A stretch of 58,184 bases of DNA. It comes from a virus. The stretch lies in the IMG/VR virus record IMGVR_UViG_3300045988_095259, positions 1-58,184 of that record. One strand, written 5' to 3'. The stretch's first letter is position 1; every line of letters starts with the position of its first letter. Both the position numbers and the translations under genes were made by a program. This document shows positions 1-58,184 of this stretch, piece by piece. Below the pieces are notes generated by a model. The model was not told the DNA's origin and searched no databases. It was given only the letters and a program-made list of their open reading frames with translations.

Positions 1-75
1 ATGGGTTAAAACCGGACACCACCGTTGACGATTATTTTTCCTCTGTAGCCGCAAATGCGCTCGATAACGCATCCA
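1..75. repeat. Terminal overlap of a circularly closed contig (identical to 58110..58184)
   Basis: The first 75 nt (ATGGGTTAAAACCGGACACC...GATAACGCATCCA) recur exactly as the last 75 nt. An ORF reads in frame across the junction. Confidence 0.95.
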
Positions 76-1139
76 ACCCGCAGCGTTCACAGACGGCAAA
101 TGACCTGTGGGACGCATACAATAATAACAACAACCTGCTGAACGGCGAACTCAAGTATGACGCAAACGGCAATGTTGTGGGTGGCTTGAATCTTGACTAC
201 TACAACACAGGGAAAAATCAGCTTAGCTATCTGAATAATTTTGATATTACCGCACAGCCGTATTATCAGGGTATCATGGACGCATACCAGTTAAAGGGGA
301 ATAATGCAGCTCGTGGTGAACAGGCTTCCGGAGCGGCGAACAATGCGGGCAATATCGATTCCTATGCACAAGCGAACGCCAACAGGCAGCAGCTTGCATT
401 CACTACAGCCGGAATTGAATCTGCACTTGCAGCAGCAAACCAGAATCAGGCAAACTGGCAGAACGTTTACAACAGCATGGCAAACCGTCTGACCGGAATG
501 GAGAACAGCAACGCAAACACATTGAACGCATTCCAGAACATCTACGCAACAGATTCTGCGGAGCGGCAGAACACATTGAACACCGCCGCAAGCCTTGCAC
601 AGCAGGAAATGCAGGGCAAAATCAACAAGTACCTTGCGGATGTTGGTTATGATCAGGCAATTTACACAGCGGATAAGGAGCTGGAGGGCAGCAAGTATGC
701 TTCGGACGCAAACACACGTGCAGCACAGATTGCGGCAGATGCAGACAGATACGCCGCAAGCCAGAACTACGCCGGAAAGGTATACGCATCTGATGTGGAA
801 AAAGCGATTGCGGAAATGAATGCAAGAGGGAAAAATGGCGGCTACTATGGACTTGATGGCAACATTACAACGGCAGAATCTCTTGCAAGACAGATGTATG
901 ACGCATACAAGGGCGGCATGCTTGAAGGTGTTACAAGCAAGTACGACTTTGAGAATCTGCTGATTCAGGCTGGCATGGACGCAACGACAGCCGAGAAATG
1001 GGCGGATTATTATCTGAAACGCGACAAGGATATGTTCGCCGAAAATCCATCTTCAGGGAACACTTCTACTTCATCTGGCGGATTTGTTGGCGGCGGCTTA
1101 AAGAGTGTGCTTGACAATTACAATTCGTACAGACCGTAA
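1..1139 (+). CDS. 3' part of a ~450-aa N/Q/A-rich protein (putative virion internal/ejection protein); the 5' part is 57896..58184
   Basis: The frame of ORF 177..1139 stays open back to nt 3 and matches the frame of the ATG at 57896 once the 75-bp overlap is removed. Composition is Asn/Gln/Ala-rich and helical-looking. It sits immediately upstream of the giant gene behind a late-type promoter. The function is inferred from position only. Confidence 0.75.
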   Translation, partial: GLKPDTTVDDYFSSVAANALDNASNPQRSQTANDLWDAYNNNNNLLNGELKYDANGNVVGGLNLDYYNTGKNQLSYLNNFDITAQPYYQGIMDAYQLKGNNAARGEQASGAANNAGNIDSYAQANANRQQLAFTTAGIESALAAANQNQANWQNVYNSMANRLTGMENSNANTLNAFQNIYATDSAERQNTLNTAASLAQQEMQGKINKYLADVGYDQAIYTADKELEGSKYASDANTRAAQIAADADRYAASQNYAGKVYASDVEKAIAEMNARGKNGGYYGLDGNITTAESLARQMYDAYKGGMLEGVTSKYDFENLLIQAGMDATTAEKWADYYLKRDKDMFAENPSSGNTSTSSGGFVGGGLKSVLDNYNSYRP

Positions 1140-1150
1140 CGGAGGTAAAT

Positions 1151-4100
1151 ATGGCAAAAGATTACGCTGAAATGCTGCGTAAGGCGCGTGAGGGGTATAC
1201 CGCTGCAACAAGTGGCACTACCTCCGGCGCAAGCAAAAGCGGAGCAAAAGACTATGCAAAGATGCTGCAAGACGCACGGAACAGGGTACAGGGTATCCAG
1301 CCCAATAACAACGCAGACGCTGCACAGAGAGCATCCAATGCGCGTACAGTGGCAGCACGGTACTATACCAACAACCTACAGTACCCTGGAACGGTAAAGA
1401 AAACGCCGGAGCAGCAGTCGCACGACCGTGTTGTATATGCAAGGCAGCCGGCAGTACAGCAGCAGTTGAAGAACCGTGCGGATATGTTGAACATTGGGAA
1501 TGCAATCCAGGCAACGCCGCGCAGCCAGAGCGCAATGTCCGGCGCATCCATGGCACAGTCTCTTGCGCAGAATGTTCCGAACCAGTACGCTCCGGCGGAC
1601 AAGAATGCGCTGCCGAAATCGCTTGCAAACGTGCCGTCCAAGAACGTCGAACAGAAAGGCGCGCTTGAATATATCAGCGAAAAAGGGCAGGAAGCATTCT
1701 ATAACGCAAACCAGTCCATCAATCAGACCATTGAAGCAGCTTCACAAGCCGTGTTCGGTTTCTTTGGGGATGTTGTCAATAACAAGGGAGTATCGCCGGA
1801 GGAAAAACTCAATAGCGGTTTGACGAAAGCGAAAGAGAGATTTGTTGATACATTAGAGCAAAACCGTGCAGAAAATCCGTCGGACAGCACGACGGACGTT
1901 GTACCGGAGTACGAATCCGCACGGAGCAAACCTGCTGTGAAGATTGCTGGAGACGTGAATGCTGCCATGTCCTCCATACTGCCGCGATACATGTTAACCA
2001 TGGGAGCTTCAGGTTTGGGCGCAACCGCAGCAAGCGCAGCGGGAACACTCGGCATGGCAACATCAGCCGCGCAGACATTCCAGAACGCATACAACGAAGC
2101 GAGGAATGACGGTGCTGACGAGAACCAAGCGACGTTATTGGCGGCGAGAAATGCAGCCTCTGATGCAGTGATAGAAAGATTCACAGGTGGTGTTCTCGAA
2201 GGCGGTGCAGGCATTGCAGATTCCGCTATCCAGAAGTATGCCGGGAATGCACTCAATAATTTCTTCCGTTCCAAACCGATGGCAAAAACACTTTCGTATG
2301 TCGTTGCAAAAGGTATTGGCGAAGGAACGGAGGAGGTGCTGCAAGACATTGCAAAAACGGAAGCTAAGAGACTGACGTATGGTTCTGACGAAAAGTTAGA
2401 CCCTAAGTCTCTTGCGTATAGCGGCATTCTGGGTTTTGCTATGGGTTCTTTATTTGCCGGGATGGAAGCTCCGGCGCGGTATTCCGTGTACAAGTCCGAC
2501 TACAATACCGTAAACCTTCTGTCTATTGGCGCGGGAGAAGTTAAGAGCAATGCAGACGCAGATTCGATGGAAGCGACCGCTGATGCAATCATCAACGCCG
2601 CAGACAAAGCGATTGACGAATTGCAGAACGCGAAGCCTTCCGAGGATGTAGACGTAAAAGAGGAAATCTCGCGTCTGAATTATGTAAAAGACGGTGCGCA
2701 AAAAGTCAAGGATACGCTGAACGAGAATAGAGCGGACATCATCGAGCAAAACCTCGCGAAAGAGGATGCTACGCAAAACGCCGTTGACGGCACACCGGAT
2801 ACCATTATTGATGATACCGCAAAGCTTGTCAACACGGTCGCGGACACCATTGAACCTGACAAGAATGCCGTGAACGCTACGATTGACCATGTTGTGCAGG
2901 AAATTCGCAACACGGATGTGCAGCAAATTGTGGCACAGACGGATGTTGAAAAGCAGGAGATCGCCGCAAAGCGAAGCAAGCTCGAAGAAATCGACAAGAC
3001 GCTCCGAAACAACAGAAAAGACGTAGAAGAAGCACGTAAAGACACAAAGAACCAGAGCGACACGCCGGAAGTCGGGACAAAGAAAACTGTCTCTGAACCG
3101 ATTGAACCCACGTACAACGAAGGCAAAGGTGTTGTACAGTATTTCGTTCCCGGCAGAAAAACACCTGTTGCGACAAGTACGCAGTCTGACCTTGACACGC
3201 TGAAGCTGTTTGGTGGGAACACAACCATCAAGCAGGCATACGAAACCCCGCTTATGTCCGGACAAGGTGTAAAAACCGTTCTTGATGCGTATGTGTCGCG
3301 GGGATATGGCGATGTCACTCTGCACGATATGTTCGGTTTCGATGGTGAAAACCAGTTTGAAGCAAATGCGTCTCGCAATCCGAACGCAAAGGTTGTCCCG
3401 GTTGACAGTGCCAATGCAAGCACAGCAGAAGCTACTCCGACAACACTCACTCCGACTGCTGTAACCGAAAAAACCGCAGAAACGAGCGAGAAACCGTTGA
3501 CAACGGAGCAGAAGGATGCTACAATTCCGGTAGAGAACGCAGCTCAGGAACAGACCACGGCAGAACAGGCGAAACCAGAAGAAGCACCGACTCAGGAGGC
3601 ACAGACACCAGTAGCAGAAAGCGAAACAACCACAGACAACAGAACCAAACGCGCCCCGAATGAATTCTCGCTGAAGCACGTTGTAAAAAAGCACTCGAAA
3701 ACCGGAGAAGATTTGGACGTATACCAGATTCCGAAGAACCTTTCAAACAACGAATACGCACGTCTCAAAAAGAATATGGTCGGAATCGGTGGCTACTACA
3801 GCAGCTTTGTGAAAGGTTTCATCGTACCTCGCGACAAAATCGACCGTATTGAATATTTCGCAGATGTGGAGGAAGCAGCACCAGCGCAGAAGGTTGACGC
3901 AACAGCCGCTCCGCAGCAATCGGCAGAGACGGTCACTGCACCACAGCAGCCTGTCGAAAAGGTCGAGAATACCGCTGCTACGCTTCAAACGCCTGAAGAA
4001 CCGCAACCAGAACAGCCAAAGCAACAGGTTTTTCAAGAAACCGCACAGCAGGTTCAGAATAAACCCGCTTCCACGCAGATTTCTGATTACGTTCTCGACA

Positions 4101-7100
4101 AACTGACGAACAACGGAAAAATCACCACACAGGAACTGCAAAGCATTGCCGACAAAGCGCACGGCGGTACTATGGCAGAGGGCAAGTATGATGTGAAAGC
4201 CATGACAGATGCAATGGAACTGGGTGTTAACCGATACCTTATCGATACCATATCCAATGCACAATCTGATTTCAACTCGCCGAAAGCCGAAAAGGCGGTG
4301 GAATCCCTTGACGAAATCACGGAATCCATTCTGAACGCAATCCCTACGCAGACAAAGCGTTCCGAGGAACAGGTGTCGCTACAACAGTTTTCCACTCCAC
4401 CGAACATTGCCTACCTTGCATCTTGGATTGCCAACATTGACAACAAGGATACCGTGCTGGAACCGTCTGCCGGAATCGGCGGTCTTGCGTCCTTCGCGAA
4501 AGCGGATGGTGCTACGGTATACGTGAACGAACTGTCCGACAGCCGTTTGGAGATGCTGAAGCAGCTTCCTTTCGACGGGTTCTACAACGAGAATGCGGAA
4601 CAGATTAACAACATTCTGCCGGATTCCGTTTCTCCGTCCGTGGTACTGATGAACCCGCCGTTCTCATCCACAGGCGGAAGAACGAAAAATTCCACCAAAA
4701 ACGCAATCCCGCACATTGAACAGGCACTTCTCCGCTTGCAGGACGGCGGGCGGCTTGTTGCCATCGTTGGCAAGGGCATGGCAGACGATACGCCTACATT
4801 CCGGAATTGGTACAATGAACTTCGCGAGAAGTACAATATCCGTGCAAACATTGGTATTGACGGAGAGAATTACAAGAAGTACGGCACAACATTCGATGTG
4901 CAGATGCTTGTGATTGACAAGACCGGACCGCAAACCGGAGAGACCATCACAGGCACTTACAAAGACCTGCACGAAATTCCTAAGCTATTGGAGGGAATAA
5001 GAAATGACAGAAGTCGAAAAGATCAACAGCTCGAAACTGGGGAAAGTGGTCGGAAAGATGTTGGAATACATCGGGGAGCCGACGTACCTAAAGAACTCGG
5101 TGTGGCTGATACAATACGTGAGAATGTCAGCGGACATGATTCTGGCGTTCCACTGGGAGTATCCGAACAAGGAAATTCTTCTGGAGCAGGAAGAATTGTT
5201 GCAGATACTGAAAATCCCCAACACGCCGGAATCGTACAGACAGATGATGGAGGAAGTGAACGAGGAAGAAGTGATACAGGAATTCGAGAACGGTCTACAG
5301 ACGCTAAAGGACTACATGAAGAAGTATCCGAACGCGGACGAGGAGATATGGCTGTTCAACGGGGAGATAATGCAGGACACGATATTGACAGTGACGGCAG
5401 CACCGCGAGACGAGATAAGCCGAGAACTCGCGGGGATGAACGACTTGGACGCGGAGATGTAGCGGAATCCGCTAAGCAGTATCATAAGGCGGCATTGGAT
5501 TCATCGGAGGACAACGGTACATACGCTACATACACTCCCGAAAAGCTGAATATCAAGGGAGCGAAGCCCCATCCGACGAAGCTGGTAGAATCTTCTGCAA
5601 TGTCTTCTGTTCACGCGCCTGACCTGCATTACGTGCCAAACCTTGACCGCGATATTATCACAAAGGGCGTTCTGTCCGATGCGCAGCTCGAAGCTGTCAT
5701 GTACGCAGGTCAAGCACACGAAACCGTTCTACCAGATGGGAACAGAAAAGGTTTCCTTATCGGTGACGGTACAGGCGTGGGCAAAGGCAGAGAGATTTCC
5801 GGTATTATTCTCGACAATTTCAACAGCGGCAGGACGAAAGCTGTGTGGGTATCCGTATCATCCGGACTTGTAAACGATGCAAGACGAGACTGGGTTGACC
5901 TTGGTGGGAACGAGAAGGATGTTATAGATTTCTCGAAGGAAAAGGGCAAAAAAAGCGGCATCGGGAGATTTGACAAAGGCATCATGTTCGTCTCGTATGA
6001 CACCTTGAAAAGCGGGAAAAAAGGCGGAGAAACCAATGCGGATATAATCGCGGATTGGTTCGGCAAAGACTTCGATGGCGTGATTGTGTTTGACGAAGCG
6101 CACAAGGCTGGAAATCTGATTGGGGAAAAGACTGGTCGTGGTTCTAAAAAGCCATCACAGAACGCCATTAAAGCCAACGATTTTCAGAACTCCCTTAAAA
6201 ACGCACGTGTTGTGTATGCGTCCGCGACAATCGCCGATAAGGTTTCCGGACTTGCATTTGTATCTCGCCTTGGGTTATGGGGAGATGGAACACAATTCAG
6301 CGGCGTGGACGATTTCGTCGGCAAGATAGGCAGCTCCGGTATGGCAGCAATGGAGCTTGTCGCACGAGACATGAAAGCTACAGGTGCATACATATCCAGA
6401 AACCTGTCATACGATGGTGTTGGATACGATAGGCTTGAACACACACTCACGAAAGACCAGGTCTATATGTACAACACAATGAGCGAAGGTTGGCAGGTCG
6501 TTATGCAGGATGTTGATAAGGCAATGCGTATCACCGGCAATAAAAGCAAGAACGCCGATTCGCAGTTGTGGTCTTCCATGATGCGCTTCTATGATCAGGT
6601 GCTTGTATCCATGTCCATGCCAAGTGTAATCAGCGACATAGAAAAGCAGTTGTCTGACGGGAAGGCATGTGTTGTACAGGTTGTAAACACGCAAGAAGCA
6701 GCACAGGAACGTGCCGTTGAGAAGATGCGCGCGGACGGAAGCGAGGATTATGACAATCTCGACATCACTCCGAGACAGATTCTTGAACAGTACCTATTGA
6801 ACAGTTTCCCTGTCGAACAGTATGAGAAATACGTAGACGAGAACGGCAACGAGCAATCAAGAGTTGCGCGTGATTCAAAGGGACAGCCTATCACCAACAA
6901 GGAAGCTGTGGCAATGCGCGATGCTTTGTTGGAGAGAATAAAAGACATAAGCATTCCGGAAGGCCCAATTGATATGCTTATCAATCACTTTGGCAAGGAT
7001 AGGGTCGCGGAAGTATCTGGCAGAGACAGAAGGTTCATTAACGTAACGGATGAAAACGGAAACATAAAGCGTGTAGAGGATGTACGTGGGGACGGAGCGA

Positions 7101-10100
7101 AGAACGGCAGCCGCGCGGCGAACGACGCAGAAGCAAAGGCGTTTCAGGGCGGTGAGAAAGACATTCTTATATTCTCCGCACAAGCTGGAGGTACTGGCTA
7201 CAGTTATCACGCAGATAAGAGAGCGAAAAACAGCCGGCAGAGAGTTGGGTACATCCTGCAAACTGCTCCAAACTCGCAGCTTTTGATGCAGACGATCGGC
7301 AGAATCCACCGTTCAAACGAAGCGTTCCCGCCGATATACAAACTCGTTTCCACAGACCTTTCCGCGCAAAAGCGTTTTGTGACTTCGTCCGCAAGACGGC
7401 TTGAACAGCTCGGCGCATTGACAAAAGGGCAGCGGCAAGCAAGCGGAGGTATCTTCTCGGCAGACGACAATCTGGAAACGGATTTGTCCAGTGACGCACT
7501 TCTTGCGTTCTTTGATAGGCTTGGACACGGTAGAATCCCCGGCATGGATCCGAAAAAGATACTATCGAAGATGGGATATTCTAAGTATTTCTATGACGAA
7601 TACGGGAACTTCAAACTCAACAAAGACACAGGTTCGAACGTAACTCGCTTCTTAAACCGTATACTTGCGCTCGGTGTAGAGGACGGAGACAGAGTATTTG
7701 ATGCATTCATGGACATTCGTCAGGCATACTACGAAGCCGCAGAAGAAGCTGGAACGCTCGATACTGGTATGGAGAACGTGAAAGCGGATAGGCTGGACAT
7801 TGTGCAGCGAGAAACCGTGTACACGGATGAATCTACCGGAGCGGAAACGCAGTACGTACAAGCCAAAGTGTACAACAAGCCGACTGTTATCCAGACGCTG
7901 GACGATGCAATGGCGTACAGACCGCAATTTCAGGGCATCCGCCGCATGGAGGATGGCAGTGTAAGAGCGGTGTACAGAATCGCAGACCAGACCAATTCAT
8001 TTGGTATTCCGGTAAAGCGGTTCAGATTGCAGGGTGCGAACACGGCTGTATCCAACACCATGAGCGAAAAGAACATGAATGCGAAAACGGAAGAAATTCC
8101 GAAAGCAGAGTGGGAAGCCGTGTGGAAAGAAGCAGTCAAGGATGTTCCGGAATACAACGAAAGCGAACTGCACATGATTACAGGTGCGCTCCTTCCGGTA
8201 TGGAACAAGCTGCCGCAGGATGGAAACATCAAGGCAATGCGTATCACTGCCACGGACGGTACGCAGTATCTCGGCAGAGTGATCCCACCAAAGCAGATTG
8301 ACGCAGTTTTGCGCAGTCTCGGTGCAAGCAAAAGCTCCATCAAGAAGCAGTACACAGGAAAGGAACTGTACTCTGCTGTCATGGACAAGGCGCAGGCAGT
8401 CTCGTTTGATGGCTTGTATGGCGCAACATGGACAGTTTCAAGAAGACGTGTTTCCGGCGAAAATCGTTTGGAGGTAACAGGCAGAAACCTGTTCGCGTTC
8501 AAGGAGAAGTATCCGGACGTTTTCACAGAGACAATCCAGTACAAGCAGCGGTATTTCATCCCGGCAGGAAACAAGGGCGAAGAAATTCTCGGTAAACTTG
8601 CGGAAAAGGGAGTGCGCTCCGTCGGGAACCCAGAACCGGATGATGTGGCGTACTACTCCAAGACACAAGGAAACTGGGGTTCTCGTTCTGGGAAAGACGG
8701 TAAGCTGCCTATGCCGAAGAATATTTCCGACATCTACAAAGCAGCGAAAGAAATTTTCGGTATCTCAATCAACTCGGGCAAGGTTAAGAACGGTGCGGAA
8801 GGTGTGTACAACACCCACGCAAATACCATTCGCACAAGAGTGTACGGTGATTTGCCGACAATCGCGCATGAGCTGGGGCATATGTTCGACAAGCAATACA
8901 AACTTTCCGACATGGAATCCGTGAATGAGCTTGTGAAGAACTACAAGACAGACCTTGAAGAAGCAGGATACAACGAAAGCCTGTATCCGAAAGAAGCCGT
9001 TGCAATGTATTTCGCCGACCTGCTGCATGACGGAGAATACGCACAGCAGAAGAATCCGCAATTCAGCACTGCATTGTTCGATGCAATGAGCGACATTGAC
9101 AAGAACAAACTTGCCGACTTCAAGCAAATGACGGAAAACTACTTCCGTATGGACGATAAAGAGCGGCGCAGAGCGCAGGTGCGGTATCGCTACAAGGATA
9201 AGTCCACGATAGGCAAGGCGAAATTCCAGGTGGAATCCTTCCTGAGAGACCCAAAAGGATACATGGGCAAAAGAAGCCGTGATTTCATGCGCGAAATTTT
9301 TGACGATGTGTACGACCTTAAATATTTCGATGGTGCGCACACATTGGCAATGCGCGAACGGCAGTCCGACAGCATAGCAAAAGGGCGTTTGGAATACGCA
9401 TTCACGGACAACCACGGTAAGGTGATAGGCAAGAGCTTAAAGAGCGTTCTCTATGAGGGCGATATAACCGACCTGAATAAGAAAGACTTTGAAGCATATC
9501 TTATCGCGCGTGTCGCGCTTGATCGTCTGGAAAACAACGAGAAAGACCCGACAGCGGCGTATCTCGTGTACGCAGACAAAGACCTCGGCAGCAAAGAAGC
9601 ACTTGTGAATGCCATTCTCGACTATGAGAGAGAGAACCCGACATTCGCGGATACGGCGAACGGTGTGTACGAATACCGTCACAACCTGCTCACTGTAGCT
9701 GTGGCTTCCGGAATCATCTCCGAAAAACTCGCGGAAAGAATGGAGAAGCAACTGCCGCATTATGTTCCGCTGTCCCGCTATGTTGAGGATAAGAACAATG
9801 TGTCTCCGCTTGCGAAATTCAAGGGTTCCGGCAGGGACATCTATTCCCCGATAGAGAACCTTGCTACACAGACGGCAGCAATTACCAAGGCTATCCAGAA
9901 GAATGAGACGCGCAAGGCACTGTTCAATGCTATTGACACAAACGAGGATATGGGCTTGTGGGCAGAAAAAGTACCGCCGGATAAATTCTTTGACAGGGTT
10001 TCCACGCAGGAGATTCCGGATAAGATAATGAAATTCCTGCAAAGCGGTGGAAACGGCACCATGACTGACGATGATATGGTGGAATTCACGGAAGAACTCA

Positions 10101-12094
10101 TGAAGTACATCGGCGGCAGCGTAGGTATGTGGAAGATCAAGAACAAGCAGAATGATAAAATTGTATCTGTCATGCGAAATGGTGTTCCGGAATACTATGA
10201 GATGCACGACCCTGGACTTGTGAAGGCTCTCGAAAACATGAACCCTCATAAATCGAATGCTTTCATTTCTTTCATGGGTACTGCAACGCGCATTTCCTCC
10301 ACGCTCGTAACAAGCGTATCCCCGCGTTTCGGGCTATTCACAAACCCGATCAGGGACTTCAATACCGGATACATCTTCTCCAAGACAACAAACAATCCGG
10401 TTACGTACACTGTAGACTGGTTCAAGGCGTTCATTGAAGCGGTTCGGAATACGGACGATTTCAAGGCGTATGTTGCAAACGGCGGCGGGTACGTAGGCTC
10501 TATCACATCAAACGCGAACGTGCTGCGCGGCATATACAAGGATATGGTTAAGCCGTCAAGCAAACTGAAAGAGAGTATCAACCCCAGAAATTGGCTTGAA
10601 TCTCTATCCGGTCTTGCAAATGCCATTGACTCTTCTCCGAGATTCGCGGAATACAAACGCGCATTGGAGCAAAACGGCGGTGACGTAATCGCAGCCGTTC
10701 AGGAGGGTATGGATGTTACTGTAAACTTCCGCCAGAGCGGCAGAACCACCAAGGCGATAAACAACCTTGTTATGTTCCACAGCGCGAAAGTGACCTCAAT
10801 AGGGCAGAATGCTGAACGTATCCTGACAAACCGTAGAATACTTGCGAAGTGGCTTACCGTCAATCTTTTGAAGACAGCCATGCACATTGCAGCTCTTGTG
10901 CTGTTCTCGAAGATGTTCGATGAAGGTGACGAGGATACATTGCAGGATTATCAGAACCTTTCCACGTACAACAAGTTTGCGAACTGGTGTTACCCGATTG
11001 GTGACGGTCAATTCCTGCGTGTTCCGAAAGAGACAAACGTAATGGATCTATCGTCCGTGTTGGACGCAACATGGGAACGGTTCGTGCTCGAAAATCCGGA
11101 CGCATTCAAAGATGTGGATGAATATCTCGTTGATGCGCTCATGGTCGCAGACCCGAACCCGCTGAAAGCGGCAGGTGACCTTGTCAGTGACGTCACTTTC
11201 TTCGGCACTGTGCTTGATCTTGCAAAGAACGAAACGTTCACTGGTGCGCCAATCGTCCCGAACGGATACCAGTACAGAGCAGCACCTGAACAGTACAACG
11301 AGAAAACATCCGCGCTTGCAATCAAACTCGGCTCTATCACCGGAATGTCACCGTTCCAGATAGACTACATCATAGACGATACCACCGGATTTGTCGGAGA
11401 TGTCATTCTGAATCTGACAAAGCAAGGCGGAACAACGTTGAAAGATGCGGTCGGGCTGAAAGACACAAGCAAGAAGTCGGTACTGAAAGGAATCCCTGTC
11501 CCCGGTGTGGTGTTGCGCGACAGCGTATATTCCACCGATGTTGTCTCCAACTTCTACGACACAAAGGAGGGATACGACAAGCGTTCCGGTTCTTATGATG
11601 CAGTAGGAGAAGCCGGGGGGGAATACTCGTTCTACGATACATACGGTTCCTACAAGTACCAGAAAATCGCAGACGTGTACAGCAAGGCGAATGCACGTCT
11701 GAAGCTCGAAAAGAACGATGAAGCCAAACGTCTGCTGCGTAGAGCAATGAACACGTTCATTCAGTCCGCGAACGATACGGAAAAGACGAAAACGGATGAA
11801 AGAATTTCCAAACTCGCCGAAAATACAGGCTACAACGTTTCGGATATTGCTCCGTACATCGTTGTACCGAATTCCGTGTCCGGGAAGATGCCGGACGGTG
11901 TTAAGGTTTCGTATGACCTGGACGGCTACGATCTTCTCGACTACTACACCATGTCGCAGTTGTACTTCCAGTATTACTGCAACGACATTCTTAACGGAAC
12001 AGGTTCTGACGAAGAAAAGGCAGAAGCCTTGAAAAAAGCAAAGAGGGAGGTGAAAGAGTATCTAAACGATATATTCTTTGAGAAACTGAAGTAA
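1151..12094 (+). CDS. Giant polyvalent protein (3,647 aa): N6-adenine DNA methyltransferase, strawberry-notch/SNF2-like helicase, zincin metallopeptidase, long helical C-terminal region
   Basis: SD GGAGG at 1141-1145 precedes the ATG at 1151. MTase motifs: FSTPP (4388), LEPSAGIGG (4457), NPPF (4652..4663). Helicase motifs: GDGTGVGKGRE (5762), DEAH (6092..6103), ILIFSAQAGGTGYSYH and QTIGRIHRSN (about 7170-7320). HELGH at 8867..8881 has a downstream E. There are N-terminal Gly/Ala-rich hydrophobic segments and a TM-like segment near 10840-10920. Confidence 0.9.
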   Translation: MAKDYAEMLRKAREGYTAATSGTTSGASKSGAKDYAKMLQDARNRVQGIQPNNNADAAQRASNARTVAARYYTNNLQYPGTVKKTPEQQSHDRVVYARQPAVQQQLKNRADMLNIGNAIQATPRSQSAMSGASMAQSLAQNVPNQYAPADKNALPKSLANVPSKNVEQKGALEYISEKGQEAFYNANQSINQTIEAASQAVFGFFGDVVNNKGVSPEEKLNSGLTKAKERFVDTLEQNRAENPSDSTTDVVPEYESARSKPAVKIAGDVNAAMSSILPRYMLTMGASGLGATAASAAGTLGMATSAAQTFQNAYNEARNDGADENQATLLAARNAASDAVIERFTGGVLEGGAGIADSAIQKYAGNALNNFFRSKPMAKTLSYVVAKGIGEGTEEVLQDIAKTEAKRLTYGSDEKLDPKSLAYSGILGFAMGSLFAGMEAPARYSVYKSDYNTVNLLSIGAGEVKSNADADSMEATADAIINAADKAIDELQNAKPSEDVDVKEEISRLNYVKDGAQKVKDTLNENRADIIEQNLAKEDATQNAVDGTPDTIIDDTAKLVNTVADTIEPDKNAVNATIDHVVQEIRNTDVQQIVAQTDVEKQEIAAKRSKLEEIDKTLRNNRKDVEEARKDTKNQSDTPEVGTKKTVSEPIEPTYNEGKGVVQYFVPGRKTPVATSTQSDLDTLKLFGGNTTIKQAYETPLMSGQGVKTVLDAYVSRGYGDVTLHDMFGFDGENQFEANASRNPNAKVVPVDSANASTAEATPTTLTPTAVTEKTAETSEKPLTTEQKDATIPVENAAQEQTTAEQAKPEEAPTQEAQTPVAESETTTDNRTKRAPNEFSLKHVVKKHSKTGEDLDVYQIPKNLSNNEYARLKKNMVGIGGYYSSFVKGFIVPRDKIDRIEYFADVEEAAPAQKVDATAAPQQSAETVTAPQQPVEKVENTAATLQTPEEPQPEQPKQQVFQETAQQVQNKPASTQISDYVLDKLTNNGKITTQELQSIADKAHGGTMAEGKYDVKAMTDAMELGVNRYLIDTISNAQSDFNSPKAEKAVESLDEITESILNAIPTQTKRSEEQVSLQQFSTPPNIAYLASWIANIDNKDTVLEPSAGIGGLASFAKADGATVYVNELSDSRLEMLKQLPFDGFYNENAEQINNILPDSVSPSVVLMNPPFSSTGGRTKNSTKNAIPHIEQALLRLQDGGRLVAIVGKGMADDTPTFRNWYNELREKYNIRANIGIDGENYKKYGTTFDVQMLVIDKTGPQTGETITGTYKDLHEIPKLLEGIRNDRSRKDQQLETGESGRKDVGIHRGADVPKELGVADTIRENVSGHDSGVPLGVSEQGNSSGAGRIVADTENPQHAGIVQTDDGGSERGRSDTGIRERSTDAKGLHEEVSERGRGDMAVQRGDNAGHDIDSDGSTARRDKPRTRGDERLGRGDVAESAKQYHKAALDSSEDNGTYATYTPEKLNIKGAKPHPTKLVESSAMSSVHAPDLHYVPNLDRDIITKGVLSDAQLEAVMYAGQAHETVLPDGNRKGFLIGDGTGVGKGREISGIILDNFNSGRTKAVWVSVSSGLVNDARRDWVDLGGNEKDVIDFSKEKGKKSGIGRFDKGIMFVSYDTLKSGKKGGETNADIIADWFGKDFDGVIVFDEAHKAGNLIGEKTGRGSKKPSQNAIKANDFQNSLKNARVVYASATIADKVSGLAFVSRLGLWGDGTQFSGVDDFVGKIGSSGMAAMELVARDMKATGAYISRNLSYDGVGYDRLEHTLTKDQVYMYNTMSEGWQVVMQDVDKAMRITGNKSKNADSQLWSSMMRFYDQVLVSMSMPSVISDIEKQLSDGKACVVQVVNTQEAAQERAVEKMRADGSEDYDNLDITPRQILEQYLLNSFPVEQYEKYVDENGNEQSRVARDSKGQPITNKEAVAMRDALLERIKDISIPEGPIDMLINHFGKDRVAEVSGRDRRFINVTDENGNIKRVEDVRGDGAKNGSRAANDAEAKAFQGGEKDILIFSAQAGGTGYSYHADKRAKNSRQRVGYILQTAPNSQLLMQTIGRIHRSNEAFPPIYKLVSTDLSAQKRFVTSSARRLEQLGALTKGQRQASGGIFSADDNLETDLSSDALLAFFDRLGHGRIPGMDPKKILSKMGYSKYFYDEYGNFKLNKDTGSNVTRFLNRILALGVEDGDRVFDAFMDIRQAYYEAAEEAGTLDTGMENVKADRLDIVQRETVYTDESTGAETQYVQAKVYNKPTVIQTLDDAMAYRPQFQGIRRMEDGSVRAVYRIADQTNSFGIPVKRFRLQGANTAVSNTMSEKNMNAKTEEIPKAEWEAVWKEAVKDVPEYNESELHMITGALLPVWNKLPQDGNIKAMRITATDGTQYLGRVIPPKQIDAVLRSLGASKSSIKKQYTGKELYSAVMDKAQAVSFDGLYGATWTVSRRRVSGENRLEVTGRNLFAFKEKYPDVFTETIQYKQRYFIPAGNKGEEILGKLAEKGVRSVGNPEPDDVAYYSKTQGNWGSRSGKDGKLPMPKNISDIYKAAKEIFGISINSGKVKNGAEGVYNTHANTIRTRVYGDLPTIAHELGHMFDKQYKLSDMESVNELVKNYKTDLEEAGYNESLYPKEAVAMYFADLLHDGEYAQQKNPQFSTALFDAMSDIDKNKLADFKQMTENYFRMDDKERRRAQVRYRYKDKSTIGKAKFQVESFLRDPKGYMGKRSRDFMREIFDDVYDLKYFDGAHTLAMRERQSDSIAKGRLEYAFTDNHGKVIGKSLKSVLYEGDITDLNKKDFEAYLIARVALDRLENNEKDPTAAYLVYADKDLGSKEALVNAILDYERENPTFADTANGVYEYRHNLLTVAVASGIISEKLAERMEKQLPHYVPLSRYVEDKNNVSPLAKFKGSGRDIYSPIENLATQTAAITKAIQKNETRKALFNAIDTNEDMGLWAEKVPPDKFFDRVSTQEIPDKIMKFLQSGGNGTMTDDDMVEFTEELMKYIGGSVGMWKIKNKQNDKIVSVMRNGVPEYYEMHDPGLVKALENMNPHKSNAFISFMGTATRISSTLVTSVSPRFGLFTNPIRDFNTGYIFSKTTNNPVTYTVDWFKAFIEAVRNTDDFKAYVANGGGYVGSITSNANVLRGIYKDMVKPSSKLKESINPRNWLESLSGLANAIDSSPRFAEYKRALEQNGGDVIAAVQEGMDVTVNFRQSGRTTKAINNLVMFHSAKVTSIGQNAERILTNRRILAKWLTVNLLKTAMHIAALVLFSKMFDEGDEDTLQDYQNLSTYNKFANWCYPIGDGQFLRVPKETNVMDLSSVLDATWERFVLENPDAFKDVDEYLVDALMVADPNPLKAAGDLVSDVTFFGTVLDLAKNETFTGAPIVPNGYQYRAAPEQYNEKTSALAIKLGSITGMSPFQIDYIIDDTTGFVGDVILNLTKQGGTTLKDAVGLKDTSKKSVLKGIPVPGVVLRDSVYSTDVVSNFYDTKEGYDKRSGSYDAVGEAGGEYSFYDTYGSYKYQKIADVYSKANARLKLEKNDEAKRLLRRAMNTFIQSANDTEKTKTDERISKLAENTGYNVSDIAPYIVVPNSVSGKMPDGVKVSYDLDGYDLLDYYTMSQLYFQYYCNDILNGTGSDEEKAEALKKAKREVKEYLNDIFFEKLK
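5004..5462 (+). CDS. Candidate nested (overprinted) gene in the +1 frame of the giant ORF; acidic 152-aa helical-looking protein
   Basis: ATG 5004 lies two codons after a +1-frame TAA. GGAGGG (4990-4995) sits 8 nt upstream. This is the longest same-strand alternative ORF in the giant gene and the only one with an SD. The product looks amphipathic and globular (MTEVEKINSSKLGKVVGKMLEYIG...), while the main frame here encodes a G/R/D/S-rich linker. Codon usage does not support it (only 6/152 T-ending codons). Confidence 0.4.
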   Translation: MTEVEKINSSKLGKVVGKMLEYIGEPTYLKNSVWLIQYVRMSADMILAFHWEYPNKEILLEQEELLQILKIPNTPESYRQMMEEVNEEEVIQEFENGLQTLKDYMKKYPNADEEIWLFNGEIMQDTILTVTAAPRDEISRELAGMNDLDAEM

Positions 12095-12100
12095 CGCAAA

Positions 12101-12133
12101 AGAGCAGGGTTTACACTTCCCTGCTCTTTCTCT
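12101..12133 (+). terminator. Intrinsic terminator after the giant gene
   Basis: AGAGCAGGG (12101-12109) pairs with CCCTGCTCT (12119-12127) around a 9-nt loop, followed by TTCTCT. It starts 7 nt after the TAA at 12092-12094. Confidence 0.7.
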
Positions 12134-12167
12134 GTCTATGCCACTATTTTGCCCGACCGGGTGCAAC

Positions 12168-12296
12168 GAAAAAAGCCCGCCGCAATGACCAACGACAGGC
12201 TTAATTCGAAAGGAGATTTTTATGAAACGAACCTACGGTCACCAAAATGGGAACACGGAAGATTCTCGAACGAAGAGCGGCATCAACTCCCGAACT
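12168..12296 (-). ncRNA. Candidate ~130-nt small RNA bracketed by an orphan promoter and a terminator
   Basis: A near-consensus promoter at 12303..12331 points leftward. A minus-strand-specific hairpin (12174-12201; its G-U pairs form only on this strand) is followed by a U-run (12168-12173). There is no plausible ORF on this strand. The RNA would be antisense to a 27-codon + strand ORF (12222..12305) that has an AAAGGAG SD. Confidence 0.4.
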
Positions 12297-12302
12297 GCTT
12301 AT

Positions 12303-12331
12303 AGTATACCACATTCATCTTGGATTGTCAA
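12303..12331 (-). promoter_or_regulatory. Sigma-70-type promoter (TTGACA, 17 nt, TATACT, with TG extension)
   Basis: The minus strand reads TTGACAatccaagatgaatgtggTATACT. The -35 is at 12326-12331 and the -10 at 12303-12308. Confidence 0.6.
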
Positions 12332-12357
12332 GCAATTGCCAACGGCACTCGCCCTAA

Positions 12358-12830
12358 TGTTTGCAACGTTGTCAACGATTCCTTTTGAACATTGACAAGA
12401 AGCTCCACTTCCCTTTTCTGTTTGCAACGTTGTCTCCAACACTTTCCTCTGCGTTGTCAACGCTTAACGTAACGCTTTCAGTGCTGGACGCAGTGTTGGC
12501 GGCTTGTTTCTCGCTCTCTATCACGTTCCGGTGTTCCTCGATGTAATTCCTCTGCTGCAATGCTTCAATGGCTCTACGGCTTATTTCCTGCTCTCTCTGT
12601 GCCATTTCCGATAGCTGCTGTGTCACATTTCTGTAAGCGGCATCTTTCTCCGCTATACTCGCTTGCAGTGCTGCAATCATTTCATTTTTTGCCGCAAGCT
12701 CCCTTTGCAACGTTGTAACCACTTCATTGACAGTGTTGCAAAGGATGTCATATTCGGCGTTTGTCTTATCGCTGTTTTCGGCATTTGTCTTGCAAGCATC
12801 ATTGTCAATATCGTTGTTTGCAACATTGCC
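12358..12830. repeat. Four dispersed copies of a TTTGCAAC(G/A)TTG motif containing the palindrome CAACGTTG
   Basis: TGTTTGCAACGTTGTC occurs at 12358-12373 and 12419-12434 (identical 16-mers). TTTGCAACGTTGT is at 12704-12716 and TGTTTGCAACATTG at 12815-12828. The copies fall in different reading frames, and one spans the stop codon, so conservation is at the DNA level. Confidence 0.5.
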
Positions 12831-13025
12831 ATCACGCGACACGCTCATATTGCCATCGCTGTCAACGTTGATTTCGCAGCCGTATAGAGCCGCTGCGGCT
12901 ATGTCTATCGTTTTCGGTTTTGTATCCCTTGTGTATTCATCTGCGCCTTTCTTTGTCCTCACAGACTGAACAGAAACGCCCACAAGCCGCGCAAACTCAG
13001 ATATAGGTATGTATACTCCATTCAT
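12372..13025 (-). CDS. HTH plus coiled-coil replication-associated protein (orfX/RepX-like, downstream of rep)
   Basis: There is an N-terminal HTH (ISEFARLVGVSVQSVR), a long heptad-like middle, and a basic/aromatic C-terminal tail (RKGKWSFLSMFKRNR). That matches the accessory gene following repB in lactococcal-type theta replicons. The ATG lies 4 nt after the rep stop. Confidence 0.75.
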   Translation of the reverse strand: MNGVYIPISEFARLVGVSVQSVRTKKGADEYTRDTKPKTIDIAAAALYGCEINVDSDGNMSVSRDGNVANNDIDNDACKTNAENSDKTNAEYDILCNTVNEVVTTLQRELAAKNEMIAALQASIAEKDAAYRNVTQQLSEMAQREQEISRRAIEALQQRNYIEEHRNVIESEKQAANTASSTESVTLSVDNAEESVGDNVANRKGKWSFLSMFKRNR

Positions 13026-13028
13026 GCT

Positions 13029-13805
13029 TCATCCCTCCAGAACGCAATCTCGCGCAACCGCTGACGTTTCGTCTGCATCATAGTCTTTCCGTGCGAGCAT
13101 AAACCGGATTCTCGCGATTGTCTTTCCGCATCGCACAGGGACGGTGTTCACGTTCATATCCGTGAAGCGGTTGATCTCGTCAATAGCAGGGAAAAGTACA
13201 CGCTTCTTGAAGTCGTTGTACATATCATACCCGACAACCTGTAAAAGTTCACGCAGTTCCTCTACGGACGGTTCATACACACCGAGATAGAGATAGCTTT
13301 TAAGAATCTCATAGAGCCGTATCGCGTATTTCGACTTCATTGCCAGCACGAACCCAAGCTGATACGATGTATAGTTCTGTTTCAGGTACAAGAGAAACGG
13401 TTTCAATTCCGGGTCAAACCCAACGACAGCTTTCTTTGGGATAACACGTTCCAATTGTTCCTTACTCATTCCTGCCGTTTCGGGGAAGTACACACTGTTC
13501 AGCCACCTGTGTATCCCCCACCCTCTGCCAAAATCGGCAAGAAATGAATTGTCGGCAAGGCTTTTGAGTATCTGCACGAAGTCACGGAATGTTTTCGCTT
13601 GCTTCTGTATCCCGCATACTTCACATAGGTTCGATAGATCTACCTCATATCCCGAAAGATCGGTATCTTCCGGTCTTATCTTGCTGATGACATACAGCAG
13701 CAATTTCTGTTCCTGCGATGATAGGTCGTATTTCGTTTTTCGTATCAGATCGTTTTGCTTCACAACAAGTGTGTCTCGTTCCTGCTTCCTGTCCTTTTGT
13801 TCCAT
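13029..13805 (-). CDS. Plasmid replication initiator, Rep_3 (RepB-like) family
   Basis: The sequence resembles Rep_3 initiators (KYDLSSQEQKLLLYVISKI, YAIRLYEILKSYLYLG, FPAIDEINRFTD). SD GGAGGGAG. The gene is directly preceded by iterons. Confidence 0.85.
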   Translation of the reverse strand: MEQKDRKQERDTLVVKQNDLIRKTKYDLSSQEQKLLLYVISKIRPEDTDLSGYEVDLSNLCEVCGIQKQAKTFRDFVQILKSLADNSFLADFGRGWGIHRWLNSVYFPETAGMSKEQLERVIPKKAVVGFDPELKPFLLYLKQNYTSYQLGFVLAMKSKYAIRLYEILKSYLYLGVYEPSVEELRELLQVVGYDMYNDFKKRVLFPAIDEINRFTDMNVNTVPVRCGKTIARIRFMLARKDYDADETSAVARDCVLEG

Positions 13806-13862
13806 TGTTTACTCCCTCCATACCAAATGTCCATATAATCCAGTTTTCAACAGACGTTTATA

Positions 13863-13960
13863 GATACTAATTGTCCGCATCAACACATTTTACCGATACC
13901 ATTTGTCCGTATCATCGATACCATTTGTCCGTATCATCGATACCATTTGTCCGCATAAAA
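13863..13960. repeat. Iterons of the theta origin (22-bp unit, about 3.5 tandem copies plus one degenerate copy)
   Basis: GATACCATTTGTCCGTATCATC occurs at 13895-13916 and 13917-13938 (identical). A partial copy is at 13939-13960 and a degenerate copy, GATACTAATTGTCCGCATCAAC, at 13863-13884. Confidence 0.9.
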
Positions 13961-14027
13961 CCGCTTCTTCCTTATTATTATAAATAAGTATAGAAATATA
14001 TAAATATTTAAGACGCGCGCGCGCGCG
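13961..14027. other. AT-rich putative DNA-unwinding region followed by a (CG)7 tract
   Basis: CTTATTATTATAAATAAGTATAGAAATATATAAATATTTAAG is followed by CGCGCGCGCGCGCG (14014-14027), adjacent to the iterons. Confidence 0.6.
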
Positions 14028-14065
14028 ACACAAATAGGCGCAGCACACAGTTTTCAACAGATATT

Positions 14066-14680
14066 TCACTCCGAAAAGCGTCCGCTTCCTGTCTTGTATT
14101 CTTCCACGATCCGATAATACGTGAATCGACTAATACCGAGTTCATTGCACACAGAGGTCATTGTTCTTCTCTTGCTCTGTATATCGCCGTATAGCCTTCC
14201 AAAACGGTCAGGGTCAATCTTAATGCGCGGCTTTCCCTTATACACGCCACGCGCTTTTGCAGCTTCTATGCCGGCTCTTTGGCGTTCTCGGATACTCTTG
14301 TATTCTTTGTCTGCCACATAGGACAGAAGCAGTATGATTATGTCATTGATAACCTCTCCTGTTTCGCCTGTACCATTCAGCATCGGCATATCCAGAACCT
14401 TGATATGCACACCCTTGTCTTTGGTGAGCATCTGCCATTGCGTTACCGTCTCTCTGTAGTTCCTACCGAGACGGTCAAGAGAGGACACAACAACGGTGTC
14501 TCCGGCACGGAGCAGGGAAGTGAGCCGGATATACTCCGGTCTATTGTAATCCTTGCCGCTTGCAAAGTCGATGAATATCCTATCGTCCGGTATGCCCTCC
14601 GCCCTTGCTTCTGCTATCTGCCTGTCTGGATTCTGTTCCTTTGTCGATACTCTCGCATAGTAAAATACGTATTCCTGCAT
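14066..14680 (-). CDS. Small serine recombinase (resolvase/invertase family) with a C-terminal HTH
   Basis: The catalytic N-terminus reads YYARVSTKEQNPDRQ, followed by SLDRLGRN. It has a C-terminal HTH (MTSVCNELGISRFTYYR) and is 204 aa long. Confidence 0.9.
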   Translation of the reverse strand: MQEYVFYYARVSTKEQNPDRQIAEARAEGIPDDRIFIDFASGKDYNRPEYIRLTSLLRAGDTVVVSSLDRLGRNYRETVTQWQMLTKDKGVHIKVLDMPMLNGTGETGEVINDIIILLLSYVADKEYKSIRERQRAGIEAAKARGVYKGKPRIKIDPDRFGRLYGDIQSKRRTMTSVCNELGISRFTYYRIVEEYKTGSGRFSE

Positions 14681-14702
14681 GATTCACACCCCCATAAGAA
14701 TC

Positions 14703-14732
14703 ATTATAGCATTGTAAGTTTATGGTTGTCAA
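14703..14732 (-). promoter_or_regulatory. Sigma-70-type promoter of the recombinase gene (TTGACA, 18 nt, TATAAT)
   Basis: The minus strand reads TTGACAaccataaacttacaatgcTATAAT, about 22 nt upstream of the ATG at 14680 with a GGGGGTG SD. Confidence 0.65.
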
Positions 14733-14745
14733 TTGGCAAAAAGAT

Positions 14746-14781
14746 AAAAGTGTATCATTTGGGTGGTAATGATACACTTTT
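14746..14781 (-). terminator. Perfect 13-bp inverted repeat; probable terminator closing the cargo cluster
   Basis: AAAAGTGTATCAT (14746-14758) pairs with ATGATACACTTTT (14769-14781) across a 10-nt spacer. On the minus strand it is followed by AUCUUUUUG. It could alternatively be a recombinase site. Confidence 0.5.
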
Positions 14782-14815
14782 TCTTTCGGTTCTCTATTGC
14801 AGGATGGCGTGTACT

Positions 14816-15043
14816 CTAATCGGACAGTTTTTCAGGCTCTTTATAGCCGTTGAAAAAAACGTTCTGGTTTCCCAGTGTCTCTTTCATGACTTCTTGGAAT
14901 GTCTTTTCACCGAGAATCTTTACGGTGGAGCAAATACGTGCGACCTGTTCCATTTCCGCATAGGTCAGGCTGTCTATGTCAATGTCGCGCAGTACATCCA
15001 TAAACTTTTCATAGATTTCTTGCACGTTCTTCAACCTCCTCAT
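14816..15043 (-). CDS. Hypothetical 75-aa protein
   Basis: The ORF overlaps the upstream gene by ATGA. An alternative GTG start at 15025 lies behind AGGAGG. I recognise no motif. Confidence 0.55.
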   Translation of the reverse strand: MRRLKNVQEIYEKFMDVLRDIDIDSLTYAEMEQVARICSTVKILGEKTFQEVMKETLGNQNVFFNGYKEPEKLSD

Positions 15044-15453
15044 GCCTGGTTCATCTGCTCAAGGCAACGGCGAAGGGCTTCACGCTCTTTTTCGTTCCTT
15101 GCGTTCTCGTACATCATCTGTAGCTTGTCGAGCATTTCATCCCGGCTTCCTTCACGGCCGTATCCTCTCTGGCTGTGACCGCCACCCTCGCCGTCACGGC
15201 TGTAATGACCGCGCACATAATGCTGCCCGCGGTTGGTATAGCTGTTGCCACGTCCGTATGCGCCGCGCATGTCCGCTTCCCATTCTCCGCCGCGACTATA
15301 ACCGCCGTCTTCGTACATCTCAATCTTGTACGTGTTCTTAATGGTATCGGTCAGTTTGTGGATTACGTCAAGGTCTCCGGTGTTCAGTTCGCCCTTGCTT
15401 GCAAATTCTTCTAATTCATTGCAAAGGGTATTTCTAAGCGTATCGTAACTCAT
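15040..15453 (-). CDS. Hypothetical 137-aa protein with a Gly/Arg/Tyr-rich centre
   Basis: ATG 15453 is preceded by AGGAGG. The ORF-track start at 15552 would overlap the upstream gene. The product runs MSYDTLRNTL...YSRGGEWEADMRGAYGRGNSYTNRGQHYVRGHYSRDGEGGGHSQRGYGREGS. Confidence 0.7.
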   Translation of the reverse strand: MSYDTLRNTLCNELEEFASKGELNTGDLDVIHKLTDTIKNTYKIEMYEDGGYSRGGEWEADMRGAYGRGNSYTNRGQHYVRGHYSRDGEGGGHSQRGYGREGSRDEMLDKLQMMYENARNEKEREALRRCLEQMNQA

Positions 15454-15464
15454 TCTGTACCTCC

Positions 15465-15890
15465 TTACGCTTCTCTTGTGATAATCATGTTGGCGTTCTG
15501 GACGTTGATAGGCGTTGCTGTGGTGTTTCTGACAGCGACAGTAACACAGCATCCGCGCGGCACGTCAACGAACGTGTCAAGACTTACATTGAAGTATTGC
15601 TCAACCGCAGCGGGGGTTACAATAGCTGTGCTTGCTGGAAGCGGTTCTCCATTGATAGCAAGAGAAACCGAGATCGCACCCGCTGTACCACCTGTAGGAA
15701 CGGCGATATTGCCGACGAAGCTGACGCGGTATCGCGCTCTACACTGGTTTGTAACTCCACGCAGTGTTGCAATGCCGGACCCTTCACGATGAATGACATT
15801 GCCTGTATTGCATCCAACGGGTGTTGAAGTGAACAATACATTCTGGTTCGCCGCTACAGTTTGAACGGCAGCGTTAGTATATTCGGGCAT
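15465..15890 (-). CDS. Stand-alone BclA C-terminal-domain / C1q-TNF-like jelly-roll protein (141 aa)
   Basis: It resembles the exosporium BclA-CTD family (ANQNVLF..., RYRVSFVGNIAVPTGGTAGAISVSLAINGEPL, VDVPRGCCVTVAVRN). SD AGGAGG. The family assignment is from memory of the motif pattern only. Confidence 0.65.
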   Translation of the reverse strand: MPEYTNAAVQTVAANQNVLFTSTPVGCNTGNVIHREGSGIATLRGVTNQCRARYRVSFVGNIAVPTGGTAGAISVSLAINGEPLPASTAIVTPAAVEQYFNVSLDTFVDVPRGCCVTVAVRNTTATPINVQNANMIITREA

Positions 15891-15905
15891 TCTGTATACC
15901 TCCTA

Positions 15906-15939
15906 TGATAAAGTAAACGGCAGGACAATTGCCCTGCCG
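15906..15939 (-). terminator. Intrinsic terminator after 16003..16815
   Basis: CGGCAGG (15918-15924) pairs with CCTGCCG (15933-15939) around an 8-nt loop, followed on the minus strand by UUUACUUUAUC. Confidence 0.65.
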
Positions 15940-16002
15940 CATGATTCGCACAATCGACAAGGTGTCGAACATACACTATAGGTAAGGTGCATTGATGTTT
16001 GG

Positions 16003-16815
16003 TTATGCCGCGTAATTCCCGCAGCCGCCGCATGAATTGCCAAACGTTACGGTCGGATTGCCGTAGCAGCAATTCGGATTCGGGACTAAGTATGCCGGGT
16101 TCGGGCACGGCTTGAGCTGGTTCACGAGGTAGTTGTTCTGCGCCTGCTGAGACGCTGCAAGCTGTGCCGTGAACAACTGCTGTTCAAGTGCGGAGATCTT
16201 CTCGTTCTTCGTCTCGATTCTCTGTGCGGTGAGTGCATCGAGGATTGCACGTGCGTTGCAGTTCTGGTTGTCCACGATGTCACGTGTTGCGTTCTGGATA
16301 GTGTTGCGCGTGTCGCAAGCCTGTGTTGCAAGGTTGTAGTTCACGCCCTGGATGGCTTCACGTGTCTCGCAGCAGCAGTTTGCGTTCTGCATCTGCATTG
16401 CATTCAACTGCTGCATGAGCGCGGCTTGCTGATTTGCCCGGGACAGTTCCGCAGTCTGGAAACCGTTGTTCATGTTCTGATTTACGCCGGCAAAGCCGTT
16501 CAGAAGCGTGGTGTTCATAGCGTAGAAGCCATCGCAAAGCCCCTGCTGTGTCGCGTCTCCCTTTCGAACAAGAGAAGAGGTCGCGCTGTCAATCTGCCGC
16601 TGAAGCGTCGCGAAATCGCTTGCGAGAACGTAGTTATCATACGCGCCGCTGTTTGCGTTGCCGCGATTGCCCCATCCGTTGCCGCCCCATCCGCAGAACA
16701 GGAACAGAACGATAATCCAGAGCCATGCTCCGTTGCCGCCCCATGCGTTCCCATCGTTGTTATTGTTGCCAGTCACAGCAGCAATATCAGCGGGGGATAA
16801 ATCTGTACCTACCAT
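16003..16815 (-). CDS. Asn/Gln/Cys-rich membrane protein with a YjcZ-like Gly/Trp-flanked TM segment (270 aa)
   Basis: SD AGGAGG. The N-terminus reads GNNNNDGNAWGGNGAWLWIIVLFLFCGWGGNGWGNRGN. The centre is Q/N-rich with CCC and spaced Cys. The C-terminus is CPNPAYLVPNPNCCYGNPTVTFGNSCGGCGNYAA. Confidence 0.8.
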   Translation of the reverse strand: MVGTDLSPADIAAVTGNNNNDGNAWGGNGAWLWIIVLFLFCGWGGNGWGNRGNANSGAYDNYVLASDFATLQRQIDSATSSLVRKGDATQQGLCDGFYAMNTTLLNGFAGVNQNMNNGFQTAELSRANQQAALMQQLNAMQMQNANCCCETREAIQGVNYNLATQACDTRNTIQNATRDIVDNQNCNARAILDALTAQRIETKNEKISALEQQLFTAQLAASQQAQNNYLVNQLKPCPNPAYLVPNPNCCYGNPTVTFGNSCGGCGNYAA

Positions 16816-16868
16816 TGTTTGTACCTCCTGTATAGTGTATATTCATTCCCTTGCGGGTAATGTTCTTG

Positions 16869-17087
16869 TTAGTGCGGCAGCATACCGCCTATCTGCGAAA
16901 GAATCGTCTGCGCTTGTTGCATCAGGGAATTGCATTGCTCCTGCGTCATTTTCCCGCTGTTCAGAAGCTCCTGTACTTTCTGCTGCGGGTCTCCCTGAAA
17001 CTGGTTCTTGAATCCCATGATTTGTTGAACAATCGGGTTTGCTGCATTCTGGTTTCCGCCGAGTGCCTGGAATAGTGGATTAGCCAT
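16869..17087 (-). CDS. Gln-rich 72-aa protein
   Basis: SD GGAGGAAGTG. The start overlaps the upstream stop. The product begins MANPLFQALGGNQNAANPIVQQIMGFKNQFQGDPQQKVQELL. Confidence 0.7.
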   Translation of the reverse strand: MANPLFQALGGNQNAANPIVQQIMGFKNQFQGDPQQKVQELLNSGKMTQEQCNSLMQQAQTILSQIGGMLPH

Positions 17088-17520
17088 TCTTCACTTCCTC
17101 CGTTTTCTTTCCCTGTTTCTTGCCCTCGTATTCCTCCACACGAGCTGCAAGAGCCGCGAATTCTTCTCTTGTGACATAATCCTGCGGGACTGCGTTAGGC
17201 ACGTTCTGCGGCATTCTGGTGGCTTGTACGCGTTCGGTGTAATCCATAATGCGCATGGTCGGCATACCTGTGTTATCCGCGCTCTTGACGTATATCACCG
17301 GCTGTTCGCTGTCCCACAGTGTCACGATAGCACCGGGAGCGACAGGGAATGACTTTGCCGCCGCTTCTCCCTGCACCCAATTGATTCCGTTTTGTGCGGT
17401 TTGCGGCTGTGGCATTTGTTGTGGCATTCCCTGTATCGGCTGCTGCATCATCTGATTCTGCCGCAACTGCGCAAGCTGATCCGGCATAGGGTTTCCGTAA
17501 TAAGGTGTGTATCCGTACAT
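17080..17520 (-). CDS. Gln/Pro/Met-rich 146-aa protein with a globular core
   Basis: The N-terminus is low-complexity (QNQMMQQPIQGMPQQMPQPQTAQ). It is followed by WVQGEAAAKSFPVAPGAIVTLWDSEQPVIYVKSAD and a basic/acidic tail. Confidence 0.7.
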   Translation of the reverse strand: MYGYTPYYGNPMPDQLAQLRQNQMMQQPIQGMPQQMPQPQTAQNGINWVQGEAAAKSFPVAPGAIVTLWDSEQPVIYVKSADNTGMPTMRIMDYTERVQATRMPQNVPNAVPQDYVTREEFAALAARVEEYEGKKQGKKTEEVKNG

Positions 17521-17523
17521 ATG

Positions 17524-17901
17524 CTATTTCCTTTCCCAATAGTACATTGGTATCTTGTCTCCGCTGTCCCACGAATCGTACCAGTTACCATCCTTGACAC
17601 AAACCACGTGTCCTGTTAACGCAAGTATGTATGTCCCTTGTGGGTGTTCTCTTGCGAAATCCGCTACGCTGTAGCATTCCGGGCATTCGTTGGGAACAAC
17701 ATCCCGAACAAACCCATTGTCTCGCAGATACGCGCCCCATACGCAGTTTGCAGATGGCATATCGCACATGGAGTATCCAGTGACGCAGATTCCGGTATAC
17801 ACCGATTCCCAATCCATGTTTGTGGCTCTGGAAATAGCGCGTATCACGCAGTCTCCAACGTTCTTGCCATTGGGATTCGGATTGTAGTATACGTATGGCA
17901 T
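17524..17901 (-). CDS. Conserved phage protein, possible papain-like Cys/His hydrolase fold (125 aa)
   Basis: ATG 17901 follows GGAGGTG. The N-terminus is YYNPNPNGKNVGDCVIRAIS, with LTGHVVCVKDGNWYDSWD further on. The Cys...His arrangement only hints at a fold. Confidence 0.7.
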   Translation of the reverse strand: MPYVYYNPNPNGKNVGDCVIRAISRATNMDWESVYTGICVTGYSMCDMPSANCVWGAYLRDNGFVRDVVPNECPECYSVADFAREHPQGTYILALTGHVVCVKDGNWYDSWDSGDKIPMYYWERK

Positions 17902-17910
17902 ACTCACCTC

Positions 17911-17963
17911 CAAAACAAAAAAACTCTCTCCCACTGCGTACATTGTACTACAGTAAGAGAGAG
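17911..17963 (-). terminator. Strong intrinsic terminator between the regulator gene and the cargo cluster
   Basis: On the minus strand CUCUCUC...GAGAGAG (17924-17963) has an internal GUAC/GUAC stem. It is followed by UUUUUUUGUUUUG, which runs straight into the SD of 17524..17901. Confidence 0.75.
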
Positions 17964-17992
17964 CGTTTTGTCAGTGTTTTATCACCGTTTTA

Positions 17993-18232
17993 TCATATCA
18001 GGAATTGCATGATTTTTCGTGCGGCAGAAGTATGCGACTTTGCGACCGTGCTATAACTGTATCCCATCATGTCAGCTACCACACGCAAGTCCTCAATCCT
18101 CTCCACATAGCGCATTTCCATCACACGTGCTTCTGTCCTCGTCAGCGCGGCGCGGCGTAGGATAGTGCGTATCTTATCGCGTTCGCCGATCCCGCGCAAA
18201 ATCCTTTGGCAAGCAACATCATATCGCGGCAC
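17993..18232 (-). CDS. Small sigma-70 region-4-like / phage late transcriptional regulator (79 aa)
   Basis: The GTG start follows AAGGAGG. The HTH-like segment reads LTRTEARVMEMRYVERIEDLRVVADMMGYSYSTVAKSHTSAARKI. Confidence 0.6.
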   Translation of the reverse strand: MPRYDVACQRILRGIGERDKIRTILRRAALTRTEARVMEMRYVERIEDLRVVADMMGYSYSTVAKSHTSAARKIMQFLI

Positions 18233-18244
18233 ATCCTCGCCTCC

Positions 18245-18511
18245 TTATTCCTCCTTTTTGCTTTTTTCTTCTGCTGCGGTGTCTTCTTCCGGTTCTGGCG
18301 CAGGATTAAATCTATCCGCCGCGTCAATCTTCGCCTCGCCCATGATATAGGCTACCGCATTTGCCGCAGCGATAACCGCACCTGCAATGGCGGTATATTC
18401 GTTTTCATCCACGCCAAATACCGCCGCAAGCCCTGCCACAATGCCGATGATTGCCACCCACAGCTTACGGCTCGTCAGTTTCTGCTTCCAATTGATTTTC
18501 TGCTTTCCCAT
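18245..18511 (-). CDS. Holin (two TM segments plus a highly charged C-tail)
   Basis: SD GGAGGAAA. TM1 is LWVAIIGIVAGLAAVFGV and TM2 is YTAIAGAVIAAANAVAYIMG. The tail reads PEPEEDTAAEEKSKKEE. It lies in the lysis cassette. Confidence 0.75.
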   Translation of the reverse strand: MGKQKINWKQKLTSRKLWVAIIGIVAGLAAVFGVDENEYTAIAGAVIAAANAVAYIMGEAKIDAADRFNPAPEPEEDTAAEEKSKKEE

Positions 18512-18782
18512 GTATTTCCTCCGTTAAATTATCGTATTCCGGGATATACTGTGCTTTGATTTTCTCTCGGTTTTCGAACGCCGATTTGGCAAGATACCCG
18601 GCGATCCCGCAGCCCATCGGCGCGCCTATGTACGTCAGCAAACTATCCAGTGATACCGCGTCCGGCGCACGGATCATCTGCCACACGATCACCGCCATGC
18701 CAAAAGCGATGCCCACAAACCACGCCAGCACCATAGCGGATACGACGCGTTTACTGTACTGTTTTATCGTAGGTTTTCGCAT
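18465..18782 (-). CDS. Second holin-like two-TM membrane protein (105 aa)
   Basis: ATG 18782 follows GGAGGTG. The TM segments are VVSAMVLAWFVGIAFGMAVIVWQMI and LLTYIGAPMGCGIAGYLAKSAF. The 3' end overlaps the holin start by 47 nt. Confidence 0.65.
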   Translation of the reverse strand: MRKPTIKQYSKRVVSAMVLAWFVGIAFGMAVIVWQMIRAPDAVSLDSLLTYIGAPMGCGIAGYLAKSAFENREKIKAQYIPEYDNLTEEIHGKAENQLEAETDEP

Positions 18783-18818
18783 GTTTGCACCTCCAGTCCT
18801 AAGTTTGTCTGTAACTCG

Positions 18819-18957
18819 GCAAGTTACAGGCAAGTTAAATTCTGCGGGGAAAAGGCGTTATTTCCATATTTCCCCCATATTCTGCCCATATTTCACCCGC
18901 ATGCAGCAAGTTACAAGCAAATTAAACGCAAGTTAGTCGCAAGTTTGACGCAAGTTA
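18819..18957. repeat. 11-bp-phased array of two motifs: GCAAGTTA x2, CCATATT x3, GCAA(G/A)TT(A/T) x5
   Basis: GCAAGTTA starts at 18819 and 18830. CCATATT starts at 18864, 18875 and 18886. GCAAGTTA-type motifs start at 18906, 18917, 18928, 18939 and 18950. Spacing within each block is exactly 11 bp. The last copy overlaps the endolysin stop. Confidence 0.85.
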
Positions 18958-20085
18958 GTACGTAATGTAGTTATTGATCCGTCTGTTGCCGAACGTCGCG
19001 TACTTGCCCGTGCCCGTCTTGCGGACGTAGCTTCCGCCGCCATCGAGACAAATCACATCCTCAAACTTCTCGCCGCGAATCTTTTCCCAAAATTCCATCC
19101 CGTAGATGTAGTTCCGCGTCGCCGTTTTACCGGAGATCACCCAGATTTTTCCGTTTCGCACACCAAGCCAGTTGCGATATGTAGCGTACATACAGCTCTC
19201 GTCCCAGCCCTGCGCCTTAACGTAGTTGTAGTAGTCCACATCGTCACCGCCGCGCACCGTAGGTACACCGGAGATCGCATAGATGGCGTCTGACGGCGGC
19301 TCGCTCATGTCCGCCACATACACCTTCCCGGAGGACGTTTTTACAAGCGTGGATACCTTTTTGCCGTGAAACTGTGTACTTGCGTTGTCGTTGCATCCGT
19401 AACGCAGTTTTCCGCCGCGGACATATTGCTTGATGTACTTCTCCGCGTCCGGCGCGATCCTTCCGATGTCGCACACCAGATTTGCCACAGGTAGCGTAAA
19501 AACGCCAAGCGCACCCTTGTACGCCCCAAAAAATCCGCCGTTGATGTAGCGATCCTCCGATACGTTTTTCTTTCCGGCATCGTGGTACTCGATCCCGAAA
19601 TCATCTGCGCGACAGATCGTCAGCCCGTTTACGGTGTAATTCGTTCGCGCTTGCGTTTTTGCTTCGCAAACTGCGCCGACGATATTTTTTATACCGAGTA
19701 TAGGTGTGGGATCGATAGATTTGCCGTTTTCGCGTACCTCCAAGTGCAGGTGGGAGCCGGTGGATTTGCCCGTCGATCCCTCAACGCCGAGCGCGTCACC
19801 GATCGCAACCTTGTCCCCGCGCGACACAAGGCGTTCGGACAAATGGCAGTAATAGTACAACCGCCCGTCCTCGCCGTCTATGCGGACGTAGTTCCCCCAC
19901 TCCGATGTGCGGTTTGTGGGATCGGTGATGAGGATCGACTGCCCCACCACGCCACCGATCACGGCGCGTACCGTTTTGTCTGCTCCCACAAGGTCTATGC
20001 CCTTGTGGTATACGCGCTTTCCTTCGAGCATACGCCACCCAAACGGGGACGACACGCGCACCTCTCCTTTATATGGCAGTAGCAT
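18955..20085 (-). CDS. Endolysin: N-terminal M23 (LytM-type) peptidase plus a C-terminal NAGPA/DUF2233-like domain
   Basis: SD AGGAGGTG. M23 motifs: HKGIDL, GSTGKSTGSHLHLEV. The C-terminal part has GGFFG and ICLDGGGS, typical of phosphodiester-glycosidase-like domains. Confidence 0.88.
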   Translation of the reverse strand: MLLPYKGEVRVSSPFGWRMLEGKRVYHKGIDLVGADKTVRAVIGGVVGQSILITDPTNRTSEWGNYVRIDGEDGRLYYYCHLSERLVSRGDKVAIGDALGVEGSTGKSTGSHLHLEVRENGKSIDPTPILGIKNIVGAVCEAKTQARTNYTVNGLTICRADDFGIEYHDAGKKNVSEDRYINGGFFGAYKGALGVFTLPVANLVCDIGRIAPDAEKYIKQYVRGGKLRYGCNDNASTQFHGKKVSTLVKTSSGKVYVADMSEPPSDAIYAISGVPTVRGGDDVDYYNYVKAQGWDESCMYATYRNWLGVRNGKIWVISGKTATRNYIYGMEFWEKIRGEKFEDVICLDGGGSYVRKTGTGKYATFGNRRINNYITY

Positions 20086-20096
20086 ATGCTCACCTC

Positions 20097-20411
20097 CTAC
20101 TCCTTTTTCTCCTGCTCGTCCGGCAGGCTCATGATATGATCATGCTTGTCTGTGGCAATATCGTTGCCGCCGAGCGCGTGATATGCCTTGTAGGCGCGGT
20201 TTTCCGCTTCTTTAGCGTAGTTCGGGCAGTATCCCTTTCGGCTGTACTCCTTGTAATTCCGCAGGATTTCGCCGCGGAGCAGGCACTGTACGCCCTCCTC
20301 CAATGCAGACATCCGCTGCTTTTTCATCCGCCACCACGTCACACAGGCGGATACGACCGATCCGCACACAAGCGGCACCGCCCAATTGAGTATCCTTGTT
20401 ACGATTTCCAT
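20097..20411 (-). CDS. N-terminally membrane-anchored lysis-associated protein (104 aa)
   Basis: ATG 20411 follows GGAGGT. The TM segment is ILNWAVPLVCGSVVSACVTWW, followed by a charged cytoplasmic/periplasmic domain. It sits immediately upstream of the endolysin. Confidence 0.65.
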   Translation of the reverse strand: MEIVTRILNWAVPLVCGSVVSACVTWWRMKKQRMSALEEGVQCLLRGEILRNYKEYSRKGYCPNYAKEAENRAYKAYHALGGNDIATDKHDHIMSLPDEQEKKE

Positions 20412-20414
20412 CAA

Positions 20415-20813
20415 TTATACCTCCGCAAAAAATGTTGCATCGTCAAACCCACTCGGCACACCATCCGCAAGCGCGACATACGTTGTCGTGCCATCCGTGT
20501 AGTGATACCCCATCTTAACCGCCTTGCCCGGCAGCCAGTACAGCGGATTTTTCAATGTTCCGAGCGCGTTTGGATCTTCGACGAGTTCCCAAGCAAACCC
20601 GGCGGATGAGCTATACATCGGCTGCCACCTGTATCCGACTTTCGCCTCTACCGTTGGCATTGGTGCTTCGGGGACACTCGCAAGCATCAATGCCAGCTTT
20701 TTTGTATCCGTTAGCGGTTCGACGGTCGTTTCTGCCGCCATGGACGATTCTTGCATTGCCGCGATTTCTTCGGCGGTCATTTCGCGGATTACGCCGTTTT
20801 CGTAGATTTTCAT
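20415..20813 (-). CDS. Hypothetical fibre-associated protein (132 aa)
   Basis: ATG 20813 lies directly after the stop of the fibre gene. The product begins MKIYENGVIREMTAEEIAAMQ. The position suggests a fibre chaperone or accessory role. Confidence 0.65.
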   Translation of the reverse strand: MKIYENGVIREMTAEEIAAMQESSMAAETTVEPLTDTKKLALMLASVPEAPMPTVEAKVGYRWQPMYSSSAGFAWELVEDPNALGTLKNPLYWLPGKAVKMGYHYTDGTTTYVALADGVPSGFDDATFFAEV

Positions 20814-20814
20814 A

Positions 20815-22167
20815 TCAGGATCCTTTCCGTTTATACAAATTAATGATTGTTCCCTCCGCAATCAATGGGTTCGAATATCCAACTATTTTCAGACAAGTGA
20901 AATTGCCTTCTGGTCTGTTAATTTGCATGAGTTTTGTTGCGTCCGTATGAAATTGGATGCCAGTAACGCCCGCGAGCGTAACCTCTTGCATTATGCCAAA
21001 TACATTTGTGGTGTTCTGTGATTTATGATATTGCGTGCACACTTGATAGCCATCAATCACTTTTGCATACACAACATCATAGCATCCCACGTCTGTCCCA
21101 CCGCTTCCAATCGAGTTAGAAATGCCACATAAAGTATAATGCCCCCATGTGGTTATTGGCAAAAAGCCAAGTGCCCTACCCACTCGATTAGTGGATTCCG
21201 CAAAAGGTTTTGTGAATATAATCACAAGTATATCTGTAAGATCAAACGTATTACCATCTTTATCTGTCGTTCTGGTATACGACGCAACATCCTCCGCGAT
21301 TGTCTCCGTAAACACAAACTCATATCCTTCAATGTATGGAGCAGTCCACAACGCCCCTTCCGCATCCACTCCGACACCTTGCGTCATTGCATCGGTTTTG
21401 GCGATAGGCTTCACACCGCCCAACACAGTCGGCGAAGCGATAGGCAATGTATACGCTCCTCCACTCGGCATATCCACCGGCTCCCATCCCGTCGGCTTGC
21501 CCTGCGCATCCACCGCCGTAATTTTGGCGATCTGCCCGATCTTCGCCCCAACCACGTCCATTCCGGCACCGTCCTTGCCTGGGTCACCCTTTGCGCCCGG
21601 ATCGCCCTTTTCGCCTTTTGCACCGTCAAACGCGCCGCTTGCTTTTGCCTGTGCCAGCGCGTCGTTGACCGCCGTAGGTAGTGCGGTTGCATCCAGCTTC
21701 TTTTTAATCGCATCCCCCGCCGCTTTCGCATCCGCAGCCTGCCCGGATTTGGTCAGCGTAGTGTCGATAACGAACGCAGCAGGAATATTCGGTTTGTTGG
21801 TCAAGTCATTGTACGAGCCGGAGAAGTTGGACGTACCTGCACCGATATTCGCTCTCGCCTGTGTTTTCTGTTCCTCCGTGAGCGTCTGTGCGGTATACGT
21901 TACCGCATCTTCCGTATCGGATACAACCGCAGCCCATGTATAGCCACCTTCGACTCCGGTACAGATATACAGTTTGTCAGTTGATTCATCGCGGTACAGT
22001 TGATTCAAGCGTCCTACAGTTGATTCGGTGGGTTGACCTTTGCCGGATATAGTTGATATTCCACCGCTGCCACCGCCGCCGGAGCTTTGCAGCACCACCG
22101 GAAGCGGTTTCCAATTGCCGTCTTTGTCTCGGTATTTCAGTACGCCGAGATTCTGTAAAGTTGCCAT
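20815..22167 (-). CDS. Tail fibre / receptor-binding protein with collagen-like Gly-X-Y triplets
   Basis: SD AGAGGTG. It contains GAKGEKGDPGAKGDPGKDG. It also carries the YTAQTLTEEQKTQARANIGA motif shared with 23764..25701. Confidence 0.85.
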   Translation of the reverse strand: MATLQNLGVLKYRDKDGNWKPLPVVLQSSGGGGSGGISTISGKGQPTESTVGRLNQLYRDESTDKLYICTGVEGGYTWAAVVSDTEDAVTYTAQTLTEEQKTQARANIGAGTSNFSGSYNDLTNKPNIPAAFVIDTTLTKSGQAADAKAAGDAIKKKLDATALPTAVNDALAQAKASGAFDGAKGEKGDPGAKGDPGKDGAGMDVVGAKIGQIAKITAVDAQGKPTGWEPVDMPSGGAYTLPIASPTVLGGVKPIAKTDAMTQGVGVDAEGALWTAPYIEGYEFVFTETIAEDVASYTRTTDKDGNTFDLTDILVIIFTKPFAESTNRVGRALGFLPITTWGHYTLCGISNSIGSGGTDVGCYDVVYAKVIDGYQVCTQYHKSQNTTNVFGIMQEVTLAGVTGIQFHTDATKLMQINRPEGNFTCLKIVGYSNPLIAEGTIINLYKRKGS

Positions 22168-22178
22168 TATATCACCTC

Positions 22179-22988
22179 TTACTGATAAATTAGCATATAG
22201 TTGTACGTGAACGCAAGACCGCTGTCACTGAACCGAAACTGTATCGTGGTCGTGCCCCCATCGTCTACACTTACGGTATACCACAACACGCCATTGCTGG
22301 GCGAGCTTACATTGGAGATTGTGGCGATACCGTATTGACCAAAAGTGTTATCTGGTATAATCTCTGTTGTATACGCCTTGTCTGCCGCCACATCAACATG
22401 AACGGCGCACATCAGCGGTTGGTTTTCGCTTGCGGACCACGTTCGCAGGTCGTTTCTCGCGCTGAGTATAATATATTGCAGCGTCTTTCCGGAATAGGAT
22501 GATGTGCTGACGTATATATTGATGTATGGCAAACCGTCATCGTTCCATGCGTTCACATAGTCCGTAAAAACCGTACACGCATACTGCGTATCATCAGACT
22601 GCGGGATAGCCACTTCTTTGGACATGCTTTTTGGTTCTGCGTCCGCAATGTATCCGACAGACGGAATATATGACGCAGTAACCGTCAGTTTGGTGTTGTC
22701 GGGATTGAAACTGGTTGACAATGACGGAATTGGAGCATCAACATCCTTCATTGTGCCTGTTCTCAATACGCCGCCGGAGCGGAACTTCTTCCCGCTGCGA
22801 ACCTGTGAAGCCGCTGCATTGCCAGTGGAAGGGACAATGGAAGCATTTCTCTTGCCGACCGTGAACGAGCTGAACCCATCATATCCGCTGTCCGGGGAAT
22901 ACCACGTGCCGTTTCCTGTTGGAGTTATGCTCTTGGATTGCAGCACAGGCTCTTTCACGCTACCAGAGCCTTTGATTAAAATCGGCAT
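22179..22988 (-). CDS. Tail-fibre-module protein, paralogue of 22998..23762
   Basis: SD GAGGTG. The N-terminus is MPILIKGSGS...SGYDGFSSFTV...TGTM, versus MPIFIRGSGG...SGYDGFKRIFV...TGTM in the neighbouring gene. Confidence 0.78.
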   Translation of the reverse strand: MPILIKGSGSVKEPVLQSKSITPTGNGTWYSPDSGYDGFSSFTVGKRNASIVPSTGNAAASQVRSGKKFRSGGVLRTGTMKDVDAPIPSLSTSFNPDNTKLTVTASYIPSVGYIADAEPKSMSKEVAIPQSDDTQYACTVFTDYVNAWNDDGLPYINIYVSTSSYSGKTLQYIILSARNDLRTWSASENQPLMCAVHVDVAADKAYTTEIIPDNTFGQYGIATISNVSSPSNGVLWYTVSVDDGGTTTIQFRFSDSGLAFTYNYMLIYQ

Positions 22989-22997
22989 ATATTCACC

Positions 22998-23762
22998 TCA
23001 TTCATAGATAGCCATATACCTGTAGTTTCTCGCGAGAGTATACTTGTTCACATTGAATCCTACGCCGTCACCGAGTATCAGATAATCGGTTGTCAGTGTT
23101 TCGCTCATAATATCGTTGTCGTTGAAGTATCCGTATACATACATTTTCTTTTCGGAGGCATTGTAGTACATATTGCTGATGTATCGTTCTCCGTAAGGTG
23201 ATGTAACTCTGTAGGACGCAGACGCAGCAAGGTATTTCAGCGTTCTGTTTCCGACAGTGTTTGCAATCCCTGTGATAGCGTTATACGCAGTTCCGGCAAG
23301 CGTGGTTGTGGTGCTGCTTTGTGTGGCTGTACCTGTGCGGAATACCGGACCGGTTACGGTTTCCTGCGGTATATCTATGGTGATTGTTGTGCTTTTTACC
23401 GTGGAACTTCCGTTGTACCCAGAGCCGCTTACATCATAGGACGTTGTTATGGACACCTTTTTCGCCGCGCTGTCCACGCTATGCGTTATTGTCGGGGCAG
23501 GGATGGAGATGGTGGGCATTGTACCTGTGCGTATGCTGTCGTACTTAGACCAGTACGTTTTCCCCTCCAACACATCTGCATCGTCCGCATCTGTTCCGGT
23601 AACATCGTATGTGTTATACCCATACACGAAAATGCGCTTAAACCCATCATATCCGCTGTTCGGCGTTACTTTTACTGCGCCGGATGTGGAGGGAGATACA
23701 TATCTGTCCCCCTCCAACTTCGCGGAAGAACCGCCACCGGAACCTCTTATGAAAATCGGCAT
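22998..23762 (-). CDS. Tail-fibre-module protein, paralogue of 22179..22988
   Basis: ATG 23762 lies directly after the upstream TAA (TAAAATG). The longer ORF-track start would overlap the upstream gene. Confidence 0.78.
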   Translation of the reverse strand: MPIFIRGSGGGSSAKLEGDRYVSPSTSGAVKVTPNSGYDGFKRIFVYGYNTYDVTGTDADDADVLEGKTYWSKYDSIRTGTMPTISIPAPTITHSVDSAAKKVSITTSYDVSGSGYNGSSTVKSTTITIDIPQETVTGPVFRTGTATQSSTTTTLAGTAYNAITGIANTVGNRTLKYLAASASYRVTSPYGERYISNMYYNASEKKMYVYGYFNDNDIMSETLTTDYLILGDGVGFNVNKYTLARNYRYMAIYE

Positions 23763-23763
23763 T

Positions 23764-25701
23764 TTACAAGTCCTTTCTGACGATAACGGTAATCGGGATT
23801 TCTGCAGTGTTCTTCGTCCCGAATGCCCGCAACGTGAATGTGCTTGCCGTCTGTCCGCCATCTTGTAGCATCAGTGCGTTAAACTGTTCTACCTGCTGCG
23901 CCGTTGCACTGGGCGGAAGCGAAATCTCTATAACGTTGCTTGCGGAGCTGAGAGAATCACAAGGAATTGCCTGCGTATACGGTGCGCTGCTGCCGATCCA
24001 CGATGTGCCAATGGATATGGATGTATCCTTGACGGTTTTTCGGTCAACCATGACCACCTTGCCCATTTTGTTGACTTCGAGCGTCTTATACATATTGGAC
24101 GTGCCTTGCGTCTGTGCTACAGCCCCGACCTCCGATGCAGTATATGTCGGCTTTGTTGCGGCTTTTGCCCATGCAGGAACGCCCGTCAAATCGCCATACG
24201 CGCCGGAGAAGTCGGAAGCTCCGATATTCGACCTTGCCTGTGCTTTCTGTTCCTCCGTGAGCGTCTGCTCCGTATACTTCACATAATCGCCGGCAGCCTG
24301 TACGTTGTCGAGTGCTGCCTTGATAACCCTGTTCTGCACCGGGTTTGTGCTTATGTCGGATAATTCGCTGTCGACCGTTACCGAAGTCCCTGTCCCGTCC
24401 TGACCGTTGTACACGCTGAACGTAGAGGTTGTTTTGTCCGTGTACGTGATGGTGTATGTGTCTGTAGTGCCAGCCGCGCCAGTACCCGCCGTTCTCGTGA
24501 TGGACACAATGCCGCGACCGTCCGCTCCATCCGTTCCGTTGGTGCCGTTCGTACCGTTCGTACCATCCACAATGTCATATTCAAACGTTTTGGACGTATC
24601 GTTCGACAGTCCTACATCGAGTACAAATGCACGTTTCCCTTGACCCTTGTTGACCGCATTGCCGGTCAAGCTTGTAATGCTTGTGCCTGTATCTCCCTTA
24701 TCTCCCTTTGCGCCGCTGATAGAGCCGAGGTTGAGCCACGTATACGCACCGCCGGCAAGCACACATGCATACAAAAGATATGGTGTTGCAGTGCCAACAA
24801 GATATGCGTTACCGGAGTTTGCGGCGGACGCGGCGGGAAGGGCAGAAGTGTTCGCAACAACACCCTTGACGTTGAAAATCTGTCCGTCAATGCCGTTGCG
24901 CACCGAGAATGTGGACGTGGTTTTATCCGTGTACTTAATGGTGTATGTGTCCAGGGAACCCGCGCTGCCGTCTCCGGATGTGCGCTCAATAGTCGAGATA
25001 CCGCGACCGTCTGCAAGCGTGATGTTTTCGCCAGTCGGGAAAAGCGCGATATTCGCATCATCTGGAATGTCTGCTGCTGTTTCTCCGTCTTCGAGAACGT
25101 ACACGCCAGTCGCGCCGCGTTCGCCAGAATCTCCCTTTTCGCCGCGTGGGATACCAAACGCCAACTTTGCGGCAGATTTTGTGCCCACGTTCTCAACGAT
25201 TGCCTGTGCATCGCTGTCAAGCGTTGTGGTGTTTACAACCTCTACAGTTGCCGCAGCGCCGTCAAAGTCACCGGAGTTCTTCGCTTCTTCCAGTGCTTCC
25301 GCAATATCGCTCTGCATCTGCTTCCGTAACTGCTCGTACACGCTCTCCGTTCCGGGAATCGCGTTTGCACCGCGACGAACGATGGTGTTCTGCACCTCCA
25401 TCACGCAGGGAAGTGTGTATTTTCGTTTCACGAGCGTGTTGTCTTCAATGGCATATCCGCTGATAACCATCTTACCAGAACCGGCATTGCGGTACATTTC
25501 AGACGGGACGGTGATTTCATGCCCGGTCAGAACCTCTACCGGAGAACCATACGGAGGATAGAACGTTGCTTTTGCGAGTAGCCCCTCCCACCCGTCGGAG
25601 AACGTAAACGACAGGCGGTCAACACCGACAGAACCGTTTGTACCGAGCCTTACATGAGACGGTTCTATGACAGTGTCGTTAATTTTCAGATTCTGCGTCA
25701 T
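23764..25701 (-). CDS. Baseplate/tail fibre protein (BppU-like N-terminus, collagen-like triplets, internal duplication)
   Basis: AGGAGG lies 6 nt before ATG 25701. Features are FTFSDGWEGLLAKATF, GEKGDSGERGATG, GAKGDKGDTG and GTNGTNGTNGTDGADG. A duplicated ~40-aa unit reads GRGI(S/V)..DTYTI.YTDKTTSTFSV.NG.DG. Confidence 0.85.
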   Translation of the reverse strand: MTQNLKINDTVIEPSHVRLGTNGSVGVDRLSFTFSDGWEGLLAKATFYPPYGSPVEVLTGHEITVPSEMYRNAGSGKMVISGYAIEDNTLVKRKYTLPCVMEVQNTIVRRGANAIPGTESVYEQLRKQMQSDIAEALEEAKNSGDFDGAAATVEVVNTTTLDSDAQAIVENVGTKSAAKLAFGIPRGEKGDSGERGATGVYVLEDGETAADIPDDANIALFPTGENITLADGRGISTIERTSGDGSAGSLDTYTIKYTDKTTSTFSVRNGIDGQIFNVKGVVANTSALPAASAANSGNAYLVGTATPYLLYACVLAGGAYTWLNLGSISGAKGDKGDTGTSITSLTGNAVNKGQGKRAFVLDVGLSNDTSKTFEYDIVDGTNGTNGTNGTDGADGRGIVSITRTAGTGAAGTTDTYTITYTDKTTSTFSVYNGQDGTGTSVTVDSELSDISTNPVQNRVIKAALDNVQAAGDYVKYTEQTLTEEQKAQARSNIGASDFSGAYGDLTGVPAWAKAATKPTYTASEVGAVAQTQGTSNMYKTLEVNKMGKVVMVDRKTVKDTSISIGTSWIGSSAPYTQAIPCDSLSSASNVIEISLPPSATAQQVEQFNALMLQDGGQTASTFTLRAFGTKNTAEIPITVIVRKDL

Positions 25702-25852
25702 GCGCATCCTCCTTGTTGATCTCCGCTTTAATCTGGTTCAGCGTTTCCCAGATGGATACCTTGCGATAGCTGTCATCAATGCTGACCGTTGTCATGTGGT
25801 TCAGCCAGTCCGCGCACTTGAAAAGAAGCTGTTCTACCAATTCCTTGTTCAT
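25679..25852 (-). CDS. Hypothetical 57-aa protein
   Basis: ATG 25852 follows AGGAGGT and overlaps the upstream stop as ATGA. Confidence 0.5.
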   Translation of the reverse strand: MNKELVEQLLFKCADWLNHMTTVSIDDSYRKVSIWETLNQIKAEINKEDAHDAESEN

Positions 25853-27075
25853 GATTGTACCTCCTGTGTGACGGAAGAATTGCCGCTTGTAGGGCATATA
25901 TTCTTGCCGTTGTAGTATATCCCGTCCGTGCAAAATACATAGTCGTATTTTGATACGCTTGCCGCGCTGATTGCAGTGGAATACGGCATACTTGCTGTTA
26001 CTCTCGTGTTATAATTGGCGTTTACTGTTGTGTACGTTGCAGAGTACACATACACAGATGTATTTGCGTCAAGCGATATTCCCCCTGCGGAATACAGATA
26101 TATCGCAGGATAATAATCTTCGCCGCCAACGGTAATAGGCCTTGTCATAAGCCTTACTCTGTATCGCGCATCGTTTTCCGCGCCAGAGCCGAGATCTCCG
26201 CCATCCATATACGCAAATACCTGTTCTGTCGGGGTTTTCATGACAAACGACAGTCTGCTTGTGCCGTTCTTATTCCCTTGTTCGGTTACAAGTCTTATTC
26301 TGTTCCCAGATACAACGGTAGACCCGCTGTCCGACAAATCCGCAGCCGTGATAAATTCCGTCTCACCGGAAATCTGGATGTGGTCGGCGGAAATCTTGAT
26401 GGAGCTTGCGGCATTGTTGATAGCTTCCACGATGATTCCTGCCGCAGAAGAATTTAATCCAGTACCTCCGCTGTTCACGAGCAAACCGATTCTCGCGCCG
26501 TTCGCATTCGCTTGCTGTTGTATGGATGATATGGATTCAATCGCGCCGTCAGCCGTTTCCGTTTTCCATGCCGTTATCTGGTCTATAGACGCTTTGTTTG
26601 CGTTTGCCGTCTGCCGTATCCCGGCTATGGACGAAATAGCCGCGTCTGCTGTGTTGCTTTTCCATGACGCAAGGGATGATATGGAGGATTCATTCGCAGA
26701 TACTCTCCCTGTAATGGACGCAATGGAGTCTATTGTATCATCTTTCCATTTGGCATATGCTTCCCATTTCGATTCATTCGCGTTTGCATATGCCTTGAAA
26801 TACGCCATAGCTTCCGTTGTGCCGTCTGACCACTTCTGGAACAACGCCTGTGTGTCTTCTGAGAAGTTATCGAAATCGAGGTTGTACATCATGTCGAGCT
26901 GGTCGCGGTTCTTCTTTGCGATCTCATTCCGCAGCCCCTCCAATTCCTCCTGCATCCTTTTGATGCTGCCGGAATCGCCGACACCCTGCGTTTTTGCGGC
27001 GCGTTTCTCCGCATCGGGGATGGACTGTTGGAGATACGATGGTTTTTTAACTGTCTTTATACACGTCACCCCCAT
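25849..27075 (-). CDS. Tail/appendage protein with coiled-coil-like tandem segments (408 aa)
   Basis: It has repeated segments (SIASITGRVSANESSISSLASWKSNTADAAISSIAGIRQTANANKASIDQITAWKTETADGAIESISSIQQQANANG) followed by a beta-rich C-terminus. The start is uncertain: it has no SD and overlaps the upstream gene by 29 nt. Confidence 0.75.
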   Translation of the reverse strand: MGVTCIKTVKKPSYLQQSIPDAEKRAAKTQGVGDSGSIKRMQEELEGLRNEIAKKNRDQLDMMYNLDFDNFSEDTQALFQKWSDGTTEAMAYFKAYANANESKWEAYAKWKDDTIDSIASITGRVSANESSISSLASWKSNTADAAISSIAGIRQTANANKASIDQITAWKTETADGAIESISSIQQQANANGARIGLLVNSGGTGLNSSAAGIIVEAINNAASSIKISADHIQISGETEFITAADLSDSGSTVVSGNRIRLVTEQGNKNGTSRLSFVMKTPTEQVFAYMDGGDLGSGAENDARYRVRLMTRPITVGGEDYYPAIYLYSAGGISLDANTSVYVYSATYTTVNANYNTRVTASMPYSTAISAASVSKYDYVFCTDGIYYNGKNICPTSGNSSVTQEVQS

Positions 27076-28528
27076 ACGAAATCATAAGCTCCGCCGCATG
27101 AATGATAGCCTTGCCGTGTCCGCATATCCGCAGACGGTGGCAGAACGCGCCAAACCCACGCAGCATACCGCGCATTTCCTGAAGACCGCTCCTGTTGGAT
27201 TCAAGCACTTTTTTACTGGTTGCGGCGTTGAATTTCTCGCCGTCCTTGAGCAGATACGCCGAAACGCTGCTGCCGTGCCATATCTCACCGAGAAGCGTTA
27301 TCTTTTTCGCGCGTCGTATATCGAGCCGCCCGCCGAACATCAAATCCGTCTCAAACCACCAGTCTCCGTAATCATCGGGGTCAAAAGTGGTGTCCGATGA
27401 ATCCATGTCAAGCTTGTCTGCGTCGGCGGAACGCATCATCACAATATCGCCGTTGTCAAGAAGCCCGTACAAGCCGTTGTCGTTCGCGGCAAACTGTTTT
27501 ACGTTGTGTGCAGGTGCAGAACCGCTCCACGTTCCGTTTCTTAGCCTGTAGAGCGTATTTCCTATCTGGGCATACAAAGAATCCTTATACCCACCTAAGA
27601 CCGTTCCTGTAAAGCTCTGTAGCCCCAGGAAGGTGCTCACAAGCTTCGGGGTGCCGCCGCCAAATGCATACACGCCATCAGAAGACGCAAAATACAGCAC
27701 ACCATTTGCTTCTGCGATGGCATACGGATTGTCCGCACCATACGCACCAACATCCACAACGCGGAACGGATTCTTGTTGTTGTAGACGAGCTGCATGAAG
27801 TCTTTTTTGAACAGCACCACATGATTGTCGTAGGTGTATATTCCGGTAAACTCTCCGTCAGCCTTAACGTTGGATTGGCTCATGGACACCCATGCGTGAG
27901 CAGAGGACGTATCATCGGCGGTATCCAAATCCCAATTGGCATAGTCGTTATAAGCGGACGCATACACAAGGTTGCTGTCCACGCCAAACACGCGAGATCC
28001 GTACACGGATGCCATGTGTAGGTTGGGATATGTCGTGCCCAGAGTGGAGATTGGATTGCTTGCGGCGGGACGGAAGTCCATCGATACGCAGTCGGGGAAT
28101 ACAAGCAGCTTTCGCTCAAACGTGGACGCAACGATGTTTTCCGTGTTCTTTGCCACGTTGAATTGCACCACACTCCTCTTCCGCAGATCGAGCGTGTCGT
28201 TCTTCGCATCTCCGATAACGCCTGTACGGATGTCGTTGCCGCATCGCCAGTCCAGTTTGATTTTGCCGGAATCGCGGTATATCACAACAAGGAAATCATC
28301 AAATCCGAATAGCCCTATAGGCTCTGCGTAGTGCGCATACGGCGTAAACTTGTGCGATACCGTGATGTTCGGCGGGTCAATCTCCACACCGTCACAGTCG
28401 GAAATCTGTCCGCTGTCAATGGTGTCCGTGCGATTGATACCGCCCCAGCCCCACCGGAGAATGCTGTACCGTTTTTCGGCAGACGGCAGAAACGAATTGA
28501 GGTAGGAATACTCTTTCTTATCTGCCAT
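27047..28528 (-). CDS. Putative tail (nozzle/tubular or hub) protein, beta-rich (493 aa)
   Basis: This is a large ORF between the connector-like genes and the fibre module. I recognise no motif, so the call is positional. Confidence 0.7.
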   Translation of the reverse strand: MADKKEYSYLNSFLPSAEKRYSILRWGWGGINRTDTIDSGQISDCDGVEIDPPNITVSHKFTPYAHYAEPIGLFGFDDFLVVIYRDSGKIKLDWRCGNDIRTGVIGDAKNDTLDLRKRSVVQFNVAKNTENIVASTFERKLLVFPDCVSMDFRPAASNPISTLGTTYPNLHMASVYGSRVFGVDSNLVYASAYNDYANWDLDTADDTSSAHAWVSMSQSNVKADGEFTGIYTYDNHVVLFKKDFMQLVYNNKNPFRVVDVGAYGADNPYAIAEANGVLYFASSDGVYAFGGGTPKLVSTFLGLQSFTGTVLGGYKDSLYAQIGNTLYRLRNGTWSGSAPAHNVKQFAANDNGLYGLLDNGDIVMMRSADADKLDMDSSDTTFDPDDYGDWWFETDLMFGGRLDIRRAKKITLLGEIWHGSSVSAYLLKDGEKFNAATSKKVLESNRSGLQEMRGMLRGFGAFCHRLRICGHGKAIIHAAELMISYGGDVYKDS

Positions 28529-29135
28529 AGCGTTCGTTCCTCTTTGCTGCCCAGATTTTCAAGGATTCAAGCTGTGTGTTGTAGTCATTCAGCCACTTTG
28601 CGGACAGTCCATCTTCGTTTGCAATCTTGTACGCTTCTCCGCGCATTTTCGCGCCCACAAGGTCGAGCCATTCCATAGGCACCATGACGTGTGCAGTTTT
28701 GGTTTCCTCCGTCTTGACAGGCGGTCGCTTGCGGTACACCACAATAAGCTGTTCGGCGTAGATCGGCGCACGTGCGTACAGTTTCCCGTCGTATTTCGTG
28801 TAATACAGCGGCTTTTCCGGATACTCATGTGCAGCAGTCTCGCCGGAACGCTCCAACTCAAGGTAGTCGAGAAACACAGTCACCACATCGTCAAATGAAA
28901 GCGTGTCGCAGTCGCTTGCTACAGGTGCGTCCGAGAGGTCAAGAGCCACCTCGTCAGGTTGGTTGCCAAAATCCACACGGAGAATGTCATACTCCTTGAA
29001 CACTTCGGTGTAGAGGATCTGCTCCACCGTGGAAATCCACCTGTACCAGCTTGCATCGGGAATCACAATGGTAATGTCCGCTTCGTCTTTGACAGTAGCG
29101 ATAAAATCCTTTGCCGTGATACCGGAATCGTACAT
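28518..29135 (-). CDS. Putative head-tail adaptor/connector protein (205 aa)
   Basis: SD GGGAG. It lies two genes downstream of the capsid gene. The call is positional. Confidence 0.65.
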   Translation of the reverse strand: MYDSGITAKDFIATVKDEADITIVIPDASWYRWISTVEQILYTEVFKEYDILRVDFGNQPDEVALDLSDAPVASDCDTLSFDDVVTVFLDYLELERSGETAAHEYPEKPLYYTKYDGKLYARAPIYAEQLIVVYRKRPPVKTEETKTAHVMVPMEWLDLVGAKMRGEAYKIANEDGLSAKWLNDYNTQLESLKIWAAKRNERYGR

Positions 29136-29138
29136 ATC

Positions 29139-29465
29139 TCACACTCCCATAAATCGTTTGCCGTGTACTCTCGCTCCCCATACGGTCTTGTACGCATAGT
29201 CCGCTTCGGCAATTGCGTCTGTGCGTCTGTCTGTATCCTTGGTCAGCAGAAACAGAATGTTGTCCACCACAGCAGGGAAGTATTCATCGTACACCGGAAT
29301 ATCATCGTTCACGGAATACGGTTTCTGATATGCCGTGGTGTATACGAATTTCTTGCCGTATTTGCCTTCAAGGAAGCGAACTGTGGTATCCAGATGCCGT
29401 AGGAATGCCGGTTCTCCGCACGGTTTTTCCGCGCATATCCGGTCAAATATCTCTTTTGTAACCAT
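29139..29465 (-). CDS. Hypothetical head-completion-region protein (108 aa)
   Basis: ATG 29465 is the first start downstream of the 11-bp-stem hairpin. The ORF-track TTG at 29483 lies inside that hairpin. There is no clear SD. Confidence 0.55.
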   Translation of the reverse strand: MVTKEIFDRICAEKPCGEPAFLRHLDTTVRFLEGKYGKKFVYTTAYQKPYSVNDDIPVYDEYFPAVVDNILFLLTKDTDRRTDAIAEADYAYKTVWGARVHGKRFMGV

Positions 29466-29476
29466 ATAAGCAAGGC

Positions 29477-29510
29477 GGGGCAACGGATGTGCTTGCCTGT
29501 CCGTTGCCCC
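29477..29510 (-). promoter_or_regulatory. Perfect 11-bp-stem hairpin just after the major capsid gene (attenuator or mRNA stabiliser)
   Basis: GGGGCAACGGA (29477-29487) pairs with TCCGTTGCCCC (29500-29510) around a 12-nt loop. No strong U-run follows on the minus strand. Confidence 0.6.
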
Positions 29511-29552
29511 CTTTCTCCTGTTTAGATTTTTGCCTTGTTATCGTTGTGCCGA

Positions 29553-30782
29553 TTATCCGCCTGTCGTTGCATCGCAGTTGTACAGCTCGATGCAGCCGCC
29601 CGGATTGTAGCAGATCAGCTCCATGTAGTTTGCAAGCAGCGCGCGGTATTCGGACGTACCCGGCTGGAGAACAAACACAGAACCGTTATAGTCGCAGTAA
29701 TCCCAGTCGGTCTGCCGCAGCTCAAACGTGGAGGTGTCAACGCCCCACATCTTGGTGGACGGCACAAACTGTTCGTTTACAATGGTGGTGATCCGGTTTC
29801 CGGTCACAATATCGTAGCCGACCGCACCGCCGTGGAACTGCCGCTTCTCAACAACGGTGTGCGTAGAGGAACGCATGTACTTTTCATACGCTTCATACGC
29901 CTTATCACCAGCCATGATGAGGTCAATCTCAACGCCGTTGTTGCGGTTCGCCATGCGTACTGCATTGGTCAGTGCGACATCGTCAATGTCATGACCTGCG
30001 TCAATGGAGCGCGGTACGATAATCGGATTGTCGGACTTGGTCAGACCATACAGTTCAGCGGTGGAGCTGTTAAAGATTGCGCCGAGACCAGTGATTTCGC
30101 GTTTGTACGAATTTTGGACGGTCACGAAGCCGTAGTTGGTGGATGTAGTCTGTGCAGTGGCAAGCGTGACGTTGCCGGAAAGCGTGACCTTCTTGTTGGT
30201 GTGGTCGATAGCCTTAATCTGGAGGGAGGAATGAGAAGCATCGAGAGTACCATCGGTCGAACTTGTCGCGGAATACTTGTATACGTCCACCGCAAGACCG
30301 ACCATCATCTTGGAGGTATCGTCTACGGTAAGCTCATTGGTCGCGGAAGCAGCTGCGGTTACATTGGCAAGTACACCGGTGCCGTCACCAAACGCCATAC
30401 GACCTACGTTCCACTTTGCGGCTTCGAAAGACGCCTGAACATTGTCCATAACTGCATCCACCATCGCACCAGGGTCACCTCTGCCGAGACGGACGGTCTT
30501 GTTGGATACGCGCATATCGACATACGCATCCTTGGAGGTCAGCACAAAGTTTTCATAAATCGGCGCGTGTGCGTTCGGGGTAGCTACACACTCCTGCGAC
30601 ATACCAAAGCCGCCGCCGATACCGATACGCGCGCCGAAACGTGCTTCATTCGCCGCAAGCTTGGTCTTCTTGATTTTCTCCAGAAACGGGGAAGCCTGAA
30701 TGTTGAGCTCGTTGTTGTACCAGGGGAGAACGTCCTCCACAAGCACTTTCTCGATGTTGATTAAATCCTGAGTTTTCTGCAT
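29553..30782 (-). CDS. Major capsid protein (HK97-fold type)
   Basis: SD AGGAG. The 409-aa ORF directly follows the scaffold-like gene and portal. The sequence resembles phage capsid families (ASPFLEKIKK...GIGGGFGMSQE...). Confidence 0.82.
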   Translation of the reverse strand: MQKTQDLINIEKVLVEDVLPWYNNELNIQASPFLEKIKKTKLAANEARFGARIGIGGGFGMSQECVATPNAHAPIYENFVLTSKDAYVDMRVSNKTVRLGRGDPGAMVDAVMDNVQASFEAAKWNVGRMAFGDGTGVLANVTAAASATNELTVDDTSKMMVGLAVDVYKYSATSSTDGTLDASHSSLQIKAIDHTNKKVTLSGNVTLATAQTTSTNYGFVTVQNSYKREITGLGAIFNSSTAELYGLTKSDNPIIVPRSIDAGHDIDDVALTNAVRMANRNNGVEIDLIMAGDKAYEAYEKYMRSSTHTVVEKRQFHGGAVGYDIVTGNRITTIVNEQFVPSTKMWGVDTSTFELRQTDWDYCDYNGSVFVLQPGTSEYRALLANYMELICYNPGGCIELYNCDATTGG

Positions 30783-30842
30783 GATTTTTACTCCTATCTG
30801 TGTGTAGTGTGTGTATTTGCATCTGATCAGATGTATTGTGGC

Positions 30843-31868
30843 TTATCGCACAAAGCGTCTCATTGCTCTTTCGCGGATGTCTTCAAACGACTTTGGCTTG
30901 CTTTCCGGGATGGGGCTTGCATTGCCTGTGCCGGAGGACGGTGCAATGGTCGGGATTTCGGCGTTCTGCTTCTGGATTTCCGTTGCACGTTTCGTTTCCA
31001 GAGCTTTCATCACCTCAGGGGAAGCGAGTGCCTTTTGCACAAGCTCTTCCGTGGTAATCTCATGCGGCTGTAAATTGCTCATGCCACGGTCGATAAGCCC
31101 GCCGAGCATATAGCGCGTGGCTGCATCTACTCCATTGAGAGCAGGTGTAGCTGCGATAATGCGCTCAATATCCGCATCGCGGTCGCGGAACGATGCAAAG
31201 CGCGGATCGGCATAAACTGTAGCCTTTGCAGCATCGTTTTCGGCGATTCTGCGTTTTGCTTCGTACTCATCACGCACCGGGGCGATTTCACTCCGTGCTG
31301 CTTCTGTTGCCCGGCGGATGGCGTAATCCACTACAGACTGCTGCCAATCCGCCATTTTTTGCGCCTGTTCTTCCTCCGACATATACCGCATGCTCGCAAA
31401 GTCAAGCGTGGGCGCAATGTCTTCGGCGGTCTGCTGTGCCTGCGGAGCTGCTTCCGGCGTAAACCGGCTCATAATACCGCTTTCCGCCGCCTGAGACTGC
31501 TGTTGCATGGCGTTGCTGGTCTGCTGTAGCTGTGCTTGTAGCTGCTGATTCTGAGACATAAGCTGCTGTACAAGCATCATCAAGTCGCTGCTCTGATTCG
31601 TGGGCTGCGGCTGATTTGCTGTGGGAACGTTGTCAGGCGCGGTCTGTTCCTGTGGCGGAACATCCACATCAGGTGCAGCCGTCTGAGGTTCCGGTTCAGT
31701 CTGCGGAGCATTTGCATTTTCTGCCTCCTGTGCTGCGTTTTCGGCTACTGCTGCCGATTCTTCGGCGGCATTTGCCGCTTCGTTGGCTCTGTCCTCACCC
31801 ATAAGAGCTTGCTCCATGGCGGCGCGGATAGAATCCATTGTCACTTCTTTGCTTTCGTTATTGTCCAT
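30843..31868 (-). CDS. Scaffolding protein (Ala/Gln/Glu-rich, helical)
   Basis: AAGGAGGTG lies 9 nt before ATG 31868. The gene sits between portal and capsid and has low-complexity helical composition. Confidence 0.7.
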   Translation of the reverse strand: MDNNESKEVTMDSIRAAMEQALMGEDRANEAANAAEESAAVAENAAQEAENANAPQTEPEPQTAAPDVDVPPQEQTAPDNVPTANQPQPTNQSSDLMMLVQQLMSQNQQLQAQLQQTSNAMQQQSQAAESGIMSRFTPEAAPQAQQTAEDIAPTLDFASMRYMSEEEQAQKMADWQQSVVDYAIRRATEAARSEIAPVRDEYEAKRRIAENDAAKATVYADPRFASFRDRDADIERIIAATPALNGVDAATRYMLGGLIDRGMSNLQPHEITTEELVQKALASPEVMKALETKRATEIQKQNAEIPTIAPSSGTGNASPIPESKPKSFEDIRERAMRRFVR

Positions 31869-33894
31869 TTTGTGCTGCACCTCCTTGTGCGGCTAACATT
31901 TGCTGCATCATTGCGTTTTGCTTTTGTGCAAGAGCCTGTTCGTGCGCGTCGATATGCGCATCAAATGCGGCTGCGTACTGCGGCATAGCCTTTCGCAATA
32001 GCCTGTAATCCATCGAAAGCGCGTATTTTTTGTGCTCCTCGAGGTGGATTGCATCATCGTCATAACGGTAACGCTCCGGCACAACGCCTTGGTCAAGGAA
32101 CGCATTTTCCCGCGCGGCGTTTTTACGCTGAAGCTCATCGAGCGTAAACGCATCTCCGGAGGCACTATCGCCCATGAACAGCTCCCGCGCGCGCTGCTTT
32201 GCGGATTTGGATAGCTGCCCGTTATCGTCCGTAAACGCGCCGAGCTGCAACGCCTGAACGAAGTCCTGCCGCTGCTGGTCTTTGCTGTGGCGCAGCTCAT
32301 TTTCGGCTGTATACCGGATGTCATACGAGTTAATATCATCCGCGCACCACGTGTACACATATCCTGCATCATCAGACCCGGCAATCTGCATTGTGCGGTA
32401 ACCGGAGGAATACTCCTTATTGAGCCGCAGCCAGACACGTGCCATTGCAATGACTGCATCGCGAATGTTGTCCGCCGTCAGGCTCATGCGCGTGTTGTCG
32501 ATCTGCCGCAGATTGTCGATGGCAGTGCCGGACGTAACACCGGACGGCGTAGCCCCCACCACCATGAGCTGTGAAACGCCTGCCACATACTCCATATCAG
32601 ACGCAATATGGTCGCGCTCCGACAGAACCGTAGACGGGAGGTCGGGATACTGGAGGAATGACGGTCTATCGCCTACGTTGCGGTAAATGAGGATTGTCCC
32701 CGGCTCAATGCCTGTTGCGTCCAGCTCGTCCAGATTGGCGATAGACCCCTCCGGCGCGATAAGCGGATTGGCGGCTATGGTGTCCACGTAATCCTGTATC
32801 TTGTTGACGATACGGTTGTACGTCCGTTGCAGCGGAATCAAATCCTGAATCGGAGATTTGCCGAAAAACTGCCCCGCAACAGGTTTGGATTTGACCGCCA
32901 CAATTGGCATTTCGCCAGCCGGAAGGTCACCGTAATACACAATTGCATCACGAATAACGATAACCAATCTGCCTTTGGGATAGTCTCTGGAGGGATTTTC
33001 AAGGTACGTAACTACTTTCTCCACGTCCTCGACCTGTTCCTTGCTCATGCCGATTGCGATATTGTTGCGCCCGTGTCCGGTCATGGCGTTTTCCATCGGC
33101 GTGAGAACGTATGTCTCCATCATTCGCCCTTGCAGCTTGATGCCGTACAGGTCGTATATCTCGCCCACGTCACGCACCTGCTCAATGATGATGTCGTGCT
33201 GGTCGCGTATCTCCTGCACACAGAGCGAAGCGGGGAACACCTCATAAGACGATACAAGTCCAAAATCAAGACCGCCCGTGCGGATCGGCTTCTCCGGGCG
33301 GACAATCTCGCCCTGCTCATCGTAAACGGCACCCTCATTTGCGATCAAGTCGCCCCTGTTTGGATCCCAGAACGACAACGTGAATGCCGTGCCTGTAAGC
33401 TCCGCCCACGAAATCAGTTTGTCTTTTTTCGCCTGGAAATCCGTATCGCCCTGGCAGTACGTCAGCAGCTTGGTGGATACCTTTGCTTTTGCGTAATCGT
33501 CCATCTCTGCGGAGCGTGGCTCAACCACCATGTCGTAGTTAACCGACTTAAGGTTCGCGTGGCGCGTCTCCATCAGCGGAGCAATGCGGTTGTACACCCT
33601 GCGCTCATTGTCCGCCTTAGTTACGTACTGCTCATCATCGATCCTGCGCGATGCAATGTTGATGTCGCAGTTTTGGTGACCGGCTAAAAAGTTTGCATTG
33701 AGCGTCCATTGCAGCTCCAACACGGCACGCTCGTCACGCCTGCGCTCCAGCTCCTGCATGATGTGCGACACAAGGTCTTCTTCGTAAATTTCCGTTCCGT
33801 CCGCATCCACCGCTGCGGGCGCGTCCCTGCTCCTCTGCTGTAGATCATCCTGCGGCGGCTTTCGCCCGGCGAATATCTTGTCAAGCAAACTCAT
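31858..33894 (-). CDS. Portal protein (678 aa)
   Basis: Size and position downstream of terL fit a portal. It has a portal-like N-terminal region (LELQWTLNANFLAGHQ). SD AGGAGG. Confidence 0.82.
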   Translation of the reverse strand: MSLLDKIFAGRKPPQDDLQQRSRDAPAAVDADGTEIYEEDLVSHIMQELERRRDERAVLELQWTLNANFLAGHQNCDINIASRRIDDEQYVTKADNERRVYNRIAPLMETRHANLKSVNYDMVVEPRSAEMDDYAKAKVSTKLLTYCQGDTDFQAKKDKLISWAELTGTAFTLSFWDPNRGDLIANEGAVYDEQGEIVRPEKPIRTGGLDFGLVSSYEVFPASLCVQEIRDQHDIIIEQVRDVGEIYDLYGIKLQGRMMETYVLTPMENAMTGHGRNNIAIGMSKEQVEDVEKVVTYLENPSRDYPKGRLVIVIRDAIVYYGDLPAGEMPIVAVKSKPVAGQFFGKSPIQDLIPLQRTYNRIVNKIQDYVDTIAANPLIAPEGSIANLDELDATGIEPGTILIYRNVGDRPSFLQYPDLPSTVLSERDHIASDMEYVAGVSQLMVVGATPSGVTSGTAIDNLRQIDNTRMSLTADNIRDAVIAMARVWLRLNKEYSSGYRTMQIAGSDDAGYVYTWCADDINSYDIRYTAENELRHSKDQQRQDFVQALQLGAFTDDNGQLSKSAKQRARELFMGDSASGDAFTLDELQRKNAARENAFLDQGVVPERYRYDDDAIHLEEHKKYALSMDYRLLRKAMPQYAAAFDAHIDAHEQALAQKQNAMMQQMLAAQGGAAQNGQ

Positions 33895-34103
33895 CTCTTG
33901 CTAATCCTCCTGTCGTTGACATACGGCGTGATCACGCTGTGACGGCTTTTTTCGGCGGTTTTTGTGGGCTTCTCCGGCACGTCCAACAGCGCACCACGAA
34001 TCGCTCTCAGCTCCCGCACCACCATAGGCATTATCACCGCCACCATGCCGAGCTGTGCCGCCAGTACGATTCCGACAGCCACCGCCGTTGCAATATCACT
34101 CAC
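33891..34103 (-). CDS. Small membrane protein (70 aa)
   Basis: GTG 34103 follows AGGAG by 8 nt. The TM segment is IATAVAVGIVLAAQLGMVAVIMPMVV. Its stop overlaps the portal ATG. Confidence 0.5.
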   Translation of the reverse strand: MSDIATAVAVGIVLAAQLGMVAVIMPMVVRELRAIRGALLDVPEKPTKTAEKSRHSVITPYVNDRRISKR

Positions 34104-34422
34104 TCTTCGCACTCCTGCGCTGTGGCTTCACCGTTTCCGGCTTCTTTTCAGCTTCCACCGGCTGTGGTTCGTCCCGCAGAAGCTCTAACGATGCAGACAG
34201 TACCTCTTTCGACCGGTCCTTGCCTACCAGCCGCACATATGCCTCCACAAGATCCGCAAGGCAGTCCTCGCAGATAAAGGACGGACTCCATCCGAGCGTA
34301 CCTCTGTGGTAGATGAGCGTCCGCTTGTCGTGACACTTGTCCGTGCTGCACTCTCCTGCCCTGCCTGTGGAGTAGAGATGCAGCTCCAGCTTGCCGTGCT
34401 TTTTACCGTTTGTATTTGCCAT
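34096..34422 (-). CDS. Small Cys-containing (zinc-ribbon-like) protein (108 aa)
   Basis: SD AGGAGG. The spaced cysteines are GECSTDKCHDKR...FICEDC. Confidence 0.6.
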   Translation of the reverse strand: MANTNGKKHGKLELHLYSTGRAGECSTDKCHDKRTLIYHRGTLGWSPSFICEDCLADLVEAYVRLVGKDRSKEVLSASLELLRDEPQPVEAEKKPETVKPQRRSAKSE

Positions 34423-34429
34423 TGTTTTT

Positions 34430-35809
34430 TTACCTCCTGACGTGTGTGGGAATGCGGTTTTTGCTGAATACCGCCTGTTTGTGCTTGTCTATCATGATTT
34501 CCTCCGGTGTCCGAGTGTCCGGCTCTCTCGGAACACTGGCGCGAGACACACAAAAATATCGCAGCGCGTCCGGAAGATGCGTGACTTCGTGCGGCTCTTT
34601 TGCCGCGTCGTTGCAGCTTTTTTCGTCCGCCTTGATTGTCGAAACGCACCGGATGAGGTTTTTGCACGTTGAGAATATCCGCAAGCGCGCCGTTTTGCCC
34701 TCACCGGAAGGATCGGGAACAGGCTTGAGCCGCTCATGCACCTGCATCCACCCTTGCACACGGTCATTTGATGCCTTGGTGAGGTATACGCCGTTGTCCA
34801 TGTATATCTCTGCCATTGTTCGCCCTGTGTCCTTTGTCCTGCTCCACATATCCGGCGGGGCATAGGTGATATACTCCTGTTCGCGCGGCTCTGCGTCGCG
34901 AATCGCTTGTGCGGCTTGTGAAACGATAAGCCCCGATTGATAGACCTCGCCAATCACATAGGCGGTATCGTGCGTGTCTATGGCGATATACAGGCAAGCC
35001 AGCGCATCCAGACCGTAGTCTATCGCGCGGACGATCTCCCAGTGATCGGGTATGGGGAATGGCGAAACCACGTGAATATCGCGGGAAAATTGATCGAAGA
35101 ACACCGCTCCGTCCACTCCCCATTCGCCCAGACCTGCCACTTTGTAACGCTCTGGGCGCGTCTTGCGCATATCCTCAAACGCCTGTAGGTCGGTCTCGGA
35201 CAGCCACGGATTATCCTTGTAGGTCGTAGTCATGGGAAGCACATTTTCGTGCGGTTCGTCAAAAAATCGCGCCTTAATCCAGGTCGAATCGCTCCACGGA
35301 TTGAACACCATAATTACCCTCTTAAAGTATCCGACCGGGAGCTCACCTCTAATCGACTCGTCCAGCATATTGAAATCGTCCTCAGAATCGACCTCGAATG
35401 CCTCCTCTATGAACATCCAGCACAGAACGCCAGTTGAAACGGATACAGAAGTGACTTTAGCAGCGTTATCCAGACCCTTGAAGATGATCTTCTGCCCTGT
35501 CGGCTTGTAAACCATCAGCAGCGGGGACGTCTTGCTTATCGGATAGTCCCAATAATCCTCCACGTGCAGCCGTTTAATTGCCCATATCAGGTCAGCACAA
35601 ACGCTATCACGCATCGTATCAAGCACCTTACGAACAACAAGAGTGTTGGCAAGCGGATAACGCATCATCTGCGAAATTATCCATAGAGCAGCGTGTTTGG
35701 ATTTGCCGGATCCGCGAGAACCCTTGCAGACAACATATGTTTTGTTTGTCCGCCAGAAGCACTTGTATGCCGGAGCGGTTATCTCCGACAGTTTGACTGT
35801 GTCAGACAT
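34430..35809 (-). CDS. terL: Terminase large subunit
   Basis: The Walker A is VVCKGSRGSGKSK. WMFIEEAF is Walker-B-like. The C-terminal half is nuclease-like. ATG 35809 is preferred; the ORF-track TTG is at 35815. Confidence 0.92.
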   Translation of the reverse strand: MSDTVKLSEITAPAYKCFWRTNKTYVVCKGSRGSGKSKHAALWIISQMMRYPLANTLVVRKVLDTMRDSVCADLIWAIKRLHVEDYWDYPISKTSPLLMVYKPTGQKIIFKGLDNAAKVTSVSVSTGVLCWMFIEEAFEVDSEDDFNMLDESIRGELPVGYFKRVIMVFNPWSDSTWIKARFFDEPHENVLPMTTTYKDNPWLSETDLQAFEDMRKTRPERYKVAGLGEWGVDGAVFFDQFSRDIHVVSPFPIPDHWEIVRAIDYGLDALACLYIAIDTHDTAYVIGEVYQSGLIVSQAAQAIRDAEPREQEYITYAPPDMWSRTKDTGRTMAEIYMDNGVYLTKASNDRVQGWMQVHERLKPVPDPSGEGKTARLRIFSTCKNLIRCVSTIKADEKSCNDAAKEPHEVTHLPDALRYFCVSRASVPREPDTRTPEEIMIDKHKQAVFSKNRIPTHVRR

Positions 35810-36305
35810 ACGCAATGCCTCTAACTATCCTTCCGACCGCAGCGTTTGTCAATCCGTATCTGCTTGCGATAGCCACCGTTCCGTGTTCGCAGCTGCCACG
35901 CACATACTCAGCTCTTATTGCTTCAGCTTGCGCTTGCGTGAGTTTGGCGTTTCCATTGGCAGTACCGCGAACCGGTTTTTTAAGATTGTGTGCATATGCG
36001 TGTAACATCTGCTGGTGTCGGTCGCACCACTCCAGGTTATCTACAGCATTGTTTGTTTTGTCTCCGTCCTTGTGATTAACAGTTTCGTATCCATCCGGGT
36101 TTGGGATAAACGCCTCTGCGACAACTCTGTGGTAACGTATCCAGACGGATTTGCCGCCAACTTGCATCGCTGTGAATAAATATCCATCTTTGTTCCGTTT
36201 TGGAGTCATTTTGCGCATTTTGCCGCTCACCGCACTGTAAATATCCCCGTTTTTGCTCACGTAATACCTTCCGCCAGAGCCAGCAATCTCAACAACATCC
36301 ACCAT
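35802..36305 (-). CDS. HNH homing endonuclease inserted between terS and terL
   Basis: The N-terminus is NUMOD4-like (YYVSKNGDIYS). The HNH region is VNHKDGDKTNNAVDNLEW. There is a C-terminal HTH-like module. SD GGGGAG. Confidence 0.85.
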   Translation of the reverse strand: MVDVVEIAGSGGRYYVSKNGDIYSAVSGKMRKMTPKRNKDGYLFTAMQVGGKSVWIRYHRVVAEAFIPNPDGYETVNHKDGDKTNNAVDNLEWCDRHQQMLHAYAHNLKKPVRGTANGNAKLTQAQAEAIRAEYVRGSCEHGTVAIASRYGLTNAAVGRIVRGIAYV

Positions 36306-36311
36306 CACTTG

Positions 36312-36791
36312 TCACTCCCCCAAATCATCTCGAATCACCACCGGCACACCCCCCTTAATATCCTGCTCCTGCTTTGTGCTGTATCCATATCCGCCCATCC
36401 ACAGTGCTGCAAGATTTGCCGGTATACATCCATCCTCAAACAGTCCGCGCGTCTCCTGCTCGCATATATCGGTGATTTTGCGCACAGTTTGGGCAAAATC
36501 GGGATTGTCGGCGTAATTTTGGTACCACGCGTTGCTGCTTGTGCCGCAAAACACGCAAAATCCCTTGATCGTGGGCGATCTGGGCGCGGGGACATCGACT
36601 TGTACGGCAGATAGCGTATCCTGATCGATGATTGTACGCTTTTTGGTGTGATTTAGGCACTTATCACTCTGCAAATACTCCTCAAATTGCTCTTGCATAT
36701 CCTCCTCATCCACCCAAATCCGTCCAAATGTGCTATCCTTAGCTACATATAAGTGCTGCTTGCGTATCTTTGGCTTGCGATCTGCTCCCAT
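36312..36791 (-). CDS. terS: Terminase small subunit
   Basis: This is the first gene of the late operon, immediately upstream of HNH and terL. SD GGAGGTG. It has an HTH-like PTIKGFCVFCGTSSNAWYQNY segment. Confidence 0.7.
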   Translation of the reverse strand: MGADRKPKIRKQHLYVAKDSTFGRIWVDEEDMQEQFEEYLQSDKCLNHTKKRTIIDQDTLSAVQVDVPAPRSPTIKGFCVFCGTSSNAWYQNYADNPDFAQTVRKITDICEQETRGLFEDGCIPANLAALWMGGYGYSTKQEQDIKGGVPVVIRDDLGE

Positions 36792-36932
36792 CTTATCACC
36801 TCCTTTTTGGCACGTGTAAACAACAGTTTTTTGTAGTTGTAGGTAAATCCTACTTACACTATACTATCATTTTAGGTTTGTGCTACACTATATATAGCAC
36901 CAATGTAGTAACTGCTACGCTATAGTTGCTAC

Positions 36933-37153
36933 GATCCTATAGATCAGCCCCCGTTATCTCGATCCCCGAGCAGATACAGCTATACCCCTGCAATCGAGAG
37001 GATAGCTGTATCAACTGGATCAGCCCCCGTCAGAGCCGTCACCCGTCGCTTAACACTCCCTTGCAGCGATCCCTATAGCACACTCTCAGTCCATGTGCAG
37101 TGATCGCTCCCACAACCCGAGCTTACCAACCCGATCTGTTTTTGCAGGAGATC
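36933..37153. other. GATC-dense non-coding segment upstream of terS (candidate pac or regulatory region)
   Basis: Eight GATC sites fall within 221 bp, at 36933, 36942, 36961, 37018, 37068, 37102, 37133 and 37150. About one would be expected. Confidence 0.6.
36942..37030. repeat. 13-bp direct repeats flanking an 11-bp inverted repeat
   Basis: GATCAGCCCCCGT occurs at 36942-36954 and 37018-37030. Between them, GATACAGCTAT (36973-36983) pairs with ATAGCTGTATC (37002-37012). Confidence 0.8.
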
Positions 37154-37165
37154 GCGACCTGCTGA

Positions 37166-37211
37166 CGGGCGAAACCGTAAGGGAGTCCGTTTTCGTCCGG
37201 CTTGTTTTTTT
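37166..37211 (+). terminator. Plus-strand intrinsic terminator with no upstream + strand gene
   Basis: CGGGCGAAA (37166-37174) pairs with TTTCGTCCG (37191-37199). One G-U pair makes it + strand specific. It is followed by GCTTGTTTTTTT. Confidence 0.5.
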
Positions 37212-37305
37212 GCATCGGTGCAGTCGACACCTCGTGCAGTTTTTGGAGTCATGCACGGCTTGGGACTCGTTATGTGGCGTGAGAACACTCCCGCTTTGTG
37301 CCTAT

Positions 37306-37345
37306 ATTATACCACTGTTTGCCTATCTAAAAAGTGACATCTTTT
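37306..37345 (-). promoter_or_regulatory. Leftward late-type promoter of the structural operon (shared 17-mer plus extended -10)
   Basis: The minus strand reads AAAAGATGTCACTTTTTagataggcaaacagTGgTATAATatagg. The 17-mer AAAAGATGTCACTTTTT (37329-37345) recurs at 57819-57835. AGTGGTATAATATAG is identical to the -10 regions of the early promoters. Confidence 0.5.
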
Positions 37346-37458
37346 CTCGGCACTTCTCCGTGATTCTGCACAAAACCATTTCTTGTATGTGGGGTTCCTT
37401 GCTTAACATAATCTGCACAGTTTTAACCACATTGTTTTGTACAACATTTTCCCAAAAA

Positions 37459-37540
37459 CTTTTGCAAAACCTCTTGACAAACCACCCAAAGAGTGGTATA
37501 ATATAGTCAAGCAAAGGGAAAACACAAAGGAGATATAAAA
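37459..37540 (+). promoter_or_regulatory. Early promoter P1 with leader (copy A of an ~85-bp duplicated unit)
   Basis: TTGACA (37474-37479), a 17-nt spacer, then TGgTATAAT (37497-37502). The spacer holds the palindrome ACCACCCaaaGAGTGGT (37481-37497). The leader AAGGGAAAACACAAAGGAGAT is shared with copy B. Confidence 0.75.
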
Positions 37541-37732
37541 ATGAAAGAATACAGGATCAAGGGAACGTGGTACACCGTCAAAGCAAGTTGCATTAGACAG
37601 GCGCTGAAGAAACTTGTAGATGAGGACGGAGACTTTATTTATACTCCGCATTGGTACACAAGAAGCAATCGGAAATCGTGGGCCGAATTCGAGACAAGCT
37701 ATGGTTATAGCGGAATCGTTGAAGAAGTATAA
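37541..37732 (+). CDS. Hypothetical 63-aa early protein
   Basis: First gene behind P1, with SD AAAGGAG. Confidence 0.7.
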   Translation: MKEYRIKGTWYTVKASCIRQALKKLVDEDGDFIYTPHWYTRSNRKSWAEFETSYGYSGIVEEV

Positions 37733-37812
37733 CGCAGAGTGACCCGCTCCGGCGGGGTAATGCACACGGCACACGCCGTCCGGTCACAAGTCCGGAAGAA
37801 AGGAACGAAACC

Positions 37813-38019
37813 ATGACACAGACCAATCACAGCTGGAGAATCGCCACCTACATCATTCCGCAGGGCGCGGAGCTTGTATGCGACAACGCAGTGCGCACGG
37901 ACCGCTTCATCTTCGGCGCGGCGCTCATCCGCTACGAGGGCCAGTATTGGCTCTGCCAGAACTACTGCCTGTATAAGGTAGACCAGGACGCGGCCGCGGC
38001 GTTTGCGGCGAACCTGTAA
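37813..38019 (+). CDS. Hypothetical 68-aa early protein
   Basis: An ORF in a GC-rich block with a weak SD (AAAGGAA). Confidence 0.6.
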   Translation: MTQTNHSWRIATYIIPQGAELVCDNAVRTDRFIFGAALIRYEGQYWLCQNYCLYKVDQDAAAAFAANL

Positions 38020-38033
38020 AGGAGGACAGGCAC

Positions 38034-38561
38034 ATGACACCGCAGGAAATGATTAAGAGATACCAGATCACCTTCGCACCAAACGACACAGCCAAGCTGA
38101 TGCTGCGCGGCGTAAAACGTTTGAAAGCGGAGGGCATGTTCGACGAGGTGACCGCGCACAAAGCGGAGATCATAGCGATCCTGACCGCCGAGCGCGAGGC
38201 CGCAGAGAAAGCAGCCGCCGAGCGAGAAGCGAAGATCGCGGCCATTGAGGGGCTTGACGAGATTTACGCCGCTATCGAGGAGCATGAGCGGCACCGCGCC
38301 GCGTTTGAGCGCGCGATGTACCGGGGAGACGGGATCCTCCCAAGCATGCCGAAATCGGACATCAAGGCACTGTGTGCGAAATACCCCCGCGCGGCGGCCT
38401 ACATCCAGACGTGCGAATACAGCAACTCCGAGAACCTTACCCAGATTGGCATTGGGATCCGGGCGAAAGAACGCATCATCAACGGTGAGGATTATGAGCA
38501 GGTACTCGCGGACATGGAAAAAGAGTGGGGCGACTACTGCCACGAGCATATATGGGATTGA
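38034..38561 (+). CDS. Hypothetical 175-aa early protein (Ala/Glu-rich coiled segment)
   Basis: SD AGGAGG. I recognise no motif. Confidence 0.72.
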   Translation: MTPQEMIKRYQITFAPNDTAKLMLRGVKRLKAEGMFDEVTAHKAEIIAILTAEREAAEKAAAEREAKIAAIEGLDEIYAAIEEHERHRAAFERAMYRGDGILPSMPKSDIKALCAKYPRAAAYIQTCEYSNSENLTQIGIGIRAKERIINGEDYEQVLADMEKEWGDYCHEHIWD

Positions 38562-38573
38562 GGAGAGCAAACA

Positions 38574-38891
38574 ATGACAATCACCCAATTCACCACTGCC
38601 CGCGCGGCGGCTTCATCCTGCCACAGCTCCGCCGACTTCCTCGGGCGATTCCCGGATATCGCCCCGTGGGAGCTTGAGGACGTGTGGACGGTCCACGACG
38701 ACTACAGCATTGCGACCGTCCGCGCACTGTCCGGTCTGACGCAGGCGGAGTTTGCAGAACGATATCATATCCCGCCGCGAACAATCGAAAACTGGACGCA
38801 GAGCGGCAAGGCCCGCCGCGAAATCTCGCCGTATCTGCTGGACCTATTGGCCGTCGACGTGATCAACACACGCGCGGCGAGAAAATATTAA
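38574..38891 (+). CDS. HTH (XRE/MqsA-like C-terminal) DNA-binding protein, last gene of cassette 1
   Basis: The HTH reads LSGLTQAEFAERYHIPPRTIENWTQSGKARREISPYLLDLL. SD GAGGAG. Confidence 0.72.
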   Translation: MTITQFTTARAAASSCHSSADFLGRFPDIAPWELEDVWTVHDDYSIATVRALSGLTQAEFAERYHIPPRTIENWTQSGKARREISPYLLDLLAVDVINTRAARKY

Positions 38892-38894
38892 AAA

Positions 38895-38978
38895 ACTTTG
38901 CGAAAACCCCTTGACAAACCACTCAATGAGTGGTATAATATAGTCAACAAAAGGGAAAACACAAAGGAGATAAAAATC
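38895..38978 (+). promoter_or_regulatory. Early promoter P2 with leader (copy B of the duplicated unit)
   Basis: TTGACA (38911-38916), a 17-nt spacer, then TGgTATAAT (38934-38939). The spacer is the perfect palindrome ACCACTCaatGAGTGGT (38918-38934). The leader is as in copy A. Confidence 0.75.
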
Positions 38979-39200
38979 ATGACGACAGCCGAAGCGATTA
39001 CAAGAACCGAGAACGAGATCCAGTACTGCGAGGCAAACCTCGAGGAAGCGGTAGCCGAGTACAAGCGCAAGATCGCAAGCTACACCGCGTTTGAGATCGC
39101 GGAAGGCATGGCGGAAGGCCTCCAGCGGCAGGTAAAGGAACTGACCTCGGAGATTCGTACGAAGAAACAGTTCGCAGAAATGCTTAAAACAATCAGATAA
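38979..39200 (+). CDS. Hypothetical 73-aa helical protein
   Basis: The ATG at 38979 follows the shared leader SD. The ORF-track start at 38898 would include the promoter. Confidence 0.7.
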   Translation: MTTAEAITRTENEIQYCEANLEEAVAEYKRKIASYTAFEIAEGMAEGLQRQVKELTSEIRTKKQFAEMLKTIR

Positions 39201-39212
39201 GGAGACACGAAA

Positions 39213-39413
39213 ATGACTTACACCACCGAGCAGAAAGAACGTGCAATCGAAATCGCAGAGCAGATCAAGGCAGCGGATACATGGGACATGGAAGCGCTCA
39301 AAGAATTGTGCGAACTGGCAGGCATGAGCGAAGAGTGGGCAAACACCGACGGCGATACCTTTGAGAGCGTTGCATACGCGGCAGCCGATAAGCTCGGCGT
39401 GGAGATCCTGTGA
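39213..39413 (+). CDS. Small, strongly acidic 66-aa protein
   Basis: SD AAGGAG. The product begins MTYTTEQKERAIEIAEQIKAADTWDMEALKELCELAGMSEEWANTDGDTFE. Confidence 0.7.
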   Translation: MTYTTEQKERAIEIAEQIKAADTWDMEALKELCELAGMSEEWANTDGDTFESVAYAAADKLGVEIL

Positions 39414-40231
39414 ACCGCGCCGTACCTTTGGAGGAGATAAACGCCGCCATCACGGGGAAGCCTGAAGAAAAAGTGATCGAATATCTCACCGGCAAAACGG
39501 TCGGTGAGATAGAATTCATCGGGCCGGGCGAAAACGTCTCCACATACACATACGGAAACCGCACTGCCATCCGCCGCACCATCGTGTCGCGCTGCCTCAT
39601 CTGCGGCGGCGTGTCCGAGCATCCGCTCAGTTTTGCCCGAAAGAAACTGAAAAACGGTACGCACCTGATCCTCTGTGAGCACTGCTCCCGTCTGTCAAGC
39701 GACAAGGACCTGACGGGCCAGACGCTCTACAGCCTGCACGTCTTGCACCGCGTCGGGCCGTGGAATGGACTGAAAACAATGTGGCACGTGCATTGCCTCG
39801 CGTGTGGCGGCGAATATGACATAGACCAGCAGCATCTCGGAAAAACGCGGTCCTGCACCTGCGGAAGGAAGAAAGGGCTTGAAAGCGGTCAGGAATCAGT
39901 CGCAAACCTTGCGAAAGGCGGATCGGCCGTACATGGCGTCCTGCGACACAACCTAAACAAAAACAACACCTCAGGCGTGCGCGGCGTTTCGCCCAAGAAG
40001 ACGAAAGACGGGATGCTATACTATCGAACATACATCAATTTTCGCCGCAAGCAGTACCACCTCGGCAATTTCCCGGATCTCGACTCCGCGATTGCCGCGC
40101 GGAAGGCAGCAGAAGCTCACATATATGGCAACTATCTCGCGTGGTATGCAGAGCACTACCCCGAGCAATGGGCGAAGTACACCGAACGAAACCCGGAATC
40201 AGCCGACAAACCAAAAAAGCAGGAGCCGTAA
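39410..40231 (+). CDS. Zn-ribbon plus AP2-domain DNA-binding protein (273 aa)
   Basis: The GTG start overlaps the upstream TGA. CxxC pairs are CLICGG...CEHC and CLACGG...CTCG. The AP2-like segment reads SGVRGVSPKKTKDGMLYYRTYINFRRKQYHLGNFPDLDSAIAARKAAE. Confidence 0.72.
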   Translation: MNRAVPLEEINAAITGKPEEKVIEYLTGKTVGEIEFIGPGENVSTYTYGNRTAIRRTIVSRCLICGGVSEHPLSFARKKLKNGTHLILCEHCSRLSSDKDLTGQTLYSLHVLHRVGPWNGLKTMWHVHCLACGGEYDIDQQHLGKTRSCTCGRKKGLESGQESVANLAKGGSAVHGVLRHNLNKNNTSGVRGVSPKKTKDGMLYYRTYINFRRKQYHLGNFPDLDSAIAARKAAEAHIYGNYLAWYAEHYPEQWAKYTERNPESADKPKKQEP

Positions 40232-40248
40232 AGCCCCTGCTTTTTTTT
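40213..40248 (+). terminator. Intrinsic terminator ending early cassette 2
   Basis: AAAAAAGCAGG pairs with CCTGCTTTTTTTT, overlapping the stop codon at 40229-40231. Confidence 0.75.
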
Positions 40249-40335
40249 GATTCAATGCCGCTTTCGCATCATCCGACAATCTTTTCCCCTACAAATATGG
40301 TAAAATATGGTATCCCCACAGAAAGGAGAAGCCAC

Positions 40336-40440
40336 ATGAACCGTATCCAATACATCCGTGAGATCAAGCGGCTGCTTGCTAAGTGTCCCATGCGCGTCCT
40401 CGATCTCGTCTACCGCATCCTCCGCAGCTCCGTGAGATGA
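40336..40440 (+). CDS. Possible 34-aa basic amphipathic peptide
   Basis: SD AAAGGAG lies 7 nt before the ATG. An extended -10-like TGGTAAAAT sits upstream. The product is MNRIQYIREIKRLLAKCPMRVLDLVYRILRSSVR. It is short, so the call is weak. Confidence 0.3.
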   Translation: MNRIQYIREIKRLLAKCPMRVLDLVYRILRSSVR

Positions 40441-40466
40441 TGCAAGCGGTGCCGATCCGGTGTCGC

Positions 40467-40853
40467 TTATTGCATACTCTCCACTATCGCAGCAACTGCG
40501 TCCAGCTTTTTCCGGTCGAGCTTGTCCAGGCGGATCACAACATCCCTGTATCGATCATCCGTCTGCATCCGAAGGGCTATATCAGCTATCGCCTGGTTAC
40601 GCACCGTTTCCGGATCCACATCCACTGTCATTGGCACATCGTATCCCATCAGCCACAGAGCATTAACGTCCAATGTCTTTGATATTTTTTCTATCGCAGC
40701 TTGTTTGGGATTCATTTTCCCAGATACATACAGAGATATAGCACCTCTTGGAAGTCCACTATCCCTCACTAAATCAATCTGTTTCATCCCTCTTGCGTTC
40801 ATGACCGTTCTGAGCCGTTCCGCTGTCGTAGCAACTCGTTCCACTTTTAACAT
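40467..40853 (-). CDS. CI-like repressor (XRE-family HTH, 128 aa)
   Basis: The HTH reads ERLRTVMNARGMKQIDLVRDSGLPRGAISLYVSGK. It is divergent from a Cro-like gene. ATG 40853 was chosen because a near-consensus promoter lies inside the longer ORF-track version. Confidence 0.85.
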   Translation of the reverse strand: MLKVERVATTAERLRTVMNARGMKQIDLVRDSGLPRGAISLYVSGKMNPKQAAIEKISKTLDVNALWLMGYDVPMTVDVDPETVRNQAIADIALRMQTDDRYRDVVIRLDKLDRKKLDAVAAIVESMQ

Positions 40854-40869
40854 CCCCCTCTTTAGCTTT

Positions 40870-40898
40870 ATTATACCACGACTTCGGCTGGCGTTCAA
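40870..40898 (-). promoter_or_regulatory. Repressor promoter (TTGAAC, 17 nt, TGgTATAAT)
   Basis: The minus strand reads TTGAACgccagccgaagtcgtggTATAAT. The -10 is at 40870-40875, about 17 nt upstream of ATG 40853. Confidence 0.65.
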
Positions 40899-40940
40899 CA
40901 TCATTTTTATTATTTTTCTTGTCTTTTTTTCGAAATTGTA

Positions 40941-40969
40941 TTGACAAAGGCGAAATGGTGTGGTATAAT
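40941..40969 (+). promoter_or_regulatory. Cro-side early promoter (TTGACA, 17 nt, TGgTATAAT)
   Basis: TTGACAaaggcgaaatggtgtggTATAAT. CGAAAT-containing repeats are at 40931, 40951 and 40986. The palindrome GAAATcATTTC (40987-40997) is a possible operator. Confidence 0.7.
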
Positions 40970-41013
40970 AGCATCAGTTCCGAAACCGAAATCATTTCAA
41001 GGAGGTGATAACA

Positions 41014-41289
41014 TTGAAGTACGCGAAATTGCGCGGTGCCATACGCGAAAGACTGGGGTCAGAAGGTGTTCTTGCGGTGAAACTGGGGATGAACCCAGTC
41101 ACGCTTAGCAAGAAGCTGAATGGAAAAACGGACTGGAAGAAGAACGAGATCGAGAAAACGCTCGAATATCTGGTTATTCCGCGTTCGGAAGTGTATGACT
41201 ATTTTTTTGCAATAACAAATGAAGTCGACAGCTATGACTTTTTCAATCGAGCACAGGAATTTATTGACGAAACGAGGAACAAGCAATGA
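41014..41289 (+). CDS. Cro-like / DUF739-type HTH regulator
   Basis: TTG 41014 lies 8 nt after AGGAGG. The product begins MKYAKLRGAIRERLGSEGVLAVKLGMNPVTLSKKLNGKTDWKKNEI. Confidence 0.72.
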   Translation: MKYAKLRGAIRERLGSEGVLAVKLGMNPVTLSKKLNGKTDWKKNEIEKTLEYLVIPRSEVYDYFFAITNEVDSYDFFNRAQEFIDETRNKQ

Positions 41290-41819
41290 ATACAATCGTA
41301 TTTGTTCCAATTAAGGACTACTTCCAATCAAGAAAGCGACTATGGTTAAAAATGCTTATACCCTTTCTTTCTGGCGTTGCTGCCCTTGTTGGCGCATTTG
41401 TTTTTGACTTTGGGGATGAAAACGATATTTGCACTATTTTTTCGGAATTTATCAATGTACAGATTAACATAGTGGCAATCCTTATTTCGTTTTCTGTCGC
41501 CATAATAACAATATTGGTATCGGCTGATAATAAGAACATTGAACAGCTAAAAAACACTCCCTCAAGCGATTGCAAACAAATAAACGGCAAAACATTATCG
41601 CTGTTTCAAGTTTTATTATCCAACATTGCATACAATGTCATAGTGGAAATAATATACTTGATTCTGCTGATTGTAGTCGTGCTAATAAAGGCATTGTTGC
41701 CGGCTGTACTGTTTAAGTATATTACCGCTGCTTGTGTCTTCTTTATTATGCACATTCTTTTTGTATTGCTTGAATCTGTTTCACAAATGTATTTGACATT
41801 TTGGAGCAAAAGTTTCTGA
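41286..41819 (+). CDS. AT-rich multi-pass membrane protein in the immunity region (177 aa), candidate superinfection-exclusion or abortive-infection moron
   Basis: It has four or more hydrophobic segments. The local GC content is clearly lower than the flanks. It overlaps the cro-like gene by ATGA. The function is inferred from position only. Confidence 0.72.
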   Translation: MNTIVFVPIKDYFQSRKRLWLKMLIPFLSGVAALVGAFVFDFGDENDICTIFSEFINVQINIVAILISFSVAIITILVSADNKNIEQLKNTPSSDCKQINGKTLSLFQVLLSNIAYNVIVEIIYLILLIVVVLIKALLPAVLFKYITAACVFFIMHILFVLLESVSQMYLTFWSKSF

Positions 41820-41849
41820 TTCGGAATCAAAATCACACGGAGGTTCAAA

Positions 41850-42659
41850 ATGAGCAATATTGAAATTTTCCAGAACGAAGAATTTGGCGAAATCCGAACC
41901 ATCGAAGAAGAGGGCAAGGTGCTGTTCTGCGCGAGTGATGTGGCAAAAGCACTCGGTTACGAAAAACCCAATAACGCGGTAGCCACGCACTGTAGGGCTA
42001 CCCTGAAACGGGGTACCCCTATCAGCGGCAAAATGCAGGAAATCAACTTTATCCCTGAAGGCGATGTGTACCGCCTTATCACACACAGCAAGCTCCCGTC
42101 GGCGGAAAAGTTTGAATCATGGGTATTCGACGAAGTCCTCCCCGCAATCCGCAAAACAGGTGGGTACGTCAACGACACGGAGACGTTTGTGGACGCTTAT
42201 TTCGCCGGAATCCCAGAAGAGATGAAAGCCATCATCCGCGTCAGCCTGGACACCATCAAGATTAAGGACGGCATCATCGAAGCCCAGAAGCAGACCATCG
42301 CCGAGAAGGACAGAGTGATCGAGTACAAAGAAGATGTGATTTGCGGTCTTGTGGACGATATTGACCTCGCGACAAAGCGGCAGCGCATCAAGCAGATCAT
42401 CCAGTACCACGCCAGGAGCAAGGTGGAGATCATGCAGAAGTGGAATCTCCTCTACAACGAGTTTGAAGCAAAGTATCATGTAAACCTGTCCGTGCGGTTT
42501 GAGAACAACAAGGACGCATTTAAGCCGAAGCTGCGCAACAAGGTAGACCTCATTGACCGCCAGATGAACATGATTCCGCAGCTATATGAAATCTGCTGCA
42601 AACTGTTCGAAAGTGACGTCCAGAAGCTGAGAGCCGAATGGGATAGCGCGATTGGATAA
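41850..42659 (+). CDS. Antirepressor (BRO-N domain plus C-terminal ANT/KilAC-like region)
   Basis: The BRO-N segment reads FQNEEFGEIRTIEEEGKVLFCASDVAKALGYEKPNNAV. SD GGAGG. Confidence 0.85.
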   Translation: MSNIEIFQNEEFGEIRTIEEEGKVLFCASDVAKALGYEKPNNAVATHCRATLKRGTPISGKMQEINFIPEGDVYRLITHSKLPSAEKFESWVFDEVLPAIRKTGGYVNDTETFVDAYFAGIPEEMKAIIRVSLDTIKIKDGIIEAQKQTIAEKDRVIEYKEDVICGLVDDIDLATKRQRIKQIIQYHARSKVEIMQKWNLLYNEFEAKYHVNLSVRFENNKDAFKPKLRNKVDLIDRQMNMIPQLYEICCKLFESDVQKLRAEWDSAIG

Positions 42660-42676
42660 GAAAGAGAGGAGAAGCA

Positions 42677-42895
42677 ATGAAAACCTTCACTCTCACATTG
42701 TCAACAAACGATGTGGCGATAATTCAGAGATCTCTACTGTACACCAAAATGTCGTTACAAAATGAATCTCATGCCCCACAGCATAGTCCGGAAGTTCGAG
42801 ATAGTTTCGTCAAGACATCCGAAGCAATCCGCGACATTTTGAACGACATATTAATTCAGTGCGAAAAACAGAAAGAACAGGGGGAAGCAGAATAA
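42677..42895 (+). CDS. Hypothetical 72-aa protein
   Basis: SD GAGAGGAG. No motif. Confidence 0.6.
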   Translation: MKTFTLTLSTNDVAIIQRSLLYTKMSLQNESHAPQHSPEVRDSFVKTSEAIRDILNDILIQCEKQKEQGEAE

Positions 42896-43185
42896 TGAAA
42901 CCTTACATCAAGCATGACAGATGGGGCGATCCGGTGTGCTGTGATTGCGAACACGCTTTCCGTGACGGAGAACGCGCCATGATTGCCGACAACGAGGTGA
43001 TCTGCTGGGACTGCGTGGAAAAGTGGGCGGAGGACGATCTTGCCGACCTGCTCGACCACATCGCCAGCGGTGACGCGAGGACCATATTCGATTGGCAGGT
43101 AGACGAGATTTCGCAGGACGCCACAGAAGAAGCGGGAACGGAACGACAGGAAGAAATGGAGATGATAATGCATGACTATCACTGA
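42895..43185 (+). CDS. Hypothetical 96-aa Cys-containing acidic protein
   Basis: ATG 42895 overlaps the upstream TAA (TAATG). The cysteines are CCDCEH...ICWDC. Confidence 0.62.
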   Translation: MKPYIKHDRWGDPVCCDCEHAFRDGERAMIADNEVICWDCVEKWAEDDLADLLDHIASGDARTIFDWQVDEISQDATEEAGTERQEEMEMIMHDYH

Positions 43186-43447
43186 GTGTAGAGAGCGCAC
43201 AGACGCGATTCTGACCGCTGTAGGCGCGCTAAGCATGGTGGGCGGTATCTGTACTGCCGCCGGAGTAAAGTACCCCGTGAGCGAATCTCCTGCGCTCTGG
43301 ATAGCGACCGTAGCCCTGTGGACGATTGCAGCCGGATGTGCAGCCGCTTGCCTGACGAGTGATGCAAGACGCAAAAAAAGCCGCGACAGAAAATGTCACG
43401 GCATGATGCGGATGGACACCGACGGAAGATGGTATAGCGAGAGATGA
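43172..43447 (+). CDS. Small membrane protein (91 aa)
   Basis: It has two hydrophobic segments (AILTAVGALSMVGGICTAAG, ALWIATVALWTIAAGCAAACL). Confidence 0.58.
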   Translation: MTITECRERTDAILTAVGALSMVGGICTAAGVKYPVSESPALWIATVALWTIAAGCAAACLTSDARRKKSRDRKCHGMMRMDTDGRWYSER

Positions 43448-43704
43448 CCGCCCAGAAAAGAAAGGACGGGTCGCAAGCATGGAGGACTTACGACCCTATG
43501 AACCATGGAGTAAGCGAGGGGGGATCGCTGTTTCCGGATATAGTATACCACACTTCCGAAGAAAAGTCAAGCAATCCAAGCCCAATGACAGGCACAGCCA
43601 TAGACGGCACCATAACCCTATGCGGCATGAGCATATCCGATATGCCGATTCTGGTCCGCAAGGCAATCACCAAGCTATGGTTTTACGAACATAACGAGAT
43701 ATAG
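43444..43704 (+). CDS. Hypothetical 86-aa protein
   Basis: ATGA overlap with the upstream gene. It ends with TAG. Confidence 0.52.
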   Translation: MTAQKRKDGSQAWRTYDPMNHGVSEGGSLFPDIVYHTSEEKSSNPSPMTGTAIDGTITLCGMSISDMPILVRKAITKLWFYEHNEI

Positions 43705-43716
43705 AGAGGTTATAAA

Positions 43717-45342
43717 ATGGAAAACGCAATGGAGATCTACACACAGTGTTGCAGCACACCGCAGAACGCGCTGAAGCCCATCACCGCCGGACGGCTCAAG
43801 GGCATGAGCGACATCAACCCCATGTATCGCATACAGAAATTAACCGAGGTATTCGGCGCGTGTGGATTCGGGTGGAAGTACACCATCGAGAACAAGGAGA
43901 TCATGGACGGCGCGAACGGCGAAAAGGTCGCAATCGTAGACATTAACCTCTACGTGAAGTGGAACGGCGAGTGGTCGGAAGCGATTCCCGGCACAGGCGG
44001 AGCTTCCTTCATCGCCAACGAGAGAAACGGAGCGTACACGTCGGACGAATGTGTAGACGGAGAATGCGAAGTTCTCACCGCAAACGGATGGATTAAATTC
44101 AAAGATTACAGCGGAAAAGACGAAATTGCTCAATTTGACAAGGAAACAAGCGAAATTAGTTTTACCAAGCCAACTCGCTTCATTCACAAGGTGTCCTCAG
44201 ATTTATACGACAAAGGCGGAGTAATCATGACTGCGCATCACCGAAATCTCGTTCAAAGAAGATCTTGCGGTGACAGAGTGGTTCTTCTGGCAAAAGACTT
44301 TGCGAACCAAAAATTCTTGCCTTCTCGGAGTGGATATGGACGAAGCAAGTCGTTCAGAGATGTCAAGTGCGGATTGTTTGGCACCCCACAACCACTAACG
44401 GTTAGTCAAAGAGTAGGTATCATGATCGCTTGCGACGGAACATTATATCGTCAAAATTCAAATGGAGATACATTCTGGCGACTTGAATTCAGCAAAAGCA
44501 GAAAAGTGGAAAAAGCAGAAATGCTATTGGAAGAAGCAAACATTGAGTTTAAAAAAACAATAAACACAAGAAAAAACGGTTCTATGACTACATCGTTCGT
44601 TTTCAATTTAAAAGGTGATTTCAAAGACTACAGGACATTTCTACCGTATGGAAACTACCCAGGATTGTGGAATGAAATCGTTTCGTGGGATGGATGCGAA
44701 ACATGCGGGGTCCAAACTTTCTGCACAACAGATAAAGAAAACGCAATTCATATACAAACACTTCTCGCTCTATCAGGCGAAACCGCAACGTTAGCGACAA
44801 GGGAGCGCATGAACACCAAACACCATGAATTGTATGTGCTATACAAGAAAAAACACCATACTGGTTCCACAGGATTCAAAAAATACAGTGGGGAAATGGA
44901 TGTCTATTGCGTGGAGGTTCCGACAACATTTTTCTTGATAAGAAAAAATGACGAAATCTATGTAACTGGGAATTGTTATAAGATGGCTCTCACCGACGCG
45001 CTCAGCGTATCGTGCAAGGCTCTCGGCATCGGTGCAGACGTGTATTGGGCTGCCGGACACACGAAATACGACGCACCACGCCAGACCGTACAGAATCGCC
45101 AACAGCAAGCGCAAGCGCAGCCCCTGCCAACCACACCAAAACAACAACAAAACGCCGCACAGCCAAACGTGGCGCAGCCTACGCCACGCAAAAGGCTGAT
45201 GCAGCTATTGGAAGCGCGAAACATTGACGTGCAGCAGTATATGACGGCAAATAACCTCTCCAAGACCACGCCGGAATCCGAAGTGGAGCGGATGATTAAG
45301 GAACTCGAACAGCTTCCCCCGGTACCGTCAGAGGTAGCATGA
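43717..45342 (+). CDS. Rad52-like single-strand annealing protein interrupted by an intein
   Basis: The extein motifs are YRIQKLTEVFGACGFGWKY and YKMALTDALSVSCKALGIGADVYW. The spliced product would be 233 aa with a Gln/Pro-rich C-tail. Confidence 0.8.
   Translation: MENAMEIYTQCCSTPQNALKPITAGRLKGMSDINPMYRIQKLTEVFGACGFGWKYTIENKEIMDGANGEKVAIVDINLYVKWNGEWSEAIPGTGGASFIANERNGAYTSDECVDGECEVLTANGWIKFKDYSGKDEIAQFDKETSEISFTKPTRFIHKVSSDLYDKGGVIMTAHHRNLVQRRSCGDRVVLLAKDFANQKFLPSRSGYGRSKSFRDVKCGLFGTPQPLTVSQRVGIMIACDGTLYRQNSNGDTFWRLEFSKSRKVEKAEMLLEEANIEFKKTINTRKNGSMTTSFVFNLKGDFKDYRTFLPYGNYPGLWNEIVSWDGCETCGVQTFCTTDKENAIHIQTLLALSGETATLATRERMNTKHHELYVLYKKKHHTGSTGFKKYSGEMDVYCVEVPTTFFLIRKNDEIYVTGNCYKMALTDALSVSCKALGIGADVYWAAGHTKYDAPRQTVQNRQQQAQAQPLPTTPKQQQNAAQPNVAQPTPRKRLMQLLEARNIDVQQYMTANNLSKTTPESEVERMIKELEQLPPVPSEVA
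44050..44973 (+). mobile_element. Intein (308 aa) with a LAGLIDADG-type homing endonuclease
   Basis: Block A is CVDGECEVLTANG (Cys1 at 44050). Block B is GVIMTAHH. LAGLIDADG-like segments are VGIMIACDGTLY and LWNEIVSWDGCE. Blocks F/G are DVYCVEVPTTFFLIRKNDEIYVTGN, followed by the +1 Cys at 44974. The endonuclease part is AT-rich. The penultimate residue is Gly, not His. Confidence 0.75.
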
Positions 45343-45379
45343 CCCCATGAAGCCAAAGCGGACTGTACATCCGCAGCGG

Positions 45380-45429
45380 CTCCGTCTTACGGTGCAAGTC
45401 CGTAACCGATGAGCATAAGCGAAACGGAG
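45380..45429 (+). ncRNA. Type III hammerhead-ribozyme-like motif
   Basis: Stem III is CUCCGU (45380-85) with ACGGAG (45424-29). The GUC triplet has C17 at 45386. Stem I is UUACGG/CCGUAA (45387-45405) with a 7-nt loop. The core is CCGAUGA (45406-12; consensus CUGAUGA). Stem II is GC-AUAA-GC (45413-20). GAAA is at 45421-24. Deviations from consensus are U4 to C and a 2-bp stem II. Confidence 0.4.
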
Positions 45430-45458
45430 ACTACACAAACCGAAAAGGAGAATGAACC

Positions 45459-45989
45459 ATGGACGAGCAGAAGATGATCCCCGAAAAAGAGCAGGACGGA
45501 TTCAAGATTGATTCCGATTCCAAGGCAGAATGGGCGGTGAAGCGCATCAAGGAAGCAGAACGCGAACAGAACCGCTTGCTTGCGCTGGTTGATGAAGAAC
45601 GCGCCGATCTGGATGTGCGGGAAAAGGAAATCCTCGACAACTACGCTCAGAAGACGGACGGCTTGAAAGCACTGCTGGAGGAATACCTCCGCGCACAGCA
45701 CGCCAAGGAAGAAGCGAGAGAGACGAACACGCAGATCACATATCAGCTTCTCTCCGGCAAGTTGGTGTATAAGAAAAGCGGTCTGGAGCTGAAGCAGAAC
45801 GCAGACGTGCTTGTGAATTGGTGCAAGGAACACTTGCCTGATGCAGTCAAGGTGACCTACGCGCCGAAGTGGGCAGAAATCAAGAAGAACATCAAGGTTG
45901 TGGACGGCATTCCGGTGTACGCGCCGACCGGAGAAGTGGTGGACGGCGTAGAAGAAGCCTACGTGGCAAGCAAATTTAACGTGGTATGA
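45459..45989 (+). CDS. Gam-like host-nuclease inhibitor / Gp157-like protein (176 aa)
   Basis: SD AAAGGAG. The N-terminus reads FKIDSDSKAEWAVKRIKEAEREQNRL, followed by a coiled-coil. It sits next to the annealase. Confidence 0.65.
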   Translation: MDEQKMIPEKEQDGFKIDSDSKAEWAVKRIKEAEREQNRLLALVDEERADLDVREKEILDNYAQKTDGLKALLEEYLRAQHAKEEARETNTQITYQLLSGKLVYKKSGLELKQNADVLVNWCKEHLPDAVKVTYAPKWAEIKKNIKVVDGIPVYAPTGEVVDGVEEAYVASKFNVV

Positions 45990-46546
45990 GTACGGAGACA
46001 ACAGCAAGACTGCGTGACATGACGCAGGACGTAAAAACAAGGCGGTATGTGCTGACACTGGAGATGCAGGACGCACCAGCCGCCATGCGGGTATGGGATG
46101 AGCTGCACGGGGACGAAAAAATCTCCGTCCGGCTGTCCAAATACCGCAGGAAACGCTCCCTGGACGCAAATGCTTACGCCTAGACGCTCCTTGACAAACT
46201 GTCGGTATGTTTACATATCCCGAAAGAAACGCTCTACAGGGGCTATATCAAGGACGTAGGCGGCGTATCCGATACAGTGTGCGTAAAAACCGAGAGTGTG
46301 CCGAAGCTGTGCGCCACATGGGAGAAGAACGGCGTCGGATGGCAATGGGCATCGTTTCCTTCCTCCACAAACGGCTACACCAACGTAATCCTCTACTACG
46401 GATCCAGTACCTACGACACAGCCCAGATGGCGCGATTGATTGACCTGATCGTGCAGGACTGCAAGGCGCAGCACATCGAAACGGCAGACCCAGAGGACGT
46501 AAAGAGCCTGCTGCAAATGTGGGACGAAAAAGCGAAAGGAAGGTGA
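45986..46546 (+). pseudogene. Recombination-module gene (RSLDANAY-motif family; NinB / putative-HNHc-like) split by a single in-frame TAG
   Basis: ORFs 45986..46183 and 46184..46546 are in the same frame. Only the TAG at 46181-46183 separates them. That position is usually aromatic in the ...RSL.ANAY(W/F/Y).L.. motif. Confidence 0.6.
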
Positions 46547-46550
46547 TAAT

Positions 46551-47438
46551 ATGGCAGAAAGAGACTTCAAGGGGATATGGATTCCCGCTGAAGTGTGGTT
46601 AGACGAAAGACTTAATCCGCTTGAAAAGGTGATACTCATGGAGATCGACAGTTTAGACTGCGGTGAAAATGGGTGTTACGCAAGCAATGAGTATATCGCT
46701 GGATTCTGCCAGTGTTCTGAATCAAAAGTAGCACACGCAGTCACTCGACTTGTTGAGCTTGGCTACGTATCCCGAAAATCGTTCGACGGAAGGCAAAGAA
46801 TCTTGCAAAGCAGACTTGCAAAATTTGCAAGGCAGAATAGCAAAGTTTGCAAGGCAGACGTGCAAAATTTGCAAGAAAGTAATATAGACAGTAATATAGA
46901 CATTAGCAGTAGTATTAATAAAGAATATAAAGAAAGTCCGCAAGAGAGCGATTTTACGGTCGCTGTAGTGGATTACCTGAACGAGAAGGCGGGAACGCAT
47001 TATAGAGCGGGAGTGCCCAAAACACAGGCGTTGATCAAAGCGAGAGCGAAAGAGGGGTTCACGGAAGCAGACTTCCGCACGGTAATCGACAAGAAGTGTG
47101 CAGACTGGATCGGAACAGAGTACGAACAGTATCTTAGACCGCAAACCCTGTTCGGGACAAAGTTTGAGTCGTATCTGAACAATATACCGTACAACAACAG
47201 ATGTCAGACGCATAAGAAGCGACCTGCCAACGTTCCGGATTGGGTGCCGGATGAAGTCGTGGATCAGCCGGACTTCAAGTGCATGGATACACTGCTCAAC
47301 TATCCGTCGTATGGTATCGTGACATATGTTACAACGGCTGGACAGTACGGCACATGGGAACCCGGAACAAAGGAACGTGCGGATAAAATCCAGAGTGACT
47401 ACAATGAGTGGCTGAAAAAGAAAGGCGGCGTAAAGTAG
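46551..47438 (+). CDS. Phage replisome organizer (DnaD-like N-terminal winged helix plus conserved phage C-terminal domain)
   Basis: The N-terminus reads FKGIWIPAEVWLDERLNPLEKVILMEIDSL. The C-terminus reads VVDYLNEKAGTHYRAGVPKTQALIKARAKEGFTEADFRTVIDKKCADWIGTEYEQYLRPQTLFGTKFESY. Confidence 0.8.
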   Translation: MAERDFKGIWIPAEVWLDERLNPLEKVILMEIDSLDCGENGCYASNEYIAGFCQCSESKVAHAVTRLVELGYVSRKSFDGRQRILQSRLAKFARQNSKVCKADVQNLQESNIDSNIDISSSINKEYKESPQESDFTVAVVDYLNEKAGTHYRAGVPKTQALIKARAKEGFTEADFRTVIDKKCADWIGTEYEQYLRPQTLFGTKFESYLNNIPYNNRCQTHKKRPANVPDWVPDEVVDQPDFKCMDTLLNYPSYGIVTYVTTAGQYGTWEPGTKERADKIQSDYNEWLKKKGGVK

Positions 47439-47439
47439 A

Positions 47440-48243
47440 GTGGACAGAGCTATGCGCGACATTATCAGTGCATCCATGGAAAATGCACGTCCAATGCCCG
47501 GTGATTACCCGGTAAATGGGATACTGTACTGCGGCAGGTGCAATAAGCCGAAAGAAAAGCGCATAGAGTGGGTAGGCAAGCCAGTCACCGTCGGTATCAT
47601 GTGCGACTGTCAGCAGAAGAAATACGATGCAGAGGAAAAAGAGAGACGCGCACAGAAGATAGCGATCAACCGCATGAGAGCTTATGGTAACGAAAAGATG
47701 GCATCCAAACTGAGCCGGAAGAATTTCGCCCATTGTAATCCGCAGTTGTGCAACGAATCTGCATATGAAGCCATCAAGGATTATGCAGATAACTACGACA
47801 AGTACAGGCAGCAAGGAAAAGGGCTGCTTCTGACGGGCAGTGTAGGTGCAGGAAAGACCTATGCGGCACTCTGTATCCTGAACAAACTGCTCGATGAATG
47901 TCACACAGGCTTGTTCACAAGCTTCTCGCGCATAGCGGACGATCTGTTTTCGCTGAGAGAACGCAGAGAATACATAAACACGCTTACGGATTATGACGCA
48001 GTGGTGATTGACGATCTCGGCGCGGAACGTTCCAGCGAATGGATGATGGAGCAGGTGTATTCCGTTGTGGATGCATTCATCCGTGCGGAAAGACCTATGA
48101 TTATAACCACCAATCTTCCGTTCGCAGAGATCAACGACTGCAAGGACATATCCAGACAGCGCATATATTCCCGTATCCTCGGCAGTTGCAAAGTCGTGAC
48201 ATTTTCCGGAAAAGATATGCGAAAGGAGGGAATAGCCCAATGA
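47440..48243 (+). CDS. DnaC/IstB-like AAA+ helicase loader
   Basis: The Walker A is LLLTGSVGAGKTY and the Walker B is AVVIDDLGAE. An N-terminal CxxC...CDC is present. The start is GTG 47440 or ATG 47452. Confidence 0.85.
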   Translation: MDRAMRDIISASMENARPMPGDYPVNGILYCGRCNKPKEKRIEWVGKPVTVGIMCDCQQKKYDAEEKERRAQKIAINRMRAYGNEKMASKLSRKNFAHCNPQLCNESAYEAIKDYADNYDKYRQQGKGLLLTGSVGAGKTYAALCILNKLLDECHTGLFTSFSRIADDLFSLRERREYINTLTDYDAVVIDDLGAERSSEWMMEQVYSVVDAFIRAERPMIITTNLPFAEINDCKDISRQRIYSRILGSCKVVTFSGKDMRKEGIAQ

Positions 48244-48482
48244 GCAACAGTAAATGCCACTTTAGCCTTGCAAAGAACCGCACGGAAGCGGATATGCCGA
48301 CAGGAGGTATATGTGACGTTCCACGGTATCCATGCAAGAAATGCCGACACTATTCCGTATGCACGAATATGTACTGCGAGAGCTTCATCCGGTTCTACCG
48401 CGATTTCATGGCGGACTTCCGCACGAAGCTCGGTGTACCACAGCCAAAGTTACTGGAACAGATTCTTTCCGGGGAGGATTAG
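48240..48482 (+). CDS. Hypothetical 80-aa Cys-rich protein
   Basis: ATGA overlap with the upstream gene. The cysteines are CKKCRHYSVCTNMYC. Confidence 0.58.
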   Translation: MSNSKCHFSLAKNRTEADMPTGGICDVPRYPCKKCRHYSVCTNMYCESFIRFYRDFMADFRTKLGVPQPKLLEQILSGED

Positions 48483-48485
48483 CCC

Positions 48486-48704
48486 ATGATTCCGCTTATG
48501 CACAAGCCTTGCCAGCCGCGCGTATCCACAACAAGCATCATCACCAAAAAGGCATACCGTGAAGAACAGCCGGAACGCTTCCTGCGCAAGGATACCAAGG
48601 ATGATATATCCATCTGCCTGAACTGCACCAGAAAATCTTGCAGCGGCTCAAAACGCTGCCTGCTGAAACGAAAAGGAGAACAGAACAATGTCAATCCGGA
48701 TTGA
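48486..48704 (+). CDS. Hypothetical 72-aa basic protein
   Basis: An ORF with the cysteine segment CLNCTRKSCSGSKRC. There is no clear SD. Confidence 0.48.
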   Translation: MIPLMHKPCQPRVSTTSIITKKAYREEQPERFLRKDTKDDISICLNCTRKSCSGSKRCLLKRKGEQNNVNPD

Positions 48705-49302
48705 GAACACCGTGTATCCGTCCACGCTACAGTGGCAAGCGGCAATACGCGGCATGAGAAACGCCAAACGCAGCTGGGACAAATCCGACACGGATGATAC
48801 CGGGATCGGAGAAGCCGACCTGAAACTCATGAGAACCCTTGTACAGGCAGGCTCGTCCCACAGAAAATTCCTCCGTATGCTCCCGGTCATAACGGACATC
48901 ACAGCACCGTCCTATTGGGTCGCGGAGCTGGATACCTACAAACTCGGAACCACCAGGAACTCGTGCAGCTTCATGCACACAGGCACACTGAAACCGTTCA
49001 CCAAGGACGATTTCAGCGTGGAAGACGAGGCAAAAGAAGCCGGGATCGACCTCATTCTCTGGCTTTTGAACATCCTGCGCGACAATTACCTTGTCTCCAA
49101 GGATGAATCGGAATTCCGCGAGATACGTAACCTGCTGCCGTCCGGCTACAATATCCGCTTCACGTGGAGCGCAAACTACGAAACACTGCTGAACATTTAC
49201 AATCAACGCAAATACCACCGTTTGCCGGAGTGGCATACATTCTGCGAGTGGATTGAGCAGTTGCCGTATTTCCAGGAAATTTGTCTTACAGAGAAGGAGT
49301 AA
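48688..49302 (+). CDS. ThyX-like (flavin-dependent thymidylate synthase fold) protein, divergent
   Basis: SD AAAGGAG. The segment SHRKFLRMLPVITDITAPSYWVAELDTYKLGTTRNSCSFMH resembles the ThyX core, but the canonical RHRxxSxxxxS motif is not intact. The family call is tentative. Confidence 0.5.
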   Translation: MSIRIENTVYPSTLQWQAAIRGMRNAKRSWDKSDTDDTGIGEADLKLMRTLVQAGSSHRKFLRMLPVITDITAPSYWVAELDTYKLGTTRNSCSFMHTGTLKPFTKDDFSVEDEAKEAGIDLILWLLNILRDNYLVSKDESEFREIRNLLPSGYNIRFTWSANYETLLNIYNQRKYHRLPEWHTFCEWIEQLPYFQEICLTEKE

Positions 49303-49307
49303 AAGAA

Positions 49308-50132
49308 ATGCTTACAAACGAAACAATCAGCGAAAAGGAGAAGCCAATGTCGGATAATAAAACGAGACTGCAAGCCTTGCTGGCAGTCCTGCCCAACATC
49401 GAACTTGACGATGAAGGCTACCCGTTCTTCTGCGTCGAAGTGTACGACAAGGTACAGGACACGCAGAACCATTATGACTGTTCGCAAGGCTGCGAAGAAT
49501 GCAAAAAAAAGATTCTTGGAAGCGAAGGAGAAATAACCATGGAAATATTTGAATTTATGGAGAATAGGAGAAGAATGTGCGATTACTACGGCGTCAGTAC
49601 ATGCGTGTGCGACGATTCTCGCGGAGCATGCCCGGCGTTGGACATTGATTGTTCATTCACAACAGACAAGCCGGAACGCCTGATTGCCATCGTCGAGGAG
49701 TGGGCAAAGGAACATCCGGAGGAAACGTCGGCTGCAACGTCTCATAAGAGCGACGAGCCGTGTGTAAAAACGATCCGGGATGACCTTGAAGGTGCGATTT
49801 ATCGTTCAATCGCTTCCAATAAAACCCGGATCGAGAAGCTTGAGTACGACGTTTCTGTGATCCGGCATAATTTGGCGGTATTAGATGATCGCATCTACGC
49901 GCTGCGCGAAAAGGTTGATCACACGCCGACGATGGAACCAAGCCAAACGCCCGAGCCGAAGCGAACGAACAAGGACGTGCTGCTTGCGGCGTTCCCGAAT
50001 ACTCGCGTGGACGATAACGGGATTCCGGATGTGTGTCCGTTTGAGCTCGATAAACACTATGAATGCGGCAAGTTTGCGAAATGCTCAGAGTGTAAATGCG
50101 CACATTGGCTCGCGGAATCAGAGGAAAAGTAA
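49308..50132 (+). CDS. Cys-rich modular protein, member 1 of a three-gene paralogous family
   Basis: ATG 49308 follows GGAG. Its modules (LLAVLPNIELDDEGYPFFC..., MCDYYGVSTCVCDD...IVEEWAKEHPEE, LLAAFPNTRVDDNGIPDVCPF...CSECKCAHW) are shared with 51423..51995 and 53095..53550. Confidence 0.7.
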   Translation: MLTNETISEKEKPMSDNKTRLQALLAVLPNIELDDEGYPFFCVEVYDKVQDTQNHYDCSQGCEECKKKILGSEGEITMEIFEFMENRRRMCDYYGVSTCVCDDSRGACPALDIDCSFTTDKPERLIAIVEEWAKEHPEETSAATSHKSDEPCVKTIRDDLEGAIYRSIASNKTRIEKLEYDVSVIRHNLAVLDDRIYALREKVDHTPTMEPSQTPEPKRTNKDVLLAAFPNTRVDDNGIPDVCPFELDKHYECGKFAKCSECKCAHWLAESEEK

Positions 50133-50179
50133 CAAAACACAAGGTTGCCCCCAGCCTTACGGGGAGAAAGAGGATAACT

Positions 50180-50464
50180 ATGGCACAGAAGTATATCGTA
50201 AGAGCAGACCGCGCAGGGGTTTTCTTCGGGGAGATCGAGAGCAGAACCGGAAGCGAAGTGACAATGCGGAACGTTCGCCGCATCTGGCGTTGGGAAGGAG
50301 CGAACAGCCTTTCGCAGCTTGCAGTTGATGGAACGAAAGCGGGGAAAATCTGCAAGTTCTCGGTCGAGGTGGAATCAATGACAATATTGGGAGTGGTTGA
50401 GATCATCCCCTGCACCGCTAAGGCAACTCAATCTATATCGGAGGTTCCGGAATGGAGATACTGA
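50180..50464 (+). CDS. Conserved hypothetical phage protein (94 aa)
   Basis: ATG 50180 follows AAGAGGA. The product begins MAQKYIVRADRAGVFFGEIESRTGSEVTMRNVRRIWRWEGANSLSQLA. Confidence 0.68.
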   Translation: MAQKYIVRADRAGVFFGEIESRTGSEVTMRNVRRIWRWEGANSLSQLAVDGTKAGKICKFSVEVESMTILGVVEIIPCTAKATQSISEVPEWRY

Positions 50465-51231
50465 ACATTCAGCAGTGGATAGAGAACGGTTCAGGTGACG
50501 GCTCCGGTTACGGTTTCGGTTCAGGTGCCGGAGGCGGTGATGGTTCCGGTGCCGGTTACGGTGCCGGCTTCGGTGGCAGTGCCGGTGATTATGACGGTTC
50601 CGGTTACGGTTGCGGTGACGGCTCCGGTTCCGGTGGCGGTTTCGGTTACGGTGACGGTTTCGGTGGTGGTTCCGGCATCGGAACTGCCACCGGATTCGGT
50701 TGCAGTGACGGTTCCGGTGGCGGTTGCAGTGACGGTTCCGGTGATTGTGACGGTTCCGGTTCCGGTGCAGACATAAAATTCTTTTGCGGTAGTCCTGTCT
50801 ATGAGATAGACGGGATCCCAACTATAATCACGGCTGTATTTGGATCTTATGCCAAAGGTTACATTCTCGAACCATGTCTAACGCTCACGCCATGCTACAT
50901 CGCCAAGCGAGAATCACATTTTGCGCATGGGAAATCGCTAAGTGAAGCCGTGGCCGCAGTGATGGAAAAAGTGTTCGAGGATATGCCGGAAGAAGAACGT
51001 ATTGCGGAATTCTGGAAATTCCATAAAAACGGCGTGAAATATCCCGCAAGGGATCTATACGAATGGCACCACAGGCTAACTGGAAGTTGCGAAATGGGTA
51101 GAAATACGTTCGCAGCAGAACACGGAATCGATCTCAATTCAGATACGTTTACCGTCGCGGAGTTTGTCGAGTTGTGCGGGAAAAGCTATGGCGGAGAAAT
51201 TATCCAAAAACTCGCGGAGGTTGAGGAATGA
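50452..51231 (+). CDS. Protein with a ~95-aa Gly/Ser/Asp/Tyr low-complexity N-terminal repeat region and a globular C-terminal domain
   Basis: The N-terminus reads GSGDGSGYGFGSGAGGGDGSGAGYGAGFGGSAGDYDGSGYGCGDGSGSGGGFGYGDGFGGGSG..., followed by IKFFCGSPVYEIDGIPTIITAVFG...YIAKRESHFAHGKSLSEA. Confidence 0.75.
   Translation: MEILNIQQWIENGSGDGSGYGFGSGAGGGDGSGAGYGAGFGGSAGDYDGSGYGCGDGSGSGGGFGYGDGFGGGSGIGTATGFGCSDGSGGGCSDGSGDCDGSGSGADIKFFCGSPVYEIDGIPTIITAVFGSYAKGYILEPCLTLTPCYIAKRESHFAHGKSLSEAVAAVMEKVFEDMPEEERIAEFWKFHKNGVKYPARDLYEWHHRLTGSCEMGRNTFAAEHGIDLNSDTFTVAEFVELCGKSYGGEIIQKLAEVEE
50485..50770 (+). repeat. Degenerate tandem GGT/GGC-TCC-GGT-GAC coding repeats
   Basis: DNA-level reiteration of ggttccggt / gacggctccggt units encodes the Gly-rich region. 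It creates the complementary-strand shadow ORF 50375..50821. Confidence 0.8.
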
Positions 51232-51305
51232 CAGCACCTGTATTGCTTTCGCTGATTCTTGCGATAGTGGCGATTATGCTGAATTCGGATTATAGGGGGC
51301 AATAG
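51228..51305 (+). CDS. Possible 25-aa single-TM micro-protein
   Basis: ATGA overlap with the upstream stop. GGAGGTTGAGGA lies upstream. The product is MTAPVLLSLILAIVAIMLNSDYRGQ. It is short, so the call is weak. Confidence 0.3.
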   Translation: MTAPVLLSLILAIVAIMLNSDYRGQ

Positions 51306-51422
51306 ACAAATGAAACAGGTTCGCAAAATTTATAGGCTGCCGCTCCGAGAAAAACGCGGCGTGGGCAATCGCGGCGGTGGAGGCGCTACTGCGGGAACGT
51401 GAGGAATAGAAAGGAGAAAGAT

Positions 51423-51995
51423 ATGGATGCTGTGGAATTTGCGAAAACGATGCGGGAGATCTGCAGATCGCATACGAGCTGCGTTGAGTGCGAATTTGTG
51501 AAAGTGCAAGGGCACTGCGGGATTACGAATCCGGAGGCTGATCACGCGGGGATGGTCGCGGTAGCGGAACAGTGGGCACGAGAAAACCATGCGGAGGGTG
51601 CGAGGGATGAATCGCGGAATGTGCTGGAGCTGATGGTGGCTCTGACGGACAAGGTGGATCGGCTGGGAGAAAAGATAAAGGTCGCGGAGAGCATGATCGA
51701 GGAGAGCAGGAGCGTGACGGATGCAGCGTTTGGCAAAGTCGATGAGCAGTTCGCGGAGGTGGACGCGCAGATCGAGAGAGTTGACGAGCGGATCACGCTG
51801 TGCATGCAGATGAACGGCGGAACGAAAAAAAAGAATAAGCGAAAGCGAAAACGTAAATATGCGCTGCTCGCGGTGCTCCCGAACGTTGACACATCGGCTT
51901 GCCCGAAAGTGCTTGATATGAATTACAAATGCGATAAGCGAAAACTTTGCGCGGTGTGCAAACACGAGTTTTGGAACGAGGAGGTGGAGGGATAA
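51423..51995 (+). CDS. Cys-rich modular protein, family member 2
   Basis: ATG 51423 lies 6 nt after AAAGGAG. Shared modules are FAKTMREICRSHTSCVECEF...VAEQWARENHAEG and LLAVLPNVDTSACPKVLDMNYKCDKRKLCAVCKHEFW. Confidence 0.7.
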   Translation: MDAVEFAKTMREICRSHTSCVECEFVKVQGHCGITNPEADHAGMVAVAEQWARENHAEGARDESRNVLELMVALTDKVDRLGEKIKVAESMIEESRSVTDAAFGKVDEQFAEVDAQIERVDERITLCMQMNGGTKKKNKRKRKRKYALLAVLPNVDTSACPKVLDMNYKCDKRKLCAVCKHEFWNEEVEG

Positions 51996-52369
51996 TGCCG
52001 AGATACGTGGACTTGAGCAAAATGCCGCAACTGGAGGCGTGGGGATTCTGCTGCGAAGGAGAAAACTATGCGTTTGTGCCGGTCGCGGACGTGATTCAGG
52101 CACTGCGGCAGGCGGAAGCGCAGACGGGCGAGGTTGCGCCGGTGGTGCATGGACATTGGGTATACAAACGGCGTCGATCTGGAGGGTTTCGCATCCGGAC
52201 AGGATTGCTGAAGAACGGGGAGCGCGTAAAGGTGCTAATAGACGAACGCGAAGACACTATGGAGCCGTTTTGTAGCGTGTGCGGAACTCACAACGACAGC
52301 ACCAACGACCAAAATATGAGATACTGCCCGCACTGCTGGGCGAAGATGGACGGGGAGCAAAGCCAATGA
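51995..52369 (+). CDS. Hypothetical 124-aa protein with a C-terminal zinc ribbon
   Basis: TAATG overlap. GGAGGTGGAGGG lies upstream. The ribbon is CSVCG...YCPHC. Confidence 0.68.
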   Translation: MPRYVDLSKMPQLEAWGFCCEGENYAFVPVADVIQALRQAEAQTGEVAPVVHGHWVYKRRRSGGFRIRTGLLKNGERVKVLIDEREDTMEPFCSVCGTHNDSTNDQNMRYCPHCWAKMDGEQSQ

Positions 52370-53094
52370 AAGATCCATCTAAAATCAAGGTTCTCGTCGC
52401 GTGTGAAGAATCACAGCGCGTATGCATGGCGTTCCGGGGGCGCGGATTCGAAGCGTTCTCGTGCGATATACAGGAGCCGAGCGGCGGACACCCGGAATGG
52501 CACATTCTCGGAGATGCTCTCGAAGCCGTTGATGGTGGGATCGTGACTACAATGGATGGGCAGACGCATGATGTCGGAAAGTGGGACTTGCTAATAGCAC
52601 ACCCGCCGTGTACGTATTTGTCCAATGTCGCAACACAGCATTACAGCTTGCGCTGTACTCCCGCCGAAAAGGTGTGTGCAAGACTACAGGAGCGCACAAA
52701 AGCCGCTGTGTTCTTCATGCGGTTCGCACTTGCCGATGTGCCGCGCATCGCGGTCGAAAATCCGGTCGGCATTATGAGTACTGCATATCGCAAGCCAGAT
52801 CAGATTATACACCCATGGCAATTCAGCGGCGGCGAAAACGACAAGGAGCAGTACGTGACGAAAGCAACGTGCCTGTGGTTCAAGGGATTGCTGCCATTAC
52901 AACCTACGTACAACGGACAAGCACCAGACAACGCGAATATATACGGAATTAGTCCCAACGGAAAGAACCGCACGTGGGAAAGCATGATCAGCAAAAACCG
53001 CCAAAAGAACAGGAGCAAAACATTCCCTGGCATAGCCAAAGCGATGGCGGAGCAGTGGGGAGACTATTTGCTAAGAGAGGATGAGGGGAAATAA
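52366..53094 (+). CDS. DNA cytosine-C5 methyltransferase-like protein (atypical N-terminus)
   Basis: The motif IV-like segment is LLIAHPPCTYLS and the motif VI-like segment is RIAVENPVG. The N-terminus reads VLVACEESQRV instead of the usual FxGxG. ATGA overlap with the upstream gene. Confidence 0.65.
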   Translation: MKDPSKIKVLVACEESQRVCMAFRGRGFEAFSCDIQEPSGGHPEWHILGDALEAVDGGIVTTMDGQTHDVGKWDLLIAHPPCTYLSNVATQHYSLRCTPAEKVCARLQERTKAAVFFMRFALADVPRIAVENPVGIMSTAYRKPDQIIHPWQFSGGENDKEQYVTKATCLWFKGLLPLQPTYNGQAPDNANIYGISPNGKNRTWESMISKNRQKNRSKTFPGIAKAMAEQWGDYLLREDEGK

Positions 53095-53550
53095 ATGGAA
53101 ATCCATGAAGACTATAAACGCGCGGACATGATGGAGTATGACAAAACGAAAGCAAAATTAGAGTTCTTCAAAGACCGCCACCTCAACAACCGAAAGCGAA
53201 TGTGTGATGCAAAATTCAATTGCAGAGGTTGCGAAATCTATAAGGCAGCAGTTGCAGACGGCTGTGACGATCCCATATTTTCCTGTGATGATTATTGCAA
53301 AACCCATTCCGAAAAAATCAATGCAATTGCAGAAAAATGGTGCAAAGAAAACGATCAATCACCCATGCTGGATGATGATTGCGTCGGAATTTTCGCGGTA
53401 ATAACTGTGTTGGCTGCAATAAACGGCATGATTGATTTGCAAAAGCTAGAGGATACCAGCGCAAAAGCAGAGAAATCAGACGTTGATCGTTTACTTGAAA
53501 AGCATTACGCACGGTATAAATCTCAGAAAGGAGAAATAAAAAATGGATAA
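53095..53550 (+). CDS. Cys-rich modular protein, family member 3
   Basis: The shared module is RKRMCDAKFNCRGCEIYKAAVADGCDDPIFSCDDYCKTHSEKINAIAEKWCKEN. Confidence 0.68.
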   Translation: MEIHEDYKRADMMEYDKTKAKLEFFKDRHLNNRKRMCDAKFNCRGCEIYKAAVADGCDDPIFSCDDYCKTHSEKINAIAEKWCKENDQSPMLDDDCVGIFAVITVLAAINGMIDLQKLEDTSAKAEKSDVDRLLEKHYARYKSQKGEIKNG

Positions 53551-53809
53551 ATGCCCTATTTGTAATTATCCGTTGGACATGTGTCAATGCAGATTCTATG
53601 GCAGCGTACATCCGGACAGAGACAAACGAATCGAGGTCGTTACAGACCATATGTATTTTTTCTCGCCGGAGCAAGTTGAACACATTATTAGCTTGCAAAA
53701 GTGGTGGCAGATCTCATACGGAGACAGAGAGCGTGAGCAAATTCGCAAAGAGCTTGTTGCTGAATATCAACCCCATGAACGCCAGATGGAGGGCAATAAA
53801 AATGGCTGA
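53543..53809 (+). CDS. Hypothetical 88-aa protein with an N-terminal CxxC...CxC
   Basis: SD AAAGGAG. The product begins MDKCPICNYPLDMCQC. Confidence 0.62.
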   Translation: MDKCPICNYPLDMCQCRFYGSVHPDRDKRIEVVTDHMYFFSPEQVEHIISLQKWWQISYGDREREQIRKELVAEYQPHERQMEGNKNG

Positions 53810-54170
53810 AGTAACATGGATCAAGGGAACCATCGACCCGCCGCAGAGCGGGGAGTATTACGTCACACTGGAAGCGAAGCAGGACATGGTCGATCCGGTG
53901 ACAGGAAAGGTATACTACAAAACAGGCGACGTAATGATCGATTGTGATTTCTATTACGCCGATGATCGCTTCTGGGAGCAACTCGGCAAGGACAATCCGT
54001 TCTGGGAAGTTGTTTGTTGGGCGGACATTCTCCATCCGAATATTCCGGATGGTGTCCGCGATGGTATCCGCGAAAGTATTGTTGAGTATTTCGGGGAAAG
54101 AGTGCAGTGGCAAAACGGAGACACGTGTCCAAACTTTCTTACATATGGAGGTGACAAGAACAATGTCTAA
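53802..54170 (+). CDS. DUF551-like protein (122 aa)
   Basis: ATG 53802 begins MAEVTWIKGTIDPPQSGEYYV. It resembles the two following MAEWI... genes. Confidence 0.65.
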   Translation: MAEVTWIKGTIDPPQSGEYYVTLEAKQDMVDPVTGKVYYKTGDVMIDCDFYYADDRFWEQLGKDNPFWEVVCWADILHPNIPDGVRDGIRESIVEYFGERVQWQNGDTCPNFLTYGGDKNNV

Positions 54171-54690
54171 ACCGAAAGTAAGATATTTTCAGACGTGTGA
54201 TTTTTGTCACAAAGAATACGAAACCGATGAGAAAGGAATGTTCAACATTAAATTGCCCGGATATCATATTGGAGAATGTGGTGAGAAAAGCAGAACAATC
54301 GTATCAGGCGCTATATGCAGTGAATGCATGGATAGATTGAGTGATTCACTCAGGAGGTTTATCGACTTGAAAGAAGCGGAATACAATATAGGAAACGTTT
54401 TTTCTTGGAGCAAAAGAAAGGATGACATGGCTGAATGGATTAGCGTCAACGACCACCTGCCGGAAACGGCCGATGATGTACTTGTCGCGCTCTCGTATAC
54501 GTATGACGGCGCTTTCTGCGACTATAGCACCGCAAGATACATTGAGTTCGACGATGGCGCACACTGGTGTGAAAGCAAACACGGATATCTCGAATGGAAC
54601 AGATACTCTGACGGGCACGGTGGGAGTTCTTCTTACAAGGTGATTGCGTGGAGGCCGATTCCAACGTATAAGGAGCAAAACAATGGCTGA
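54163..54690 (+). CDS. Zn-ribbon N-terminus fused to a DUF551-like domain (175 aa)
   Basis: SD GGAGGTG. The ribbon is CDFCHK...CSEC. The DUF551-like part is MAEWISVNDHLPETADDVLV. An internal start at 54427 is possible. Confidence 0.65.
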   Translation: MSKPKVRYFQTCDFCHKEYETDEKGMFNIKLPGYHIGECGEKSRTIVSGAICSECMDRLSDSLRRFIDLKEAEYNIGNVFSWSKRKDDMAEWISVNDHLPETADDVLVALSYTYDGAFCDYSTARYIEFDDGAHWCESKHGYLEWNRYSDGHGGSSSYKVIAWRPIPTYKEQNNG

Positions 54691-54964
54691 ATGGATCGAT
54701 GTACGGGAAAGACTTCCCGAAAATTCAGGTCAGTGGGAAAACTATATTGTCGCGGTTATTCACGCGAATCCCTTATATTTCATTGGCAATACATTTGTTG
54801 TACCAGCACTCTACAATAGTCAGCAAAAAATGTGGATCATACTATGGGGGCCGGAAGAATCAGAACATCTGAATGCTCTGATTAGCCCGGAAAAATCTCA
54901 GCCAGAAGAACATTGTGTAGCATACTGGATGAATATGCCCGCACTGCCGGAGGTGCAACAATGA
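54683..54964 (+). CDS. DUF551-like protein (93 aa)
   Basis: The product begins MAEWIDVRERLPENSGQWENYIV. SD AAGGAG. Confidence 0.68.
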   Translation: MAEWIDVRERLPENSGQWENYIVAVIHANPLYFIGNTFVVPALYNSQQKMWIILWGPEESEHLNALISPEKSQPEEHCVAYWMNMPALPEVQQ

Positions 54965-55317
54965 ATGCACTCAAGAAATACAAGGAGCGGCAGTACAGGG
55001 ACAAGGCGCGTGAGATCGTCAACGAAAACATGGACAATTTCATTGAGCATATGGACCTGCTTATCCTGTACGCGCTGCACAAGGAATTCGGATTTGGCGC
55101 GGTAAGGTTGGAGCGGTTCTTCATGTGCATCAGCGACTACTATGAAGCATTCCGCAGCCGATTCATTCAGCCCGGAGACGATAATCGTTTCTGGCAGAAG
55201 GACGGCAGGATGGATACATACGCTCTGAAATATTATCTGAAAGAAGCCGGGTTCGATTATGACGAAGTGTGTGAACGCGCGAAAAAGGCAATGGAGGAAC
55301 GGCACGCAGATGAATAA
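54961..55317 (+). CDS. Hypothetical 118-aa protein
   Basis: ATGA overlap. GGAGGTG lies upstream. Confidence 0.65.
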   Translation: MNALKKYKERQYRDKAREIVNENMDNFIEHMDLLILYALHKEFGFGAVRLERFFMCISDYYEAFRSRFIQPGDDNRFWQKDGRMDTYALKYYLKEAGFDYDEVCERAKKAMEERHADE

Positions 55318-55543
55318 ACCAATCTATATGGCGTACTGTATCGCATGCGAGAAGCGAATGCCATATGCGGTAGATCATAAGATGGTCGATGATGAAATTC
55401 GCGGCATACGGTTCCGATACGCAGAGAACACGGCATATTGCGAACGTTGCGGGACAGAGGTGTACGTCCCGGAAGTCAACGACTGGAATGCAATCAACAG
55501 AAAAGAATCCTACGAAAGAGGAAAAGAGGAAAACGAACAATGA
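55310..55543 (+). CDS. Zinc-ribbon protein (77 aa)
   Basis: The ribbon is CIACEK...CERCG. The gene overlaps its neighbours. Confidence 0.6.
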   Translation: MNKPIYMAYCIACEKRMPYAVDHKMVDDEIRGIRFRYAENTAYCERCGTEVYVPEVNDWNAINRKESYERGKEENEQ

Positions 55544-55956
55544 ACATTATGCTTAGTGATAAAGCGTATATGCCCACAAGAGCACACGCTGTGGACGCAG
55601 GGATTGACCTGTACGCGCCGAAAGGAACGCACACTGTTATCTATGCCGGAGGGTCGGAAACGTTCGATACAGGCGTTTCTGTGCAGATTCCGGAGGGGTG
55701 GTGCGGTCTTATCGTATCCAAGAGCGGATTGAACGTGAAGCACAGCATTCTCTCCGATGGGCTGATCGACAGCGGATACACCGGAACCATCCATGTGAAA
55801 TTGTACAACCACGGTACAGAGCCGTTCGCGGTAGATGGCGGCATGAAGATTTCGCAACTTGTTGTCATTCCCTGCATGATCGACGAGCTGAAGGTGGTGG
55901 AGGAATTTCCCGAAACAAAGCGCGGGACAAACGGTTTCGGTTCTACAGGTGCGTGA
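55540..55956 (+). CDS. dut: dUTP diphosphatase (trimeric dUTPase)
   Basis: Motifs are AVDAGIDLYA, GLIVSKSG, GLIDSGYTGTI and RGTNGFGSTG. SD AAGAGGAAAA. Confidence 0.9.
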   Translation: MNIMLSDKAYMPTRAHAVDAGIDLYAPKGTHTVIYAGGSETFDTGVSVQIPEGWCGLIVSKSGLNVKHSILSDGLIDSGYTGTIHVKLYNHGTEPFAVDGGMKISQLVVIPCMIDELKVVEEFPETKRGTNGFGSTGA

Positions 55957-55982
55957 GCTTGAACAGGAAGAAATTTCTATCC

Positions 55983-56204
55983 ATGTGCGAGGAATGCTCC
56001 AGGCTCCCAAAAGGGGCTAAGGGCATTCCGGCGCACGTGCCGGAGCATCTTATCGTCAGGCACGATGGAATACCGTACTACCCTGTTTCCTATTCGCTGG
56101 GATGGGATGAGGGGAACATCGTACACACGGCAGTGCTGCACGACATACGCCAGAACAGCGTGACAAGCGTGAATTTATTGCAGTTGGAGGACGAAAATGA
56201 ATAG
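55983..56204 (+). CDS. Hypothetical ~73-aa protein (start uncertain: ATG 55983, TTG 55959 or GTG 55953)
   Basis: It lies in the frame of ORF 55698..56204 downstream of the dut stop. The product begins MCEECSRLPKGAKGIPAHVPEHL. Confidence 0.45.
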   Translation: MCEECSRLPKGAKGIPAHVPEHLIVRHDGIPYYPVSYSLGWDEGNIVHTAVLHDIRQNSVTSVNLLQLEDENE

Positions 56205-56571
56205 AGCTGACATTCTCGAAACGGCAAAAAAGATCGTGACAAGCGACAGAAACAAGCAGTACGGCGAACCGGAGGACAATTTCGACACAATTGCTTCCCT
56301 GTGGAACGCATACCTTGTCGGCAAGCATTCTGATGGGGCAGTGATTACAGCAAAGGACGTGGCTCTTATGATGGTGCTGTTCAAGGTGGGCAGAATCCTC
56401 ACGTCAACCGCCGTGAAAGAGGATTCCTACATAGACGCGGCGGGGTATATCGCTTGCGGATATGAATGCGCACAGAAGGAAGCGGAACGTGAACGGAGAC
56501 TGGAAGCTGCGATGAAGCATATTTCGGAAATGCACAACGCACACGATATGCGACCTGCCTATGAAGAATGA
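56197..56571 (+). CDS. Conserved phage protein (DUF6378-like, 124 aa)
   Basis: SD GGAGGA. The conserved segment is DRNKQYGEPEDNFDTIASLWNAYL...AKDVALMMVLFKVGRI...KEDSYIDAAGYIACG. Confidence 0.68.
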   Translation: MNRADILETAKKIVTSDRNKQYGEPEDNFDTIASLWNAYLVGKHSDGAVITAKDVALMMVLFKVGRILTSTAVKEDSYIDAAGYIACGYECAQKEAERERRLEAAMKHISEMHNAHDMRPAYEE

Positions 56572-56938
56572 GTTTGTGATTCCGTATCCGGCAGCATCCA
56601 AAGCCAAATCACAGTGGTCAAAACGGTTCGGGCTGAACGGATTCTGGGCAGGGAAACCGTGGCAGCAACGCAAGAAAGACGCGGACACATGGCACAAAAT
56701 CGTATGGAATGAGCTCACAAAGCAGGACATTCCGAGGAAAGTATTCCCCTATCCGGTGCGCATTCGCTTCTGGTTCAACGACAGACTGGATATTGACAAC
56801 GATTCCATCTACGTCAAGCTGACCATAGACGCGCTCAAAGGCTGGATGATAGAGGACGACAACAAGAAATACGTAAAAAGCGTAGAGATGAATTGCCACG
56901 AGGAAAACTATATTCTCGTGAGATTAGAGAGGTATTGA
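56561..56938 (+). CDS. rusA: RusA-family Holliday junction resolvase
   Basis: The RusA-like segment is RIRFWFNDRLDIDNDSIYVKLTIDALKGWMIEDDNKKYV. Confidence 0.78.
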   Translation: MKNEFVIPYPAASKAKSQWSKRFGLNGFWAGKPWQQRKKDADTWHKIVWNELTKQDIPRKVFPYPVRIRFWFNDRLDIDNDSIYVKLTIDALKGWMIEDDNKKYVKSVEMNCHEENYILVRLERY

Positions 56939-56940
56939 CA

Positions 56941-57477
56941 ATGGCATCTTTCAACTTCAACAAGGTTATTCTGGGCGGCAGAATTGCAAGAGATCCCGAA
57001 CTGAAAACTACACAGTCCGGTTTGTCTGTAACGCAATTCTCGATTGCCGTGAACCGCAAGTCTACAAAGGACCAGCAAGCACCACAAGCAGACTTTATCA
57101 ACGTGACGGCATGGCGAAACACGGCGGAGTTTATCACCAAATTCTTCCACAAGGGAAGCTCTATCTGCATCGTAGGTTCGCTCCAGACACGCTCCTTCAC
57201 AGACAAGACCGGGGCAAAGCGCGAAGTGTCGGAAGTGCTGGCAGACGAAGCGTACTTTGTGGATTCCAAGCAGGAGGCATCCCAGACACCGCAGTGGAAT
57301 GACCCGCAGAACGCACAGAATGACGCACAGCAGTATTACATGCAACAGGCAGCTACTTATGCCGCCACGGCACAAATGCCGCCACAGGGCAATGCAGCGC
57401 GTCCTGATGCACACAGCAAGCTGGAAGAACTCAATCAGGAACCGGCATTCAGCACGGACGAGGAATTGCCGTTCTAA
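56941..57477 (+). CDS. ssb: Single-stranded DNA-binding protein
   Basis: The OB-fold N-terminus is NKVILGGRIARDPELKTTQSGLSVTQFSIAVNR...FINVTAWRNTAEF. There is a Gln-rich linker and an acidic tail, DEELPF. Confidence 0.9.
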   Translation: MASFNFNKVILGGRIARDPELKTTQSGLSVTQFSIAVNRKSTKDQQAPQADFINVTAWRNTAEFITKFFHKGSSICIVGSLQTRSFTDKTGAKREVSEVLADEAYFVDSKQEASQTPQWNDPQNAQNDAQQYYMQQAATYAATAQMPPQGNAARPDAHSKLEELNQEPAFSTDEELPF

Positions 57478-57498
57478 ATTATCTATCTGGAGGTACAC

Positions 57499-57777
57499 GT
57501 GGAAGTTGCCGATCTTCGTAGATTTCGTTCATACAGAAACTGGATACTTGCGCACGGAAGGACGGAGCTGTATCATGAGCCGGAGTACAAGGAGCTTTTG
57601 CAGAAGGTTCTTGGCTTCATCGACAGCATACCGGACAGCATGGTTCGCTCCATTGCATATCTGTACTACGTCAACGCATCAAGCATCCATTTCATTTCCG
57701 GGATAACCAATTATAGCATTCGGCAAATACTGAGGATACGCGACAGAATAGAAAACAAGGGGAAGGGACGTTTGTAA
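57499..57777 (+). CDS. Small sigma-region-4-like / ArpU-RinA-type late regulator (92 aa)
   Basis: The GTG start follows GGAGGT. The HTH-like segment is IPDSMVRSIAYLYYVNASSIHFISGITNYSIRQILRIRDRI. It is the last gene before a terminator and the late-type promoter. Confidence 0.6.
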   Translation: MEVADLRRFRSYRNWILAHGRTELYHEPEYKELLQKVLGFIDSIPDSMVRSIAYLYYVNASSIHFISGITNYSIRQILRIRDRIENKGKGRL

Positions 57778-57792
57778 CGTCTCTTTCCTTTT
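57759..57792 (+). terminator. Probable intrinsic terminator ending the early/middle operon
   Basis: GGGGAAGGGACG pairs with CGTCTCTTTCC (the stem includes G-U pairs). The loop TTTGTAA contains the stop codon. TTTT follows. Confidence 0.55.
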
Positions 57793-57818
57793 GTACACAT
57801 TGACGGGAAACAGCGCAC

Positions 57819-57857
57819 AAAAGATGTCACTTTTTTACGTTTGTAATATGGTATCAT
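57819..57857 (+). promoter_or_regulatory. Late-type promoter of the giant-protein operon
   Basis: AAAAGATGTCACTTTTT (57819-57835) is identical to the 17-mer upstream of the structural operon. It lies 21 nt before the extended -10 TGgTATCAT (57849-57857). Confidence 0.5.
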
Positions 57858-57895
57858 ATGTGTGTACAATGAAAAATATGCCACAGGAGGTAAGT

Positions 57896-58184
57896 ATGGC
57901 AAAAAGCAAAAGATACAATCCGTATGAAGATGCAAAGAACATCCTGCGGAACAAGGGAAATTACCACACCGCAAAGCAGATGGGGACGGACTACGAGCAG
58001 TACAGACAGGCGGCTGCACCGTATTACCAGAACCTTATCAGAAACGGATATGAAGACCTCGCCCAGAAGTTTGCGGACAGCGACTATATCAAGGCGCAGG
58101 AACTGTTCAATGGGTTAAAACCGGACACCACCGTTGACGATTATTTTTCCTCTGTAGCCGCAAATGCGCTCGATAACGCATCCA
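57896..58184 (+). CDS. 5' part of the ~450-aa N/Q/A-rich protein that continues at 1..1139
   Basis: AGGAGG (57885-57890) lies 5 nt before the ATG at 57896. The frame runs open to the contig end and into the overlap. Confidence 0.8.
   Translation, partial: MAKSKRYNPYEDAKNILRNKGNYHTAKQMGTDYEQYRQAAAPYYQNLIRNGYEDLAQKFADSDYIKAQELFNGLKPDTTVDDYFSSVAANALDNAS
58110..58184. repeat. Terminal overlap (identical to 1..75)
   Basis: Exact 75-nt identity with the window start. Confidence 0.95.

Follow-up and report, generated by a model that had tools for sequence, protein, structure and literature searches.

The locus analysed here raises the question of what a single protein of 3,647 residues, built from modules that are otherwise unrelated, does for a phage, and whether it acts from within the particle or in the cell in which it is made. 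The window, i.e. the whole stretch of 58,184 nucleotides that was analysed, has a 75-nt terminal overlap (58110-58184 repeat 1-75) and thus represents a circular genome in full, of about 58.1 kb (58,109 bp). With its terminase, portal and capsid genes this genome is that of a phage, and the combination of a P22-like portal with an SU10-like adaptor identifies it as a podovirus. Hence, the absence of genes for a tape measure, tube or sheath, on which the initial annotation had laid weight, is real yet unremarkable, since it is expected of a podovirus. Probably, we are dealing with a temperate-looking, short-tailed phage with a host among the gut Clostridia; the genome-contig search for a host yielded only a distant Xanthobacteraceae relative, and 20 kb compared by megablast with the phage collection gave no match. 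The nearest capsid and portal are those of Microbacterium phage Shocker, but its 1,743-aa last structural gene matches none of the modules described below, and this phage was set aside as a comparison.

The open reading frame and its enzymatic domains

The frame at 1151-12094 (plus strand) runs from an ATG over 10,944 nt with zero internal stops and encodes, as initially annotated, one protein of 3,647 aa. It unites several unrelated enzymatic or effector parts, namely methyltransferase (MTase) motifs, a strawberry-notch ATPase, an HExxH domain and LPD38, which belongs to the domains specific to polyvalent proteins (LPD). All motifs listed in the initial annotation (FSTPP, LEPSAGIGG, NPPF, GDGTGVGKGRE, DEAH and QTIGRIHRSN) are found in the translation, and its term "polyvalent protein" appears to be borne out by LPD38 and by the dyad of MTase and SF2 ATPase. 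Altogether, the gene encodes a genuine polyvalent protein, of a class of giant phage-particle proteins that has already been described. NCBIfam returned zero matches for the giant protein, and no tape-measure (TMP) family is among its matches in Pfam and PHROG.

That such a long frame might be an assembly or annotation artefact, fusing two or three genes, is suggested by two relatives with two ORF calls each: in L004 the gene is split into overlapping ORFs of 1,650 and 2,209 aa at a low-complexity linker rich in G, D, R and S (aa 1300-1460; 5048-5530, plus strand), and in L003 the calls are of 2,970 and 1,111 aa. We nevertheless regard an artefact as highly improbable, given the length of the uninterrupted frame, the uniform GC content and skew across the gene, and four proteins from other samples (P0029, P0030, P0033 and P0065; 3,721-4,320 aa) that show the identical domain order in one ORF; most modules also match in P0028 (85% identical, 3,847 aa) and P0038.

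The putative gamma-type N6-adenine MTase (aa 975-1290; 4073-5020, plus strand) carries FSTPP, LEPSAGIGG and NPPF in gamma order, with the catalytic motifs intact in the translation. In PHROG, the matches are phrog_6263 ("DNA methyltransferase", 1.5e-13) and phrog_9133 (1.6e-20, a match that reaches aa 966 only), and tblastn in the phage collection leads to phage methylases and to the "DarB-like" gene of Serratia phage Parlo. In Pfam, N6_Mtase is unmatched and MTS stays under its cut-off. The assignment is thus supported by the PHROG matches, the tblastn matches to phage methylase and DarB-like genes, and the motif order.

C-terminal to the MTase follows an ATPase of the SWI2/SNF2 clade and of the strawberry-notch subtype (5567-7774, plus strand), composed of AAA_34 (aa 1473-1776, E 4.6e-111) and Helicase_C_4 (aa 1939-2208, E 3.6e-64), both Pfam profiles being covered full-length. 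Walker A, DEAH and motif VI of the Sno ATPase family are all present in the translation. Hence, the profile searches strongly recovered the helicase that had been read from the sequence, whereas the MTase emerged from PHROG and not above the Pfam cut-off. When the MTase, ATPase and C-terminal segments were compared with PDB sequences by phmmer, none had a match. Pfam, which may or may not include an LPD36 model, has zero matches N-terminal to the MTase, the place taken by LPD36 in DarB-like dyads. The top and by far longest match in the phage collection, spanning both MTase and strawberry-notch ATPase, is gp3 of Bacteroides phage BS-TP4 (5,391 aa; E 1e-22 for the MTase, phmmer); its gene adjoins the portal gene, and, unlike in the giant, neither the N-terminal module nor the LPD38 module is detectable in it by phmmer.

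The third, putative enzymatic part is a zincin-like domain (aa 2535-2812; 8753-9586, plus strand), delineated by its HExxH motif, its homologues and an AF2 model. HELGH lies at aa 2573 (8867-8881), exactly where it had been placed initially, within the signature NTHA...HELGHMFD...KEAVAMYF, which comprises an upstream His, an Asp at +3 and a downstream Glu. Both HExxH and the downstream Glu are kept in eight metagenomic homologues, and the giant protein of Burkholderia phage CSP3 has HEAFH at a comparable distance upstream. The AF2 model of this region shows strands and two helices (pLDDT 73-90). Pfam, including MPTase, is unmatched by the domain, and PDB sequence and fold searches were empty. 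The motif agrees with the description of the phage-type MPTase clade (PMC5512222): to the HExxH helix and the Glu on the next conserved helix, this clade adds a His where strand 2 ends and an Asp three positions after HExxH.

This architecture resembles the polyvalent proteins described by Iyer et al. (PMC5512222) in its many unrelated domains, in the putative adenine MTase upstream of a SWI2/SNF2-clade ATPase and in the zincin-like HExxH with the His and Asp(+3) signature of the phage clade. Iyer et al. reported in 2017 the MTase-SF2 ATPase dyad, with a strawberry-notch-like version of the ATPase "in a few instances" (PMC5512222); it is this version that we find here, together with an N-terminal module of ~400 aa that no Pfam model describes. 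DarB of phage P1 (2,255 aa), an anti-restriction protein of the virion head, likewise unites an N6-adenine MTase with an SF2 translocase C-terminal to it, and it protects DNA in cis (PMC5512222). From this protein we infer, by analogy, the anti-restriction function proposed below. DarB differs from the giant in that it consists of N6_Mtase/Eco57I and SNF2-rel_dom/Helicase_C domains and has no LPD38; moreover, P1 is a myovirus and the phage studied here a podovirus. Between the two MTases, phmmer detected no pairwise similarity.

The end modules and their homologues in podophage particles

The enzymes are flanked by two non-enzymatic modules. The N-terminal one (aa ~265-650; 1943-3100, plus strand; phmmer, AF2) is helical and includes the Gly/Ala-rich hydrophobic part noted initially, with a hydrophobic segment at aa 420-438. 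A phmmer search of 1.84e9 representatives retrieved 125 clusters, mostly 2,000-4,400 aa long (81 of the 125 at least 1,500 aa), in which the module always lies at aa ~200-850 and the cargo varies (ART-PolyVal, PBECR5, MuF_C and similar domains). These matches mark it as a domain conserved at the N-terminal end of giant polyvalent proteins. It has no covering Pfam model, and its AF2 model is all-helical with a pLDDT of 61, too low for a fold search. A homologue search with the N-terminal 975 aa gave 2 matches and one with the alignment of the module none, low-complexity words having probably swamped the candidates. The module is missing from all experimentally studied homologues (phmmer) and from 50,697 phage records (tblastn).

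The conserved C-terminal module (aa 2813-3506; 9587-11668, plus strand), recognised by tblastn, BLASTP and Foldseek, contains a "PL.R...KFKGSGRDI" region, a hydrophobic helix (aa 3235-3253; 10853-10909, plus strand), which corresponds to the TM-like helix of the initial annotation, and LPD38 (aa 3266-3428; 10946-11434, plus strand; Pfam E 1.7e-26; 93.9 bits, cut-off 27). By tblastn the module matches 332-335 phage records, and homology over the last ~700-1,100 aa is seen in many podophages, always at the C-terminal end of the largest protein that their virion module encodes. BLASTP identified gp19 of Bacillus phage Pascal as the best pairwise match (5e-23), followed by orf71 of Sp5/VT2-Sakai (3.6e-15) and the CSP3 giant (4e-12 over 684 aa). 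Foldseek with the C-terminal model against BFVD gave E values down to 2.5e-31 at a TM of ~0.5 over ~1,000 columns; against the PDB, the best E of 0.2 is meaningless, and known ejection proteins were not recovered as structural homologues.

Two such homologues have been studied experimentally. In virions purified on CsCl, 51 unique peptides of JC1 gp69, a DarB-like protein of a Burkholderia phage, were detected (PMC9144972), and ORF80 of the Stx2 phage Sp5 (2,793 aa) is essential for tailed, infectious particles, its mutant producing DNA-filled heads without tail-fibre antibody binding (PMC5155283). We take Sp5 orf71 (NC_000902, 2,806 aa), from its size and gene adjacency, to be the "ORF80/ECs1242, 2,793 aa" of PMC5155283. 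The C-terminal homology to virion-associated or tail-essential giants thus points towards the virion or ejection role that had been suggested for the giant protein.

Close counterparts in several respects are the DarB-like giants of the Bcep22-like podophages (Lessievirus; JC1 gp69 with 4,515 aa, CSP3 with 4,647 aa) and of Serratia phage Parlo (3,764 aa), which share the podophage context, the giant size, MTase and helicase, an HExxH about 250 aa upstream of the homologous C-terminal module and a ~500-aa virion-protein gene immediately upstream. They differ by an N-terminal lytic transglycosylase, a helicase of HepA/SNF2 type and the missing N-terminal module; moreover, their genes close the structural operon and share its strand, and their hosts are Gram-negative. 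The giant of Sp5/VT2-Sakai, also from a podovirus, has the C-terminal module with LPD38 (7.7e-48 in Sp5), and its gene, the largest of the late genes, is also the final one and follows a gene of ~420 aa; in contrast to the protein studied here, it carries LPD5, LPD1 and MuF_C as cargo, lacks MTase and ATPase, and has an essential function established by experiment. In the Bacillus Pagevirus Pascal, a Gram-positive podophage, the gene for gp19 (1,672 aa) closes the series of tail genes and precedes the holin gene, but this protein contains no recognisable enzymes and no HExxH. Finally, a 2,718-aa protein (L023) from an alphaproteobacterial genome, a Xanthobacteraceae MAG, combines strawberry-notch ATPase and LPD38 and lacks the N-terminal part.

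These comparisons also allow the giant to be read mainly as a structural part or ejection factor that the phage cannot do without, be it to complete the tail or to form a channel, an "ejectosome" that replaces the tape measure, with the enzymes as dispensable passengers and anti-restriction as a secondary matter. Indeed, the only module common to the characterised homologues is the non-enzymatic C-terminal one; Sp5 ORF80 is essential for tailed particles with LPD5, LPD1, MuF_C and LPD38 but no MTase or helicase; Pascal gp19 has LPD38 only, encoded between tail genes and holin; hydrophobic stretches of the CSP3 and Pascal homologues line up with the helix at aa 3235-3253; and in relatives the enzymes are exchanged while both end modules are kept. 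However, the catalytic motifs of MTase and ATPase are intact, and the order MTase-ATPase-zincin-LPD38 recurs in several clusters less than 50% identical to each other, which argues for selection on the enzymes, and known ejection proteins show no structural homology to the C-terminal model. We therefore hold this reading to be possible, if on the doubtful side; for the most part it is compatible with the delivery of anti-restriction enzymes rather than exclusive of it.

The exchange of cargo is seen in the relatives, which retain the N- and C-terminal modules, whereas their enzymatic middle is exchanged or split. In L003, the upstream gene and the N-terminal module are still present, the ATPase cargo is a different one, and zincin and LPD38 are encoded as a separate protein of 1,111 aa. 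Such relatives delimit the modules cleanly and form a natural series of exchanged cargoes that is useful for packaging and delivery tests.

The two-gene operon and its promoter

The giant gene lies in a compact arrangement of terminator hairpin, promoter, two tightly spaced genes and terminator hairpin. The first of these, a terminator-like hairpin followed by UUUUGU (57755-57794, plus strand; RNA fold), closes the early plus-strand operon and overlaps the stop codon of a 92-aa ORF (57499-57777); its stability of -21.9 kcal/mol (z -5.4) was reached by 0 of 200 shuffles. Next comes the promoter of the two-gene operon (57795-57857, plus strand), with a 17-mer at 57819-57835, a 16-nt spacer and the extended -10 TGGTATCAT (57849-57857), identical in the 95%-identical relative L017. 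The gene upstream of the giant one had been recognised initially as an "N/Q-rich" ORF, but its extent was misjudged: it starts at 57896, crosses the junction of the circular genome (57896-58109, continuing at window positions 1-1139, plus strand) and encodes 450 aa, with its stop 11 nt before the ATG of the giant gene, which is preceded by a GGAGG ribosome-binding site. The 450-aa protein is rich in A, N, Y, G, D, L and Q and has no match in Pfam, PHROG or phage-collection tblastn; homologues with 48-51% identity are encoded immediately 5' of the giant gene in L003 and L004. Directly after the stop of the giant gene, a second terminator-like hairpin with a U-rich tail follows (12099-12135, plus strand; -18.3 kcal/mol, z -4.7).

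As stated in the initial annotation, the giant gene stands outside the structural operon (TerS, HNH, TerL, portal, MCP and further genes) and on the other strand; the two converge and use the same type of promoter. The structural-operon promoter (37306-37369, minus strand) has the 17-mer at 37345-37329, a 17-nt spacer and TGG TATAAT (37314-37306). The 17-mer, AAAAGATGTCACTTTTT, occurs in exactly two copies in the genome, at 57819-57835 (plus strand) and 37329-37345 (minus strand), against an expected count of 0.16 even with 3 mismatches allowed. Thus, the initial observation of a shared 17-mer holds, with matching geometry of both copies, and the likeness extends over about 41 nt plus TGGTAT(C/A)ATAT at 16-17 nt spacing. 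In L018, a relative with ~74% identity, the 17-mer and the -10 are kept despite a diverged spacer. Among viral contigs the 17-mer has 13 exact matches, mostly unrelated singletons, L017 and L018 being the only relatives; it was not found in the more distant L003 and L004.

Conservation of this shared element in relatives supports the co-regulation with the structural operon that had been proposed. Since the promoter is of the type that serves the terminase-portal-capsid operon, the observed similarity suggests that the giant gene is expressed late. The element could, however, be an operator for a repressor instead of a late-activator site. As a regulator, the adjacent 92-aa ORF (57499-57777) was considered, an ArpU or sigma-region-4-like late activator being the candidate; this idea is unsupported, as the ORF has no family match in Pfam, NCBIfam or PHROG.

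The giant gene follows immediately on the replication/SSB region, with the same orientation and outside the structural operon. This location would also fit a late enzyme that stays inside the cell and is neither packaged nor delivered, methylating progeny DNA ahead of packaging or remodelling DNA in replication or packaging; pairs of strawberry-notch ATPase and MTase are indeed known outside virion contexts too (PMC5512222). We consider this unlikely. A terminator hairpin and a separate promoter of structural type isolate the giant gene from the early genes, the enzymes are fused to LPD38 and a ~1,000-aa module otherwise found at the C-termini of virion-module giants, and the protein is very large, with a conserved non-enzymatic module at its N-terminus.

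Proposed role and significance

Altogether, we lean towards a polyvalent protein that is made late and delivered with the virion, its MTase-ATPase pair pre-empting restriction. In this mechanism, which we read from sequence and homology, the giant gene and the upstream 450-aa gene would be co-transcribed as a two-gene operon. The giant would be built into the particle via its conserved C-terminal ~1,100 aa, here taken to include the zincin-like domain, the "PLxRFG"-like region, the hydrophobic helix and LPD38; this C-terminal module is the only part in common with the giant virion proteins of other podophages. At infection the protein may exit the particle with the DNA, and the adenine methylase and the strawberry-notch-type translocase would modify or shield the incoming DNA before restriction by the host, as has been proposed for P1 DarB. 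More speculatively, the zincin-like domain might cut the polyprotein at low-complexity linkers. The helical, hydrophobic N-terminal module may represent a second conserved "chassis" element, enzymatic cargo being swapped between the end modules.

A bolder extension of this mechanism, for which we would claim only a small share of the probability, is that the N-terminal and the zincin-LPD38 modules constitute the delivery chassis of a large clade of uncultured phages. Any enzymatic cargo, such as MTase-ATPase, ADP-ribosyltransferase, RNase-like PBECR or SNF2, could be slotted between them and injected, while a trans-envelope conduit, formed or lined by hydrophobic helices from both end modules, would replace tape-measure or ejection proteins in Gram-positive podophages.

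In summary, our analysis leaves the current picture of polyvalent or DarB-like proteins unchanged; the protein is a good further example of a kind already known. A giant polyvalent protein of an uncultured phage, probably of gut Clostridia, can now be viewed within a complete circular genome, in which its gene forms part of an insulated two-gene operon of late type and not of the structural operon. Furthermore, the analysis draws attention to an N-terminal domain family that is present in 125 clusters and has so far carried no annotation.

Domain composition of the giant protein

The giant ORF (1151-12094, plus strand) starts with ATG and runs for 3,647 codons with no internal stop, and every motif quoted in the initial annotation is found in its translation, with HELGH at aa 2573 (nt 8867). 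Pfam strongly matches a strawberry-notch-type ATPase, through AAA_34 (aa 1473-1776, E 4.6e-111) and the strawberry-notch C-terminal domain Helicase_C_4 (aa 1939-2208, E 3.6e-64), as well as LPD38 (aa 3266-3428, E 1.7e-26). Together with the intact ORF and the motifs, these matches confirm the multi-domain protein, including the helicase, that had been read from the sequence. The methyltransferase (MTase) is less strongly supported than the ATPase and LPD38: PHROGs recognises it ('DNA methyltransferase', 1.5e-13; phrog_9133, 1.6e-20) and in tblastn it matches genes annotated as methylase or 'DarB-like antirestriction protein', but the Pfam MTS model falls under the cut-off. Its order of FxTP, motif I and NPPF is that of gamma-class N6-adenine enzymes. 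No family match was found for the HExxH region. The motif and a Glu ~44 residues downstream are kept in eight metagenomic homologues, and the giant protein of Burkholderia phage CSP3 has HEAFH at a comparable position. Furthermore, NTHA...HELGHMFD agrees with the His/Asp(+3) signature of the phage-type metallopeptidase clade of Iyer et al. (PMC5512222). Two 19-mers, aa 420-438 and aa 3235-3253, are moderately hydrophobic.

The C-terminal region, initially called uncharacterised, is in fact homologous to the C-termini of podophage giants. By tblastn, the module at aa ~2813-3506 matches 332-335 phage records, podophages nearly throughout and always at the C-terminal end of a very large late gene; carriers include 36-37-kb phages of Vibrio, Shewanella and Thalassomonas, Pelagibacter phages, Bacillus Pageviruses, 933W-like Stx phages and one Burkholderia Lessievirus. 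Pairwise BLASTP gives 5e-23 for gp19 of Bacillus phage Pascal, 3.6e-15 for Sp5 orf71 and 4e-12 for the CSP3 giant. We take this orf71 (NC_000902) to be Sp5 ORF80, since no other gene of ~2,800 aa occurs in that phage and both share a neighbour. The AF2 model built for aa 2535-3647 (pLDDT 74, pTM 0.56) is helical for the most part and has no counterpart in the PDB; in BFVD it matches C-terminal chunks of dozens of viral giants (E down to 2.5e-31, TM ~0.5 across ~1,000 columns) that are annotated as methylase, RelA/SpoT or lytic-transglycosylase. Such matches among differently annotated giants argue, at the level of predicted structure, that the conserved unit is the entire ~1,000-aa module, beyond the 189-aa LPD38.

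At the other end, aa ~265-650 (1943-3100, plus strand) constitute an unannotated helical domain family, the N-module, which no Pfam model covers. When aa 251-975 were searched exhaustively by phmmer against 1.84 billion representatives, 125 clusters were returned, 81 of them of at least 1,500 aa (longest 4,452 aa), with the match near the N-terminus in every one. They are mostly polyvalent proteins of 2,000-4,400 aa with varied cargo, and most of the others share the N-module alone with the giant protein. Fourteen of these carry ART-PolyVal (7 proteins), PBECR5 (3), MuF_C (3), or else LPD3, PBECR3, SNF2, LPD23 or metallopeptidases. The N-module is absent from the CSP3, Sp5 and Pascal giants, BS-TP4 and DarB by phmmer, and tblastn of the phage collection gave no match, with none in cultured phages. 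Its AF2 model is all-helical at low confidence (pLDDT 61).

Modular exchange among relatives

Module boundaries were taken from two relatives. In L004, the upstream gene has a 470-aa homologue (48% identity), followed by a 1,650-aa ORF with the N-terminal part and the MTase, and by a 2,209-aa ORF with the ATPase, zincin and LPD38, the split falling in a G/D/R-rich linker. In this 48-59%-identical relative (L004:5085-16630) the two called ORFs overlap by 37 nt inside the linker, which may reflect a genuine split, a frameshift or an error in sequencing. In L003, a 472-aa upstream homologue precedes a 2,970-aa ORF that shares the N-terminal segments yet carries different, SNF2-type cargo; next comes a stand-alone 1,111-aa protein equivalent to aa 2535-3647, then an integrase and converging structural genes. 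These arrangements show modular exchange. A fusion artefact in the long ORF is ruled out: four N-module clusters (P0029, P0030, P0033, P0065) have the full MTase-ATPase-zincin-LPD38 order within one ORF, and most modules are matched in P0028 (85% identical) and P0038.

Genome organisation and the shared promoter element

Positions 58110-58184 of the window are an exact 75-nt repeat of positions 1-75. The genome is therefore complete, at 58,109 bp, and either circular or terminally redundant, and features close to either end have to be followed across the junction. The window has no tRNA genes, and a search of 50,697 phage records gave no near relative. On the minus strand, the block between 36.8 and ~12.4 kb encodes TerS, an HNH endonuclease, TerL, portal, major capsid protein, a tail-fibre-like protein, an M23 peptidase and a holin. 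The portal resembles those of P22 (1.5e-19) and SU10, and ORF 28518-29135 is similar to the SU10 adaptor, which identifies a short-tailed phage; hence the lack of tape-measure, tube and sheath genes, correctly noted before, is expected rather than anomalous. The M23 domain lies at the N-terminus of a 376-aa protein (18955-20085, minus strand), with a homologue equally placed in L003; in other phages, endolysins, minor head proteins and tape-measure proteins can all contain such a domain, and the protein here may be an endolysin or a virion-associated lysin. The structural operon has an untranslated leader of ~500 nt (36791-37300, minus strand), in which a 13-nt direct repeat, GATCAGCCCCCGT (36942 and 37018), flanks an 11-nt inverted repeat (36973-36983/37002-37012); adjoining TerS and the HNH endonuclease, these repeats could be a cos/pac or a regulatory site.

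The plus-strand block (37.5-57.5 kb) opens at a perfect TTGACA-17-TGGTATAAT promoter and, given its Bro-N, DnaD-like, DnaC-like and SSB genes, is the early/replication region. Just 3' of this strong promoter, in the gap separating the first small early ORF from the second, a type-P5 twister ribozyme is matched at 37733-37795 (plus strand; 48.3 bits, E 5e-7, Rfam gathering cut-off 37.6).

Downstream of SSB and a 92-aa ORF (57499-57777, plus strand) lies a strong hairpin with UUUUGU (57755-57794, plus strand; -21.9 kcal/mol, z -5.4). The small ORF ends within this terminator, directly 5' of the giant-operon promoter; Pfam, NCBIfam and PHROGs offer no family match for it, and it is a candidate regulator by position alone. 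After the promoter region comes the upstream gene, of which only the last 320 codons had been seen; the full gene has 450 codons and runs on the plus strand from 57896 across the junction to 1139. The giant gene begins 11 nt further on, preceded by GGAGG, and directly after its stop is a second hairpin (-18.3 kcal/mol, z -4.7) followed by a U-rich tail. This layout of hairpin, promoter, two genes and hairpin implies an insulated two-gene operon, which is transcribed convergently towards the end of the minus-strand block. In the interval separating the giant gene from the minus-strand genes, a near-consensus sigma-70 promoter (12331->12303, minus strand; TTGACA-17-TATACT with TG) is followed after ~100 nt by a terminator hairpin (12202-12173, minus strand), which suggests a putative small RNA within 12173-12331. 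Nearby, a cassette at 12569-14729 (minus strand) holds a RepE/RepM-like replication initiator (13029-13805) and a small serine recombinase (14066-14680). It is absent from the 93%-identical relative L020, and L003 has a tyrosine integrase in its place (L003:13490-14539); the maintenance module looks swappable, possibly between plasmid-prophage and integrating lifestyles.

The 17-mer AAAAGATGTCACTTTTT, said to be shared with the structural-operon promoter, indeed has exactly two copies in the genome, at 57819-57835 (plus strand) and 37329-37345 (minus strand), against a chance expectation of just 0.16 matches with three mismatches allowed. The similarity exceeds the 17-mer: ~41 nt upstream align, and both promoters have an extended -10, TGGTAT(C/A)ATAT, 16-17 nt downstream of it. 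As CTTTTT occupies the expected -35 position, the promoter would fit dependence on an activator or alternative factor; no regulator was identified. The giant-operon copy is retained in L017 (95% identical), and in L018 (~74% identical) the structural-operon 17-mer and -10 are kept while the spacer between them has diverged, which indicates that selection acts on the element. The 17-mer is absent in the more distant L003 and L004. Given this shared, conserved element, co-regulation of the giant operon with the terminase-portal-capsid operon is well supported.

Likeness to known systems and a proposed role

In the Bcep22-like podophage JC1, the 4,515-aa 'DarB-like' gp69 (51 unique peptides) and gp68 (~510 aa), encoded directly upstream, are both found in CsCl-purified virions (PMC9144972). 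The head protein DarB of P1 protects DNA in cis, and Iyer et al. proposed that methylase and SWI2/SNF2 translocase cooperate on injected DNA (PMC5512222). DarB consists of N6_Mtase and SNF2-rel_dom/Helicase_C without LPD38, unlike the giant protein, and phmmer finds no similarity between it and the giant protein's MTase. The strawberry-notch ATPase is rare among cultured phages; the best match to MTase plus ATPase, and among the matches listed the only one covering both, is gp3 of Bacteroides phage BS-TP4 (5,391 aa, portal adjoining). In a Xanthobacteraceae MAG, a strawberry-notch domain and LPD38 occur together in a 2,718-aa protein that adjoins an InPase-bearing one.

We propose that the giant operon is expressed late, a timing we infer, and that its product would enter the particle by way of the C-terminal module and be ejected together with the DNA, where the MTase-translocase pair would methylate or shield the incoming DNA in a DarB-like manner. 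More speculatively, the zincin might process the protein itself at low-complexity linkers, and the two hydrophobic helices might have membrane or channel roles. In the Stx2 phage Sp5, the 2,793-aa ORF80 is essential, and its deletion leaves DNA-filled heads to which tail-fibre antibody does not bind (PMC5155283); the main alternative differs in emphasis, in that the giant protein may likewise be foremost a structural or ejection component that the phage cannot do without, its enzymes being cargo.

In summary, homology supports the interpretation as a polyvalent protein, and the class is already known from polyvalent proteins and the DarB-like giant virion proteins of podophages. This member of the class has a less common ATPase subtype, an unannotated N-terminal domain and an unusual stand-alone operon.

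Follow-up and report, generated by a model that had tools for sequence, protein, structure and literature searches.

Iteron-type plasmid replicons such as F (RepE/ori2), pSC101, R6K (pi), pPS10 (RepA) and P1 (RepA/oriR) combine a two-winged-helix initiator of the Rep_3 family with phased direct repeats beside an AT-rich tract, and carry further iterons that overlie the promoter or leader of rep; the mechanism that we propose below is drawn from these systems. In P1, lysogenic replication from oriR, which has DnaA boxes at both edges, and lytic replication from oriL are separate modules. P1 is also a temperate phage without an integrase, which relies on a plasmid initiator together with a dimer-resolving recombinase, Cre (PMC7969092), and alternative replicase alleles occupy one locus in P1-g1 (IncY) and p0111 (PMC7969092). 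Partition and addiction systems are expected for large low-copy phage-plasmids, although partition is not obligatory (PMC7969092, PMC11652158), and little is known about such elements in gut communities (PMC11652158). Phage-plasmids are increasingly recognised as an important class of mobile elements that often escapes detection. Here we describe a probable phage-plasmid that resembles P1 in its temperate, integrase-less constitution, in its plasmid initiator and in a recombinase of the dimer-resolving kind, but differs from P1-like phage-plasmids in having no ParAB or other recognised partition NTPase, in using a small serine rather than a tyrosine recombinase, and in its uncultured host.

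The DNA analysed, hereafter the window, is a circular assembly of 58,184 nt with a 75-nt terminal overlap and no host flank. Packaging, capsid, tail, lysis and lysogeny-switch functions, by which the phage side of a phage-plasmid is recognised, are all present (Table 1); an M23 peptidase is encoded, and a match to an SU10-type adaptor lies below the Pfam cut-off. TerL is less than 38% identical to that of any deposited phage and is of the Terminase_3 kind, which presumably implies headful packaging. Because headful-packaged virion DNA would also assemble as a circle, circularity does not discriminate in favour of a plasmid state. PLSDB contains no match to the major capsid protein, a DNA-level search with positions 12100-14100 found none in phage or plasmid collections, and no close relative turned up among 185,579 species-representative genomes or in PLSDB. 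Family contigs come from metagenomes: about a dozen related ones of 56.7-59 kb share one origin geometry, and the relatives that were retrieved and inspected all fall within this size range. The host is probably an uncultured gut-type member of the Clostridia.

The original prediction, made from the letters of the window, had described a cI/Cro/antirepressor switch, a small serine recombinase and a separate phage-type replication module, with no integrase and no recognisable partition NTPase, and this outline is borne out (Table 1). The phage-type module contains an internal origin of its own at 46803-46937, made up of repeats with a 22-bp period (46803-46875) and an AT-rich stretch (46874-46937), within which 46893-46937 ranks third in AT content among the 45-mers of the window. 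Integrases, transposases and partition proteins were sought with Pfam, PHROGs and the Pfam matches precomputed for relatives in ORFs of at least 90 aa that are gene-like by length and strand, a selected set rather than the whole ORF list. Within this set Pfam and PHROGs revealed no tyrosine integrase, no large serine integrase and no transposase; none of the scanned ORFs matched a ParA-, ParM- or TubZ-type partition NTPase, and none belonged to a recognised toxin-antitoxin system. A Mu-like transposition lifestyle, which a Gam homolog had brought to mind, was rejected on the outcome of the transposase search.

Table 1. Features of the window discussed in the text (positions in nt; strand given where assigned).
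Feature	Position	Strand	Remarks
TTG(A/C)CAA heptamer cluster	12325..12465		includes TTGCAACGTTGT and CGTTGTCAACG; straddles stop codon of downstream gene
Downstream gene, 217 aa	12372..13025	-	wHTH, acidic linker, coiled coil, basic tail; "orfX" position
rep	13029..13805	-	Rep_3-family (WH1+WH2) replication initiator, 258 aa; Pfam and PDB profile match
Iteron 5	13818..13839	-	77%; abuts/overlaps rep Shine-Dalgarno GGAGGG
TCTGTTGAAAACTG, copy 2	13841..13854	-	DnaA-box-like; between iterons 4 and 5
Iteron 4	13862..13883	-	77%; 32 bp after iteron 3
Three tandem 22-bp iterons	13894..13959	-	two identical, third 86%
AT-rich tract	13969..14013		88.9% AT, the highest value of any 45-mer in the window
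(CG)7 alternating pyrimidine-purine tract	14013..14027		borders AT-rich region
TCTGTTGAAAACTG, copy 1	14048..14061	-	DnaA-box-like; outer edge of origin
Small serine recombinase, 204 aa	14066..14680	-	resolvase/invertase type; Pfam Resolvase 1.1e-28
Recombinase promoter, sigma-70 type	14703..14732	-	TTGACA, 18 nt, TATAAT; 12/12 matches, TG extension; promoter scan
Predicted intrinsic terminator	14746..14781	-	hairpin and T-run; terminator scan
Lysogeny switch	40467..42659		HTH_3 repressor (-), Cro-like HTH (+), 177-aa ORF, Ant antirepressor (+); PHROGs, Pfam HTH_3
HTH_3 repressor gene	40467-40904	-	PHROGs, Pfam
Phage-type replication module	46551..48243	+	replisome-organizer/O-like initiator and DnaC-like loader; PHROGs 8e-49 and 3e-51
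TerS, TerL, portal, major capsid protein, tail fibre			phage genes found in the window

On the minus strand the (CG)7 run, the AT-rich 45-mer, three tandem iterons, two spaced degenerate iterons, rep and the wHTH/coiled-coil gene follow one another in this order. Rep domains, iterons and AT-rich tract are all in place, which supports the predicted reading that a temperate phage devoid of an integrase here carries a whole theta replicon of the iteron-dependent Rep_3 type. For the initiator itself, a profile search agrees with the predicted family: Rep3_N (8.5e-32) and Rep3_C (2.2e-13) both exceed their gathering scores (PF01051 and PF21205), and a profile built from Rep and its homologs matches RepE of the F plasmid (1rep) at 6e-23 over profile positions 5-227, nearly the full length, as well as pi and pPS10 RepA in the PDB. 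Homologs having both domains number 178, and more than 5000 plasmid records carry Rep homologs. By these profiles Rep is a bona fide WH1+WH2 initiator, and iteron binding is predicted for it. Its best NCBIfam matches remain far below the cut-offs. A search of genome contigs with the single protein confirmed no relative, one with the Rep alignment found only relatives of at most 42% identity, and the nearest genomic ones are encoded in MAGs of Clostridia (36-42%). Clostridioides phiSemix9P1 and Burkholderia KS14 also encode Rep_3 homologs, with a Rep identity of only 22-31%, and the replicons of F, pSC101, R6K, pPS10 and P1 show no closeness at the sequence level; the element moreover lacks an adjacent par operon.

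Iterons upstream of rep had been predicted as 3.5 copies of a 22-bp repeat; their presence holds, but the count becomes three full tandem copies and two spaced degenerate ones. The repeat search returned five copies starting at 13894, 13916 (identical), 13938 (86%), 13862 and 13818 (77% each), with start-to-start spacings of 22, 22, 32 and 44, and TRF reports a 22-nt period with 2.7 copies at 100% over 13894-13953. This array is far above chance expectation, the unit 20-mer with up to three mismatches occurring four times here and not once in 100 shuffles. Eleven loci have an origin geometry in common, in which three iterons at 22 bp are accompanied by copies at +32 and at +42 to +45, by the AT-rich tract and by a pyrimidine-purine tract. 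The 22-bp spacing and a core CAWWTGGTA are kept in all 11, the +32 spacing of iteron 4 in the ten 56.7-59 kb relatives examined, and the +42 to +45 spacing of iteron 5, a candidate autorepression site, in the window, L003 and the L005 group. At the 5' end of the iterons stands a tetranucleotide that is uniform inside each element but varies from one element to the next (ACGG/GCGG, CAAT, CCAT, GTGG or GGGG across the 11 loci).

The AT-rich tract and the (CG)7 run were likewise found as predicted. The former, a candidate DNA-unwinding element, keeps its position in all relatives compared; a promoter-like TTTATA-16-TATAAT lies at 14004..13977, and a TATAAT-like box at the end of the tract is conserved. 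An alternating pyrimidine-purine tract of 13-19 nt stands at the matching place in eight related elements, L007 being without it, and substitutions in relatives (CA/TG for CG) preserve the alternation. We know of no such GC tract beside the AT-rich region in the origins of F, pSC101, R6K, pPS10 or P1. Conceivably, through a Z-DNA-prone tract at the unwinding element the firing of the origin could respond to supercoiling. The 14-mer TCTGTTGAAAACTG occurs exactly twice in the window, both times within the origin, and is kept in relatives. It agrees with TTWTNCACA at 8/9 positions in the window, where the exact box is absent from the origin; the only perfect match is the L004 variant TGTGGAAAA, whose complement TTTTCCACA fits TTWTNCACA. 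These motifs are candidate DnaA boxes, comparable in their edge position to the boxes of P1 oriR.

Is the replicon a lactococcal one that has moved into a phage? This is what the label of the original prediction, a pCI305-type replicon, would imply, and the order of parts matches: in pCI305/pWV02 replicons (pSMA198; SK11 plasmid 1) an AT-rich tract and 22-bp direct repeats are also followed by rep and a co-oriented downstream HTH gene. The combination of Rep_3 with L_lactis_RepB_C (PF06430) is characteristic of that family (PMC4293149), but PF06430 finds no match in Rep at E values up to 0.1, whereas a lactococcal control matches at 5.5e-59. With 258 aa instead of about 386, Rep is only 27% identical to a lactococcal RepB over 148 aa. 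Lactococcal origins have 3.5 repeats and two inverted repeats over promoter and RBS, whereas here the tandem iterons are followed by the two spaced copies, and no inverted repeats were found between the iterons and the rep start codon. The 217-aa downstream protein aligns with OrfX over 22 HTH residues (hhalign, probability 72%) and shows no homology beyond them; by tblastn it matches nothing in 72,556 plasmids or in the phage collection. The host clade differs as well, the nearest Rep relatives belonging to Clostridia. The failed PF06430 and OrfX tests refute membership in the pCI305/pWV02 family, which we consider barely credible and whose label we drop; the likeness reflects a layout common to Rep_3 iteron replicons at large.

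What might such a replicon do in a phage? We think it probable that positions 12325-14781 form a self-contained plasmid-maintenance cassette in an integrase-less temperate phage, and that the prophage is kept as a circular plasmid. Comparative data strongly favour this, because the cassette stands in an integrase slot, Rep and iterons co-vary, and a natural deletion variant exists. As to the slot, a tyrosine integrase lies about 1 kb downstream of a shared late gene, where the cassette is found here, in 39 of the 69 IMG/VR loci that have this upstream gene and at least 2.5 kb of downstream DNA; these phages are more distant and share two late genes upstream of the cassette. As to co-variation, identity between the window and L003 is 94-100% on either flank but drops to 60-77% in one block, which starts at the first iteron and ends near Rep residue 197. 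Judged from these alignments, the block is a specificity allele swap, in which the iterons and three quarters of Rep, counted from its N-terminus, have been exchanged, and Rep and iterons co-vary as a unit. Finally, a contig of 95-96% identity (L095) is missing precisely 14729..12572; a short microhomology marks the junction, and this clean deletion implies that the cassette is separable from the virion genes. The three-gene cassette is also intact in a different phage type of about 35 kb, beside its cI/cro genes.

Alternatively, the cassette may stem from the capture of a small plasmid, now a passenger or part of a cointegrate, or may serve the phage as an auxiliary or early origin; in either case it would replicate the genome during infection or in a carrier state and confer no stable plasmid lysogeny. 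An origin from a small plasmid is plausible, since Rep relatives at 30-42% identity reside mostly on plasmid-like contigs of 2-15 kb, some with a resolvase. The exchange of Rep with its iterons is not specific to plasmids either, because lambdoid O/iteron pairs also undergo specificity swaps, and the search for partition or addiction systems gave none. In addition, cumulative GC skew and the orientation of genes both centre on about 41 kb, near the phage-type replication module, whereas the deletable cassette lies at the skew maximum, a terminus-like convergence point of transcription; genome architecture is therefore not moulded by the Rep_3 origin. (As evidence of origin use, GC skew was dropped, being confounded by gene orientation.) Against this scenario, the genome already possesses a full phage-type initiator and loader with an internal origin, and the cassette takes the integrase slot of related temperate phages, is conserved in over 100 homolog clusters and in two phage types, and has its own insulated and constitutive-looking promoter. 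Furthermore, a temperate switch without an integration function needs some way to persist. On balance we regard the capture or auxiliary-origin scenario as unlikely, and maintenance of the prophage as a plasmid as the better reading. Among the points counted against a plasmid state were the lack of a partition NTPase or toxin-antitoxin system in the scans, the skew centred elsewhere, the want of a close relative in databases and the non-discriminating circular assembly. A 76.9-kb contig listed in homolog cluster P0158 was counted likewise; the inspected loci of this cluster are contigs of 56.8-56.9 kb.

The recombinase bears on a further possibility, namely that the prophage integrates by means of this 204-aa enzyme and uses Rep for transient replication only. 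It is the sole recombinase found in the genome, and its catalytic domain shows weak NCBIfam similarity to XisF and IS607-type enzymes. Phage serine integrases carry a large C-terminal domain, however, whereas this protein consists of a catalytic domain of about 145 aa, with the motif YARVSTKEQ, and a short HTH. Its gene is always directly upstream of ori-rep and travels with it as a unit, even in the unrelated phage type of about 35 kb (L007), and the inspected relatives, whose contigs of 56.7-59 kb are close to genome length, show no host flanks. Integration by this route thus seems very improbable to us, and resolution of plasmid multimers is the role that we infer for the enzyme. Both hexamers of its promoter are kept in five relatives. 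Upstream of the promoter, the hairpin stem is preserved in relatives by compensatory changes (GTGTATCATT/AATGATACAC versus GTGCCGTA/TACGGCAC) and followed by a T-run, as befits a terminator predicted to insulate the cassette from the upstream late operon. These same properties led us to reject the palindrome at 14746-14781 as a res site of the recombinase.

How might the cassette maintain a plasmid prophage? We envision that the terminator insulates it and that its own promoters drive it. Rep monomers would bind the three phased 22-bp iterons and, in concert with DnaA of the host bound at the pair of flanking DnaA-box-like motifs, would melt the adjacent 89% AT tract, upon which the host helicase would be recruited for theta replication. 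Iterons 4 and 5 overlap the 5' leader and the Shine-Dalgarno sequence, and Rep bound there would repress rep; handcuffing of iterons would cap the copy number, and the serine recombinase would resolve dimers, while the 217-aa protein might regulate or stabilise the replicon through clustered, cognate-looking sites. In lysogeny a CI-type repressor would silence the lytic genes, leaving the cassette to maintain the circular plasmid prophage; after induction, the lambda-O-like initiator and the DnaC-like loader with their internal origin would take over.

Phage-plasmids as a kind are already known, and the element very probably represents a new family of them. This family, defined by the window, is widespread and uncultured, with genomes of either about 57-59 kb or about 35 kb. 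They belong to temperate phages whose hosts are probably Clostridia and which bear a compact resolvase/Rep_3/wHTH cassette in place of an integrase. It offers natural experiments in the form of integrase and replicon alternatives in one slot, a Rep and iteron swap and a precise deletion variant, and a swap within otherwise identical DNA is as expected under incompatibility-driven diversification. The candidate minimal replicon of about 2.5 kb could serve as the backbone of vectors for gut Clostridia that resist genetic manipulation.

The gene downstream of rep was correctly predicted to encode an HTH/coiled-coil protein: its AlphaFold2 model has an N-terminal winged HTH and a single long helix (residues 85-181). 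The Shine-Dalgarno sequence of the gene lies inside the last rep codons, which points to translational coupling with rep. No family in Pfam, NCBIfam or the PDB sequences matches the protein above threshold, coiled-coil noise and a sub-threshold MerR HTH being the only signals, and by these searches it belongs to no named family. Its homologs form 114 clusters at 90% identity, all metagenomic and mostly on contigs of 55-60 kb or 34-37 kb. Foldseek with the model returned nothing significant, RacA/BldC/MerR-type matches having E values above 0.6 and probabilities of at most 0.51; a small N-terminal MerR-like winged HTH is common to these proteins and ours, as a resemblance only. In RacA, too, the winged HTH precedes a long coiled coil. 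One may imagine that the protein and the TTG(A/C)CAA cluster constitute an NTPase-free segregation or anchoring device, which tethers the plasmid to a cellular landmark in a RacA-like manner, and although we hold this to be quite unlikely, it would show how a phage-plasmid of 58 kb can manage with neither ParA nor ParM nor TubZ. Such tethering might possibly also secure capture of the prophage in the forespore of Clostridia. The cluster itself is a candidate cis site, whether operator, centromere-like or res. Across the downstream gene and a further 150 nt, TTG(A/C)CAA is enriched about ten-fold in eight relatives, a cluster of it being conserved where the gene ends (3'), and the 12-mer TTGCAACGTTGT occurs exactly at 12361, 12422 and 12705, in different reading frames and nowhere else in the 58 kb.

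The cassette (serine recombinase gene, iteron origin, rep and the downstream wHTH gene) would be expected to behave as a Rep_3 iteron replicon, and the two-domain initiator, co-varying iterons and adjoining AT-rich region that mark this class are present in the window. The Rep_3 initiator, 22-bp iterons, AT-rich tract, (CG)7 run and downstream gene of the original prediction are borne out, with both Rep_3 domains returned by a profile search of Rep; its count of 3.5 iterons gives way to three tandem and two spaced copies, the last extending into the GGAGGG Shine-Dalgarno sequence. A 20-mer of the iteron unit (at most three mismatches) occurs four times here versus never in 100 shuffles, and a profile built from Rep together with its homologs matched F-plasmid RepE at 6e-23 across nearly the full length, as well as R6K pi and pPS10 RepA.

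Features of the cassette and of other regions of the window, by position
Feature	Position	Strand	Basis or detail
Hairpin + T-run	14781..14746	-	scan of window
CAATTG-type palindrome, recombinase promoter	14715..14745	-	
Sigma-70-type promoter, perfect	14732..14703	-	promoter scan
Serine recombinase gene, 204 aa	14680..14066	-	Pfam Resolvase 1.1e-28; YARVSTKEQ catalytic motif
TCTGTTGAAAACTG, copy 1	14061..14048	-	exact motif
(CG)7 tract	14027..14013	-	
AT stretch, 88.9% AT	14013..13969		top AT-rich 45-mer of the 58-kb window
Three tandem 22-bp repeats	13959..13894	-	TRF: period 22, 100% matches
Iteron 4, then second exact TCTGTTGAAAACTG, then iteron 5		-	iteron 4 follows iteron 3 at a start-to-start spacing of 32 bp
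rep, 258 aa	13805..13029	-	Rep3_N 8.5e-32; Rep3_C 2.2e-13
wHTH gene, 217 aa	13025..12372	-	ribosome-binding site within last rep codons
Minus-strand feature of the 277-nt gap past wHTH gene	12163..12331	-	
Plus-strand feature at that gap	12222..12395	+	
CAATTG-type palindrome, small-RNA promoter	12325..12345	-	
Strong terminator	12202..12173	-	~100 nt beyond the gap promoter
Giant polyvalent gene, 3647 aa	1151..12094	+	
HNH endonuclease genes	35802..36308; 39410..40231	-; +	
Twister-P5 ribozyme	37733..37795	+	Rfam, 48.3 bits (gathering score 37.6), E = 5e-7
Origin-like structure in phage-type initiator gene	46803..46937	+	repeats at 46803-46875

At E <= 1e-10 there are 178 homologs of Rep; those most similar to it (74-95% identity) sit on contigs that reach 57.3-59.0 kb. 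In about a dozen loci retrieved from ENA, Logan and IMG/VR (contigs of 56.7-59.0 kb), the synteny of resolvase, origin, rep, wHTH gene and convergent giant polyvalent gene is uniform. The same three-gene cassette, with Rep at 52% identity, adjoins the cI/cro genes of a different phage type, and relatives of the downstream gene also occur on contigs of ~34-37 kb; a contig of 76.9 kb is listed for one homolog cluster. Across the aligned origins, neither the iteron spacing of 22/22/32/42-45 nor the core CAWWTGGTA changes; the 5' tetranucleotide, uniform inside each element, differs from one element to the next (ACGG/GCGG, CAAT, CCAT, GTGG or GGGG). The GC tract beside the AT-rich region varies in sequence, yet is strictly alternating pyrimidine-purine over 13-19 nt in eight elements (the window, L001, L003, L004, L005, L009, L010 and L011), and would thus be Z-DNA-prone; it is absent at the same position from the ~35-kb type L007.

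The most clear-cut comparison is that of the window with the related locus L003. The two are 94-100% identical in the recombinase gene, in the AT-rich tract, in the downstream gene and for several kilobases to either side, interrupted by one block of 60-77% identity from the first iteron (~13960) to Rep residue ~197 (~13213). To judge from this alignment, the initiator and its binding sites are exchanged together, as expected for replicon-specificity (incompatibility) alleles. P1-like phage-plasmids offer a parallel in carrying alternative replicases at one locus (PMC7969092). Five relatives (L005, L010, L011, L092 and L093) combine their own GTGG-type iterons with one orphan CCAT-type iteron, of L004 specificity, ~274 nt upstream of rep and beyond the AT-rich region, which may be left over from allele exchange or act as a cross-incompatibility site.

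The original prediction placed the replicon in the lactococcal pCI305 type, and this part of it does not hold. PF06430, which is found in a lactococcal control, is absent from the window Rep, and Rep shares 27% identity over 148 aa with lactococcal RepB; direct iterons take the place of the two promoter-proximal inverted repeats of the pCI305/pWV02 family, and only 22 HTH residues of the 217-aa protein align with OrfX of SK11 plasmid 1, a true member of the pCI305 family. Among genomes, the relatives nearest to Rep, at 36-42% identity, come from MAGs of Butyricicoccus, Acutalibacteraceae, Oscillospiraceae and Lachnospiraceae. Membership of that family is therefore ruled out.

Does the cassette maintain the prophage? 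IMG/VR contains about 500 relatives of the late gene at 15465-15890; among the best 80 of these loci, 69 had at least 2.5 kb of downstream sequence, and 39 of the 69 carry a tyrosine integrase ~1 kb downstream, in the slot held here by recombinase, origin, rep and wHTH gene. Pfam Phage_integrase was confirmed in three representatives, one of which is followed by an S24-type repressor. Conversely, L095 (IMGVR_UViG_3300012992_000104) matches the window at 95-96% identity on either flank and lacks precisely 14729..12572, a natural deletion of 2.16 kb. It runs from the -35 box of the promoter that serves the recombinase into the middle of the downstream gene, two thirds of which are lost along with the recombinase gene, the origin and rep; its junction, near 4030..4038, has breakpoint microhomology of about 5-9 nt, including ATTGA. 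The shared slot and this deletion argue that the cassette is a discrete, exchangeable and virion-dispensable module of the lysogeny region, and they provide the best available argument that it would maintain the prophage as a plasmid. The exact 75-nt direct repeat at the window ends implies that the assembly is a circle of 58,109 bp lacking host flanks, but this and the genome-length contigs are equally expected of headful-packaged virion DNA.

Among the scanned ORFs of at least 90 aa, gene-like by length and strand, we found no integrase, transposase, large serine recombinase or partition NTPase, as originally noted for integrase and NTPase, and recognised no partition or addiction genes; precomputed Pfam hits of the relatives likewise include no integration or partition functions. 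The window is probably a phage-plasmid, as originally proposed, with the features that sequence can reveal in place except for a partition system. Its TerL is below 38% identity to any deposited phage, and Rep_3 homologs of deposited phages such as phiSemix9P1 and KS14 are 22-31% identical to its Rep, which marks it as a new family of a kind already known. It is noteworthy for the clean comparative evidence, for pairing an unclassified wHTH/coiled-coil protein with no recognised partition function, and for the conserved, putatively Z-DNA-prone tract.

The genome further encodes TerS, an HNH endonuclease, TerL, portal, major capsid protein, tail fibre, an M23 peptidase and an SU10 adaptor family match slightly under the Pfam cut-off, an HTH_3 repressor divergent from a Cro-like gene, an Ant antirepressor, Gam, SSB and dUTPase. 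The predicted second replication module, a lambda-O/DnaD-like initiator and a DnaC-like loader, is present and appears to possess its own iteron-type origin: three repeats of 22-bp period, rich in TTGCAA, precede a tract among the most AT-rich in the window, inside the initiator gene, just as the lambda ori lies within gene O. A caveat to the phage-plasmid reading is that GC skew and gene orientation centre on this module, whose opposite, the point of convergence, is where the Rep_3 origin lies.

An AlphaFold2 model of the 217-aa protein (23-sequence alignment, mean pLDDT 78) opens with a winged HTH modelled with confidence (residues 5-64), which a disordered acidic linker joins to a single long helix (85-181); a disordered tail follows, and in the alignment its last residues form a conserved motif, F..F.RKK, that is basic and in part hydrophobic. 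No family matched in Pfam, NCBIfam or PDB sequences, and Foldseek returned nothing significant; its weak top matches to the N-domain are MerR-type wHTH proteins (BldC, NmlR, RacA and the RdfS excisionase). Three exact copies of the 12-mer TTGCAACGTTGT lie within 360 bp of DNA, not all in one reading frame, and the rest of the window has none. The heptamer TTG(A/C)CAA, with four or five copies clustered over the stop codon of the downstream gene, is about ten-fold enriched in that gene plus 150 nt in eight relatives, with P-values that are indicative only because the motif was chosen after viewing the window and the relatives are homologous. Both repeats are candidates for binding by the wHTH protein or by the recombinase.

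Past the wHTH gene, a near-consensus minus-strand promoter (TTGACA-17-TATACT, TG extension) and the terminator would delimit a small RNA of ~130 nt that is predicted to be structured (folding z = -2.5) and would be antisense to the Shine-Dalgarno sequence and 5' portion of a plus-strand ORF of 57 aa with a strong ribosome-binding site and a hydrophobic C-terminus, a layout that would resemble type-I toxin-antitoxin systems. This region is 99% identical in L003; other relatives have a different 58-aa gene there. The CAATTG-type palindrome common to the small-RNA and recombinase promoters lies directly upstream of, or overlaps, the -35 TTGACAA box at both, and may be a common operator.

The giant polyvalent protein, which resembles injected anti-restriction proteins of the P1 DarB type, combines an AAA_34/Helicase_C_4 (Strawberry-notch/Sbno-type) helicase with LPD38 and a methylase-like NPPF motif; its relatives add PBECR3/5, LPD3 or ART-PolyVal domains. 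One of the two HNH genes lies between TerS and TerL, as is typical of HNH-assisted packaging, and the Twister-P5 match sits where the terminase genes and the early genes of the plus strand diverge, in the region that separates them.
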